A DNA stretch of 64,000 nucleotides from contig NIVC01000085.1 in the NCBI GenBank assembly GCA_002269645.1, forward strand, positions 1-64,000, given 5' to 3'. Below the pieces are notes generated by a model, which was given only the letters and a program-made list of their open reading frames with translations, had not been told where the DNA came from and did no database searches. Shown here in pieces: positions 1 to 64,000 of this stretch. Made by a program: the position numbers and the translations under genes. The stretch is from Macrostomum lignano (lineage: Eukaryota). Every line of letters begins with the position of its first letter. The stretch's first letter is position 1.

Positions 1-395
<395 letters not shown>

Positions 396-1394
396 GAATT
401 CACTACAGCATTAACTAATGGCTCCAAGCACCTCACAGAGCCCCGGTGCCCTCAGAGCGGCAGCATCATATATCGCATCAACTGACACCGGCAGGCCCAG
501 AGGCGGCCTGCAAGTCACAGCTGCGCCCCCGTGAACTATGGCAACAGTTCAAGGTGGATGAAAGGAATGCTTGCAACGGGAGAAAGAACGACTAAAGACA
601 GGAGCCGGCACTACCAGCGCCAGGTAGAAGAGACGCGGAATAAAGGGGACACGATGGAAGGGAGTGAAGGAGACCACCTGACGGGGAGATGTCGGACCCC
701 CAGCCTCCCGCGCGCCCATACGTCACGCTCCCTCTTGAAAGTAGCTATGCCTGAAAATAATCGCTTCTTCCTGGGAGTCACCTGTTCGAATCCGGTGCAG
801 ACGGAGGTAGCGGCGGTGCCTCGGAGACAGCAGTGGCTACTCGCTATCAGAGGGCACTTGCCCCCCCCCGCCTGCATAAAATGGGCCATAGCGAGAATTG
901 CACCGGATGGAGAGTTTATGTTGGGGAGATTTGCATCTTTCTGGTCGCGGCGGCATGCTGAAGCAGTCAGTTCGCGTCAGCTGGTGCACGACCGTAGGGG
1001 GGGGCAGCAGCAGGTGAGCAATTCATCACTGGGCCAGAGGGGACACAGAAGTCTTGTCTCCGAGGCACCAACCGACCGGCCCGTCCCGCGTGGAGATTCG
1101 CAAATTCACTTTGGTCTTATCTCCTATTACCCTCTTCCCCTTCTCCCCACTGTCTTATCCTGCCTTCTTCTGTCTATTTTCTTCCAATCTTGGGACAGCA
1201 ATCTCCATTTTTAAACAGCGGCCAGCGAAAGGCGGCAGCCTGCCTGCCTGCTTCCGAAGGTGTTGGAGTGTCGTACACGAGGCTTTAAATTAGCGTCTCT
1301 GCTTCTTCACTCTCCCGGATGCGCAACTGGCTGCACAAGGATTGCGCTTCACTGTTGCGGCACTTTGTAATTGATCTGGCGGTGACCTCAGACT

Positions 1395-2092
1395 CCGTCT
1401 CTACCTCTCTCTCTCTCTTCTGTCTATCTCTGTCTACCTCTCTCCGTCCCTCTATCTCTCCCTTTCTCTCTCTGCCTCTCTACCTCTCTCTCTACCTCTC
1501 TCCCTCCCTCTGCCTCTCTCTGTCTCTACCTCTCTACCCCCTCTCTCTCTGTCTATCTCTGTCTACCTCTCTCCATCTCTCTACCTCTCTCTTTCTCTCT
1601 CTGCCTCTCTATCTCTCTCTACCTCTCTACCTCTCTCAACCTCTTTCTACCTCCCTACCTCTCTCTACCTCTCTCTACCTCTCTACCTCTCTCAACCTCT
1701 TTCTACCTCCCTACCTCTCTCTACCTCTCTCTACCTCTTTTCCTCCGTCTACCTCTCTCGCTCTCTCTCTCTCTGCCTCTCTATCTCTCTCTACCTCTCT
1801 ACCTCTCTCAACCTCTTTCTACCTCCCTACCTCTCTCTACCTCTCTCTACCTCTCTACCTCTCTCAACCTCTTTCTACCTCCCTACCTCTCTCTACCTCT
1901 CTCTACCTCTTTCCCTCCGTCTACCTCTCTCGCTCTCTCTCTCTCTCTGTCTCTCTACTTCTCTCCCCTCTCTCTACGCTCTCCCTCTCTCTCCAGCGCT
2001 TCTATCGATACATGTACATCTCCTTTTCTCTTTTGACGGTCTCTCTCTCCCCCTCTCTCCATTCCCTCTCTTTCTCTTTTTCTCTAATGCCA
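1395..2092. repeat. CT-rich low-complexity / (TCTCTACC)-type microsatellite
   Basis: Almost only C/T with recurring CTCTCTAC units; produces the spurious S/L-rich ORF 1319-2152. Confidence 0.95.
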
Positions 2093-3144
2093 TATTGGTT
2101 ATGCCACATTGGTTTCATTTTCACTCTTGACTCGACAACCTTTCTCAAGTGAATCAGTCTCGTAAATCCCAGACAACAGAACTTGCCTTGCCAGTAAGAA
2201 CCGGTCAATCAAAGCTCCACCACCGTCCCCGCCACTTCTATTTCTAAATTAGGCCAGCCACCTTCGCGATGATAAAACTCGAAGTTTGATTCGAGCTCAC
2301 CCCCACTCGCACTCGGACTTAAGGGGGGGGGGTCGGTCGGTTTTACAATCTCTAGAGAAGAAGGTGCAATAAACAGCCGAATCCCATTAAGCTACTGGCT
2401 GGCTGGGTGCAGATGTTAAAAGTTTTTCAATGTCCCCTAAAAAGGCAACCTGACTTTAGTAATAACGATCTTTATGGGCGTTTTCTCGCACAAGCTTTGA
2501 GCACGATGGACTGCTAAATAAAGAGAACCTATATATACTATCTTGAGCTCAGAGCAGGGCTCGGCCACCATGCACCGATCGCAACATTGGCCAGACCTAC
2601 TGCCAAAATTTTAAGTGTTGATCACAAAAAAAACTTTGCCACATGCATATCTGTGCGTCAGTGCGAAGGATATTTGTCTAACCAAAGCCACCTCTTCCCC
2701 TATCCCTTGACAGCGTGTCCGTGTCTGTCTGTCTGTCTACCAACATACCCCAGTTTTGCTGTCCGCCTGTCCGTCTGTCAGCCTCACGGCTGCCTGTGTG
2801 TTTCTATAAGCTATAATCGTCCAGAACAGTTGCTATGCTGGTGTCGGGCACAACGTGGCGGCTTCCTTGTTTTATGAGCTGTTTTTAGCCAAACGAAAGT
2901 TTTGATGGACCCTTGCGGCAGAGGGGGGGGGACGGCTGCCACAAGGGGCCTGTGGGTTCGATTCTGGCGTTCTGCAGACACGTCACCTCTATCAGTGCAG
3001 TGTGCAGTGTCTGCCGAAGATACTTGACAGTAGTGTTCTTGTCTACTGTAACAGCAGCTGTCACAACTGGTCAAGGGATGATATTGTTTTTACTGAAATT
3101 GGACAACGCAATTTACTGTATAGTGGAGAGTGATTTAGTCGATG

Positions 3145-3614
3145 GTGCTGTCCTGCAGAGTGCTGTCCTGCAGAGTGCTGTCCTGGAGAGTGCTGCCCTG
3201 GAGAGTGCTGCCCTGGAGAGTGCTGTCCTGCAGAGTGCTGTCCTGGAGAGTGCTGTCCTGCAGAGTGCTGTCCTGGAGAGTGCTGCCCTGGAGAGTGCTG
3301 TCCTGGAGAGTGCTGCCCTGGAGAGTGCTGTCCTGGAGAGTGCTGTCCTGGAGAGTGTTGTCCTGCAGAGTGCTGTCCTGCAGAGTGCTGTCCTGGAGAG
3401 TGCTGCCCTGGAGAGTGCTGTCCTGCAGAGTGCTGTCCTGGAGAGTGCTGTCCTGCAGAGTGCTGTCCTGGAGAGTGCTGTCCTGGAGAGTGCTGTCCTG
3501 GAGAGTGCTGTCCTGGAGAGTGCTGTCCTGGAGAGTGCTGTCCTGCAGAGTGCTGTCCTGCAGAGTGCTGTCCTGCAGAGTGCTGTCCTGCAGAGTGCTG
3601 TCCTGCAGAGTGCT
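3145..3614. repeat. 15-bp minisatellite GAGTGCTGTCCTG(C/G)A
   Basis: About 31 tandem 15-bp units, open in several frames (SAVLQ/SAVLE, VLSWR). Confidence 0.95.
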
Positions 3615-4539
3615 AGTTTGGTGTGTCTGCAGTACAAGATGCTGTACGTGTGTGTGCTATACGAGCCACATCTATGACTTAGTTGTTTACTACTTATATG
3701 CATATTTTAAGAAAATCGGAAAATCGGAACTCGGTTTTATCATGATTTTATTAACAATAATCAGAATCACAATATGGCTACTTATTTAGCTACTATTAGT
3801 AGGGTTAGGAAGATTTTGTTTTTAAAAAGGTAGGAGTCTGCAACCGAGGAAGAGAGAGAGAGGGAGTTGTCAAGTGTACATGTAGCTCAATTTACGAATT
3901 TAAATGAAAAATATTTTAATCATTTTGTGTTGGTTTTCTCAGTGTTGCCTTGACTTTGGTAGCTGCAATCTAGATTGGGCAAGTATCGCTTCTGAGAGCG
4001 CAGTTTCATTGTGTCAAAGCATTTCCGCGCAATGTACATGTAGAGGCCTGTGTCAGTGCGCTTCAACCGCAATGTACATGTAGAGGCCTGTGTCAAGTGA
4101 ATGACAAGGACTTTGAGGCTATGTGAAATTAGGAATAGGAAATCGCCTACTAAACAGTAGTATGAATAGAATGTGTAAAGGAATCTCTAAGAGTTATACG
4201 AGCCGTAAGCAAGCAAATTTTTGGCGCAATGTCAAACTGTTCCTGCCTTTTAAGTGAAATCAGTGGTTTGCTTTGAAATATGAAAAAAGCAGAATAAAAA
4301 TTATTATTCAAAACTCATTTGTCTTCTTGTCTTCTTCTGAGCTCCGGATCTCGAAGTCTCGAACCTTGGTTGCTCTTTTGACAAACCTGACCAAATGGAC
4401 AGACAGTGTCCAAATGGACCATCTGTTAGGCCTCAAATATTCATTTAAGAGACATGCCAATCATTCAATTAATGTTTCGACTTTCGTCTATGGTCAAAAC
4501 ACTGTCTAAGGTCTGTGTAGGTACGGCAGTTCAGTACCT

Positions 4540-4864
4540 AGAGGCCGCCGGCGCCAGCTGGACAAGCTGGTTAGCGCTGCAGCGAGCGTCAGCCTGGTGG
4601 TCAACACGAAGAAGACCATTGTGCTCTGCGTGCCGGGCGAACATCAAGGCCGCAATTTTCTGCAAAGGCGCTGACGGGCAGGCAACGGAGCTTCCGCGCT
4701 GTCAGCAGTTCGTCTACATCGGCGGTCTGGTACCTGACGTCGGCGAAGATCTGCGGCGTCGCCGTGGGCTCGCTTGGGGTGCCTTTCGCTCTGTGAGGGC
4801 GGTCCTGCAGTCCGAGGCCCTACCTGATCGCCAGAGGGCGGCGCTGTTCCAGGCGGTGGTCAAG
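4540..4864 (+). mobile_element. Fragment of a non-LTR retrotransposon (RTE/L2-like), end of RT and post-RT region, frameshifted
   Basis: One frame gives SLVVNTKKTIVL (cf. GL.IN.KKT). The next frame gives QQFVYIGGLVPDVGEDLRRRRGLAWGAFRSVRAVLQSEALPDRQRAALFQAVV (cf. F.YLG...RI..A..AF..L...K..LY...V in LINE ORF2). Confidence 0.75.
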
Positions 4865-5080
4865 TAGGACCTGTTCAATAGGACAGGTTTCAATTAAGAA
4901 ACCTGTCCTATTGAACTGCCTGAGCGCAGCGCGAAGCGTTCTCCAGAGCATTCTACGAACGTAATTGCACTTGCCATCAGGAAAATCCAGGGGCTTCGCC
5001 AATGCGCCATGGATCTTGTGGTGACCGGGTGGAGGGACAAAGCCAAGAATTCTACATATGCATAGGCACATGACTAAATC

Positions 5081-5521
5081 AAGGACTACTTAAGTAGAAG
5101 GACGTGAAGCTATAATTTTCTTAGAAAATGTTAGTGTCAGTTTTTTTGCCGAAAAATACACTATGGAGATAGAAAGTTTTCACTTTATTCAAATAAAATT
5201 GTTATTGCTTTCGATAGAAGGCAGACCCAATGTTCATCTTTTGATATGTTTTATCTTTCCTATAAAAATGCAATGCACAGCTCGACTATTTGGTTTTATG
5301 AATCTATTTCATCATCTCTGTTACAAATTGTTACACAGTACACAGCAAAACATAGGCATCAAAAGATGAACATTGTGTCTGCCTCCTATCGAAAGCAATA
5401 ACAATTTTAATCTGAAACAGTGAAAAGTTCCTAACTCCGTAGTGTATTTTTCGGCAAAAACCAGCCTCCTTAACATTTTTTAAGAAATGTAAGTTCCTGT
5501 CTTATTACTAGAGTAGTCCAT
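5081..5521. mobile_element. Foldback/MITE-like element with about 165-bp imperfect inverted arms
   Basis: 5081-5245 matches the reverse complement of 5358-5521 (e.g. TTTTTGCCGAAAAATACACTA and AAAATTGTTATTGCTTTCGATAG) around a spacer of about 110 bp. No TSD recognised. Confidence 0.7.
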
Positions 5522-5574
5522 AAAGTAAATTCCGACATGTAAATTATTTTCAGAATCGGGTGTTGTCAGCACTG

Positions 5575-8500
5575 TTTTGGCGCAGCAGGCACTCATATTG
5601 GCGCCGCAGGCACTCATTTTGGCGCCGCAGACAGGCACTCATTTTGGCGCCGCAGGCACTCATTTTGGCGCCGCAGGCAGGCACTCATTTTGGCGCCGCA
5701 GGCAGGCACTCATTTTAGCGCCGCAGACAGGCACTCATTTTGGCGCCGCAGGCACTCATTTTGGCGCCGCAGACACGCAATAATTTTAGCGCCGCAGGCA
5801 GGCACTCATTTTAGCGCCGCAGACACTAATTTTGGCGCCGAAGGCACTCATTTTGGCGCCTCAGGCACGCACTCATTTTAGCGCCGCAGGTGCAGGCACT
5901 GCCTTTGGCGCCGCAGGCAGGCACTCATTTTGGCGCCGCAGACAGGCACTCATTTTGGCGCCGCAGGCAGGCACTCATTTTAGCGCCGCAGGCACGCACT
6001 CATTTTGGCGCCGCAGGCAGGCACTCATTTTAGCGCCGCAGGCAGGCACTCATTTTGGCGCCGCAGGAACTTATTTTAGCACCGCAGACACGCACTCATT
6101 TTAGCGCCGCAGGCACTCATTTTAGCGCCGCAGACACTAATTTTGGCGCCGAAGGCACTCATTTTGGCGCCGCAGACAGGCACTCATTTTGGCGCCGCAG
6201 GCAGGCACTCATTTTAGCGCCGCAGGCACGCACTCATTTTGGCGCCGCAGGCAGGCACTCATTTTAGCGCCGCAGGCAGGCACTCATTTTGGCGCCGCAG
6301 GCACTCATTTTAGCGCCGCAGACACGCACTCATTTTAGCGCCGCAGGCAGGCACTCATTTTGGCGCCGCAGGAACTTATTTTAGCACCGCAGACACGCAC
6401 TCATTTTAGCGCCGCAGGCACTCATTTTAGCGCCGCAGACACTAATTTTGGCGCCGAAGGCACTCATTTTGGCGCCGCAGACACGCACTCATTTTAGCGC
6501 CGCAGGTGCAGGCACTGCCTTTGGCGCCGCAGGCAGGCACTCATTTTGGCGCCGCAGACAGGCACTCATTTTGGCGCCGCAGGCAGGCACTCATTTTAGC
6601 GCCGCAGACAGGCACTCATTTTGGCGCCGCAGGCACTCATTTTGACGCCGCAGGCACTGCCTTTGGCGCCGCAGGCAGGCACTCATTTTGGCGCCGCAGG
6701 CAGGCACTCATTTTAGCGCTGCAGACACTAATTTTGGCGCCGAAGGCACTCATTTTGGCGCCACAGGCACTCATTTTGGCGCCGCAGACAGGCACTCATT
6801 TTAGCGCCGCAGGCAGGCACTCATTTTAGCGCCGCAGACAGGCACTCATTTTGGCGCCGCAGGCACTCATTTTGACGCCGCAGGCACTGCCTTTGGCGCC
6901 GCAGGCAGGCACTCATTTTGGCGCCGCAGGCAGGCACTTATTTTAGCGCTGCAGACACTAATTTTGGCGCCGAAGGCACTCATTTTGGCGCCACAGGCAC
7001 GCACTCATTTTGGCGCTGCAGGTGCAGGCACTGCCTTTTGCGCTGCAGGCAGGCACTGCCTTTGGCGCCGCAGGCAGGCACTCATTTTGGCGCCGCAGGC
7101 AGGCACTCATTTTAGCGCCGCAGACACTAATTTTGGCGCCGAAGGCATTCATTTTGGCGCCGCAGACAGGCACTCATTTTGGCACCGCAGGCACTCATTT
7201 TGGCGCCGCAGGCAGGCACTCATTTTGGCGCCGCAGACAGGCACTCATTTTAGCGCCGCAGGCAGACACTCATTTTAGCGCCGCAGGCACTCATTTTGAC
7301 GCCGCAGGCACTGCCTTTGGCGCCGCAGGCAGGCACTCATTTTGGGGCCACAGGCACTCATTTTGGCGCCGCAGGCAGGCACTCATTTTAGCGCCGCAGA
7401 CAGGCACTCATTTTGGCGCCGCAGGCACTCATTTTGGCGCCGCAGACACGCAATAATTTTAGCGCCGCAGGCAGGCACTCATTTTAGCGCCGCAGACACT
7501 AATTTTGGCGCCGAAGGCACTCATTTTGGCGCCTCAGGCACGCACTCATTTTAGCGCCGCAGGTGCAGGCACTGCCTTTGGCGCCGCAGGCAGGCACTCA
7601 TTTTGGCGCCGCAGACAGGCACTCATTTTGGCGCCGCAGGCAGGCACTCATTTTAGCGCCGCAGGCACGCACTCATTTTGGCGCCGCAGGCAGGCACTCA
7701 TTTTAGCGCCGCAGGCAGGCACTCATTTTGGCGCCGCAGGAACTTATTTTAGCACCGCAGACGCGCACTCATTTTAGCGCCGCAGGCACTCATTTTAGCG
7801 CCGCAGACACTAATTTTGGCGCCGAAGGCACTCATTTTGGCGCCGCAGACAGGCACTCATTTTGGCGCCGCAGGCAGGCACTCATTTTAGCGCCGCAGGC
7901 ACGCACTCATTTTAGCGCCGCAGGCAGGCACTCATTTTAGCGCCGCAGGCAGGCACTCATTTTGGCGCCGCAGGCACTCATTTTAGCGCCGCAGACACGC
8001 ACTCATTTTAGCGCCGCAGGCAGGCACTCATTTTGGCGCCGCAGGAACTTATTTTAGCACCGCAGACACGCACTCATTTTAGCGCCGCAGGCACTCATTT
8101 TAGCGCCGCAGACACTAATTTTGGCGCCGAAGGCACTCATTTTGGCGCCGCAGACACGCACTCATTTTAGCGCCGCAGGTGCAGGCACTGCCTTTGGCGC
8201 CGCAGGCAGGCACTCATTTTGGCGCCGCAGACAGGCACTCATTTTGGCGCCGCAGGCAGGCACTCATTTTAGCGCCGCAGACAGGCACTCATTTTGGCGC
8301 CGCAGGCACTCATTTTGACGCCGCAGGCACTGCCTTTGGCGCCGCAGGCAGGCACTCATTTTGGCGCCGCAGGCAGGCACTCATTTTAGCGCTGCAGACA
8401 CTAATTTTGGCGCCGAAGGCACTCATTTTGGCGCCACAGGCACTCATTTTGGCGCCGCAGACAGGCACTCATTTTAGCGCCGCAGGCAGGCACTCATTTT

Positions 8501-9090
8501 AGCGCCGCAGACAGGCACTCATTTTGGCGCCGCAGGCACTCATTTTGACGCCGCAGGCACTGCCTTTGGCGCCGCAGGCAGGCACTCATTTTGGCGCCGC
8601 AGGCAGGCACTTATTTTAGCGCTGCAGACACTAATTTTGGCGCCGAAGGCACTCATTTTGGCGCCACAGGCACGCACTCATTTTGGCGCTGCAGGTGCAG
8701 GCACTGCCTTTTGCGCTGCAGGCAGGCACTGCCTTTGGCGCCGCAGGCAGGCACTCATTTTGGCGCCGCAGGCAGGCACTCATTTTAGCGCCGCAGACAC
8801 TAATTTTGGCGCCGAAGGCATTCATTTTGGCGCCGCAGACAGGCACTCATTTTGGCACCGCAGGCACTCATTTTGGCGCCGCAGGCAGGCACTCATTTTA
8901 GCGCCGCAGACAGGCACTCATTTTAGCGCCGCAGGCAGACACTCATTTTAGCGCCGCAGGCACTCATTTTGACGCCGCAGGCACTGCCTTTGGCGCCGCA
9001 GGCAGGCACTCATTTTGGGGACACAGGCACTCATTTTGGAGCCACAGGCACTCATTTTGGAGCCACAGGCACTCATTTTGGAGTCACAGG
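5575..9090. repeat. 22/26-bp minisatellite GGCACTCATTTT(G/A)GCGCCGCA(GGCA) with 1673-bp higher-order duplication
   Basis: Tandem units. Variant patterns recur at an offset of 1673 bp (ORF pairs 5832/7505, 6448/8121, 6964/8637). Confidence 0.97.
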
Positions 9091-9552
9091 CGCTATATTT
9101 TGTCGGCCTGAATCAAAATTACTAATTTCTTTATCAGGTCCTGAATGTTCCCTTGTCCCCCCCCCCGGTAGCGACAACCCCTGGGAGTGTCGAGAAAGTC
9201 GAGTATGGCGTCCTTCTATTTCCCTTGATTTGACTCGATTAAGAGCGCTTGTCAGGCGATCTACATGGGAGCCAACCCTCCCCCCAAGGCGCATCCTGTA
9301 CCTGCGTCTGATTCCATGTTGCCTCCTCTCAGTTGCCCGTCAGGCTCCCCCCAGCAGAAAACTGAACTAAACTGAGATGAGAATCTATCTAAGTTTTGAT
9401 TTTGTGCGATAAAAATTTCAACTTACTATTGAAATTACGAGCTACCAGACTTTGAAACGCAATGAAATTCAAATTCAATGAAATTGAAAAGTGCATTTAA
9501 GCGAGCATGTTTGTTTCCTCTATGTTTTCAAGTTTTAAATGGAAAAAAGAAT

Positions 9553-10165
9553 AGCACCAAGGGGCGCCAGCACCAAGGGGCTTTAGCACCAAGGGGCGCC
9601 AGCACCAAGGGGCGCCAGCACCAAGGGGCTTTAGCACCAAGGGGCGCCAGCACCAAGGGGCGCCAGCACCAAGGGGCTTTAGCACCAAGAGGCTTTAGCA
9701 CCAAGGGGCTTTAGCACCAAGGGGCGCCAGCACCAAGGGGCTTTAGCACCAAGGGGCTTTAGCACCAAGGGGCTTTAGCACCAAGGGGCTTTAGCACCAA
9801 GAGGCTTTAGCACCAAGGGGCGCCAGCACCAAGGGGCGCCAGCACCAAGGGGCTTTAGCACCAAGGGGCGCCAGCACCAAGGGGCGCCAGCACCAAGGGG
9901 CTTTAGCACCAAGGGGCGCCAGCAACAAGGGGCTTTAGCACCAAGGGGCTTTAGCACCAAGGGGCTTTAGCACCAAGGGGCGCCAGCACCAAGGGGCGCC
10001 AGCACCAAGGGGCGCCAGCACCAAGGGGCGCCAGCACCAAGGGGCTTTAGCACCAAGGGGCGCCAGCACCAAGGGGCGCCAGCACCAAGGGGCGCCAGCA
10101 CCAAGGGGCGCCAGCACCAAGGGGCGCCAGAACCAAGGGGCGCCAGCACCAAGGGGCGCCAGCAA
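9553..10165. repeat. 16-bp minisatellite GCACCAAGGGGC(GCCA/TTTA)
   Basis: About 38 tandem 16-bp units in two interspersed variants. Confidence 0.97.
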
Positions 10166-10856
10166 CTTTACCCGCTTCTATCTTGTCCTGCCAAGCTATT
10201 CTTGGAAACGAACCGGTCTGTTTAAAGATATTCCACTTTCCATATGTCGCTTCAAATGCCCACTTGCACCAGGGGGTGGCATGCAAGATTTTCGGGCATG
10301 ATAATGTATCGCGAATGCAGTTCAGTCAGTTTTGTATTCATCAAAGTAGAAGCGAGTCGAGCCTTGTGAATAATCTGCTGTTCTTAACGGGCGCAAAACG
10401 GCAAGAGGCCAGGGCAAGAAATCTTGAAGCTAGAAAGCCCTAGTTTCTGACTAAGGACGTCCCAGGGTAGAGGCTCGATTATTGAAAATCGAAACTCGAG
10501 TGTCTGCAGACTGGTTCACTATAGTTCGACCGCTAAAATTACTTTGAATCTTTCCACAGAATATCGTAGGCTGTCTTTTAGGAAGGGGGGCATACGCGAC
10601 CGGGCTACTCACACTAAAAACCAACTAATGAGATCAGTGCTGGATTCCATAAACAAGCTAGGGATCTTCTTGTGTCTAAACGTGCACGTAGACTCAGCAA
10701 CATTGAAAATTCATCAACCATCCTTGCGCCTTTTGCCCTTGCAGGTTGCACAGCTCACACATGCTGAGCGCTGAACACAACAATAATGGTAATATCGTTC
10801 AGTTCAGGGGTGGGCAGAGTTTTTTGCCTCAAGGGCATGACTGCGGGCCAGAGGAG

Positions 10857-11345
10857 GGGAGAGAGGAGAGGGAATAGAGAAGGGAGATAAGAGAAAGCAG
10901 AGGCACAAAGGAGGGGGAATAAAGGAGACGAGAGGTGAGGAGAGGAGACGAGAGGAGAGGAGAGGAGAGGGGAGGAGAGGAGAGAGAGGAGAGGAGAGGA
11001 GAGGAGAGGAGAGGAGAGGAGAGGAGGAGAGAGGAGAGGAGAGGAGAGGAGAGGAGAGGAGAGGAGAGGAGAGGAGAGGAGAGGAGAGGAGAGGAGAGGA
11101 GAGGAGAGGAGAGGAGAGGAGAGGAGAGGAGAGGAGAGGAGAGGAGAGGAGAGGAGAGGAGAGGAGAGAGAGAGAGGAGAGAGAGGAGAGGAGAGGAGAG
11201 GAGAGGAGAGGAGAGGAGAGGAGAGGAGAGGAGAGGAGAGGAGAGGAGAGGAGAGGAGAGGAGAGGAGAGGAGAGGAGAGGAGAGGAGATGAGAGGAGAG
11301 GAGAAATGATAGAAGGGAAAGAAGGGAGAGGAGAGGAGAGAAGAG
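10857..11345. repeat. (GAGAG)n pentanucleotide microsatellite
   Basis: Pure GGAGA array; source of the RGEER/LLSSP pseudo-ORFs. Confidence 0.97.
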
Positions 11346-12596
11346 AAGATAGGAGATTAGAGAGAAGAGGGCTGAAAAGAGAGGCAAAAACATTGATTGG
11401 GCCGGATTGCTTTTGTAAAGTTTCAACTCAAAAGACCGAGGGCCCGAGTGTGTTGAACCCTGCTTTATTTAGTTTCATAAACCTGGTAGCAAACAGTTGA
11501 ATTGCAGTGTTCAATTCGGAAAATGTTCTGCGAATGCCAACAAGAGAAGCTGCCCAGCACATTTGGATGCTTTAGTGTGCAGGGCTCGGAACTCGAACCA
11601 ATGGCAGCTGGGCTAGGGATGGAACTGGGATTGGTTGCCCACCCCCTTACTCTTTCATAGCGGCAGTACTGACCCAGCCAAAGAGAACCAGAATCAGTAT
11701 TTGGAGTGACAAACTCAGCTTCAGAACCCAATTTTCAGATTAGGGGCTTCATAAGACCGACTGCTGGACGATCAAGGACGATACTTAAGGCTGGCTCATA
11801 TTGTCACTAGTATCGTTGGTCAAAGATTGCTCAAAACACTCAGCCTCAGTCTTAAACCGTTTTGTGTGCTTTTTCCTAGCAGTCAACATGTAGTCTTATT
11901 ACAAAAGTTTATACGTCAAAAATTTATGATGCAGAAAAGCTTATTTTATTCCTTGATCAATTCTTTAGCAAAAATATGGCTTCAATTTAGAGCTGCCACT
12001 TCAGATTCTGGCTACGAGACTCCTTGGCCCAACCACGAAGGACATGGAATTGGGGACGAGGGTAGAGAGACGAGAGGCGAGAGAAATTTAGGGGTCTGGG
12101 ATGCTGGGCCTGGTGAGGCGATTCGAAACCCAAGAGAGTGAGTCAAGAAAGAGAGGCCTGTGTGGTGCCCTTTCCGGAATTTCCTCCCTGCCTGCATATA
12201 AGGGTAAGAATGAACTTGGTTGGTTGGGTTTCGCTCCTATGGTTCGCGCAATATCCCCCAACCAGTTCTTCCAAAAAGCCTTCCAGCCATGCTGTTTCCA
12301 ATTCGTTGCGCCGCCCACCTCCGCCCAACCGAGGCAGTTGGACCGGCCAACCCTTGCAAGCGTTTATTTAGGGCAGGCATAGCTAGCGTGTACGCAGGAC
12401 TGCAGTACAAGCTCCGCACCGCTGTACACTACACTCACGCACACAGTGAGTCAAATATTCGAGACTTTCTCCGAGTGTATATGACTCCCTATAGACCTTA
12501 CCGCCACTGATAGCAACTTCAGAAGCAAGTTAACTTTAATATATGCCAATAGAGATACCATTATAGGAGAATACCATTACACTGTGACAGTAGGAA

Positions 12597-15500
12597 ATGT
12601 CTTTAAAAACCAGGCGAATATTCAAGCGACTAACATTCAACACGAGATTTTCCCTGTGGTCGCTGGTGATCCTGTCCATTGCTTGTCTGTCCTGCACTGC
12701 CACCATTCTCTGGTTCTTTAACCACGCACTGCCGTCGGACTATATGCAGTATGCAGAGGCGCTGGAAGAAGAACATTTTAACGCCATAATCAATAGGTAA
12801 GCTTGAATTTTGCTGCTAGCATCTTTTAAATATGTTTCTTAAATATTGCAGCTCATGAATGGAATAACACAATTCGTCTTAACAGCTTGCCACCAAAGAC
12901 AGAAGAATTCAGTAAGCGAAATTGTCAGTCCCCGAACCTGCCGTTGGAAACAAAGTTCATCCACGATCACCGGCCCGTCCCGATGCCGGCTGACTTCTGC
13001 TCGAAGGCGGGCGGCAGTGCCGAAAATTGGTTGAGAGTGTCCGAGTCCAGGGTCTACCTAAAGCCGAAGTTCTCTGGCAGCAGCTGCACCGCGGAGCCCG
13101 TCGTGTGGCTGGACGACCAGTCGAGTGAGTTCGGCAGCGCCAGGCCGCTCCGCAGCGGAGACGAGCTGCCCAGTCTGGGATTCCGAGCTTCCTGTCAGTC
13201 GCCAGACCGCACCAGCCGCCACAGCTCCGTCTACTACGGAGTGAAGCGAGCGACGTCATCTGCAGCCGGCAGTCGCGGGGGGTCGCCGACCGACAGCTCG
13301 GAGCTCGGCAACGTCATCATGCTGGGCCTGGACTCGCTGTCCCGACTCGAGAGCTTGCGGTCGCTGCCCCGAGCCAGCCGCATCATGCAGGACCGCCTTG
13401 GCGCCATCACCCTGCAGCAGTACAACATCATGGGAGACGGCACTCCCGCCGCTCTGCTGCCCATCCTGACGGGGGTTCGGGAGGCCGACATGCCCGAGTC
13501 TCGGAAGGGCTTCGCTGGAGCTCGATTTCTGGACGACTCGCTTCGGTGGATCTTCCAGGACCTGCGGGACCGGGGCTTCGTCACTCTGTACGGGGAGGAG
13601 CAGTCTGCATACGGTGAGAGCGCGTTTTTTGAGTTGTCAGCTTGAGGTCTGAAGCATTCGCCCTGAACAAGTGAAATGACAACCAAATCTTCCGACTTGT
13701 GACAAGTGGGCATCAATGAATTGAACACGAACTGCATCGCCTAGTTTAAATGACAGTGAATTCTGACTTTCTTATAACAATTCATAGAGTTATTTCGCCT
13801 GGATGTTGACTGTAATTTTGCACCCTCAGGATTAGATTTCAGGGTACCTTTTTGTGCAGAGAAACGAAACTCGCGCCTAAGATATTGCAACGTGCCTGGT
13901 GTCTCATTACAAGCTCTCTAAAATAAGCTGTGTAGGGTGGTCTGAATAAAGAGCGCAAATTATAAGACTCAACAGTCAAAAGAGTGCATTGGAATAAGCG
14001 CGCAGTCACAAAAGCGTTGGTGTATATGTAATGCATTTAGTCACACAACCACATGCTGTTATGCTACATAAACCTCTTGTTTACCTATGGGTTCGTGCCC
14101 TAAGCAAAGTACTGTTAAGAACAGTGAACTCTGTCTATGACACTCAGACTATCAAATTTATTCACCATTCTGAATAGGCGACGGCTAAAAAGTGTGAGGT
14201 TCGACTCTCGACCCACTCAGAGCAATGTGTGTCCTTGAGCAAGACACTTAACTCTGCATTGCTTCAGTTTCCTCAGCTGTAAAATGGGTGCCAGCATAAG
14301 ATGACGTAATTATTGAGGGTGCGTGCATGGGGCCACCCCCAATCCTTGCATCTGACGTAATAGCTCTTTTTAAAAGCGAATTTTATAACTGATTTTTTAC
14401 TATCGGTTTTGTGAAGCGCCTCAATTACGAGTATAATCGGAAACAAATATTGGAACCGGAGGAAACAAGAGGCAACCATTTCCCCCCCTGACCCAGGTGG
14501 AGAGAACGAATCGGAGATCTTACATGTACCAAATTTGAAACTTAAAAGATGTCTGGTAGACTAGAATAAAAAAATTCTTTAACATGCGCAAATTCTTTGA
14601 ACTAGTTGAAGACGCTCTGCGCCAAGTGTGCCTTTGCAAATTAATTCAACACAAGTATAGTGCTACACTTAGCTTGAAAACTTAACTTGCGTTCGACAAC
14701 ATATATCTAATGAAAAATATAAATTGTATGCATTTACCCTACGTCATAAACTAGCCAGCCAGTAGAATAAACATTGCAAAAAGCGGGATCTATTTTAGCG
14801 ATTGAGAGCCCAGTAGGTCACTCACTGGTAACCGGCTTAAGCTCAGGGTTAATTTGTGGCTTCGTTGGTTTCTTTGTCTTAAAAAATCGATCAGTTTTAC
14901 GAGCTACTATTTTTCGTTAGTTTATTTGCAGAGGGTGGCTCAGCCAACTAATCCGCACTAGTGTAAAACAGAAACGCAATTCATAGACGCCTTGTCCACA
15001 TTACTAGCAAACAATTCAACCATTGCGGGATCTAATGACTTAGTATAAACACAAATCGCATCTGACTGGGGTGTATGGGTCAGTAAGCTAACAATACAGC
15101 AAAGATAGAAAACCACGCCCATAACAAAGACATGACAGCGAATGCTTAACAACGAATTTTCGCATTTTCACAACAAAGGGCGCGAAGATCTGCTTTGTTA
15201 TTTTTTACAGGCGGCGTCTGGACCTAGAGTAGTCTGTAAAAATTGGAGTCTGCAGGCTTCTGCCACTTTTATGACTCAGAGAGGCTCAGCAATGCAATTG
15301 CTTTTGAACTCCAACTTATGACAAATGGCACTGCAATTATAGCGCTAAAAGATTACCCAGCGGTTCACCATCCTCACAAACAGCAAAACTTTACTCTGCA
15401 GCTGCTCTAGAACTCCCTGTCTCCGAGTAGAAGTTCTTGGCTTAGTCCTTCAGTCGATCCTCTGTACTCTGTACAAGCCATTCGGTCCTTGAACTCCCCT

Positions 15501-17008
15501 GGACTTCAGTGGGTAGCAAGAAGTTCTAGGCCTCTAGCAGTAAAGGAGGCTTTAGTAAAGTAATTAGCGACTTGCAGAGACATTTCTTGACCTACCCACT
15601 GTTCGTTTCTGGCGTGATTTTTGCCTAATAACTATTGGTTGAGCTTTGCTTACCACTCGTTTCACCTTGCAGCGAAGTCCTCATTCTGTTGCTAGTGAGT
15701 TAGTCAGGATTGAGTTATTTCACTTGCTCCGTTGCTGGTCTTGACATGGAATTTACTCGTAATATCGTAAATTTTCAGGCACTTTCCAGCTGCGGTTTCA
15801 CGGCTTCAGACGCGAGCCCACGGATTTCTACCTGAGACCGGCGCTGCTGCAGCAGGAGCGGCTGCAGACCAACGCCATCTGCATCGGAGACGAGATCGCC
15901 AGCGCCAGAATGCTCTCAACCGTCAAGGACCTCTTCACCTTGTACCCGGACAGGCCCAAGTTCGCCTTCACCTTTTTCAGCTCTTTGTCGCACGAGAATC
16001 AAGACCTGTCTCCCATGGACGCTGAGCTCGTCAAGTTCCTGGATTGGTTCGAGGCCGCCAACCTCAGCAGCAACACCAGCATCATTCTGATGTCGGACCA
16101 CGGCCAGCGGCACGGACCGCTGAGGAACTCCATGCAGGGCAAGCTGGAGGAGTCGCTACCGCTCATGAGCATCGCGCTGAGCAGGCAGCTGATGAGCCGC
16201 AAGAAAGATGCGGCAGAGATGCTGAGGACCAATGCAAATAGACTCACAACGCCTGTCGACATTCACAGGACTCTGTTGAACTTATCTGGACTCAGAGACT
16301 CTACCACGCTCGCAGCGGGTGGCGCCAGCCTCACATCGTACTCACTGATCGATGAGGCCGTTCCGGAGACTCGCAGCTGCTCAGATGCGGGCATTCCGAC
16401 TCACTGGTGCTCGTGTCTGCGGCTGAAGAAGATTCAAGAGCCGAGCTCGAACGAGCTGGCCGTGAGAGCCGCTCGGTTTGCAGTGAACCAGATGAACTCG
16501 GCCACTGAGCCGTTCCGACACCTGTGCCATGAGCTGCAGCTGGGGAATGTCACGGAGGCCGATGTCAGCTTGGTGAGTGACCGCTCGAGTCTTCCTGAGA
16601 CATATTTTTTGTGCACCAGCCCGAAATGGACGAGCACAGATTCGAACAACCCCCGAGCTACTCCCCCCCCCCTCTGCGACGCCGCAGGCAAGCGAGGATC
16701 TGGCTCGCCGCGAGCGCCACGTCAGCTGGCGCTACGTGGCCTACAACGCGGAGAACTCGGCGCTGCTCGCTGCCGGCTACCTGACGCTCCGCCTCGTCAC
16801 AGAGCCGAACGGAGGCCTATTTGAGGCGTCGGTGCAGTTCGGCCTGCAGCGATCGCGTTTCGGCAATCCTCTGCTGCTGCTGTCCTCCACTTCGGAGGCC
16901 TCCCGCATCAACCGGTACGGCAGTCAGGCTCACTGCGTCACTGAGGTCGCGCCTCACCTGCGAAAGTTTTGCCTGTGCCGTACTGGCGTCAGTGACAGTC
17001 CTTCATGA
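12597..17008 (+). CDS. DUF229-family (alkaline phosphatase/sulfatase superfamily) type II membrane protein, copy A. Exons 12597-12796, 12886-13613, 15779-16572, 16688-17008; 680 aa
   Basis: GT-AG junctions join in frame (phases 2,1,0; 2043 nt). N-terminal TM helix (FSLWSLVILSIACLSCTATILWFF). DUF229 motifs: LGLDSLSR, GTFQLRFHGF...PTDFYLRP, ILMSDHG, GKLEESLP, LTTPVDIH.TL, RSC.DAGIP.HWC.C, SRINRYG..A.C...LRKFC.C. Confidence 0.88.
14175..14300 (+). mobile_element. tRNA-derived SINE with CORE-like domain, in intron 2 of DUF229 copy A
   Basis: B-box GGTTCGACTC at 14198-14207, followed by GTGTCCTTGAGCAAGACACTTAACTCTGCATTGCTTCAGTTTCCTCAGCTGTAAAATGGG, which closely resembles the MIR/CORE consensus (GACCTTGGGCAAGTTACTTAACCTCTCTGTGCCTCAGTTTCCTCATCTGTAAAATGGG). 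Confidence 0.7.
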
Positions 17009-18049
17009 GTCGCATCTAGGCGACGGGTAATTTACAAAACTTGAACTGTGCAATGGATTCCTAATGTTAGCGCTCGTTTTGAAGCAAAAATTGTTTTAAG
17101 GTGGATAAAAATTGTGCAAAATACATGCGAGAGCGTAGGCTTGCTGGCTCCAGGGTTAGGTTGGGTTTACGATAGATTTTCGGTTAGGTTCAAAGATTGC
17201 CTGTACACTTTGCGATCCCAAGCAGTGCCAATGCGAGAATGCTTAAAATATTCGTTCCCTGACCGACCATCTGTCAGAGTTCAGTAGCCTTAGACGCTCA
17301 CTCACCCAGCCTGTGTCTGTGCTCATTTATATGCCTGTCCGTCTCCATGTCCAAAGGCGGTGTGCTCAAAATGCAAAACTACAGAGCTGGAGCCTGTGCT
17401 TGCTAACGGTATAGGCAAGTCAATTGCTTGGCTCACCCAAAATGAAGATCCACGCCTTTCAGCAACAGAATTATTTAGCTGGAAATGGTGTAAACTAATA
17501 GTCAGTCCATCGTTCTCGATGGTGCAACTATTAGAGAGTCGCACGAGGCCACTCGGTCATTATTTTCACGGCATCGAGTTTCTGCGAATTCGAGTCTCAA
17601 TTGCTTCTCAAATAGGTAGCGACACATTTAGGTTTTTTATACTTTGCTTTTGCTTGAAGGCCCATGAAGACCCAAAATTTGAGCATTTCAGGTATAAATT
17701 CTCCTACTTCAATTCCAATCTTACAGTCATCATCTCAGTTAAAGAAAATTCTTATTTCAATCCAATGTATTCCACCTAATTCGAGAGGCGAATTCTGAAC
17801 CAGGATTTTTATTCTATCCTTAATACATTTTCAAACACTTTTTACTGTAAGTATTTATTTAGTAGCTCGTATCGTTGAGTGTCCCTATGAAAAAATGAAT
17901 GTGCTGCATTCATGAATTATAAATACACTTTACTCATTTGGCACTTCAGTAGGAGTTTAAAAAGTGAATGCATTTCAGGTTAACCTTTGTTACAATAATT
18001 TAATTAAAGTGTAGTGCGCACAACGACTGCTTAAGCAAACTTTGTCCCG

Positions 18050-21000
18050 GCAATTACCCCCGTGAGCATTGGTATCTCAGCAATTCCCCGTGAGCATTGG
18101 TATCTCAGCAATTCCCCGTGAGCATTGGTATCTCAGCAATTCCCCGTGAGCATTGGTATCTCAGCAATTCCCCGTGAGCATTGGTATCTCAGCAATTCCC
18201 CCTGCGAGACTTGGCATCTCAGCGATTCCCCGTGAGCATTGGTATCTCAGCAATTACCCCTGTGAGACTTGGTATCTCAGCAATTCCCCCTGTAAGACTT
18301 AGCATCTCAGCAATTCCCCGTGAGCATTGGTATCTCAGCAATTACCCCCGTGAGACTTGGCATCTCAGCGATTCCCCGTGAGCATTGGTATCTCAGCAAT
18401 TCCCCCTGTAAGACTTAGCATCTCAGCAATTCCCCGTGAGCATTGGTATCTCAGCAATTACCCCCGTGAGACTTGGCATCTCAGCGATTCCCCGTGAGCA
18501 TTGGTATCTCAGCAATTCCCCCTGTAAGACTTAGCATCTCAGCAATTCCCCGTGAGCATTGGTATCTCAGCAATTACCCCCGTGAGACTTGGCATCTCAG
18601 CGATTCCCCGTGAGCATTGGTATCTCAGCAATTCCCCCTGTAAGACTTAGCATCTCAGCAATTCCCCGTGAGCATTGGTATCTCAGCAATTACCCCCGTG
18701 AGACTTGGCATCTCAGCGATTCCCCGTGAGCATTGGTATCTCAGCAATTCCCCCTGTAAGACTTAGCATCTCAGCAATTCCCCGTGAGCATTGGTATCTC
18801 AGCAATTACCCCCGTGAGACTTGGCATCTCAGCGATTCCCCGTGAGCATTGGTATCTCAGCAATTCCCCGTGAGCATTGGTATCTCAGCAATTCCCCCTG
18901 CGAGACTTGGCATCTCAGCGATTCCCCGTGAGCATTGGTATCTCAGCAATTCCCCCTGTAAGACTTAGCATCTCAGCAATTCCCCGTGAGCATTGGTATC
19001 TCAGCAATTACCCCCTGTAAGACTTAGCATCTCAGCAATTCCCCGTGAGCATTGGTATCTCAGCAATTCCCCGTGAGCATTGGTATCTCAGCAATTCCCC
19101 GTGAGCATTGGTATCTCAGCAATTCCCCCTGCGAGACTTGGCATCTCAGCGATTCCCCGTGAGCATTGGTATCTCAGCAATTCCCCCTGTAAGACTTAGC
19201 ATCTCAGCAATTCCCCGTGAGCATTGGTATCTCAGCAATTACCCCCTGTAAGACTTAGCATCTCAGCAATTCCCCGTGAGCATTGGTATCTCAGCAATTC
19301 CCCGTGAGCATTGGTATCTCAGCAATTCCCCGTGAGCATTGGTATCTCAGCAATTCCCCGTGAGCATTGGTATCTCAGCAATTCCCCCTGCGAGACTTGG
19401 CATCTCAGCGATTCCCCGTGAGCATTGGTATCTCAGCAATTACCCCTGTGAGACTTGGTATCTCAGCAATTCCCCCTGTAAGACTTAGCATCTCAGCAAT
19501 TCCCCGTGAGCATTGGTATCTCAGCAATTACCCCCGTGAGACTTGGCATCTCAGCGATTCCCCGTGAGCATTGGTATCTCAGCAATTCCCCCTGTAAGAC
19601 TTAGCATCTCAGCAATTCCCCGTGAGCATTGGTATCTCAGCAATTACCCCCGTGAGACTTGGCATCTCAGCGATTCCCCGTGAGCATTGGTATCTCAGCA
19701 ATTCCCCCTGTAAGACTTAGCATCTCAGCAATTCCCCGTGAGCATTGGTATCTCAGCAATTACCCCCGTGAGACTTGGCATCTCAGCGATTCCCCGTGAG
19801 CATTGGTATCTCAGCAATTCCCCCTGTAAGACTTAGCATCTCAGCAATTCCCCGTGAGCATTGGTATCTCAGCAATTACCCCCGTGAGACTTGGCATCTC
19901 AGCGATTCCCCGTGAGCATTGGTATCTCAGCAATTCCCCCTGTAAGACTTAGCATCTCAGCAATTCCCCGTGAGCATTGGTATCTCAGCAATTACCCCCG
20001 TGAGACTTGGCATCTCAGCGATTCCCCGTGAGCATTGGTATCTCAGCAATTCCCCCTGTAAGACTTAGCATCTCAGCAATTCCCCGTGAGCATTGGTATC
20101 TCAGCAATTACCCCCGTGAGACTTGGCATCTCAGCGATTCCCCGTGAGCATTGGTATCTCAGCAATTACCCCCGTGAGCATTGGTATCTCAGCAATTACC
20201 CCCGTGAGCATTGGTATCTCAGCAATTCCCCCCTGTGAGACTTGGCATCTCAGCGATTCCCACTGTAAGACTTAGCATCTCAGCAATTCCCCGTGAGCAT
20301 TGGTATCTCAGCAATTACCCCCGTGAGACTTGGCATCTCAGCGATTCCCCGTGAGCATTGGTATCTCAGCAATTACCCCCGTGAGCATTGGTATCTCAGC
20401 AATTACCCCCGTGAGCATTGGTATCTCAGCAATTACCCCCGTGAGCATTGGTATCTCAGCAATTCCCCCCTGTGAGACTTGGCATCTCAGCGATTCCCAC
20501 TGTAAGACTTAGCATCTCAGCAATTCCCCGTGAGCATTGGTATCTCAGCAATTCCCCCCTGTGAGACTTGGCATCTCAGCGATTCCCACTGTAAGACTTA
20601 GCATCTCAGCAATTCCCCGTGAGCATTGGTATCTCAGCAATTCCCCCCTGTGAGACTTGGCATCTCAGCGATTCCCACTGTAAGACTTAGCATCTCAGCA
20701 ATTCCCCGTGAGCATTGGTATCTCAGCAATTCCCCCTGCGAGACTTGGCATCTCAGCGATTCCCCGTGAGCATTGGTATCTCAGCAATTCCCCCCTGTGA
20801 GACTTGGCATCTCAGCGATTCCCACTGTAAGACTTAGCATCTCAGCAATTCCCCGTGAGCATTGGTATCTCAGCAATTCCCTCCTGTGAGCATTGGCATC
20901 TCAGCAATTACCGCCGTGAGCATTGGCATCTCAGCAATTCCCCGTGAGCAATGGCATCTCAGCGATTCTCCCTTGTGAGACTTGGCATCTCAGCGATTCC

Positions 21001-21333
21001 CCCCTGTTAGACTTGGCATCTCAGCAATTCCCCCCTGTTAGACTTGGCATCTCAGCAATTCCCCCCTGTTAGACTTGGCATCTCAGCAATTCCCCCCTGT
21101 TAGACTTGGCATCTCAGCAATTCCCCCCTGTTAGACTTGGCATCTCAGCAATTCCCCCCTGTTAGACTTGGCATCTCAGCAATTCCCCCTGTTAGACTTG
21201 GCATCTCAGCAATTCCCCCCTGTTAGACTTGGCATCTCAGCAATTCCCCCCTGTTAGACTTGGCATCTCAGCAATTCCCCCCTGTTAGACTTGGCATCTC
21301 AGCAATTCCCCCTGTGAGCCTTGGCATCTCAGC
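18050..21333. repeat. 28-31-bp minisatellite (GTGAGCATTGGTATCTCAGCAATTCCCC and variants) with 116-bp 4-unit higher-order repeat
   Basis: The GTAAGAC variant recurs at 18291, 18407 and 18523 (period 116). A larger block repeats at an offset of 1186 bp (18181/19367). Confidence 0.97.
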
Positions 21334-21807
21334 ATCTCTGCTCTTGTCAGTCAAGTTGAGAACTTTGGTACATAGACTAAAAATTCCTTGAAAGCATCGA
21401 ATTCCATGCACTAAATATCTGAATTATTATCAAAATGGCAAATAAAAGATCAAATTTCAAACCGATTGCAAAAAAGTTTTGTTTTGTTGAAACTTAACAA
21501 AAGATGTACTAGTATGATTTAATACGCGGATAATATATTAGATTCCGTGGACTAATTTGTAAAAAAATTATTGTATACATGATACTCGTATGACAAGCGA
21601 TTCGTCTGGTATGGGATAAGCAGCAGTTTCAGCTAACATATCTACATAATGATGCGACACTATTTTCTAATTTTCTACATACACTGTAGTCTGTCTAAAT
21701 AAAAATCGACAGCAGTTATTGGAAATGTTAATTCATTCGATAACCCTAGAGATTGCATCAGATTGCAGCGAGTTTCGCTAAGTCACGCCAGTTCTGGCTA
21801 ACACCGG

Positions 21808-22010
21808 AAGTGTGTCAGGTGTGTCACAAGTGTGTCAGGGACTCAACATGTGTGTCAGAGAGTCTACATGTGTGTCAGAGAGTCTGCAGGTGTGTCAGAG
21901 AGTCTGCAGGTGTGTCAGAGAGTCTGCAGGCGTGTCAGGGACTCAGCAGGTGCGTCAGAAAGTCTACAGGCGTGTCAAGAACTTAACAGGTATTAGAAGT
22001 GTCAGAGAGC
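21808..22010. repeat. 20-bp minisatellite GTGTGTCAGAGAGTCT(A/G)CAG, degenerate
   Basis: Tandem units just downstream of the stop of DUF229 copy B; same family as 23058-23404. Confidence 0.85.
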
Positions 22011-22065
22011 TCAAAGGTGCATCGGAGAGACTCAGCAGTTACCTTCAACGTCAGCCGCAGAGAAG

Positions 22066-22928
22066 TCAGGGCTCACAGAAGCAGAACTTTCTCAAGTGAG
22101 GCTGCATCTGTGCGATGCAGTCAGCCTGCCGGCCGTATCGATTGATGCGGGAGGGCTCGCTCACGTAGAGGAACTTCAGAATCCGACGACCCCCCGAGAA
22201 CCCGCTGTGCTGCTGCAAGCTGAACTGCACGGTGGCTTCGTACAGGCCGCTGCTGGGCTTTGCGAAGAGTCGCACCGTGATGTAGCCGGAGGCCACCAGG
22301 TCGCTGTTGGCCATGTTGTATGAAAAGTCCCGGCCCATTTGGCGCTCGCGCTTGGCCAAGTCTCCGCTGATCTGCAGTGTAACGGATTGGCGCTAATGCA
22401 GCCTGTCCTGCGTCTGCCTGTCTGCATCTACCTGTCTGCATCTACCTGTCTGCGTCTGTCTGTCTGCATCTACCTGTCTGCATCTACCTGTCTGCGTCTA
22501 CCTGTCTGCGTCTACCTGTCTGCATCTGCCTGTCTGCGTCTACCTGTCTGCATCTACCTGTCTGCATCTACCTGTCTGCATCTACCTGTCCTGCATCTGC
22601 CTGTCCTACATCTACCTGTTTGTCTTGGCCTGTCTGCATCTATCTGTCTGCCTGCCTGCCTGCCTACCTGCCAGCCTACCTACCTAACTACCTACCTACC
22701 TACTTGCTAGACTACCTACCTACCTACCTACCTACCTACCTACCTACCTACCTACCTACCTACCTACCTGCCAGACTACCTACCTAACTACCTGCCAGCC
22801 TACCTACCTATCTACCTACCTGCAAGCCTACCTACCTACCTACCTACCTACCTGTCTATCTTAGTGTCTGTCTTAGTGTCTGTCTGTCTGTCTTAGTGTC
22901 TGTCTGTCTGTCTGTCTGTCTGTCTTAG

Positions 22929-22960
<32 letters not shown>

Positions 22961-22968
22961 GGTCTTAG

Positions 22969-23001
<33 letters not shown>

Positions 23002-23022
23002 TAGTGTCTGTCTGTCTTAGTA

Positions 23023-23059
<37 letters not shown>

Positions 23060-26000
23060 AGAGTCTACAGGTGTGTGAGAGTGTCTGAAGGTGTGTCAGA
23101 GAGTCTACAGGTGTGTCAGAGAGTCTACAGGTGTGTCAGAGAGTCCACTGGTGTGTCAGAGAGTCTACATGTGTATGCGAGTGTCTAAAGGTGTGTCAGA
23201 GAGTCTACAGGTGTGTGAGAGTGTCTGAAGGTGTGTCAGAGAGTCTACAGGTGTGTGAGAGTGTCTGAAGGTGTGTCAGAGAGTCTACAGGTGTGTGAGA
23301 GTGTCTGAAGGTGTGTCAGAGAGTCTACAGGTGTGTGAGAGTGTCTGAAGGTGTGTCAGAGAGTCTACAGGTGTGTGAGAGTGTCTGAAGGTGTGTCAGA
23401 GAGTCAAGGACGCTTAAGCAACTAGTTGACATTCCAGTCTGTTGACATTATGACACCCCATCGACTGCACGATCTGCAGGTTCAGCGTCATGACCCATTC
23501 CACTATCAGTGACATCAATATAGCGCCTCATGTTTCAGGAAGACTCAAGCGGTCACTCACCAAGCTGACATCGGCCTCCGTGACATTCCCCAGCTGCAGC
23601 TCATGGCACAGGTGTCGGAACGGCTCAGTGGCCGAGTTCATCTGGTTCACTGCGAACCGAGCGGCTCTCACGGCCAGCTCGTTCGAGCTCGGCTCTTGAA
23701 TCTTCTTCAGCCGCAGACACGAGCACCAGTGAGTCGGAATGCCCGCATCTGAGCAGCTGCGAGTCTCCGGAACGGCCTCATCGATCAGCGAGTACGATGT
23801 GAGGCTGGCGCCACTCGCTGCCAGCGTGGTAGAGTCTCTGAGTCCAGATAAGTTCAACAGAGTCCTGTGAATGTCGACGGGCGTTGTGAGTCTATTTGCG
23901 TTGGTCCTCAGCATCTCTGCCGCAGCTTTCTTGCGGCTCATCAGCTGCCTGCTCAGCGCGATGCTCATGAGCGGTAGCGACTCCTCCAGCTTGCCCTGCA
24001 TGGAGTTCCTCAGCGGTCCGTGCCGCTGGCCGTGGTCCGACATCAGAATGATGCTGGTGTTGCTGCTGAGGTTGGCGGCCTCGAACCAATCCAGGAACTT
24101 GACGAGCTCAGCGTCCATGGGAGACAGGTCTTGATTCTCGTGCGACAAAGAGCTGAAGAAGGTGAAGGCGAACTTGGGCCTGTCTGGGTGCAGGGTGAAG
24201 AGGTCCTTGACGGCCAAGAGCATTCTGGCGCTGGCGATCTCGTCTCCGATGCAGATGGCGTTGGTCTGCAGCCGCTCCTGCTGCAGCAGCGCCGGTCTCA
24301 GGTAGAAATCCGTGGGCTGGCGTCTGAAGCCGTGAAACCTCAGCTGGAAAGTGCCTGAAAATTCGCGATGTTAAATTCCATGTCAAGACCAGCAACAGAG
24401 CATTAAAAAGTAAAATCACTGGATCATGCAGGGCTAAAGTAGTGGTAAGCACAGCTCATTTAATAGTTATTAGGCAAAAGTCCCACACTGGAAACCGGAC
24501 ACCGGAGTAAATCAAGAAGAGTCTCGGCAACTCACTACTCGTAATTACTCAGCTAAAGCCGTCTTGACTGCGAAAGCCTCTGGACAGAGAGGCCTAAAAT
24601 CTTTGCTTCCCACTGAAGTCCAGGGGAGTTGAAAGACAGAATGACATTATTGTACAGAGTGCAGAGGATCGACTGAAGGACTAAGCCAGGGAATCCGAGA
24701 CGGAGACAGAATGTGGAGCAGCAACAGAGCTCTGACTGGATCGACGTGAATTGTGTACTTTGGCGGTTTGCGAATGGTGATCGCTGGGTAATCTTTAAGC
24801 GTCAGAATTGCTCACCCATGAAGTTGCCCTCCTCTCCGTACAGAGTGACGAAGCCCCGGTCCCGCAGGTCCTCGAAGATCCACCGAAGCGAGTCGTCCAG
24901 AAATCGAGCTCCAGCGAAGCCCTTCCGAGACTCGGGCATGTCGGCCTCCCGAACCCCCGTCAGGATGGGCAGCAGGGCGGCGGGAGTGCCGTCTCCCATG
25001 ATGTTGTACTGCTGCAGGGTGATGGCGCCAAGGCGGTCCTGCATGATGCGGCTGGCTCGGGGCAGCGACCGCAAGCTCTCGAGTCGGGACAGCGAGTCCA
25101 GGCCCAGCATGATGACGTTGCCGAGCTCCGAGCTGTCGGTCGGCGACCCCCCGCGACTGCCGGCTGCAGACGACGTCGCTCGCTTCACTCCGTAGTAGAC
25201 GGAGCTGTGGCGGCTGGTGCGGTCTGGCGACTGGCAGGAAGCTCGGAATCCCAGGCTGGGCAGCTTGTCTCCGCTGCGGAGCGGCCTGGCGCTGCCGAAC
25301 TCGCTCGACTGGTCGTCCAGCCACACGACGGGCTCCGCGGTGCAGTTGGCCGACGAGTACTCCGGCCTGAGGTAGACCCTGGACTCGGACACTCTCAGCC
25401 AGTTCTTCGAGGTTCCACGCTGACAGACATCGGCGGGAATCGGTCGGGGTCTGTTGGCTCGGACGAGCTGGTTGGTGACTGGCAATTTGGGTGAAACACA
25501 CCGCTGCGACTTGTGAGTGAGCTCGGGCAGGCTGAAGGATATTCGATGACAATGATGAGGAGAGTGCGAATGTTCAATTTTAGTCAGCCTTCGATTTTAA
25601 CTCACCTGCTAACACAACGTACTCAATTATCGAGCCAGCTACCCAACAAAAGAATCCTGGTCTATTCAATTATCACCTAGCAACCAAATCAATCATCCAG
25701 CAACAAAAGTTACCTAGCAACTAAATCATTCATCTAGCAACCAAATCATTCATCTAGCAACCAAATCAATCATCTAGCAACCAAATGAATCACCTAGCAA
25801 CCAAATGAATCACCTAGCAACGAAATCAATCATCTAGCAACCAAATGAATCACCTAGCAACCAAATGAATCACCTAGCAACGAAATCAATCATCTAGCAA
25901 CCAAATGAATCACCTAGCAACCAAATGAATCACCTAGCAACCAAACCAATCAACTAGCAACGAAATCAATCATTTAGCAGCCAAATAAATCGCCTAGCAA

Positions 26001-26795
26001 CCAAATGAATCACTTAGCAACCAAATGAATCACCTAGCAACTAAATGAATCACCTAGCAACGAAATCAATCATCTAGCAACCAAATCAGTCACCTAGCAA
26101 CCAAATGAATCACCTAGCAACCAAACCAATCAACTAGCAACGAAATCAATCATTTAGCAGCCAAATGAATCACCTAGCAACCAAATGAATCCCTAGCAAC
26201 CAAATGAATCACCTAGCAACCAAACCAATCAACTAGCAACGAAATCAATCATTTAGCAGCCAAATGAATCACCTAGCAACCAAATGAATCACCTAGCAAC
26301 CAAATGAATCACCTAGCAACCAAATCAATCACATAGCAACCAAATCAATCATCCAGCAACAAAAGTTACCTAGCAACCAAATGAATCCCTAGCAACCAAA
26401 TGAATCACCTAGCAACCAAACCAATCAACTAGCAACGAAATCAATCATTTAGCAGCCAAATGAATCACCTAGCAACCAAATGAATCACCTAGCAACCAAA
26501 TCAATCAACTAACAACCAAAGAAATCAACTAACAACCAAAGAAATCACCTAGATACCTCAATCAGAAAATACAGTACCAACTGACTCAAGACTCAACCTC
26601 TCACCTCTGTTGGATACTGTCGAAATCCTCCAGGCTAATCTGACCATTCTGTCCGCTATCGCCAAACTTCCCAACACTGCTGATCAACGCGACAGTCCAG
26701 GTGACGCAAGCGAACGTAGCGATGGTGGCCAGCATCAGACGGATCCGACCGTTTCCGGCAGAAGCCAACCTCAGCTGCCTCGCGAGTCGAACCAT
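22066..26795 (-). CDS. DUF229-family protein, copy B (inverted paralogue). Exons 26795-26605, 25531-24816, 24354-23561, 22371-22066; 668 aa
   Basis: Same 4-exon layout and intron phases as copy A; exon 3 is 794 nt in both. Junctions AG|GTGAGA, TTCAG|C, G|GTGAGC, TTTCAG|GC, TTG|GTGAGT, CTGCAG|ATC join in frame (2007 nt). N-terminal TM helix (LMLATIATFACVTWTVALISSV) and the same DUF229 motifs. Confidence 0.86.
22400..23404. repeat. Composite microsatellites (CTGTCTGCATCTAC, CCTA, TCTG) followed by a 20-bp GTGTGTCAGAGAGTCTACAG array, within intron 3 of DUF229 copy B
   Basis: Successive simple-repeat blocks at 22400-23058, then 20/40-bp units at 23058-23404. Confidence 0.93.
25670..26560. repeat. 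20-bp minisatellite AATCACCTAGCAACCAAATG in intron 1 of DUF229 copy B
   Basis: More than 40 tandem 20-bp units. Confidence 0.96.
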
Positions 26796-27994
26796 TGCTG
26801 CAGCCGCTGTGAGGTGAGTCACTAGCTGAGTATATCCGCTGCGTTGGCGGTGTGGCTCTGCGTTTTTTTTCAAGATAGACTTTTCTGTACTTTGTAGCTA
26901 GTGTATTTTGAGTTGTATACGATCTACAATATAGCAGTTATAACTTACCGAATCCGAAAGCAGAGCGGACAGACAGACAGGGCGGGCCTGAAAGATTACA
27001 TCAAATCCTGCATGGTCGGTTTTATTTAGTCCACTAGTTATAATAATTCGAAATTGAAAAAAAAACTCTAAACTCAACAGTCAGACTTTATGGTCAGCTT
27101 TGGGAAAGTGAGGACAAGAGATGAGTGTAGGATAAAACATTACAGGAGCTGCCCAGGCCCGTCCCTCGTGGTGGATATCTGTCCAACCGCCCAGGGGGGG
27201 TGCTGTACACTGTGCCTCCCACTCTCATCTCTCGGTACCTCTTCCGCCCTTTCTTCCCCATCCCCACCTCTCTCTTCCTCCTCCACTGCCTGCCCAGCAC
27301 CGTCCACTCTCTTTTCTCTCCGTCCCGTTCCGCCAGGATTTACACACCCTCGATTCATTTCTCGTGCGGCTTTTCGAGTTTTGCGTTCTAATGTGCACTC
27401 GGCTGACCAACCAAATATAGTGCCAGGCATGGAGGCCTAGAACTAGAACCTGGAGTTGCTTTCTCATACGAAAACCCGATAAATTACATGTATCTGCATT
27501 TTGGAGTAACGAAACAAAGGTTCTCCACACATTAAATGTCTTATGTCTAGTTCAAAAAACTAAAATCTCTGTTTTTTTAGAAAACAGGCTGAGAATGGGG
27601 AATATTTTCCTCTCCAGGATCTGCTTCTAGGCCACCATGAGCCAGGCCGGCCGAACCCGCTCCTCCCCTCTCTCCCATTCCTTCCTTCTTCCCCTCCCTT
27701 CCCAAATGTGCATCATCAGCTCCGTATCCGCGAACAGCTCCTGCAAGTTGCGGACTCGGTCTGTGAAAGAAAAATACTCCAGCCGAGTCCCCGTTGCCGA
27801 CCCAGGGGGCTCCCATGCAGGGGATTCAATTCTGACATTCATCCTCGGAATTAAGACTCCCAAATTGAAAGCTTCAAAACAGGAAGCAAGCGCAGCTCTT
27901 TGTGGAGCTTGATGACGGACAGAGAAGAGCTCTTTAGAGCCACTTTGGAAGCAGAAAATTGTTTAATTTAGAAACATGGGTCCCATTTAGACTC

Positions 27995-29005
27995 AGTGAC
28001 GAATCTGATGGAAAAGAAGATTCTTGGATTGACGAGTCTGATAGAGAAGAGATTCCTGGAGTGATGAGTCTGATAGAGAAGAGATTCCTGGAGTGACGAG
28101 TCTGATAGAGAAGAGATTCCTGGAGTGACGAGTCTGATAGAGAAGAGATTCCTGGAGTGACGAGTCTGATAGAGAAGAGATTCCTGGAGTGACGAGTCTG
28201 ATAGAGAAGATTCTTGGAGTGACGAGTCTGATAGAGAAGATTCTTGGAGTGACGAGTCCGATAGAGAAGATTCTTGAGTGGCGAGTCTGATAGAGAAGAT
28301 TCTTGAGTGGCGAGTCTGATAGATAAGATTCTTGGAGTAACGAGTCTGATAGAGAAGATTCTTGAGTGGCGAGTCTGATAGAGAAGATTCTTGGAGTAAC
28401 GAGTCTGATAGAGAAGATTCTTGGAGTGACGAGTCTGATAGAGAAGATTCTTGGAGTGACGAGTCTGATAGAGAAGATTCTTGGAGTAACGAGTCTGATA
28501 GAGAAGATTCTTGGAGTGACGAGTCTGATAGAGAAGATTCTTGGAGTGACGAGTCTGATAGAGAAGATTCTTGGAGTGAAGAGTCTGATAGAGAAGATTC
28601 TTGGAGTGACGAGTCCGATAGAGAAGAGATTCCTGGAGTGACGAGTCTGATAGAGAAGAGATTCCTGGAGTGACGAGTCTGATAGAGAAGAGATTCCTGG
28701 AGTGACGAGTCTGATACAGAAGAGATTCCTGGAGTGACGAGTCTGATAGAGAAGAGATTCCTGGAGTGACGAGTCTGATAGAGAAGAGATTCCTGGAGTG
28801 ACGAGTCTGATACAGAAGAGATTCCTGGAGTGACGAGTCTGATAGAGAAGAGATTTCTGGAGTGACGAGTCCGATAGAGAAGAGATTCCTGGAGTGACGA
28901 GTCTGATAGAGAAGAGATTCCTGGAGTGACGAGTCTGATAGAAAAGAAGATTCTTGGAGTGACAAGGCTGATAGAAAAGAGTCTCGGAGTGATGAGTCTG
29001 ATAAA
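27995..29005. repeat. 30/32-bp minisatellite GAGTGACGAGTCTGATAGAGAAGA(GA)TTC(C/T)TG, left array
   Basis: Tandem units; gives the ESSLSDSSLQ pseudo-ORFs. Confidence 0.96.
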
Positions 29006-29703
29006 ACAACAAAAATCCCACACTTATACTATACATACAATACATCTCTAGTAATATAGAGAAAATTAGTAGTTTAAGAAACTTTTCAGATTTAGTTCAA
29101 TAGATTCTAAACTGCGTGCTTTTGGAAAACTTTGGAAAGCTATGTGAAGGCTATACAGGCTTACACTAGAAGACTGGTGACAGACGACAGTGGTTGAACT
29201 TACCGAATCAGAGAGCAGGACATGCAGTTACTCAACCAAGGCTAAAGGCTGGTATAGGCAGGTATAGTCCTGCCGACCGAATAAAAATCCGTGCAATCAG
29301 CAAGTGGAAAGCCGAGATAAAGAATAGCAAAGTTAAAGTTGATCGCTATAGCTCGTAATTACTGGTAGATTCAGTTGGCAAATGCACCATTTACTCTGGC
29401 ACAAACTTGGCAACTCGTATATAATGTCCGTCTTATCAGGCTGGGCCTACCTAAGTAGTGCGTACACGCGAATCGGCAGCTTATCTGTATTAAGTGGCTT
29501 TTATTCAGCTACGAACCGATAAAATTTCATGTGACGAGTTGCAAACTGAACACGTGCATGTCTATTTGTACATGTACGGTACAGCAGGGGAGGTGGGGCG
29601 GGGTGGCGTGATCGGCGTACGCATTGATTATTGATTGGAGGGGTGGGGCAGACTGGAGGGTTGGGGCGGGGCAGGAGGGCGAGAAAGGGCACGATTGCAC
29701 AAC

Positions 29704-30788
29704 ACGAGTCTGATAGAGAAGATATTCCTGGAGTGACAAGGCTAGGATAGAGAAGAGATTCCTGGAGTGATGAGTCTGATAGAGAAGAGATTCCTGGAGT
29801 GATGAGTCTGATAGAGAAGAGATTCCTGGAGTGACGAGTCTGATAGAGAAGAGATTCCTGGAGTGGCGAGTCTGATAGAGAAGATTCTTGAGTGACGAGT
29901 CTAATTGAGAAGAGATTCTTGGAGTGACGAGTCTGATAGATAAGAGATTCTTGGAGTGACGAGTCTGATAGATAAGAGATTCCTGGAGTGACGGGTCTGA
30001 TAGAGAAGATTCTTGAGTGACGAGTCTAATTGAGAAGAGATTCTTGGAGTGACGAGTCTGATAGATAAGAGATTCTTGGAGTGACGAGTCTGATAGATAA
30101 GAGATTCCTGGAGTGACGGGTCTGATAGAGAAGATTCCTGGAGTGATGAGTCTGATAGAGAAGAGATTCCTGGAGTGACGGGTCTGATAGAGAAGAGATT
30201 CCAGGAGTGGCGAGTCTGATAGAGAAGAGATTCTTGGAGTGACGAGTCTGATAGAGAAGATTCTTGGAGTGACAAGGCTGATAGAGAAGATTCTTGGAGT
30301 GACGAGTCTGATAGATAAGAGATTCCTGGAGTGACGGGTCTGATAGAGAAGATTCCTGGAGTGATGAGTCTGATAGAGAAGATTCTTGGAGTGACAAGGC
30401 TGATAGAGAAGATTCTTGGAGTGACGAGTCTGATAGAGAAGATTCTTGGAGTGACAAGGCTGATAGAGAAGATTCTTGGAGTGACGAGTCTGATAGAGAA
30501 GATTCTTGGAGTGACAAGGCTGATAGAGAAGATTCCTGGAGTGACGAGTCTGATAGAGAAGATTCTTGGAGTGACGAGTCTGATAGAGAAGAGATTCTTG
30601 GAGTGACGAGTCTGATAGAGAAGATTCTTGGAGTGACGAGTCTGATAGAGAAGATTCTTGGAGTGACAAGGCTGATAGAGAAGATTCCTGGAGTGACGAG
30701 TCTGATAGAGAAGATTCTTGGAGTGACGAGTCTGATAGAGAAGAGATTCTTGGAGTGACGAGTCTGATAGAGAAGATTCTTGGAGTGA
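29704..30788. repeat. Same 30/32-bp minisatellite, right array
   Basis: Same unit and orientation as 27995-29005, separated by about 700 bp of unique sequence. Confidence 0.96.
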
Positions 30789-31094
30789 TTCAACCAAGTA
30801 AACAAGTAAACTCAGCCCAGCCTTAAAAAGGAGGTGACAATTCCATCTTAAAACTTTATTTTTTGTTATTTTCTCTCGCAAAACAGAAATAACATCAATT
30901 TGCTAAATTTAGCACCAGTGCGTGAGGCTGTTTTGGTCTTAATTTTTTTATAAAATCTGAAAAAGAGAACTTTCCAAGCTTGAAAACGAATAAGCCTCAC
31001 TAAGGCATGCAGCTCTCAGCGAAGCGGAGAAAAGCATTTATAAACTGCAGTTGGTTTTACCTTTCCAGATTCTCTGTCTAGTAATCCACGGCTC

Positions 31095-31575
31095 TTGGTT
31101 AGACGCCCCTGTCTCTTTGTGAGCGCCCCTTGTCTCGATCGCGGGCGCCCCTTTCTCTTCGAAGGCGCCCCTGTCGCTTGGTTAGGCGCCCCTGTCTATT
31201 GGTTCGGCGCCCCTGTCTATTGGTTAGACGTCCCTGTCTATTGGTTCGGCGCCCCTGTCTCCTGGTTAGGCGCCCCCTGTCTCTTGGTTAGGCGCCCCTG
31301 TCTCTTGGTTAGGTGCCCCTGTCTCTTGGTTAGGCGCCCCTGTCTCTTGGTTAGGCGCCCCTGTCTCTTGGTTAGGTGCCCCTGTCTCCTGGTTAGGCGC
31401 CCGTGTCTCTTGGTTAGGTGCCCCTGTCTCCTGGTTAGGCGCCTCTGTCTCTTGGTTAGGCGCCCCTGTCTCTTGGTTAGGTGCCCCTGTCTCCTGGTTA
31501 GGCGCCTCTGTCTCTTGGTTAGGCGCCCCCTGTCTCTTGGTTAGGCTCCCCTGTCTCTTGGTTAGACGTCCTTGT
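31095..31575. repeat. 21-bp minisatellite GGTTAGGCGCCCCTGTCTCTT, probably inside a non-autonomous element
   Basis: About 22 units. Followed by a GC-rich end ...CCCCCTCTCGTCCTGCGTACGCCAATG (about 31665). A short degenerate copy of the unit lies at 57860-57940. Confidence 0.9.
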
Positions 31576-31952
31576 CTCTCGGTTGCCGAACCAACCTCAC
31601 TTAGATGCCATATGTTCCAGGGCTGAGGCGGGGGCCCCGGCCCCCCTCTCGTCCTGCGTACGCCAATGGAATGCACAATTTGTACAGGAATTTCACAGAG
31701 CCCGAAGAACAATGGCTGAAAGCAGATGAAAGTATTAAGACAGTGCGCAGACATGCCTGTTTTCAAGCAGAGAGAGGAGGCCAGCTCTGTTTCTCTTCTC
31801 TCTCTCTTTCGACTTAGATCCGTGTGCCTAAGCCCGAGCAAGTATAATACAGCCCACTTTAATACAGCAGGCTCTGCATAGTAGCCGCAATTACCAAGAC
31901 ACAAGGAACAAAAAGCAGTTGCAGAGATTCTTTTACGCATAGCCGACCGACC

Positions 31953-32654
31953 ATGTCCAACTCGGATTTACAACGCCGAGTAGAAACCATCCAGAAGTCT
32001 TTTCAAGACCTGTGCCAGCCTGAGAATCTTGCGCAGTTTAACGAGTTCTACAGCCTGATGGATGGTCAGGACCTGCCCGTCGCAGCCAGGATGTTCATCT
32101 TCGACCAGGGCATTCTGTCGCTGGAGAACATGAACGCCAAGCATCACCAGCTGATCGACAAGATGGAACAGGCAGTCAGCCTGGGCTTCAGCGTCAAGTG
32201 CATGAAAGACTTCGTGGAGATATGCCTGACCGATACCTACGACTATCCCAGCTCGGAGTTGACAGCCTCGGCGCCGCAGGCGGGATCCAACTCGCTGCAG
32301 AGCGCCCCAGCGAGGCTGACACCGCAAACTTCTTCCTTTTCGCCGTCGCTGCCAAAACATCCGCAGATGCAGGAGCAGGCAGCTAGAGTCTCACAAGATC
32401 CGGGATACTACTCACACGAGCAGTACCAGCCGCCGTACCTGCTGCACCAAGGCAACAAGCCACGCAGCTTCAGCATTCCGCACAACAGTTACCAGCAGCC
32501 GCAGCCTCCGCAGCAGTCAAAGTCCAACCCATCCTCTCCTGCTAAGCCGTCGAAAGCCAAAAAACTGGTCGAACTGTTTCTCTACCCAGAGAATTCCGCG
32601 AAGAAGTCGGCAAAGAAAAGAGATGCCCGAGATCGGAAGGGGCACTACACTTGA
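31953..32654 (+). CDS. Hypothetical protein, 233 aa (helical N-terminal region, P/Q/S-rich disordered middle, basic C-terminus)
   Basis: Non-repetitive ATG-to-TGA ORF with the same GC3-rich codon use as the other genes. Acceptor-like TTTTACGCATAG just upstream of the ATG; AATAAA at 32889. No family recognised. Confidence 0.65.
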   Translation: MSNSDLQRRVETIQKSFQDLCQPENLAQFNEFYSLMDGQDLPVAARMFIFDQGILSLENMNAKHHQLIDKMEQAVSLGFSVKCMKDFVEICLTDTYDYPSSELTASAPQAGSNSLQSAPARLTPQTSSFSPSLPKHPQMQEQAARVSQDPGYYSHEQYQPPYLLHQGNKPRSFSIPHNSYQQPQPPQQSKSNPSSPAKPSKAKKLVELFLYPENSAKKSAKKRDARDRKGHYT

Positions 32655-33000
32655 CTAGCTTTGGCAATGCCAAAATTGGTTCTTAACAATTCATTCATGC
32701 TGAAAGCTTGCTGTATGTAAGCTTGAGATTAAAACAAAATTTTAACATTGGAACCTGATTTCATGCCAGACTTGTAATGTCTTGTAATATAATGATCTCA
32801 TGAGCTCGTAACTTCTGTTTACCTTTTCTATGGCCAAACTCATCTAATGCGTACAGTATAAAGTGACTAGAAATTGTGACCAGGTAAAAATAAAAACTGT
32901 AAAAAACGTTTCACTTATTTTTGCTGTCTTCGCCGCATAAAATTCAAAGTTTGTTGTTTAAGACCTAACCTATGCATGCACTACTATGCAGACCTAACCT

Positions 33001-34145
33001 ATGATCCTGAGGTATGGATTACTGAAGAACCTGAAGTATAGATTACTGAAGAACCGGAAGTATAGATTACTGAAGAACCGGAAGTATAGATTACTGAAGA
33101 ACCGGAAGTATAGATTACTGAAGAACCTGAAGTATAGATTACTGAAGAACCGGAAGTATAGATTACTGAATGATCTGAAGTATAGATTACTGAAGAACCT
33201 GAAGTATAGATTACTGAAGAACCGGAAGTATAGATTACTGAAGAACCTGAAGTATAGATTACTGAAGAACCGGAAGTATAGAGTACTGAAGAACCGGAAG
33301 TATAGATTACTGAAGAACCTGAAGTATAGATTACTGAAGAACCGGAAGAATAGATTACTGAAGAACCTGAAGTATAGATTACTGAATGATCTGAAGTATA
33401 GATTACTGAAGAACCGGAAGTATATATTACTGAAGAACCGGAAGTATAGAGTACTGAAGAACCGGAAGTATAGAGTACTGAAGAACCGGAAGTATAGATT
33501 ACTGAAGAACCGGAAGTATAGATTACTGAAGAACCGGAAGAATAGATTACTGAAGAACCGGAAGTATAGATTACTGAATGATCTGAAGTATAGATTACTG
33601 AAGAACCGGAAGTATAGATTACTGAAGAACCGGAAGTATAGATTAATGAAGAAGCGGAAGTATAGATTACTGAATGATCTGAAGTATAGATTACTGAATG
33701 ATCTGAAGTATAGATTACTGAATGATCTGAAGTGTAGATTACTGAATGATCTGAAGTGTAGATTACTGAATGATCTGAAGTATGGATTACTGAATGATCT
33801 GAAGTGTAGATTACTGAATGATCTGAAGTATAGATTACTGAATGATCTGAAGTGTAGATTACTGGATGATCTGAAGTGTAGAATACTGAATGATCTGAAG
33901 TGTAGATTACTGGATGATCTGAAGTGTAGATTACTGGATGATCTGAAGTGTAGATTACTGGATGATCTGAAGTGTAGATTACTGGATGATCTGAAGTGTA
34001 GATTACTGGATGATCTGAAGTGTAGATTACTGGATGATCTGAAGTGTAGATTACTGGATGATCTGAAGTGTAGATTACTGAAGGACCTGAAGTATAGATT
34101 ACTGAAGAACCGGAACTATAGATTACCGAATAATTTGAAGTATCA
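33001..34145. repeat. 24-bp minisatellite GAAG(T)(A/G)TAGATTACTGAAGAACCG / ...GGATGATCT
   Basis: About 47 units with a left-to-right variant gradient; stop-free on both strands (ORFs 33001+ and 32999-). Confidence 0.96.
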
Positions 34146-34545
34146 GATTGCATATTAATTTTACTATTTATTACTATTCAATTTAACATTGTTAAATTAT
34201 TTTAACAATTTTAAATTTGAAGTTAATTAAATAAAAGACAAATGAAAGCTAAAGATAAAAATTGAAAATCAATTAACAATTAGAAGTTATTGTAATCTAT
34301 TTCAGAAGCAGATATTCAATAAAATTCTAATCAATTCAGTTATATAAAAGTCTAAAGAAGCAATAAATTATAAAATCAGAAAAAACAAAGCAATTAGCCT
34401 TGAACACCAATGGAAATTATAAAATATTAAAATTGTTTCAAACGACATTAGCCGAAAAAATCTTTTAAATTCGTATTTGGCGTTTTGTTTAAAAACAGTC
34501 ACAAGAAGATTGGTCATTGTCTCAGTTCTGGTTGCTAAGCAAAAC

Positions 34546-37500
34546 TCAGAGCCTAGCAACGGGTCTGCCGCCAATGCTGGGCTTGTCCAGGAACTCTGAC
34601 CACCATTCGGGTCTTTCAAAAGCGCCTGGCGCGGTGAACATTGACTGGACAATATTCTCATAGATCTGCGGGATTCGAAAATGAAGGGAGATGATAATAA
34701 AACGGGGAGAGGGAATGATAAAATGAGGGAAGGGAATGATAAAATGAGGGGAGGGAATGATAAAATGAGGGGAGGGAATGATAAAATGAGGGAAGGGAAT
34801 GATAAAATGAGAGGAGGGAATGATAAAATGAGGGAAGGGAATGATAAAATGAGAGGAGGGAATGATAAAATGAGGGAAGGGAATGATAAAATGAGAGGAG
34901 GGAATGATAAAATAAGGGGGAAGGGAATGATAAAATGAGGGGAGGGAATGATAAAATGAGGGGAGGGAATGATAAAATGAGGGGAGGGAATGATAAAATG
35001 AGGGGAGGGAATGATAAAATGAGGGGAAGGGAATGATAAAATGAGAGGAGGGAATGATAAAATAAGGGGGAAGGGAATGATAAAATGAGGGGAAGGGAAT
35101 GATAAAATGAGGGGAAGGGAATGATAAAATGAGGGGGAAGGGAATGATAAAATGAGGGAAGAGGATTATAAAATGAGGGGAGGGAATGATAAAATGAGAG
35201 GAGGGAATGATAAAATGAGGGGAGGGAATGATAAAATGAGGGAAGTGAATGATAAAATGAGAGGAGGGAATGATTATATGAGGGGAGGGAATGATAAAAT
35301 GAGGGGAGGGAATGATAAAATGAGGGAAGGGAATGATAAAATGAGAGGAGGGAATGATAAAATAAGGGGGAAGGGAATGATAAAATGAGGGGAAGGGAAT
35401 GATAAAATGAGGGGAAGGGAATGATAAAATGAGGGGGAAGGGAATGATAAAATGAGGGAAGAGGATTATAAAATGAGGGGAGGGAATGATAAAATGAGAG
35501 GAGGGAATGATAAAATGAGGGGAGGGAATGATAAAATGAGGGGAGGGAATGATAAAATGAGGGGAGGGAATGATAAAATGAGAGGAGGGAATGATAAAAT
35601 GAGGGGAGGGAATGATAAAATGAGGGGAGGGGATGACAAAATGAGGGGAGGGGATGATAAAATGAGGGGAGGGAATGATAAAATGAGGGGAGGGGATGAC
35701 AAAATGAGGGGAGGGGATGATAAAATGAGAGGAGGGAATGATAAAATGAGGGGAAGGGAATGATAAAATGAGGGGAGGGAATGATAAAATGAGAGGGATA
35801 ATGAATATATAATGACGCATATATTAATAAAGAAAAAATGGCGAGCTCGGGCCGGGGAACACGAGTATGAGTACACTAGAAAATCTAGGTTGAGAAAAGA
35901 TTATACAAACTGATCTGGGCTGGGCTGGGACGGAAGACCCCCACAAGCCAGATTAACTGATTGCCTGTAGATTAACCGCCGCAATATTTGTGCGTTGAAT
36001 ACGCCTCCCAAAAAAGAAATTTAGCACGCCCTGGTTTTGAGTTGAAAGGCAAAATTATGGAATTGTTTGTTTTTGTAAGAATTAATTGCCACATCGTTGC
36101 AGACAAGCTTTAAAGAAATAACCAGACTCAACCACTCACAAGTAGGCAGCTATGAAAATCATCCTTTTTTGAATTGAAAATAGCTACTGAAATCCCACAA
36201 GCAGAATTCAAATCCCCACTTGAGGAATTATCACTCTCACAATTAAAATCTCACTCTCACAATTCAAATCTCACTCTCAGAATTCTAATCTTACTCTCGG
36301 GAATTCACATCTTAATCACAGAATTCAAATCCCATTTCTAGAATCCCAGAATTCAAATCCCATTTTTAGAATCCCAGAATTCAAATCCCATTTCTAGAAT
36401 CCCAGAATTCAAATCCCATTTCTAGAATCCCAGAATTCAAATCCCATTTCCAGAATCCCAGAATTCAAATCCCATTTCCAGAATCCCAGAATTCAAATCC
36501 CATTTCCAGAATCCCAGAATTCAAATCCCATTTCCAGAATCCCAGAATTCAAATCCCATTTCCAGAATCCCAGAATTCAAATCCCATTTCCAGAATCCCA
36601 GAATTCAAATCCCATTTCCAGAATCCCAGAATTCAAACCCCATTTCTAGAATCCCAGAATTCAAATTCCTTTTTTTCAAACTGTTCTCTTCCCCAGCTCA
36701 CCAGCCCATCAGACGCTCCCAGAGCAGAGTTGAGCACAAAGTCGGTAGGGGCGATGGCGTCAACCAGACCAAGCGACTCGGGCAGCAGAGCGGCGCACGC
36801 GGCAGCCTGACAGGCTGGCAGCCACCTGGCCAACTGGACCGCATCAAAATGGCGGCAGTCGGCCTCGAACATGGCCGGCAGATGCCGCTGCACCAGACTC
36901 AGGCCGTGCACAACCCACAGCAGCCGCAGCGGCCCGGCCAGACACTCCGAGGTGGCCGGAACGCCGAAGGCGAGTCGACGAAACCGGCGAAGCACTTCGG
37001 CGTCGGCGTAGGCGAGGGCGAGGGTCTTGGCTCGCCAGGGCGACAGCGGCGCCGACTCTGGGCGGAGCAGCAGGTTGCCGATCAACGAGTGCAGCAGGCC
37101 GAGCAGCGCGGGGACGCCTTCGATGCTGTCGTCGACGTCCGCGGAGAAGCCCTCGCCGTCCAGCATCTCCTGAAGGCTGGGCAGGAGCTTCTGCTGTTGC
37201 TGCTGCTGCTGCTCAAAGCTCAAGAAGAACAGATAGCGATAGCTGCCGAGAGGGGAGGCGACAGCCGCGGCAGCAGAGGCGCTGGCGGCAGCTTTTGAAG
37301 TTGGCTGCTTCTTCAGCTTGGACGCCAGAGAGAGCAGGTGAGCCGTGGCCTTGACGCGCAATAATTTTTTGGGGGAAATGCTGTGTTTTTTCTAAATAAT
37401 TGCATTGACTGGAACTGGCTGGAAATGATCCATCAGATTCAGAAAGCTACGTATAGCGGATAAGTGATGCTCTGAAATTTATCTGTTGATTTCTTGGAAA

Positions 37501-40500
37501 TGCTTCACTTAGAAACTGGAAGCTGTTTCTTAGAAACCCCACCAAATTAAAAGACGACTTCGCAGAAATCCCACTAATCTGAGCTGATTGTTTAGAAATC
37601 CCAATAATCTGAGCTGGTTTCTTAGAAATCCCACTAATCTGAGCTGATTTCTTAGAAATCCAAATAATCTGAGCTGATTTCTTTGAAAAACTACTAATCT
37701 GAGCTGATTGTTTAGAAATCCCAATAATCTGAGCTGGTTTCTTAGAAATCCCACTAATCTGAGCTGATTTCTTAGAAATCCAAATAATCTGAGCTGATTT
37801 CTTTGAAAAACTACTAATCTGAGCTGATTGTTTAGAAATCCCAATAATCTGAGCTGGTTTCTTAGAAATCCCACTAATCTGAGCTGATTTCTTAGAAATC
37901 CAAATAATCTGAGCTGATTTCTTTGAAAAATTACTAATCTGAGCTGATTGTTTAGAAATCCCAATAATCTGAGCTGGTTTCTTAGAAACCCAACTAATCT
38001 GAGCTGATTTCTTAGAAAAAATACTAATCTGAGCTGATTTCTTAGAAATCCCACTAATCTGAGCAGATTTCTTAGAAATGCCACTAATCTGAGCTGATTT
38101 TTTAGAAATGCCACTAATCTGAGCTGGTTTCTTAGAAATTCCAATAATCTGAGCTGATTGCTCACGAACTGAATGCGATTTCTTAGAAAATTGTACCAAC
38201 TGGAAGCGATTTCTTGGAAATATCACCAACTGGGATCGATTTCTTGGAAATCTAACCAACTGGAAGCACTTTCTTGGAAATCTAACCAACTGAAAGCGAT
38301 TTCTTAGAAATCTAACCAACTGGGATCGATTTCTTGGAAATCTAACCAACTGGAAGCGATTTCTTAGAAATTACAACAACTGGAAGCGATTTCTTAGAAA
38401 TATCACCAACTGGAAGCGATTACTTAGAAAATATCACCAAATTAAAGAACCGATTTCTCAGAAATCCTTCCAACTTGAGGTGGTTTCTTAGAAACGTCCA
38501 CGCAGCGAAAGTAACGAAGACATTTCTAAGAAATCTCACCAACTGAAAGCGATTTCTTAGAAAATCTTACCAACTGGGATCGATTTCTTGGAGAATGTAC
38601 CAACCCGAAGCGATTTCTTGGAAATATCACCAACTGGAATCTATTTCTTGGAAATCTAACCAACTGGGATCGATTTCTTGGAAATATCACCAACTGGGAT
38701 CGATTTCTTGGAAATCTAACCAACTGGAAGCGATTTCTTAGAAATTACACCAACTGGAAGCGATTTCTGAGAAAATATCACCAACTGGGATCGATTTCTT
38801 GGAAAATATTAACAACTGGAAGTGCGGGGCTGACCTCCGGGCCTTCCCACCTCACCTGCTGCAGCAGCACGTGATTTTCTCCTTCGTAGGTGCAGGACGC
38901 GTCAAAATCGTTGCGCAACTGTCCCAGCCGTCCCGCAGCCAGATAGCCGTGACCCCCGCAGGCCTCCCTCGCCTCCTGCAGGGCGGACATGCAGGCCCAC
39001 GACACGGCCGGCTTCAACGCCGAGGACAGAGCGTGCAGCTCCCGACCGGCGCTGGCCGCAGACGGGGATTTGGGATCTGTCAGGCGCAGCGCGACGTAGT
39101 CGGCGAACAGAGAGTCGGTCATGTGGGTCCAGGCGTAGGCAGCGGCCAGGTGAGGGAAGAGGCGCTGCTGCTGCATCGAATACTCCAGGACTGGCCGCTC
39201 TGGGGCTGCCGGATTCTGCGGCTGCTGAGCAGCTGGTGATGAAGATGAGGACAGGCCGAGCCGCTGGTTGTCATGGCTGGCTGATGATGAAGACGAGATG
39301 CTGGAGGGCTGTCGCTGCGATTTTCTGTTTTTTTTGTTTTTTAAGTAAAGAAGTGGCACGACTCTCTGGAAATCTTGCAATCCAAAAACTTAAACAAAAC
39401 TTTATATTGGCAAGATCTCACACTCCCACTGAGATCTCACACTCCTAACTGAGATCTCATCCTCCCAATTGAGATCTCACCCTCTCAGCTGAGAACTCAC
39501 CCTCTCAACTGAGATCTTACCGTGCCAATTGAGATCTCTACCACCAAAATGATATTTCAGCTTCCCAACAGAGATCTCTACCTCCAAAATGAGATCTCAC
39601 CATCCCAACTGAGATCTCTACCTCCAAAATGAGATCTCACCATCCCAACTGAGATCTCACCCGCCATAGTCGTAGGCGTCTTCGCAGAACTGCTTCCGAG
39701 AGGCCGAGTACCGGATAGCGATAACCGTTGCCATGGACAGACCGGAGGCTGCCATGCCGACAATGCCGACCCTGCCGCCGCTCAGGGCGCCCAGAGTAGC
39801 GCCTAGACGTTTAGAAGCGTCCCTATAAGGACTGACGTACTCGCCGGAGTCCGTGACGTCTCCGGTCCGGTTGAGCAGACAGGACTTGTCAATGCGATAG
39901 CCGTTGAAGGCCACAAATCCGTTGTCGACTCCGTTGAAGCCGATTTTGGCGCCCATATCTCCGACAATAACTCCAGGATAGGGCAGCATTGTGCTCGGGC
40001 TTCTGACTGGCACGGCGAACGCGTGAAGTCCGTGGTTCGAACCGTCGGGCGTGATTAGTTGAGCATAGACCAGAGCGTGAGTAGCTGACTGGCCCAGGTT
40101 GCCTGCGTTGCGGGCAATACAGCAGTAAGCAGTAGGGATTTTGAAAAACCGATATGTATCGAAAGTATATAAAACCTCGAAGCCAGACTCTAATCGCCAA
40201 AGACCGTGCGGGTGCTCGTGCACGAAAATTTACTCTTGTGGCTTGTCGAGCTAATCTCCTTCATTGAGGAGAAGGCATAACAGTGTGTACATGTAAAGCA
40301 GGCCCTGGAGGAGCTTGGCGACTACATAGTCAACTAGCCCCCAAAGGGGGCTAAATCAACTAGTCCTATATACTAAGAATAGGACTTCTTGAACTTTAGG
40401 TAAGTAAAATACTTCCAATTTTCTGATTTTTCTGAAATTTGCGCCACAGTCTTAGAGGCTGTCCAAAATGATAATAAAGCAAAAAACTGCAAAAATTACC

Positions 40501-43022
40501 TTCAGAAGTAACAGGAGCTTCGGAAGACTGAAAACTTGTATGTTTAAAAATTGAACTTTTTTTAGAATCATACCTTTCAAATGTAAAAATTTTAGAAACA
40601 TGACAAGGCGTCATGTAAAAAATAAAAGAAGCTTCATGTCGAAGTTAAAAAATTAATTTGGAAATTCCTACGATGTCGAGGCTTGTAGGGAATCGCTATA
40701 ATGCTGTCGTGCTATAATGACTCTTGGGGGGAATTACTTAAATGTCAATGCTTTAGGGTAATGTTTAGGGTTGAGGTTAGAAAGTTAAGAGATTTTTTCA
40801 AGATTTCAAGGCTTATGGAGGGCATCGCTGAGATGTCAAGGGGGGAGTTGATATGTTGAGGCCTGTGGGGAAAATTGCTGACATGTCAAGGCTTACAAGG
40901 GACTGCTGAGGTATATTGCAAAGAGACGCTACATGTAGTTTATTAAAACAAATTGTACTGCATTTTTTGGCTCCCCAACCGGGGGCGCTGATTGCTAGTG
41001 TTTACCTATACTTATTTCGACTAATCTGCGTTGTCTCCATTCTGAAGGTAACTACAGCTGCTGGTATCAATTAGTTTTTATAGGATTATAGTTTTTCCCA
41101 CCCTAGGACCCCCCTCAGTCTCCGAATTTATGAACCTAATCTACAATAGACCTCCATGCGCCTCTATTGAAGTTTAGGTACGTAAAATGAATCCCCATAA
41201 AGATTCTCCCCACCCTAAAACCTTCCATTCCCCATGCCCCGGTTGTTGGCTTTAAGCTACAAAAAAATGAAGCTCAAATTTGAAATCAGCAACATCAAAA
41301 CCCCTACGGAGACAAAATTATGATCCTATTGAAACTGCAACTAAGATGAAGAATGGTTTGTTTTTGTCTAAGTAGATAGGCATGTGACTGATTTTTAGAA
41401 ATCTATGACACTAAACTCACCAACCCAAATCTTCATAGCCTCCAAATCGGGAGTGTTGAGCACAAACTCTTTAGTCTGAGGATCGTACCGGGCTTCAGTT
41501 CGCATCGCCCTAGCATTGCTACCGTGCGACAGTTCGGTCAGAGCGAAACAACCGAACAGCTCGAAATTCCTTGCTCGCTCAAAATAGTCCTGGTGACTCT
41601 TGCCCATAGACATGACGCTGGAGCCAAACATGGTGACAGTGAGGGAGTACTTGGCTAGCAGAGACTTATCGTACATGAGAACGGCCTGGTTGAAGTGACT
41701 CAACAGCTGGGGATTGGACAGCAGATCTTCGTCGGTCAAAAAAGTGTACTCAAATAGTCGCTTGCACTGCAGGTAGGTTCGCTTGCGCACCTCTTGAAGG
41801 GCTAGGGGCCGCTGACTGTGCGCGAACACGGGGTCGGACTCCATTGTGCGCCACACTGTCAACTGCAGAGAAAATGTAAGAGTCTAATGTCTACTGTCTA
41901 AGTATCTCAGGGTGAGGCCAACCTATTAGAAAGGTGAAAGTCTAAAAAGATCGACAAGAAGAATCTTAAAGTCGAATATAATCTCAGGACAAGAAAGTTC
42001 CAAGAGAATCAGAGAATGCGAGGCCAAGAGAATCTGAGGGTGAGAGTCCAAGAGAATCTCAGGGTGACAGTCCAAGAGAATCCCAGGGTGAGAGTCCAAG
42101 AGAACCTCAGGGTGAGAGTCCAAGAGAATCTCAGGGTGAGAGTCCAAGAGAACCTCAGGGTGAGAGTCCAAGAGAATCCCAGGGTGAGAGTCCGAGAGAA
42201 CCCCAGGGTGAGAGTCCAAGAGAATCTCAGGGTGAGAGTCCAAGAGAATCTCAGGGTGAGAGTCCAAGAGAACCTCAGGGTGAGAGTCCAAGAGAATCCC
42301 AGGGTGAGAGTCCGAGAGAACCCCAGGGTGAGAGTCCAAGAGAATCTAAGGGTGAGAGTCTAAGAAAATCTAAGGGTTATAGTCCCAAGAGAATCTCAGG
42401 GTTATAGTCCCAAGATAATCTCGGGGTGAGAGTCCAAGAGAATCTCAGGGTGAGAGTCCAAGAGAACCTCAGGGTGAGAGTCCAAGAGAATCCCAGGGTG
42501 AGAGTCCGAGAGAACCCCAGGGTGAGAGTCCAAGAGAATCTAAGGGTGAGAGTCTAAGAAAATCTAAGGGTTATAGTCCCAAGAGAATCTCAGGGTTATA
42601 GTCCCAAGATAATCTCGGGGTGAGAGTCCAAGAGAATCTCAGGGTGAGAGTCCAAGAGAACCTCAGGGTGAGGGTCCAAGAGAATCCCAGGGTGAGAGTC
42701 CGAGAGAACCCCAGGGTGAGAGTCCAAGAGAATCTAAGGGTGAAAGTCTAAGAAAATCTAAGGGTTATAGTCCCAAGATAATCTCGGGGTGAGAGTCCAA
42801 GAGAATCTCAGGGTGAGAGTCCAAGAGAATCTAAGGGTGAGAGTCCAGTAGAATTGTCATCGCCGCGGGCAGTCTCACCCGAACCCGCAATCCGTTTTCT
42901 CCAAACAGCAGACGGGCCATCCGTCTCCAGTCGAAGGAGGCCCGCCTGCGAAACGGCTCCAGCGGACCAGATGGAAAGTCGGGCAGCCATCGACGAAGAT
43001 CATCACTATCGATTGAAGACAT
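34546..43022 (-). CDS. ACOX3: Peroxisomal acyl-CoA oxidase, ACOX3 (pristanoyl-CoA oxidase)-like. Exons 43022-42879, 41862-41421, 40102-39661, about 39300-38856, 37349-36702, 34665-34546; about 746 aa
   Basis: Motifs [74 protein letters not shown], catalytic TYEGEN.VLLQQ, LVDAIAP.DFVL.S.LG.DG, FERPEWW. The C-terminus -ARL fits PTS1. Splice phases are consistent; the exon 4 acceptor is uncertain. Confidence 0.92.
34680..35790. repeat. 21-bp minisatellite GGGAATGATAAAATGAGGGGA (ACOX intron 5, acceptor side)
   Basis: About 52 purine-rich units, pyrimidine-rich on the gene sense strand. Confidence 0.96.
36290..36665. repeat. About 29-bp minisatellite CAGAATTCAAATCCCATTTC(C/T)AGAATCC (ACOX intron 5, donor side)
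   Basis: About 11 tandem units next to the exon 5 donor. Confidence 0.93.
37560..38820. repeat. Two related 30-bp minisatellites (AATCTGAGCTGATTTCTTAGAAATCCCACT then AACCAACTGGAAGCGATTTCTTGGAAATCT) in ACOX intron 4
   Basis: Tandem 30-bp units sharing a GATTTCTT(A/G)GAAAT core. Confidence 0.93.
39405..39660. repeat. 20-bp minisatellite (GTGAGATCTCAGTTGGGATG on the - strand) in ACOX intron 3
   Basis: About 12 units; the first unit begins at the intron donor GT. Confidence 0.9.
40660..40915. repeat. Degenerate ~30-bp repeat in ACOX intron 2, inverted relative of the 18-21 kb satellite
   Basis: GGGGAAAATTGCTGACATGTCAAGGCTTAC (about 40867) versus the reverse complement of a satellite unit, GGGGAATTGCTGAGATGCTAAGTCTTAC. 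Confidence 0.6.
42000..42846. repeat. 24-bp minisatellite GAGAATCTCAGGGTGAGAGTCCAA in ACOX intron 1
   Basis: About 35 tandem units filling most of the intron. Confidence 0.96.
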
Positions 43023-43129
43023 CGCGGCTGATGTAATAAATGTAGCTGGGTTCTGCGATTCAGTTGTCAAAATTCTTTAATTAGTTTATCTACCTGATGG
43101 AGTTAATCATTCTACCCGTTTTGATGTTA

Positions 43130-44061
43130 TCGATCTATCAAGTATCAATCAATATCAATCTATCAATAAGCTTTCATCAATCTATCAATAAACACTCATC
43201 AATCTATCAATAAACACTCATCAATCTATCAATAAACACTCATCAATCTATCAATAAACACTCATCAATCTATCAACAAACACTCATCAATCTATCAATA
43301 AACACTCATCAATCTATCAACAAACACTCATCAATCTTTTAACAAACACTCATCAATCTATCAATAAACACTCATCAATCTTTTAACAAACACTCATCAA
43401 TCTATCAATAAACACTTATCAATCTGTCAATAAACACTCATCAATCTATCAATAAACACTCATCAATCTATCAATAAACACTCATCAATCCATCAATAAA
43501 CACTTATCAATCTATCAAAAAGCACTCATCAATCTATCAATAAACACTCATCAATCTATCAATAAACACTCATCAATCTATCAATAAACACTCATCAATC
43601 TATCAATAAACACTCATCAATCTATCAATAAACACTCATCAATCTATCAATAAACACTCATCAATCTATCAATAAACACTCATCAATCTATCAATAAACA
43701 CTCATCAATCTATCAATAAACACTCATCAATCTATCAATAAACACTCATCAATCTATCAATAAACACTCATCAATCTATCAATAAACACTCATCAATCTA
43801 TCAATAAGCACTCATCAATCTATCAATAAACACTCATCAATCTATCAATAAACACTCATCAATCTATCAATAAGCACTCATCAATCTATCAATAAGCACT
43901 CATCAATCTATCAATAAACACTCATCAACCTATCAATAAACACTCATCAATCTATCAATAAACACTCATCAATCTATCAATAAACACTCATCAATCTATC
44001 AATAAACACTCATCAATCTATCAATAAACACTCATCAATCTATCAATAAACACTCATCAAT
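43130..44061. repeat. 22-bp minisatellite ATCAATCTATCAATAAACACTC upstream of ACOX
   Basis: About 41 tandem units. Confidence 0.96.
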
Positions 44062-44989
44062 CCCACCGTTTTCAGCAGCCTTTTCAACAAGCCAAACTAA
44101 GAAAATCCTACAGTAAAAGTGCAATTCAGGCTAGGAAAAATCAAATAACTAAAAGCTGCAATCAAGACAGCCGCAAACTGATTTCAACTACCCAATATTG
44201 CGCAGCGCAATAATTATTAGAGACCAGCTTACAGCTGCTCAAAATTGTATTTGCGTCAGTAATAAATATTAATAAACATAATTACGAGTCGAATTAACAA
44301 AACGCAAATTACGAAAGATGAAAACAACAGGCAGGTGTAGACATATATAATGCATTATATAATTCCATTATATGATAAAATGAATATTTAGTTACTTTAT
44401 AGTTGTTTTGTATCAACAAAATGAACTAATTTGAGAGAAAAAAACAGTATTTTGCTAATTACACGCAAATTCCATGAACTTAATAATAGACTGAATGCGC
44501 TACTTATACTACTTACTTACAGTAAGTAGACAGAAGCGAGTATTATTGCTTAAAATTGTGCCATCTTCACGTGGACAAAAAAACACAAAACTAGGTTAAA
44601 AAGTGCAGAAAGTCGGTCAGACAGACGAATGTACTAAAAGCAGTTTATAGCAGAAGCAGGAAAAGCAAAGCAAACAAAAGCAAATAATCAGCGCCGGAGC
44701 ATAGCAGCAGGTGAGTGCCTGGCATTAAGAGAAAAGGGACAAAAAACGGCAACAAATGAACAGGACCAGCAATGAACTAATATTTCTCAGGCTAAAATTA
44801 AAATAAATTATGCGACTTAAAACAAAGAAGAAACTGGTGCTATTTTAAATTTGCCTACGTCAATTTCTTCAAGATAATCTACTAGATTGGCAAATTTTCC
44901 TAGGAAGGATATCTATACATAGACTGGAAGTTAGACTTGAAAAACTATTTAATAATCTACTCGTACATTAGATATGAACCTTGATGTCT

Positions 44990-45467
44990 ATCCTTGAGAA
45001 TCTACACATAAAGATAGACATCTACCCTGAGAATCTAGACATGAAGATAGATATCTATCCTGAGAATCTAGACATGAAGATAGATATCTATCCTGAGAAT
45101 CTAGACATGAAGATAGATATCTATCCTGAGAATCTAGACATGAAGATAGATATCTATCCTGAGAATCTAGACATGAAGATAGATATCTATCCTGAGAATC
45201 TAGACATGAAGATAGATATCTATCCTGAGAATCTAGACATGAAGATAGATATCTATCCTGAGAATCTAGACATGAAGATAGACATCAATCTTGAGAATCT
45301 AGACATGAAGATAGACATCAATCTTGAGAATCCAGACATGAAGATAGACATCAATCTTGAGAATCTAGACATGAAGATAGACATCAATCTTGAGAATCTA
45401 GACATGAAGATAGACATCAATCTTGAGAATCTAGACATGAAGATAGACATCAATCTTGAGAATCTAG
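44990..45467. repeat. 33-bp minisatellite GAGAATCTAGACATGAAGATAGA(T/C)ATC(TATCC/AATCT)T
   Basis: About 14 units; explains ORF 44981-45523 (MKIDIYPENLD repeats). Confidence 0.95.
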
Positions 45468-46086
45468 CCAAGGATGCTTATAACTGTGCTTATAAAATTT
45501 TCCTCGACTTGGACTTTCCATAGGTACTAGAAAGCTAAAAACATACAGCTTCGATAAACATGGCATGAGTTTATTGCATATGATAAAAACAGGATGGCGG
45601 ACAAAGGAAAGTTTTACAAACAGACTGTTCGCAAAAAAGTACAGACAATAGAACCAATAACAATACTTACTTCACATTATACGAAGCTTATTTTGTCAGT
45701 CTTTTTCTTCCTAAAAAACAAATAAATCGAATAAAACTCGTTACTCGCCTACTAGCCCCAGTAGCTGCAGTAGGATGCGCGAGTAAAATTAAAAATAAAT
45801 GAAAACAAAGAAAAGAATACACGTAGACGAACATAAGCAAAGTAGTAGATTATCGATGGCCAAGTTAACAAGGAACAACAAGAAGCAACGTCTAATGTGA
45901 GACATTATATAGGTGAAACAATACTTAATTACAATTGCAAAGTTCTTCTTCTTGTAGATCACTTTTCTTTTAAAAAAACATGCACACACAAACAGATGGC
46001 CGTCTCTTACTGAGTAGTTATCAAATAAGCTGCGAATTAGTAATCAAATTGATTTATAGCATATAATAAATAGTTATGAAGAATTG

Positions 46087-49000
46087 TTATTGCATAGAGC
46101 CGGCCCCATCTGAGCAGGGGGTGCGGTACAGCAGGTAATCCTTGATGCTGTTAGGTAGCGGCAGCTTGTTAATCTCTGGTAGCAACTGCGCTTGAGTACT
46201 ACCAGCGTTGCTAGGGCCGTTGCTAGGGGCGCTGTTGCCATGACGACTTGCTGCAGCAGCGGCGGCGGCGGCGGCGGCGGCTGCCCGACGCTGGAAGTGC
46301 TTGCGAATGACGGACCGGCAGAGCACCATTAGAGGCAGCGGCTCCGCTGCAGGGCGAGGGAGGGGGATATTAAAGATGAGGCATTTACGGAGACTGTGTT
46401 AGACACATGGAGCTGAGAAGTTCAGCATGTCTATTTGCTGGATTAGACTAGAGATAAGACTGCTGAGAGAGTAGATACTTAGCCTAGGGATTCAAGTGAT
46501 AGAAAAGGGAGAGAGAACGGAGAATACATCATAGGATCATGAAGAATAGATCATAGGATCATGAAGAATAGATCATAGGATCATGAAGAATAGATCATAG
46601 GATCAAAAAGAATAGATAATAGGATCATGAAGAATAGATCATAGGATCATGAAGAATAGATCATAGGATCAAAAAGAATAGATCATAGGACCATGAAGAA
46701 CAGATCATAGGATGATGAAGAATAGATAATAGGATCAAAAAGAATAGATCATAGGATCATGAAGAATAGATCATAGGATCATGAAGAATAGATCATAGGA
46801 TCATGAAGAATAGATCATAGGATCAAAAAGAATAGATCATAGGACCATGAAGAACAGATCATAGGATGATGAAGAACAGATCATAGGATCATAAAGAATA
46901 GATAATAGGATCATGAAGAATAGATCATAGGATCATGAAGAATAGATCATAGGATCAAAAAGAATAGATAATAGGATCATGAAGAATAGATCATAGGATC
47001 ATGAAGAATAGATCATAGGATCATAAAGAATAGATCATAGGATCATGAAGAATAGATCATAGGATCATGAAGAATAGATCATAGGATCATGAAGAATAGA
47101 TCATAGGATCAAAAAGAATAGATAATAGGATCAAAAAGAATAGATCATAGGATCATGAAGAATAGATCATAGGATGATGAAGAATAGATCATAGGATCAA
47201 AAAGAATAGATCATAGGATCAAAAAGAATAGATAATAGGATCATGAAGAATAGATCATAGGATGATGAAGAATAGATCATAGGATGATGAAGAATAGATC
47301 ATAGGATCAAAAAGAATAGATCATAGGATCAAAAAGAATAGATAATAGGATCATGAAGAATAGATCATAGGATGATGAAGAATAGATCATAGGATCATGA
47401 AGAATAGATAATAGGATCAAAAAGAATAGATCATAGGACCATGAAGAACAGATCATAGGATGATGAAGAATAGATCATAGGACCATGAAGAACAGATCAT
47501 AGGATGATGAAGAATAGATCATAGGATCAAAAAGAATAGATAATAGGATCAAAAAGAATAGATCATAGGATCATGAAGAATAGATCATAGGATCATGAAG
47601 AATAGATCATAGGATCATGAAGAATAGATCATAGGATCAAAAAGAATAGATCATAGGACCATGAAGAACAGATCATAGGATGATGAAGAACAGATCATAG
47701 GATCATAAAGAATAGATAATAGGATCATGAAGAATAGATCATAGGATCATGAAGAATAGATCATAGGATCAAAAAGAATAGATAATAGGATCAAAAAGAA
47801 TAGATAATAGGATCAAAAAGAATAGATCATAGGACCATGAAGAACAGATCATAGGATGATGAAGAATAGATCATAGGATCAAAAAGAATAGATAATAGGA
47901 TCAAAAAGAATAGATCATAGGACCATGAAGAACAGATCATAGGATGATGAAGAACAGATCATAGGATCATAAAGAATAGATCATAGGATCATGAAGAATA
48001 GATCATAGGATCAAAAAGAATAGATCATAGGATCAAAAAGAATAGATAATAGGATCAAAAAGAATAGATCATAGGACCATGAAGAACAGATCATAGGACC
48101 ATGAAGAACAGATCATAGGATCATGAAGAATAGATCATAGGATCAAAAAGAATAGATCATAGGATCAAAAAGAATAGATCATAGGACCATGAAGAACAGA
48201 TCATAGGATGATGAAGAACAGATCATAGGATCATAAAGAATAGATAATAGGATCATGAAGAATAGATCATAGGATCATGAAGAATAGATCATAGGATCAA
48301 AAAGAATAGATCATAGGATCAAAAAGAATAGATAATAGGATCAAAAAGAATAGATCATAGGATCAAAAAGAATAGATCATAGGATCAAAAAGAATAGATC
48401 ATAGGACCATGAAGAACAGATCATAGGATGATGAAGAATAGATCATAGGATGATGAAGAACAGATCATAGGATCATGAAGAATACATCATAGGATTATGA
48501 AGAACAGATCATAGGATCATGAAGAATACATCATAGGATTATGAAGAACAGATCATAGGATCATGAAGAATACATCATAGGATTATGAAGAATAGATCAT
48601 AGGATCATGAAAAACAGACCATAGGATCATGAAGAATAGATCATATGATCATGAAGAATAGACCATAGGACCATGAAGAATAGATCATATGATCATGAAG
48701 AATAGACCATAGGACCATGAAGAATAGATCATAGGATCATGAAGAGAGATCATAGGATCACCTAGAACAGAGCATAGACTCACGCTCTAATCCATTCAAA
48801 TAACGCAGCGTTATCTCGCAGTGGCCCCATACGGCGCTAACGCTGGGATAAAGCACTCGGCCTTTCAATCCGCGAAACGCGATACCCATGAACTGGCCTT
48901 CAACAACGAAGCTCAGCGTGCCTTCATCCATGTCTAACACAAGCAGGAAGCTGTCCGGCACTGGGAAATTCTCCTCGCTAGAGCTGACTGCGCCGCTACT

Positions 49001-49717
49001 CCAAGTAGGTGCGCACATCGTAGCCGGATAAGGAGTCCTACGACCATCGTGCAGGGCTCGATTTCGGCCCAGATCCCAGCCCCAGGAATCCGGATTGGAT
49101 CCGACCAGGGACTGATAACCGACGCAATGCAAAGGACAGTTAGCGGTGGCCACGCCAACCACAGCGTGTGTGCCGCGCTGCTTGCGAGACCAGTGAATCT
49201 GCCACACGTGCAGGCCGCGCGAGTAGCCTCGGGCACCCCGAATGCAGTCGGTGCTCTGCGCCACCGGCTGGCGGTGCAGAGTAAGACAGTCGTCCTCCTT
49301 GACGAAGATGTTCAACGAACGATCGTTGGGATTCCAGGCGTTCTCAACTGCCACCTGATGCGGGCACTGCGGCATGTCTAGCAGCAGGTCCAGTCTAGCC
49401 GGTTTCTCACAGTCCGGACTCAGCAGATTCTGCGAATTATTGTTGAATGGCAGCACAGAGGAGCCGCCTGCGCTGCTGCTGCCGCCGTCGCTGCTTACGT
49501 TGGAGCCGCCTCCGATGTTGCTGTTGCTATTGGAAACGTGCTGCATCAGTAGCTGATGATGCTGGTGACGGAGCTGGGCCTGCTGCTGCTGCTGCTGACT
49601 GCTATTATAGACTAAGTCTGCTACTTGCTGATGCGGCAAAACATTTTGTTGTTGCTGTTGCTGCTGCTGCTGCTGCTGTGGCCCAGAGTGCAGTCCTGTG
49701 ACTAAACGCTGGCCCAT
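46087..49717 (-). CDS. SPSB1: SPRY domain-containing SOCS box protein (SPSB1/SPSB4/gustavus type). Exons 49717-48784 and 46346-46087; about 397 aa
   Basis: N-terminal MGQ start. Conserved [54 protein letters not shown]...[50 protein letters not shown]. Junction GAG C|GTGAGT...CTGCAG|CG gives [13 protein letters not shown] (BC box), ending [13 protein letters not shown]. An alternative in-frame ATG is at 49735. Orthology among SPSB1/4 is not resolved. Confidence 0.92.
46530..48760. repeat. 22-bp minisatellite GATCATAGGATCATGAAGAATA filling the SPSB intron
   Basis: About 100 units occupying about 2.2 kb of the 2.4-kb intron. Confidence 0.97.
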
Positions 49718-51616
49718 CTTGTGAGCTTGGTGCATGTGAAACTCAGACTGGGGGAGGGGAGCAGCGAAGCGATGAGTTGCCTTTTAAAAAGAAGCAGTAA
49801 AGTGTCGCGTTGGAAACCAATTAATTGCTGGCAAGATTTGAAAGGATGGCAAGTGGTGTTTCGATTGCAGCAGTATTGCAAATTATTTGAGCACAGACAG
49901 CAGCAGTCTGCAGCGGGTGAGCACCAGTGTGCACATGCATAAATTCAATATTTGTTTATATATATATTAGTGTTCCGCTGTAGCTGTAGCTACGGCTACG
50001 GGATCCTACAGCAAATATGGTAAAATAGGTGCCTATGGCAGCTACAGATACACCCACATTAGCTAGCTGCTCTTATGGCTACGAATACAGAAATATGGTT
50101 GTTGTTGTCACAGTCCATAGATTCCTGTAGCCGTAGTTATTAATGTTAAAAAATTAAAAAAATATTAGAAACAGGTAGAGTAAAACAAACATACTTTTAG
50201 TAAACTGTATTATATATATTTATATATATATTATATTTATATATTTTGTATTAACTGCTACAGCTATGGTACATGGACCTTCCTTATGGCAAAACACTAA
50301 TACATACATATATATATATATATATTAGCTTACTTCATATCTTGAAGGTTGGGGTTTGATTCCTGACATACAACTCTGAATTGCTTACGTTCACCCAGCT
50401 ATAAAATCCCATTGTGCTAGCAGTGCCAGCATTAACTGGGATAATTGAGGGTGTGTATAACAATCAGTCCTTGGACTGAAAAGCTATATGCAGCCTTCAG
50501 ATATGACACAAAATAGTTACAGTTAAGCTATCAGTTGCATATCTGGGCTAACTGGGGCAGGTGTAATCAATCATTATTATTCAATTGTTAACAATGTATT
50601 AAGTAATAAAATAGGTTTACATATTAAAAACCTTATGGGTTATTTTATGATAAAGTCAACAAGAAGACTAAATTTTTTTTGCAGATAGTTAGACAGATTT
50701 TTTAATTTTCTTTTAGAAAATATTTTATATTTTCATTATTTGTATATTTCTATACAATTATATCCATTTAGAGTATATTTTTTGTAGTTTAACATACTAG
50801 TATACCAAGCCTACATGTTATCTTTCAGAAAAAACCTTTAAAGCAACAAAAATATCAAACTCGCAGGAAATTTTTTTTTAAATGTGTTCCATGCAAAACT
50901 ACCAGAAATGACTATTACCAAGTTTTCCTTTGTTAGCCTACTTTACTATAATCAATAATTATCACTAAAGCAGTTGAAATTGACATAGGTTGGTACCTAT
51001 AATACTTCTATAAAAAATAACAGAACATTTTTTTTGTTTTAGAGATGTGGCAATTTGAAGTAAAAAAATGTGCCCTAAAAACGACCATTATTCTCATGGA
51101 AATACCCTTATGAATACCTATATAATTTTTCTTTTATCTATAATGGTCTTAATAGTTATACTTTCATAGAAGCATTTGTTAACAAAAATATTAATTCACA
51201 CTTGCAGCAATAAGATTATTTGTTATATAGAATGAAAGCTATAGATGCTATGTCAAATTTAAGTTCTTGTTTTCAAATTGAAACTTAATAATCATGTTTT
51301 TATCTATTGAAACGTTCATAATATAGGCCTAGTGTTTCTATCTATAAGGAGTAGAGGCCTGATAAACAATTAGAATGCAATCAATATTATTCTTGCAATA
51401 TTAAAACATAGACTTTTTATTTGATCTATTGGTAAGGAGTTGGACAAGACCTTGATCTCAATCTTAGTCTTAATTGTCAAGATCTTAGCACTATTTTTAA
51501 TTTTGATCTCGGTTTCAAAACTTTCAAGATCTTGAAAAAAGTTAAGAATTGCAATTATATAGGCTTAACTATTTGTGACTATGATATTCCTAATGATATT
51601 CCTATTTGTTTCTAGG

Positions 51617-51955
51617 TATTTTCAAGTTTGAATTGGTATTACAATATAGTGCCATGGTAGAAAATGATATCTATGGCCAAAAAGGAATGGGAAATAGCAT
51701 TAGAAAATGCTTTAGCCTTTAGTTCTTATCTATTGCTCTATTTAGGCCTATTAGTCTATCAGTCTATCACTCTATCTATTTCTTTATCTATTGGTCCATC
51801 TATTGCTACTTTTATTGCCCTAGGCCTATCTTTTGCTCTATCTACCACTTTAGCTATTGCTTTATTTATTTATTAATAAACTATTTTTATCTAATATTTA
51901 GAAAATCAAAGGCTGAAAGGCACTATATTGTAGCACCAATTCAAACTTGGAAATA
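51617..51955. repeat. 37-bp inverted repeat pair (MITE-like relic)
   Basis: 51617-51653 versus the reverse complement of 51919-51955: 34/37 identical. Confidence 0.65.
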
Positions 51956-53344
51956 ATATTGTATTGTGAAACAATATAGAAGCTTGCCAATAGTATAAAT
52001 AGGCCTATACTTTTAAGATATTTAACAATTCAATACAAAAAATGATTGTATATGAATCTATATCTTATGATAATTATAATTGCATATAGACTATGTGACA
52101 TGTCTAGACTCTAGGCCCTACCTTGGTTTAATTAAAGACTCAGCTCAGCCTAGGCCTAGCCCTGACTGCTGAGGCCTATTTATTGAATTATTGTTAATAT
52201 TGTGAATAAAAAATTTCTAAATGGCAACATTATTAGATAGAGCCAAATAAAAATATATCAAATTAGGCACCTATAAGATATTAACTCAACTGACTTGCTT
52301 GAATTACACCACACCACCACCAAGGTCCAATCTAAGGTCTTAGGGGCCTAGTCTAACTAACCCCCTAGTTATATTTTTAAATTAATTGCCAAAAGGTTTA
52401 AATCAAAGATCTTTCTTTGACTACAGCATGTGATGATTAAAAACATCTAGGCCAAACGCTAAGGCTTATGGGTGGCTTATGCAAGCAAGCCGAATAAGTG
52501 GTAGTGGCTAATGGAGTATTGGAGTAATGCCATCCATGCCCAGCCCATGGGCCATGGGCTTACATTTAAACTAAAGTATAACTAAAGTTGTTAAAAATAC
52601 AGCATAGAATATCAGTTTCAATATCGATATTAACTTGTGACAAAACTACAGTGAAAACACAAGCAGCTAGAAAAGCTACAAATCCAGAGGCAGGTCGATC
52701 GATCGAAGTTCGAGGACTCGACTCGACAAGTTATTGAAAAAACAAAAAGTCTTTATTTTGAACCCACCAATTTCAGTCGTTGTTTACGATTTATCTAAAA
52801 CACCTGATCTGTTTTCCAAAGTAAGTACACATTTTGATGCAAAAACTTATATGTCAATGTTATTAGACAAAGGAAGATGTCTCTCTTACAGATTATTTCG
52901 CTTACAAAAATCACATTTAAATGCTTCCACTTTTCAAGAAACCTTTTCCGCTCTCTTCTTTCCGATTTTGGAATACTGGTTTTGTATTGGTTGTCTAGCT
53001 TTCGATCAGAAATCCCGGCCGATTGCTATTGGTTGGCTTAAAAGTGTGCAGTTTGCATCAGGTATACTAATAAAGGGAATTTCACATAATTTTTGTGCTA
53101 TGAGAAGTCCTGTATAACCTTTTGCTAACATTCTAAACGAATCTTAAAAATTCGACAGTTAATAATTCTCCCTTACACGATGGCATGTACATGTAGTTCG
53201 AATATTTTTTTAGCCCCATTTTTTAGCGCGGCAAAAGTTCTAATACCTGCATCTCCATGCGATGCTTCTGAATGAAAATTTGTGTCTGTATGGATAAATT
53301 CATTTTTGTAAGATTCATCTGCAATTCGGGCTGCCAAATACAGA

Positions 53345-53800
53345 GTTTTTTAAACTCATTTTAGTGCCGCAGGCACTACTACTACATGTATTAGCGCGCG
53401 CCACAGGCACCAATTTAGCGCCACTGCAGCGCGCCGCAAGTACAATTTTAGCGCCGCAGTCACCACTGTAGCGCCGCAGGCACCACTTAGCGCCGCAGAC
53501 ACCATTTTGGCGCCACATTCATCAATTTAGCGCCTCAAGTACTATTTTAGCGCCGCTGGAACCATTTTAGCGCCGCATGCGGGTACCCTTTAGCGCCGAA
53601 AGTACCACTTAGCGCCGCAGACACCATTTTGACACCGCAGGCGCTATGTTTTGTTGGCCTGAAGCAAAATTATTGACTTCTATAACAGATCAACAAAAGG
53701 TGGGGTGGGGGGTACAAAGCATTGGCATGTCTCTCCCATATAGCTTTTACTGGAGGGACATGTCCCCCCTGTCCCCCCCCCCGCAGTGGCGACGCCCTTT
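53345..53800. mobile_element. Short non-autonomous element with a degenerate TTAGCGCCGCAG repeat; same family as the element hosting the 5.6-9.1 kb array
   Basis: About 13 degenerate units ending CAGGCGCTATGTTTTGTTGGCCTGAAGCAAAATT (cf. 9087 CAGGCGCTATATTTTGTCGGCCTGAATCAAAATT), then a ...TGTCCCCCCCC.CAGTGGCGACGCCCT terminus. Confidence 0.65.
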
Positions 53801-54084
53801 TCGACAAGGCAATCGCGTGTGCAGTCCAAATTGCACAGCAGAAATTTCAGGATAAATCAGGCCGATAAAATATTTATAGCACGATCAAGGAAGGTTTCTT
53901 CTGAGACTAAAAAAGAATTCATTCAAATTCAAAGTTACTTCAGTTGTACACACACGTGTACTGCCTGCATGTTTTTTTGCATGTAGAGCTCTGTTTATAT
54001 ATAAATTTGAGCGCCTGTATCTGTCTATGCGGCGAAAAAACTTTACCAAGGACCAAGTGGTAATTAAGTAACAAAAATGGCTTG

Positions 54085-57000
54085 CAGGGACAACTAAAAC
54101 CCTCGGGACGCGAAACGAGCCAATTCATGGCAAAAAATCTGAGGGGCTCGCTTAAAAGTATTGTTCTATGGCTTTTTCAAGTCTTCTCTGCTATCAGGCA
54201 TTAACGGTTAGATTAAATAGTAAAGCGAGGCAATGTCGAGTATTTAATTTAAGGAATAGGAACCAGTGATATAATTACAATGTATTTACAATAAAGTAAC
54301 CGCCATATCAACAAAAAACTCCAACGGCAAGAAGATAAAAGATGAAAGCGAAGATGAAACTCCAACGGCAAGAAGATAAAGGATGAAAGCGAAGATGAAA
54401 CTCCAACGGCAAGAAGATAGAAGCAAATACGGTACTCCAAGGACAAGATGACACAAACAGTCAGTAGCTCGTACATAAAGGAAACGCTGGAACTTCACCT
54501 ACTGAGCATCTAACTTCCGAAGCTTTCTATCATGGGATGTCGTCGGTATTGGTGGGAGTTTTGACGAGCGTCTTACTAGTCCTTTGAAAAAAACGTTGGC
54601 TAGCCGACGAGACACACTGTCCATGCTGAACTGTGTCTTAGTTGGAAAGTAAAAGTCCTTAATAACATAAAACAGCTTCTGCACGCGAGTTGCGCACGTA
54701 GGAGAGTGCAGAATAAAACTGCTGTAGCAGAGACAGGATAAGTCTAACAGCCATTGTGGAGGATGACAAAGCTTTCCGCGAGATAACTCTTCAGTGAATT
54801 CGCTGGCTGGAATGCTCGTCTCTGATATCAAATCTGTTCCTTTGATGCCTTCTTTAGTCGCTGTATAACCTGTCAATTTCCAATAAAGCACGGTTTGAAT
54901 TGTTTTTATGAGATTGTGTAAAACCTCGTTGTGAATTAAATTTTAATTAATATCCAGCTTACCTGCGATATAGTAGAGCGAAGCCATCTCCGAAATGGAA
55001 AGCTCCTCTGATTTAGCAGCACAATTATCAATGGTCGCCAGTTCAATTTCATTCAGCTGTTCATTGCAACATTTGCTCCGATCGTGCTTGTAGTCTGCTA
55101 ATTCAAGGGATGCGAATAACTTCATTCGTCGGAGTCGAGCACTGAGCAGCACTTGCTCCACAGATACATAGTAGTTGCCGCCGCTCATTTGGCGATACAC
55201 GCCAAACTCAGCCTCAAGTGGATCACTGTGAAAGTCAGCCAGCAGAACGTAGCTGATTCGTGGGTCGGACAAAAGAACCTCACACATCTCACAGGCTCCG
55301 CGCAGTGAGTTTACTAGCGCTGACTTGGTCTCGGGCGTCAATGAATGATGGCGAGCTCGGCCTTTTCCACAATGTGTCGAATCAAACGAATCCGCGAGCG
55401 CGCTAAGAAATTGTATGCTTTCATCTTGAACGGAATAGACTGGTCGCCTGTCCGGATCCCGTAGTCGTGCGTGTAGATCAGGATTTTTACAATTGACAAT
55501 TTTCCAGAATCTCACTATGGTTTTGATAAATTCCGCAGTGTCTGAGTATCCATCACACTTCAATGCAGCGGCAACCCTTTCATCGAGAACTTGGAGAGCG
55601 AGACTGACTTTAGTTTTCTGAATGCTTGTGGGATAACAGGCCTCATGAGTTAGACATGTGCGCTTGACTACGTGGTCTTTCTCCATTTGGTACAGGCGTA
55701 CCACGTCTGACCATTTAGCGGATATCTGTCTGTCAGCGCCAGGAGGTTGAATTCTCAGAATTCCATTCGCTTCCATTTGCCAATTGTTGCGAATGCATTT
55801 GATAATGTGAACGAAATCGAAAAGCATGAAGAATTCCGACTCCTGTGCAGCATCCGTTCCAATCCATGGCTTCTCTCTTCCATCGCTAAATAAAGCAAAA
55901 CACTTGCGGTTGGTAGGGTGATTGTCGCTGACGAGAGCAACGACACGGCCACCGTTGTTGTTAATTGCTTTAATGCATTGGCTGACGCATTTTCGCAGAA
56001 ACTCCGCAGACAAAATGTATGTCGGCAATAGTCGGACTACAAACGGTTTTCCACCAAGTAATGGCTTTACCATTATAGCCAAAATTGTCCTAGCAACCTG
56101 GTCCGGATCGTCGACGGCTCGACCCAGAAGGTGACGGCATCGATATCGAACGGACGGTTGTATGTACATTTCGTCAAACATAATTACGCAGTTTCGCTGA
56201 GCTCCTGATAGACTAGCAAAAACTGACTGGATCACATCGGCTGCGTCGGTTTCTGTGCCAACTTCTCCTGTACCTGCTAGTTGCAGCTGCAGCGTTCGGG
56301 GATGAGGCAATGGCAATAGCTTCCGTAGGTAAGAGTAAGCCGAACTACTGATCAAGTAGAGCAATGCTGACTGTCGCACTAGTGAAATGTCATAGCGGCG
56401 ATTGTTCCGATTTACTAATGTAAGGCTAAGTTGTCGAATCAAAAACTGAAGCGACGGATCCAAATCAGAGTCAGAATCTATATCATCACTGATTCTACTA
56501 ACAAACGCTTCGACTTCACGTTGGGGATTGGCGTCGGAATTTTTGCACCGCACGACAACAGCATCCAGTTGCGACCAGCGCTTGAGTGTCGGTTGAAATC
56601 CCAACAAGTCTCGAACCGAAATCGGTGTATGCAGTTTGAATGCACGAATCAGAAAGTTGGGTGAGACAAAAATTCGAACAGACAGGTCTCCATCTTTATC
56701 TAACGTAAACAAGTAAACATCTTCGTTCAGAATAGCTGTGTTCAGTGCATGTCGAGATACGACATCCGAATTTTTCACCTCAGCTCGAAAACTTTCCCAT
56801 GCCGGCAAAAAATCAAGCAGCTGAAAAGCGTCCATCTCATCGATGTCGCCGCACCTCGCGTCAGAAAGAACACCGCGCTTTTCGGCCTGTCGGTCCTGGT
56901 CTAAAATAAGGGTAAAAATAAAAGTAAGATAATTGTGAGCGGCAAAATCGATATAGACGCTAAGTGTTGAGCAATCTTTAAGTTACGTACCTTGGTTCTG

Positions 57001-57560
57001 AACAAAACACGAGCTAGGAACTCCATTAAAAACAGAAGGAGGATTAATTGGCCTTTCGGTAGAGTTTTTCTTGACCATTGGAGCATCGCTTGGCCAATGC
57101 TTTACGCACACGCCCATATTGTCAGTCACTCTCTAAAATAATAAATTTTGGGTTTCAAGTTGTTTGGACGAGACTGGCATGCAGAATTGAAGCGGAATTA
57201 TGCAGCAGAAATGACAGCAAATGATCTGGTTTCTTACCTGGAGAATATTTGGCAGCGCCTTTCTCCATCGCTCTCGCTCCTGTGGATCTCTGGGAAACGC
57301 AAATGTCCGTGTTCGAACGGCTTCAGAGTTGTAATTTGACGAGCACGGAAATACGCTGCACTTTCTTGGCATTTCATCAAGTGAATAAAAAATGCTTCTC
57401 TTGATATAGTTCAGCTTAGCTTCACTGCTGGCCGCAGCTTAATTTGCCTGATAGCAGAGAAGACTTGAAAAAGCCATAGAACAATACTTTTAAGCGAGCC
57501 CCTCAGATTTTTTGCCATGAATTGGCTCGTTTCGCGTCCCGAGGGTTTTAGTTGTCCCTG
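54085..57560 (-). mobile_element. Full-length P-superfamily DNA transposon (3476 bp) with 116-bp perfect TIRs and 9-bp TSD AATGGCTTG
   Basis: 54085-54200 equals the reverse complement of 57445-57560 (CAGGGACAACTAAAACCC...CTATCAGGCA). AATGGCTTG lies at 54076-54084 and at 57561-57569. Encodes a THAP9/P-type transposase. Confidence 0.95.
54499..57372 (-). CDS. THAP9/P-element transposase. Exons 57372-57238, 57132-56991, 56900-54963, 54869-54499; 861 aa
   Basis: C2CH THAP domain (MPRKCSVFPC...FAFPRDPQERERW...GVCVKHW...P), SAYSYLR...LPHPRTL, catalytic FDEM, VSDN, FDFVHIIKCIRNNW, QK.KVSLA.Q, SDPLEAEFG..RQ..G, YIAGY across the last junction. All junctions are GT-AG and in frame (2586 nt, no internal stop). 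Confidence 0.9.
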
Positions 57561-57859
57561 AATGGCTTGGAAAATGTTGCTAAATCGGTTAGGAAGCAAT
57601 AAAAAATGCACTATTTCGAATCTATTTCGGGAATATTTAGGCTCTGAATAAGAGATTTCAGCTTTTAGAAGACAATTGATTAGACTCCTTTAATTGTTAC
57701 TCATTTAACAACATTGTAAGGTGGAAGCGGGGCGCAGGTGTTAGAGTCAATTTTGCATTACGAGTATAATTGGTTAGCAGAGTGGCGTACCGCGCACGCA
57801 AGAATTTTATATATTTAAATGGAGCGGACCACAAACAATGTTTGGTGTCGTGTGGTGGC

Positions 57860-57940
57860 CTCAACTGTCTCTCGGTTGGCGCCGATCTGTTTCTTTGGTT
57901 GGCGCCCCTATTCTCTTGTTAGGCGCCCCTGTCTCTTGAG
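57860..57940. repeat. Short degenerate copy of the GGTTAGGCGCCCCTGTCTCTT repeat
   Basis: GGTTGGCGCCCCTATTCTCTT GTTAGGCGCCCCTGTCTCTTG, matching the unit at 31095-31575. Confidence 0.6.
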
Positions 57941-59177
57941 ATGAACCCCTACCTACCCCTGTCCCCTGCGTTGCCTCTTCATTGGCGTGTCCCACATGTA
58001 CAGTATACATGCATGTTTTCAGGCTTAACATCCTAATGTACATACTAATGAAACCAAAAACTGCGGAAACTATAAAATCAAAAGTAATTTTAAGCATTAA
58101 AATTTTAAGTCGTTACAATTCACGCGAAGACATCCTATAACCCCATAGAAACCCCCCAGGCGTGACGTACATCAGCCCTGCAGTCGTCATCATTCCAGAC
58201 GACGAGCTTCCCATAGAAACCAATTACCCACTATAGGAGTTGCCATGCATCGAAAGGAAGGGCGTATACGTGTGCAATTCAATGTACTTTTTATAGCTGA
58301 TGCGCCACTTTATCTTCCCTTACACAGGTACCGACCACTAACTGCAGCGTTCCAACCCGTCTACCCATAGTTACGATAGAAGTTCGTCAAATGCACGTGA
58401 TGGCGCTGCGCTCATGTTGCATGCTTCATGGCGCTGCACTTTTCGGCCGCCGCAGCCTCCCATAATGTTCGACTTTCTGCGTTTTCACAGGCCCCCACAC
58501 AGAGAGAGAGATGAATTGGCAAAGTGACTGGAAGTGCATGCTTCCTGCCTCAGACCGGAAAAGGTGAATTACTTCCCATCTGTAAAAAAAGTACAGCCTA
58601 ACCCCTATATTTAGCAGCAATCTAGCCCTGACCTTAGTATATACTGCAGTACCCGAAGCAGCTGAGGTGAAATTCCTCAAGGTTTAGCTAGCGAATAAAA
58701 CGTTCGAAGTCGGATGTACTATTAACTGGGCAAAGTTCCTGTTGGCCGCTATTGTTCAAATTCCCCCTCTAAAAGAATTACAATAATCCTTTCCATAATA
58801 TATGGCTCATAATTGGTGATGCATTCCTGTCTCTGTATGAGTATTCTACCTGATAATAGAAAACCCTGGCTACGCCCTAAAACTGGCTTTATTAAGTGAT
58901 GCAGTCATTATCGAAGACTGCAGCAGACACCGAATTAAACGAACGGCAATGGTTTTTGCCGTTGATAAGATCGAACTTCACCTCTCGGTACATACAGCTC
59001 GGCCTGTTTTTGTAGTTAATTTTTGTAAGATTTGAAGAGTGATCATGCCTATTTTAGTATAGGCGCATGCGTTATAATGATATAATATCAATGGCCATGG
59101 CCCAGAACAGATGCTTTTACTTTCGCCTTGGCTGGCTATTGCTAATCGACAAGAATTATAATTTCAAGTTGGTCAAG

Positions 59178-61007
59178 ATGCAAAGGTGCCTACTGGTCAA
59201 AGTTGTGCTCCTAAACTGTTGTTTGGCTGTGATCCACACTGCACAAGGCTCGACTTTGTTGGATAAGACCGACGATCAAGCTGCCAGAAGTGCTGCTGCT
59301 CAAGGTGTTGCTACCCCGTCTATCTCAGACTCAGAGACAGATTTCTACTCAGAACCGCCGATAACTTCCTTGTCATCCGATGAAGATGACACCTCCGCCG
59401 AAGGTCCGACGACCACTATTTTACAAACGAACTCAGATTTTTCAACAAGCAGAGGATCTGCCGCATCATCACCATCGACAGCACCAAATATTTCAGTAAC
59501 GGAAGCTACCACAACGGAGGCACCCGACGAATCAGGAACTCCAAGAACTGTCAAATCTACCACAACAGTTGAACCATCAACTGATACAGAAACTTTGAGC
59601 ACTGTCAAATCTACCACAACAATTGAACCATCAACTGATGCAGAAACTTTGAGCACTGTCAAATCTACCACAACAGTTGAACCATCAACTGATGCAGAAA
59701 CTTTGAGCACTGTCAAATCTACCACAACAGTTGCAACATCAACTGATGCAGAAACTTTGAGCACTGTCAAATCTACCACAACAGTTGCACCATCAACTGA
59801 TGCAGAAACTTTAAGCACTGTCAAATCTACCACAACAGTTGCACCATCAACTGATGCAGAAACTTTGAGCACTGTCAAATCTACCACAACAGTTGAACCA
59901 TCAACTGATACAGAAACTTCGAGCACTGTCAAATCTACCACAACAGTTGAACCATCAACTGATACAGAAACTTTGAGCACTGTCATATCTACCACAACAG
60001 TTGAACCATCAACTGATACAGAAACTTCGAGCACTGTCATATCTACCACAACAGTTGAACCATCAACTGATGCAGAAACTTTGAGCACTGTCATATCTAC
60101 CACAACAGTTGCAACATCAACTGATGCAGAAACTTTGAGCACTGTCAAATCTACCACAACAGTTAAACCATCAACTGATTCAGAAACTTTGAGCACTGTC
60201 ATATCTACCACAACAGTTGAACCATCAACTGATGCAGAAACTTTGAGCACTGTCATATCTACCACAAAAATTGAACCATCAACTGATGCAGAAACTTTGA
60301 GCACTGTCAAATCTACCACAAAAATTGAACCATCAACTGGTGCAGAAACTTTGAGCACTGTCAAATCTACCACAAAAATTGAACCATCAACTGATGCAGA
60401 AACTTTGAGCACTGTCAAATCTACCACAACAGTTGCACCATCAACTGATGCAGAAACTTTGAGCACTGTCAAATCTACCATAACTAATTCAGAACCTTTG
60501 AGCACATCTACCACAGCAGTATCATCACCGGAATTGGAGACTTCAGCTACAGAGTCATCTAGCACGAAAATGTCAACAGCTCAAACAACTTTTGCTGCCG
60601 TAACCTTATCCACGGATCCTCGGACTGCGGAACCTACTTCAACAACCGAGTCTTTGGTCCCCACACCACAGAGCTTGCTAACGCCAGAACAATGCCAAGC
60701 AAGATGTGACGTCACTTTCAATCTGCCAAGCAAAATCGCGGTGTCAGTAAGTTCAGCCATCATCGCCATTCTATTAGTAGTTATTGTCGTCTTGCTTACA
60801 AAATACCGTCAGCCAACAAAATTTCGGGTGCACACGAGCAGACCTGCAGCGGGCTCATCCTTTGGCAGCTGCAGTATTAACGACGGCAAATCGACATTTT
60901 GTGAAGAGTTCAATTTTCAGACCAGTCCAGAATGGGCAATGCAAATGGTAGCGATCGATAGAGACACCAGCTTCACGGCCGTGCAGAGCTACAATTGGGA
61001 TGAATAA
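59178..61007 (+). CDS. Mucin-like type I transmembrane glycoprotein with about 17 x 18-aa Thr/Ser-rich repeats (ETLSTVKSTTTVEPSTDA); about 609 aa
   Basis: Signal peptide MQRCLLVKVVLLNCCLAVIHTAQG from the ATG at 59178 (the ORF extends upstream to 59067). 54-bp in-frame repeats at about 59535-60480. CQARC juxtamembrane pair, TM helix IAVSVSSAIIAILLVVIVVLLT, then KYR and a cytoplasmic tail. Confidence 0.8.
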   Translation: MQRCLLVKVVLLNCCLAVIHTAQGSTLLDKTDDQAARSAAAQGVATPSISDSETDFYSEPPITSLSSDEDDTSAEGPTTTILQTNSDFSTSRGSAASSPSTAPNISVTEATTTEAPDESGTPRTVKSTTTVEPSTDTETLSTVKSTTTIEPSTDAETLSTVKSTTTVEPSTDAETLSTVKSTTTVATSTDAETLSTVKSTTTVAPSTDAETLSTVKSTTTVAPSTDAETLSTVKSTTTVEPSTDTETSSTVKSTTTVEPSTDTETLSTVISTTTVEPSTDTETSSTVISTTTVEPSTDAETLSTVISTTTVATSTDAETLSTVKSTTTVKPSTDSETLSTVISTTTVEPSTDAETLSTVISTTKIEPSTDAETLSTVKSTTKIEPSTGAETLSTVKSTTKIEPSTDAETLSTVKSTTTVAPSTDAETLSTVKSTITNSEPLSTSTTAVSSPELETSATESSSTKMSTAQTTFAAVTLSTDPRTAEPTSTTESLVPTPQSLLTPEQCQARCDVTFNLPSKIAVSVSSAIIAILLVVIVVLLTKYRQPTKFRVHTSRPAAGSSFGSCSINDGKSTFCEEFNFQTSPEWAMQMVAIDRDTSFTAVQSYNWDE

Positions 61008-61349
61008 ACTAATGGTGAGACAGGGAGAATTTGAGATGAGGTAAACACAGGTTATTCAGGTGTATGATGAACAAGAGACATGGCACAAAACGTTCTATTT
61101 TACGAAATCATTTTTTAAGCTTTAGCATAAAATTTTATGATGTACTACTCTCGTGTTCTTGTTTTACTACTGCTCTTTGTTCTTTCACATGTATTTTGCT
61201 ATATTGATTCTTAAATGTTTTGCAAACAGCGAATTCTATTTTGAATTTATTCAATAGATACCTGGTAAAATGCGCAATGTATTCAGAATTTTCAAGTATA
61301 AATTAATTTATCACGGGACAGAGGCATCAATATTTTTGCCAAAACGTGT

Positions 61350-62650
61350 TCAGGTTCGCAAAGCTGTGTGTCAGGTCCGTCAAGCTGTGTATCAGGTCCG
61401 TCAAGCTGTGTGTCAGGTCCACCAAGCTGTGTGTCAGGTCCACAAAGCTATGTGTCAGATCCTCAAAGCTATGTGTCAGATCCTTAAAGTTGTGTCAGCT
61501 CTCCCCAGCTGTGTGTCAGTAGAACCAAGCTGTGTGTCAGGAGAGCCAAGCTGTGTGTCAGGAGAGCCAAGCTGTGTGTCAGATGAGCCAAGCTGTGTGT
61601 CAGGTCCTAAAAGCTATGTGTCAGATCCTAAAAGCTATGTGTCAGATCCTCAAAGCTATGTGTCAGGTCTTCAAAGCTATGTGTCAGGTCTGCTAAGCGC
61701 TGTACTAGTGGAGACAAGCTGTTTGTCAGCTCTGCCAAGCTGTGTCAGGATTGCCAAACTGTGTGTCAAGATTACCAAGCTGTGTGTCAGGATTGCCAAG
61801 CTGTGTGTCAGGAGAGCCAAGCTGTGTCAGGATTGCGAAGCTGTGTGTCAGGAGAGCCAAGCTGTGTGTCAGGAGAGCCAAGCTGTGTGTCAGGAGAGCC
61901 AAGCTGTGTGTCAGGAGAGCCAAGCTGTGTGTCAGGAGAGCCAAGCTGTGTGTCAGGAGAGCCAAGCTGTGTGTCAGGAGAGCCAAGCTGTGTGTCAGGA
62001 GAGCCAAGCTGTGTGTCAGGAGAGCCAAGCTGTGTGTCAGGAGAGCCAAGCTGTGTGTCAGGAGAGCCAAGCTGTGTGTCAGGAGAGCCAAGCTGTGTGT
62101 CAGGAGAGCCAAGCTGTGTGTCAGGAGAGCCAAGCTGTGTGTCAGGAGAGCCAAGCTGTGTGTCAGGAGAGCCAAGCTGTGTGTCAGGAGAGCCAAGCTG
62201 TGTGTCAGGAGAGCCAAGCTGTGTGTCAGAAGAGAGCCAAGCTGTGTGTCAGAAGAGAGCCAAGCTGTGTGTCAGAAGAGAGCCAAGCTGTGTGTCAGAA
62301 GAGAGCCAAGCTGTGTGTCAGGAGAGCCAAGCTGTGTGTCAGAAGAGAGCCAAGCTGTGTGTCAGAAGAGAGCCAAGCTGTGTGTCAGAAGAGAGCCAAG
62401 CTGTGTGTCAGAAGAGAGCCAAGCTGTGTGTCAGGAGAGAGCCAAGCTGTGTGTCAGGAGAGCCAAGCTGTGTGTCAGGAGAGCCAAGCTGTGTGTCAGA
62501 AGAGAGCCAAGCTGTGTGTCAGAAGAGAGCCAAGCTGTGTGTCAGAAGAGAGCCAAGCTGTGTGTCAGAAGAGAGCCAAGCTGTGTGTCAGGAGAGAGCC
62601 AAGCTGTGTGTCAGGTCCACGAATCTTTGTTTCAGGAGAGCCAATCTGTG
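61350..62650. repeat. 21/23-bp minisatellite CCAAGCTGTGTGTCAG(GAGAG/AAGAGAG)
   Basis: Degenerate left flank, homogeneous 21-mer core, mixed 21/23-mers on the right. Confidence 0.96.
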
Positions 62651-63138
62651 TTAGGATTTCCTAAATCAATATAAGGTTAGTTCAAACCCATTTGAAATTT
62701 GATTTGCTAGGCAGTTGGTCTATCGACCGGCCGCTTTTTATTATGACCACTACGAATAAAACGTACACTTAAGATAACAGCTTGCTTCAATTTGGCCTGA
62801 AATGCGCGGCATGCTCATTCATAAAGCTGAGAAGCTCACTGCATGCCTCGATTCACTGTAGATTGCATTGTACGCTCGTAAAAATTCTGGTTGCGTGTAG
62901 AAGTCTCATATAAATACGTGTAGCCCGAGTACACGGTCTACAATTGAGCATACGTGTGTAGAGCAGAGATTAGCTAGCACTGGAAGAAATGGTTGTATTT
63001 GTGTGCACACAAGCCAGCATAAATAAAATAATCTAGTGCCAGTCAAGCACAAGAGGCAGAAAAGCGCGAACCAGTTGGATTCGGTAACCGCGAGACCCAA
63101 GTATTCACAAACTGCAAAATCTAAGCAAGAACAAAAGC

Positions 63139-64000
63139 ATGAATCAACTTAACGGAGTCGAGTACCTGAGGCTGCTCTTTCCCGACATCAACGGCTGCGC
63201 ACGGTCGAAGATTCTGACGCCGCGAGCGTTTAAAGCGTTCGAACAGCACGGCCTAGCCATGTTCCAGGGCATGCTGGGCATGGCCTGTCAGGGTACCGCA
63301 GTGACGCGGATGCTTGCCGACTCCGGCTGCGGCAACGCCATCGTCAAGGCCGACTGGAGCACGCTGCGAACTTACACGGCTCAATCGGGGGCCCAGTACG
63401 GCGATGTGAGTATACCTGCTTCATTTGATAACTGAATAGATACAGTACTCTCTCCATATGCTCTCCACTACACTTGTTTAGGTAGGCCCATGTCTTGTTG
63501 GTGGCACAACTTGTTTAGGTGGGCCCGTGTCTTGTTGGTGGCGCCACTTGTTCAGGTAGGCCCGTGTCTTGTTGGTGGCGCCACTTGTTCAGGTAGGCCC
63601 GTGTCTTGTTGGTGGCGCCACTTGTTCAGGTAGGCCCGTGTCTTGTTGGTGGCGCCACTTGTTCAGGTAGGCCCGTGTCTTGTTGGTGGCTACTCAGTTT
63701 TGGCGCCTCAGGCAGGAACAAATAAAAGATTAATTTCATTTTAAGTTTAACATGATATCTGATTCATAAAATAACTCCGTGCTAAATTTTCCAACAGGTG
63801 CTTTGCAACATGTTCGTAGCAGGCACTGGGGAACCATACCCGACCGACACGCGGTACATCTGCAAGCAAGCCATCAAACAAATGAACAACATCGGATTGG
63901 AAGTTCTCGCCACCTACGAGATCGAGTTTCGACTCTTCAAGCTGAAGGACGGTCAGCCGGCTTGGCAGCCGGTGCAGTACGGCAACGCCTTCGTGTTCAG
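63139..64000 (+). CDS. Type I glutamine synthetase-like / lengsin-family protein, 5' part. Exons 63139-63405 and 63798 to beyond 64000 (truncated by the window)
   Basis: Beta-grasp start VEYLRLLFPDINGCARSK...G.AMF...D.G.G...ADWSTL. The phase-0 junction GAT|GTGAGT...CAACAG|GTG continues VLCNM...GEPYPTDTRYICKQAI..M...G..V.ATYEIEFRLF (GS-I E-x-E metal ligands). Confidence 0.8.
63470..63690. repeat. 37-bp minisatellite GTAGGCCCGTGTCTTGTTGGTGGCGCCACTTGTTCAG in the GS-like intron
   Basis: Five full units (63482-63666) plus a partial unit. Confidence 0.93.

What the first reader, a model, noticed from the sequence alone, without database searches (positions are those of the whole stretch)
54085..57560. 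Apparently intact, recently inserted autonomous P-element with a 4-exon THAP-DDE transposase
Seen: 116-bp TIRs with zero mismatches, an intact TSD, and three GT-AG introns that splice to an uninterrupted 861-aa protein with a C2CH THAP domain and D(FDEM)/D(SDN)/E(DPLE) triad plus the DxxH motif. Known: active P-superfamily elements are rarely characterised outside Drosophila, whose P has 31-bp TIRs and also four exons. Inference: a potentially active native transposon and a candidate transgenesis/mutagenesis tool for this lineage.
Basis: partly seen in the sequence, partly recalled or inferred. Interest (0 to 1): 0.8.

Follow-up and report, generated by a model that had tools for sequence, protein, structure and literature searches.

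The report
Intact P-type transposon in a flatworm
This is a complete, undamaged copy of a young, multi-copy P-element-type "jumping gene" in the regenerating flatworm Macrostomum lignano; it is the only one of six copies examined that can still encode the full enzyme, so it may still be mobile, but that has not been tested.

Summary
Window 54085-57560 is a 3,476-bp element with perfect 116-bp terminal inverted repeats and a 9-bp target-site duplication (AATGGCTTG). A minus-strand gene with three GT-AG introns splices to 861 aa.

The protein has the P-transposase domains: THAP, HTH, and a split RNase H domain with an insertion domain. Its D335/D418/E655 triad and D454xxH457 motif align to D230/D303/E531 and D339 of Drosophila P transposase. 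A predicted structure matches 6p5a/6pe2 (TM 0.78-0.79).

The window is contig NIVC01000085.1 of Macrostomum lignano (Mlig_3_7). The RNA-seq-guided GenBank model on this copy (BOX15_Mlig002392g11) uses introns 1 and 2 exactly as predicted. It is truncated by a non-canonical 29-nt "intron" that removes E655.

Four further independent insertions (five loci) are 98.2-99.8% identical, each with an 8-bp duplication, and all carry frameshifts. The window copy has only two private substitutions, both in the 3' UTR. Substitutions shared between copies are 7 synonymous to 1 non-synonymous.

So this is the least decayed copy of a recently active P-superfamily family. It is a new member of a known kind. 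Mobility is untested, and piggyBac transgenesis already works in this animal.

The parts
54076..54084 (.). Target-site duplication, left copy (AATGGCTTG)
   Evidence: Read directly. Identical 9-mer at 57561-57569. Flanks compared.
54085..54200 (.). Terminal inverted repeat at the 3' end of the element in gene orientation; starts CAGGGACAACTAAAA
   Evidence: 116 nt, 100% complementary to 57445-57560. Same termini in five other loci.
54316..54423 (.). Subterminal 41-nt tandem repeat (2.6 units) in the 3' UTR; unit number varies between copies
   Evidence: TRF, 95% matches. One extra 41-nt unit in L006/L007 and 321 extra nt in L010.
54499..54869 (-). Exon 4 (aa 739-861 plus stop): C-terminal region
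   Evidence: Colinear with full-length homologs up to the C-terminal RK..KL motif.
54870..54962 (-). Intron 3 (93 nt, GTAAGC..ACAG, phase 1)
   Evidence: Removal restores the conserved YIAGY motif. Same position and phase in the relative L001. Not covered by the GenBank CDS.
54963..56900 (-). Exon 3 (aa 93-738): linker, HTH, RNase H-like catalytic domain with insertion domain. Codons: D335 = 56173-56175, D418 = 55924-55926, E655 = 55213-55215
   Evidence: Pfam PF12017, PF21787, PF21788. Alignments to DmTNP. AlphaFold model pLDDT 88.8; Foldseek to 6p5a/6pe2 E=1.6e-18, TM 0.78-0.79.
55207..55235 (-). 29-nt segment that the GenBank model BOX15_Mlig002392g11 treats as an intron. It encodes the DPLE motif with catalytic E655 and is present in this genomic copy
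   Evidence: The 681-aa GenBank protein is reproduced exactly by removing it. Its boundaries are not GT-AG. The same 29 nt are deleted in the genomic copies L006/L007.
56901..56990 (-). Intron 2 (90 nt, GTACGT..TTAG, phase 1)
   Evidence: Used in the RNA-seq-guided GenBank model. Same position in L001 and L003.
56991..57132 (-). Exon 2 (aa 46-93): second half of the THAP domain (C54, H57, PPSVF motif)
57133..57237 (-). Intron 1 (105 nt, GTAAGA..TTAG, phase 0), splitting the THAP domain
   Evidence: Used in the GenBank model. Same position in L001.
57238..57372 (-). Exon 1 (aa 1-45): first half of the THAP domain (C5, C10)
57445..57560 (.). Terminal inverted repeat at the 5' end of the element in gene orientation; 72 nt separate it from the ATG
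57561..57569 (.). Target-site duplication, right copy (AATGGCTTG)

Best explanation
The region is a full-length, structurally intact, autonomous-type DNA transposon of the P superfamily in Macrostomum lignano (contig NIVC01000085.1, positions 54085-57560). It is the least decayed known copy of a young, multi-copy family.

Shown:
- It has perfect 116-bp TIRs and a flanking target-site duplication.
- Its four-exon gene encodes an 861-aa protein with a THAP zinc finger, an HTH domain, and an RNase H-like domain split by an alpha-helical insertion domain. The complete DDE triad and the D(2)H signature of P transposases are present.
- The family is transcribed and spliced at introns 1 and 2.
- It has inserted at five or more different sites, four of them with 8-bp duplications.
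- Its coding sequence evolved under purifying selection while the family diversified.

Inferred, by homology with Drosophila P transposase:
- The THAP and HTH domains bind sites in the long TIRs.
- The protein pairs the two ends, cuts the element out and pastes it into a staggered 8-9-bp target cut.
- This copy can supply transposase to itself and to the frameshifted copies.

Not shown: present-day mobility, GTP dependence, and any regulation.
For: Anatomy:
- TIRs, TSD, exons and the 861-aa product.
- Pfam THAP, Tnp_P_element HTH, TNP-like RNaseH_N and TNP-like GBD, all above the curated cut-offs.
- Family profile vs DmTNP 6p5a E=3.2e-33 over chain residues 114-542. D335/D418/E655 and D454xxH457 align to D230/D303/E531 and D339. 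Those residues are experimentally required in DmTNP (PMC8230255).
- AlphaFold model pLDDT 88.8. Best PDB folds are the P transposase strand-transfer complexes, E=1.6e-18, TM 0.78-0.79. Next is Hermes at E=1e-5.

Host and locus:
- A neighbouring DUF229 ORF is 98% identical to an M. lignano protein.
- The element plus 500-nt flanks is 100% identical to NIVC01000085.1.

Splicing:
- GenBank protein PAA91470.1 equals the predicted protein across junctions 1 and 2. That annotation is RNA-seq, genome-guided.
- Junction 3 is supported by homologs.

Mobility of the family:
- Loci L006/L007, L008, L009 and L010 carry full-length copies with 0.23-1.18% substitutions relative to the window copy, at different sites.
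- Their 8-bp TSDs are TATTATTT, GCTCCATC, ACTCTATA and TTGTCAGT.

Integrity and youth:
- All five other loci carry frameshifts or a stop codon; the window copy has none.
- Private substitutions: window 2 (both 3' UTR) against 6, 14, 23 and 34.

Selection:
- Substitutions shared by independent copies are 7 synonymous to 1 non-synonymous, against 23% synonymous expected.
Against: - No direct evidence of transposition by this copy, and no empty-site allele could be retrieved.
- RNA-seq-based models cannot assign transcripts to this copy, because reads multi-map among copies that are 98-99.8% identical.
- Intron 3 has no transcript evidence in the data available here.
- Pfam does not detect the P-element C-terminal domains (PF21789, PF12596) at E<=0.01.
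- DmTNP D444, important for activity, aligns to K559 here, so GTP use may differ.
- This copy and L008 lack 10 nt just inside the 5' TIR that the three other insertions have. The effect is unknown.
- The assembly is PacBio/Canu based. Some 1-nt frameshifts in other copies lie in short homopolymers and could be errors, so this copy may not be the only intact one.
Confidence: 0.85

Rival explanations
1. The copy is structurally intact but no longer mobile. It may be silenced (for example by piRNAs), or disabled by changes that do not break the reading frame, such as the 10-nt subterminal deletion shared with L008 or amino-acid changes fixed in this subfamily. The family would then be recently extinct rather than active.
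For: All five other loci examined are broken. The 10-nt difference lies 5 nt inside the 5' TIR. There is no evidence here of polymorphic insertions. The D444 equivalent is not conserved.
Against: This copy has only 2 private substitutions in 3,476 nt and L008 has 6, and the two differ by 0.23%, so the subfamily that lacks the 10 nt has itself transposed recently. Purifying selection on the CDS. All catalytic residues are present.
Confidence: 0.35
2. It is a domesticated THAP9-like host gene rather than a transposon.
For: THAP9-type domesticated P transposases exist in vertebrates (PMC8230255, PMC10983969). The gene is annotated as an ordinary protein-coding gene in GenBank.
Against: Perfect TIRs and a TSD. 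Near-identical copies with the same termini lie at four other, unrelated sites, each with its own TSD, and most of them are decayed.
Confidence: 0.01
3. The apparent perfection is an assembly artefact. The interior of this copy would be a consensus of reads from several copies, collapsed or polished, so the real locus may be as damaged as the others.
For: Mlig_3_7 is a Canu assembly of PacBio, 454 and Illumina data from a repeat-rich, partly duplicated genome. A consensus sequence naturally looks intact and has few private differences.
Against: The other copies in the same assembly kept their private differences and indels. A 3.5-kb element is normally spanned by single PacBio reads. The flanks and TSD are unique.
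Confidence: 0.07
4. The 29-nt gap in the annotated transcript is genuine RNA processing. This copy would then mainly make a 681-aa protein with THAP, HTH and the insertion domain but without the catalytic glutamate, acting as a repressor like the Drosophila 66-kDa and KP proteins.
For: The GenBank models on three copies that contain the 29 nt (g3, g5, g11) all skip it. Truncated THAP-containing P proteins are repressors in Drosophila (PMC7776569).
Against: The gap has no GT-AG or AT-AC boundaries and is only 29 nt. Exactly these 29 nt are deleted in the genomic copies g7/g9 (L006/L007), whose model is an uninterrupted ORF. Reads from those copies mapped onto intact copies explain the gap. The g7/g9 copies have other frameshifts and their ORF lacks the THAP domain.
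Confidence: 0.05

Closest known systems
Drosophila melanogaster P element and its transposase (DmTNP; PDB 6p5a/6pe2)
   Same: - Cut-and-paste TIR element of about 3 kb whose gene has four exons.
- N-terminal THAP, HTH, and RNase H domain split by an alpha-helical insertion domain.
- DDE triad and D(2)H motif align residue for residue.
- Fold match TM 0.78-0.79.
- The family makes 8-bp TSDs.
   Different: - Only about 17% identity in the structural alignment.
- 116-bp TIRs instead of 31 bp; no 11-bp sub-TIRs identified.
- 861 aa against 751 aa.
- An extra, confidently predicted beta-sheet module between THAP and HTH.
- This copy has a 9-bp TSD.
- Pfam C-terminal P-element domains are not detected.
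- GTP dependence and intron-3 tissue regulation are unknown.
Galileo (P superfamily, Drosophila)
   Same: A P-superfamily transposase with a THAP domain, combined with unusually long TIRs that carry several THAP-binding sites (PMC3688188).
   Different: Galileo TIRs are much longer and internally repetitive, and its TSD is 7 bp. All known Galileo transposase genes needed reconstruction, whereas this copy is intact.
Divergent P element of Drosophila buzzatii and its MITE BuT5
   Same: A P element whose insertions show both 8-bp and 9-bp TSDs. The full D. buzzatii copy has a 9-bp TSD (PMC3698922). This mirrors the 8-bp and 9-bp mix seen here.
   Different: Its TIRs are 3 bp, it is an insect element, and it has an abundant MITE partner. 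No MITE partner was seen in the roughly 160 kb of M. lignano sequence held here.
Zebrafish Pdre2 elements and THAP9 transposases
   Same: P-type transposases outside insects, with experimentally shown excision activity (PMC10983969; PMC8230255).
   Different: Those are single-copy host genes acting on internally deleted elements, and integration was not obtained. Here the transposase gene still lies inside its own TIRs in a young multi-copy family.
Second P-like family of M. lignano (locus L003, gene BOX15_Mlig018626g1)
   Same: Same genome. 8-bp TSD (TGAATAGG). Termini CACGGACTACTTAA against CAGGGACAACTAAA here, and a shared internal GGACGCGA(A/C)ACG motif. Intron at the same place as intron 2.
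   Different: 38% protein identity. The element is about 5.2 kb. Its TIRs are imperfect (85% over 46 nt).

Membership tests
P superfamily of DNA transposons | N-terminal C2CH THAP zinc-finger DNA-binding domain | tested here: met
   Pfam PF05485, 28.4 bits (cut-off 23.9), aa 5-65. Family profile vs THAP1/THAP2 structures E~3e-12. C5, C10, C54 and H57 read in the sequence.
P superfamily of DNA transposons | P-transposase HTH domain between THAP and the catalytic domain | tested here: met
   Pfam PF12017, 27.4 bits (cut-off 23), aa 242-297.
P superfamily of DNA transposons | RNase H-like catalytic domain interrupted between beta5 and alpha4 by an alpha-helical insertion domain (the GBD of DmTNP) | tested here: met
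   Pfam PF21787 (aa 305-428) and PF21788 (aa 457-566). Profile vs 6p5a E=3.2e-33. Foldseek top hits 6pe2/6p5a, E=1.6e-18, TM 0.78-0.79.
P superfamily of DNA transposons | Signature string: DDE triad plus the [C/D](2)H motif after the second D | tested here: met
   D335=D230, D418=D303 and D454xxH457=D339 motif. E655=E531. Conservation. The signature is defined in PMC8230255.
P superfamily of DNA transposons | TIRs and a 7-8-bp (occasionally 9-bp) target-site duplication | tested here: met
   116-bp perfect TIRs. 8-bp TSDs at four other insertions and 9 bp at this one. 8-bp and 9-bp variation is documented for a Drosophila P element.
P superfamily of DNA transposons | C-terminal domain of P transposase (Pfam PF21789 / PF12596) | tested here: inconclusive
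   No Pfam hit at E<=0.01. However, aa 650-861 are conserved and colinear in full-length relatives, and the profile alignment to DmTNP runs to chain residue 542.
P superfamily of DNA transposons | GTP as cofactor; 17-nt staggered donor cleavage | not testable with these tools
   These are biochemical properties (PMC7776569). The insertion domain is present, but DmTNP D444 aligns to K559, so GTP binding cannot be inferred.
P superfamily of DNA transposons | Evidence of mobility: several copies at unrelated sites | tested here: met
   Five independent insertion sites on different contigs, 0.23-1.84% pairwise substitutions. Gene names run to g11.
Canonical Drosophila P element family (sensu stricto) | 31-bp TIRs, 11-bp sub-TIRs, close sequence similarity to the 751-aa transposase | tested here: not met
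   116-bp TIRs. Single-sequence E=3.6e-9 and about 17% identity to DmTNP. It is a different family within the superfamily.
Domesticated THAP9 genes | Single-copy, syntenic host gene without TIRs or TSD | tested here: not met
   TIRs, a TSD and multiple dispersed copies.

The most novel reading that the evidence does not exclude
This copy is a live master element of a P-type family that is still transposing in Macrostomum lignano laboratory or wild lines. It would be the first native, autonomous cut-and-paste element demonstrated in a flatworm and one of very few naturally active P-superfamily elements outside Drosophila. It would be usable, as helper plus 116-bp-TIR vector, for insertional mutagenesis. 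It might also come with P-like regulation by truncated products or piRNAs.
Probability: 0.3. Interest if true: 0.65.

Novelty: new member of a known kind. Interest (0 to 1): 0.45.

Why it matters
M. lignano is the flatworm model in which stable transgenesis works. Minos did not integrate through its transposase there (PMC5730564), and piggyBac works only at proof-of-principle level (PMC8717057).

A native, possibly active P-type element matters in three ways. It offers a candidate vector and mutagen adapted to the host. It is a possible source of spontaneous mutations and of differences between lines. It also gives a second system, after Drosophila, in which a P-type element still sits within its own ends in a young family, so P-transposase features such as long TIRs, GTP use and repression can be compared.

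There is also a practical correction: the GenBank model for this gene (PAA91470.1, 681 aa) is truncated by a mapping artefact and hides the intact 861-aa reading frame.

The find is not conceptually new. P-like transposases are widespread (4,127 relatives at E<=0.001), and no mobility has been shown.

Tried and rejected
1. Exact-sequence look-ups of the window's ORFs (transposase exon 3, the 646-aa repeat ORF, the SPRY ORF) found nothing.

2. The word-indexed protein search missed the near-identical M. lignano proteins and suggested that the closest relative was 53% identical. The exhaustive HMMER search and the cluster look-up corrected this.

3. I tried to reach an orthologous or homeologous empty site through the neighbouring SPRY (gustavus-like) gene. 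The only M. lignano hit, L004, is a paralog that shares nothing but tandem repeats with the window. Presence/absence polymorphism could therefore not be tested.

4. Insertion into another transposon: the flanks share no inverted or direct repeats with each other. They match only a local 20-nt minisatellite family.

5. Domesticated-gene reading: rejected (TIRs, TSD, dispersed copies).

6. The 29-nt "intron" as real splicing: rejected as the main reading. It has non-canonical ends and the same 29 nt are a genomic deletion in g7/g9.

7. GTP-contact residues: the structure paper (PMC6948148) is not held. The only residue I could place, D444, is not conserved in the HMM alignment. GTP dependence is left open.

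8. MITE derivatives: the terminal 28-mer occurs only at the ends of the full-length copies in the window and in the 10 loci held. That is too little sequence to exclude MITEs.

9. No paper linking Macrostomum with P elements or THAP transposases was found in the library.
Full report
**What is there.** Window 54085-57560 is bounded by two 116-nt arms (54085-54200 and 57445-57560) that are 100% complementary. The terminal 28-mer occurs nowhere else in the window, and none is expected by chance. Immediately outside both arms lies the same 9-mer, AATGGCTTG (54076-54084 and 57561-57569). On the minus strand, an ATG at 57372 opens a gene with these parts:
- exon 1: 57372-57238
- exon 2: 57132-56991
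- exon 3: 56900-54963
- exon 4: 54869-54499
- three GT..AG introns of 105, 90 and 93 nt

A 41-nt tandem repeat (2.6 units, 54316-54423) lies in the 3' UTR.

**What the protein is.** Pfam finds four domains, all above the curated cut-offs:
- THAP, aa 5-65
- the P-transposase HTH, aa 242-297
- TNP-like RNase H N-terminal domain, aa 305-428
- TNP-like GTP-binding insertion domain, aa 457-566

The only solved structure found by sequence is Drosophila P transposase (6p5a, E=3.6e-9). In that alignment FD335EM, SD418N and D454FVH457 sit on D230, D303 and the D339xxH motif. A profile of 12 family members raises the match to E=3.2e-33 and extends it to chain residue 542. There DPLE655 sits on E531. D230, D303 and E531 are the experimentally defined triad, and [C/D](2)H is part of the superfamily signature (PMC8230255). 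These residues are invariant or nearly so in the family.

An AlphaFold2 model of the exon-3 product (630 aa, 37-sequence alignment) has mean pLDDT 88.8. Its best PDB matches are the P-transposase strand-transfer complexes (E=1.6e-18, TM 0.78-0.79). Hermes is far behind. Membership of the P superfamily is therefore established by sequence, signature residues and fold.

The Pfam C-terminal P-element domains are not detected. DmTNP D444 aligns to a lysine. GTP dependence is left open.

**Are the introns real?** Three lines of evidence bear on this.
- The spliced protein is colinear, without gaps of more than one residue at any junction, with P0002, an 860-aa homolog encoded by a single uninterrupted ORF. 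Junction 3 rebuilds the family-wide motif YIAGY.
- A 53%-identical relative from another organism (L001) has GT-AG introns at the same three positions and phases.
- Decisively for introns 1 and 2, the GenBank protein PAA91470.1 (BOX15_Mlig002392g11, 681 aa) is identical to the predicted protein through both junctions. That gene model lies on this very copy (see the next section). The annotation is a genome-guided RNA-seq assembly made with StringTie/TACO (PMC5730564).

Intron 3 has no transcript evidence in what I could reach.

**Where the window comes from.** A DUF229 ORF at 15910-16824 is 98% identical to a Macrostomum lignano protein. The locus of PAA91470.1 (L005 = NIVC01000085.1:51103-61372, assembly GCA_002269645.1, line DV1) is 100% identical to the element plus 500-nt flanks (4,476 of 4,476 nt). 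The contig coordinates of the element equal the window coordinates. The window is therefore the first 64 kb of that contig.

**The GenBank model is truncated by an artefact.** Its span (2,270 nt) and its 681-aa product are reproduced exactly by removing introns 1 and 2 plus a 29-nt segment (55207-55235). That segment encodes part of DFHSDPLEAEF, including E655, and its removal shifts the frame. The segment has no GT-AG or AT-AC ends. The same 29 nt are missing from the genomic DNA of copies g7/g9 (L006/L007), whose model is a continuous ORF. The simplest reading is that RNA-seq reads from the deleted copies were aligned to the intact copies with a gap, and the gap was called an intron. The genomic sequence of the window copy contains the 29 nt and encodes the full protein.

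**The family.** An exhaustive HMMER search found 4,127 relatives at E<=0.001. It also found M. lignano proteins that are 90-96% identical. These belong to a cluster named BOX15_Mlig002392g3, g5, g6, g7, g9 and g11, plus Mlig023154g1. Five further loci were fetched. All contain full-length copies with the same termini.

| Locus | Gene copy | Substitutions vs window | TSD | Damage |
|---|---|---|---|---|
| L008 | g3 | 0.23% | GCTCCATC | 1-nt deletion in a CCCC run; a nested 1.4-kb element |
| L009 | g5 | 0.81% | ACTCTATA | two 1-nt deletions and a 4-nt insertion |
| L006/L007 | g7/g9 | 1.08% | TATTATTT | several indels, including the 29-nt deletion; one insertion present on two contigs |
| L010 | g6 | 1.18% | TTGTCAGT | a stop at Q97 and a 1-nt deletion |

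The family therefore makes 8-bp duplications like P, and the window copy is a 9-bp exception. The same 8-bp and 9-bp mix is documented for the D. buzzatii P element and BuT5 (PMC3698922). Some 1-nt deletions lie in short homopolymers of a PacBio-based assembly and may be errors. Among the six loci, only the window copy is free of any lesion.

**Age and selection.** Perfect TIRs alone do not date an insertion, because the two ends are inherited from the donor and not regenerated. The copy comparison does date it. Counting states found in one copy only, the window copy has 2 private substitutions and no private indel. Both substitutions are in the 3' UTR (element positions 3112 and 3308 = window 54449 and 54253). 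The other copies have 6 (L008), 14 (L009), 23 (L006) and 34 (L010). The window copy is thus essentially identical to the inferred founder of its subfamily.

Substitutions shared by independent copies, which arose while the element was still propagating, are 7 synonymous to 1 non-synonymous. About 23% synonymous would be expected from random change, and the binomial probability is about 2e-4. The transposase was therefore under purifying selection during the family's spread.

**How it most likely works.** This part is inferred from DmTNP (PMC7776569).
- The THAP and HTH domains would recognise sites within the long TIRs.
- The ends would then be paired and cleaved by the DDE site.
- Finally the element would be joined to a target cut with an 8-bp (sometimes 9-bp) stagger.

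The terminal CA(G/C)GGAC(A/T)ACT(A/T)AA and an internal GGACGCGA(A/C)ACG motif are shared with a second, 38%-identical P-like family of M. lignano (L003, 8-bp TSD TGAATAGG). They are candidate protein-binding sites. The intact copy could mobilise the frameshifted copies in trans. None of this was tested.

**Comparison and novelty.** This is a P-superfamily element, but not a member of the Drosophila P family proper. It has about 17% identity in the structural alignment, 116-bp TIRs against 31-bp, and 861 aa against 751 aa. Its long TIRs recall Galileo. Its position outside insects recalls zebrafish Pdre2/THAP9, where only excision was obtained (PMC10983969). I found no paper on P-type elements in Macrostomum. 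UniProt already auto-names some copies "Transposable element P transposase".

In M. lignano, Minos did not integrate by transposition and piggyBac works at proof of principle. A native element would therefore be a useful addition, not a first.

**Verdict.** This is a new member of a known kind, of moderate interest. Mobility of this copy remains the open question.

Noticed in passing
L008:6924-8310 (M. lignano NIVC01001637.1): Copy g3 of the family carries a nested element of about 1.39 kb. It has its own TIRs (CACAGAAGATAGACAGAATGGCCGATC...), an 8-bp TSD (CTGGTTCC), and ORF fragments with THAP-like C..C / C..H motifs. It looks like a short, probably non-autonomous THAP-bearing transposon that inserted very recently, into a copy only 0.23% diverged.
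   Followed up: partly
L003:4700-9925 (M. lignano NIVC01000293.1): A second P-like family in the same genome (gene BOX15_Mlig018626g1, 38% identical). It is about 5.2 kb, has an 8-bp TSD (TGAATAGG), and has imperfect TIRs whose first 14 nt and an internal GGACGCGAnACG motif resemble those of the window element. The annotated 650-aa model stops before the catalytic glutamate, although the coding sequence continues to about aa 858.
   Followed up: partly
window 55207-55235; GenBank PAA91470.1: The public gene model on this copy is truncated to 681 aa by a 29-nt non-canonical 'intron'. This is probably caused by RNA-seq reads from the 29-nt-deleted copies g7/g9. The models for g3 and g5 have the same artefact.
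   Followed up: yes
window 56340-56470 (aa ~144-186 of the transposase): The structure model predicts, with pLDDT above 90, a small beta-sheet module between the THAP domain and the helical/HTH region. It has no counterpart in the resolved part of the Drosophila P transposase structure. Its function is unknown.
   Followed up: no
window 54316-54423; L006/L007, L010: The 41-nt subterminal tandem repeat varies in copy number between copies of the element. The window has 2.6 units, L006/L007 have one more unit, and L010 has about eight more.
   Followed up: partly
window 15760-16603 and 23530-24373; 13025-13600 and 24829-25404: A large inverted duplication (844 nt at 98% and 576 nt at 96%) carries two copies of a DUF229/sulfatase-like gene in opposite orientation.
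   Followed up: no
window 46367-~48800; 59547-60484; 61361-62000+; 53431-53630 and 5600-9140: The window is rich in tandem arrays:
- about 100 units of 22 nt;
- a 54-nt array (17 units, 96% matches) inside a 646-aa ORF (59067-61007);
- a 21-nt array inside a 464-aa ORF with a weak ice-binding beta-roll hit;
- a GCGCC-containing 20-nt minisatellite next to the insertion site, which recurs at 5.6-9.1 kb.
   Followed up: no
window 48758-49735 (-): A 325-aa ORF with a SPRY domain, 55-67% identical to gustavus/SPSB1/4 proteins of many animals. The only M. lignano protein recovered (BOX15_Mlig001905g1) is a 57%-identical paralog on another contig.
   Followed up: partly
P0303 (UniRef A0A1I8FWY0) and P0245 (MetaClust, 3,385 aa): Two gene models embed fragments of this or a related P transposase (61% and 90% identity) inside unrelated proteins; P0303 is a C2-domain protein of M. 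lignano, and the source organism of P0245 is not recorded. They are probably chimeric annotations across transposon insertions.
   Followed up: no
L002:1-30 and 3108-3137: The Logan contig that encodes the intronless 860-aa homolog ends in 30-nt perfect inverted repeats. This is what an assembly graph breaking inside long TIRs would give, so long TIRs may be common in this clade.
   Followed up: no
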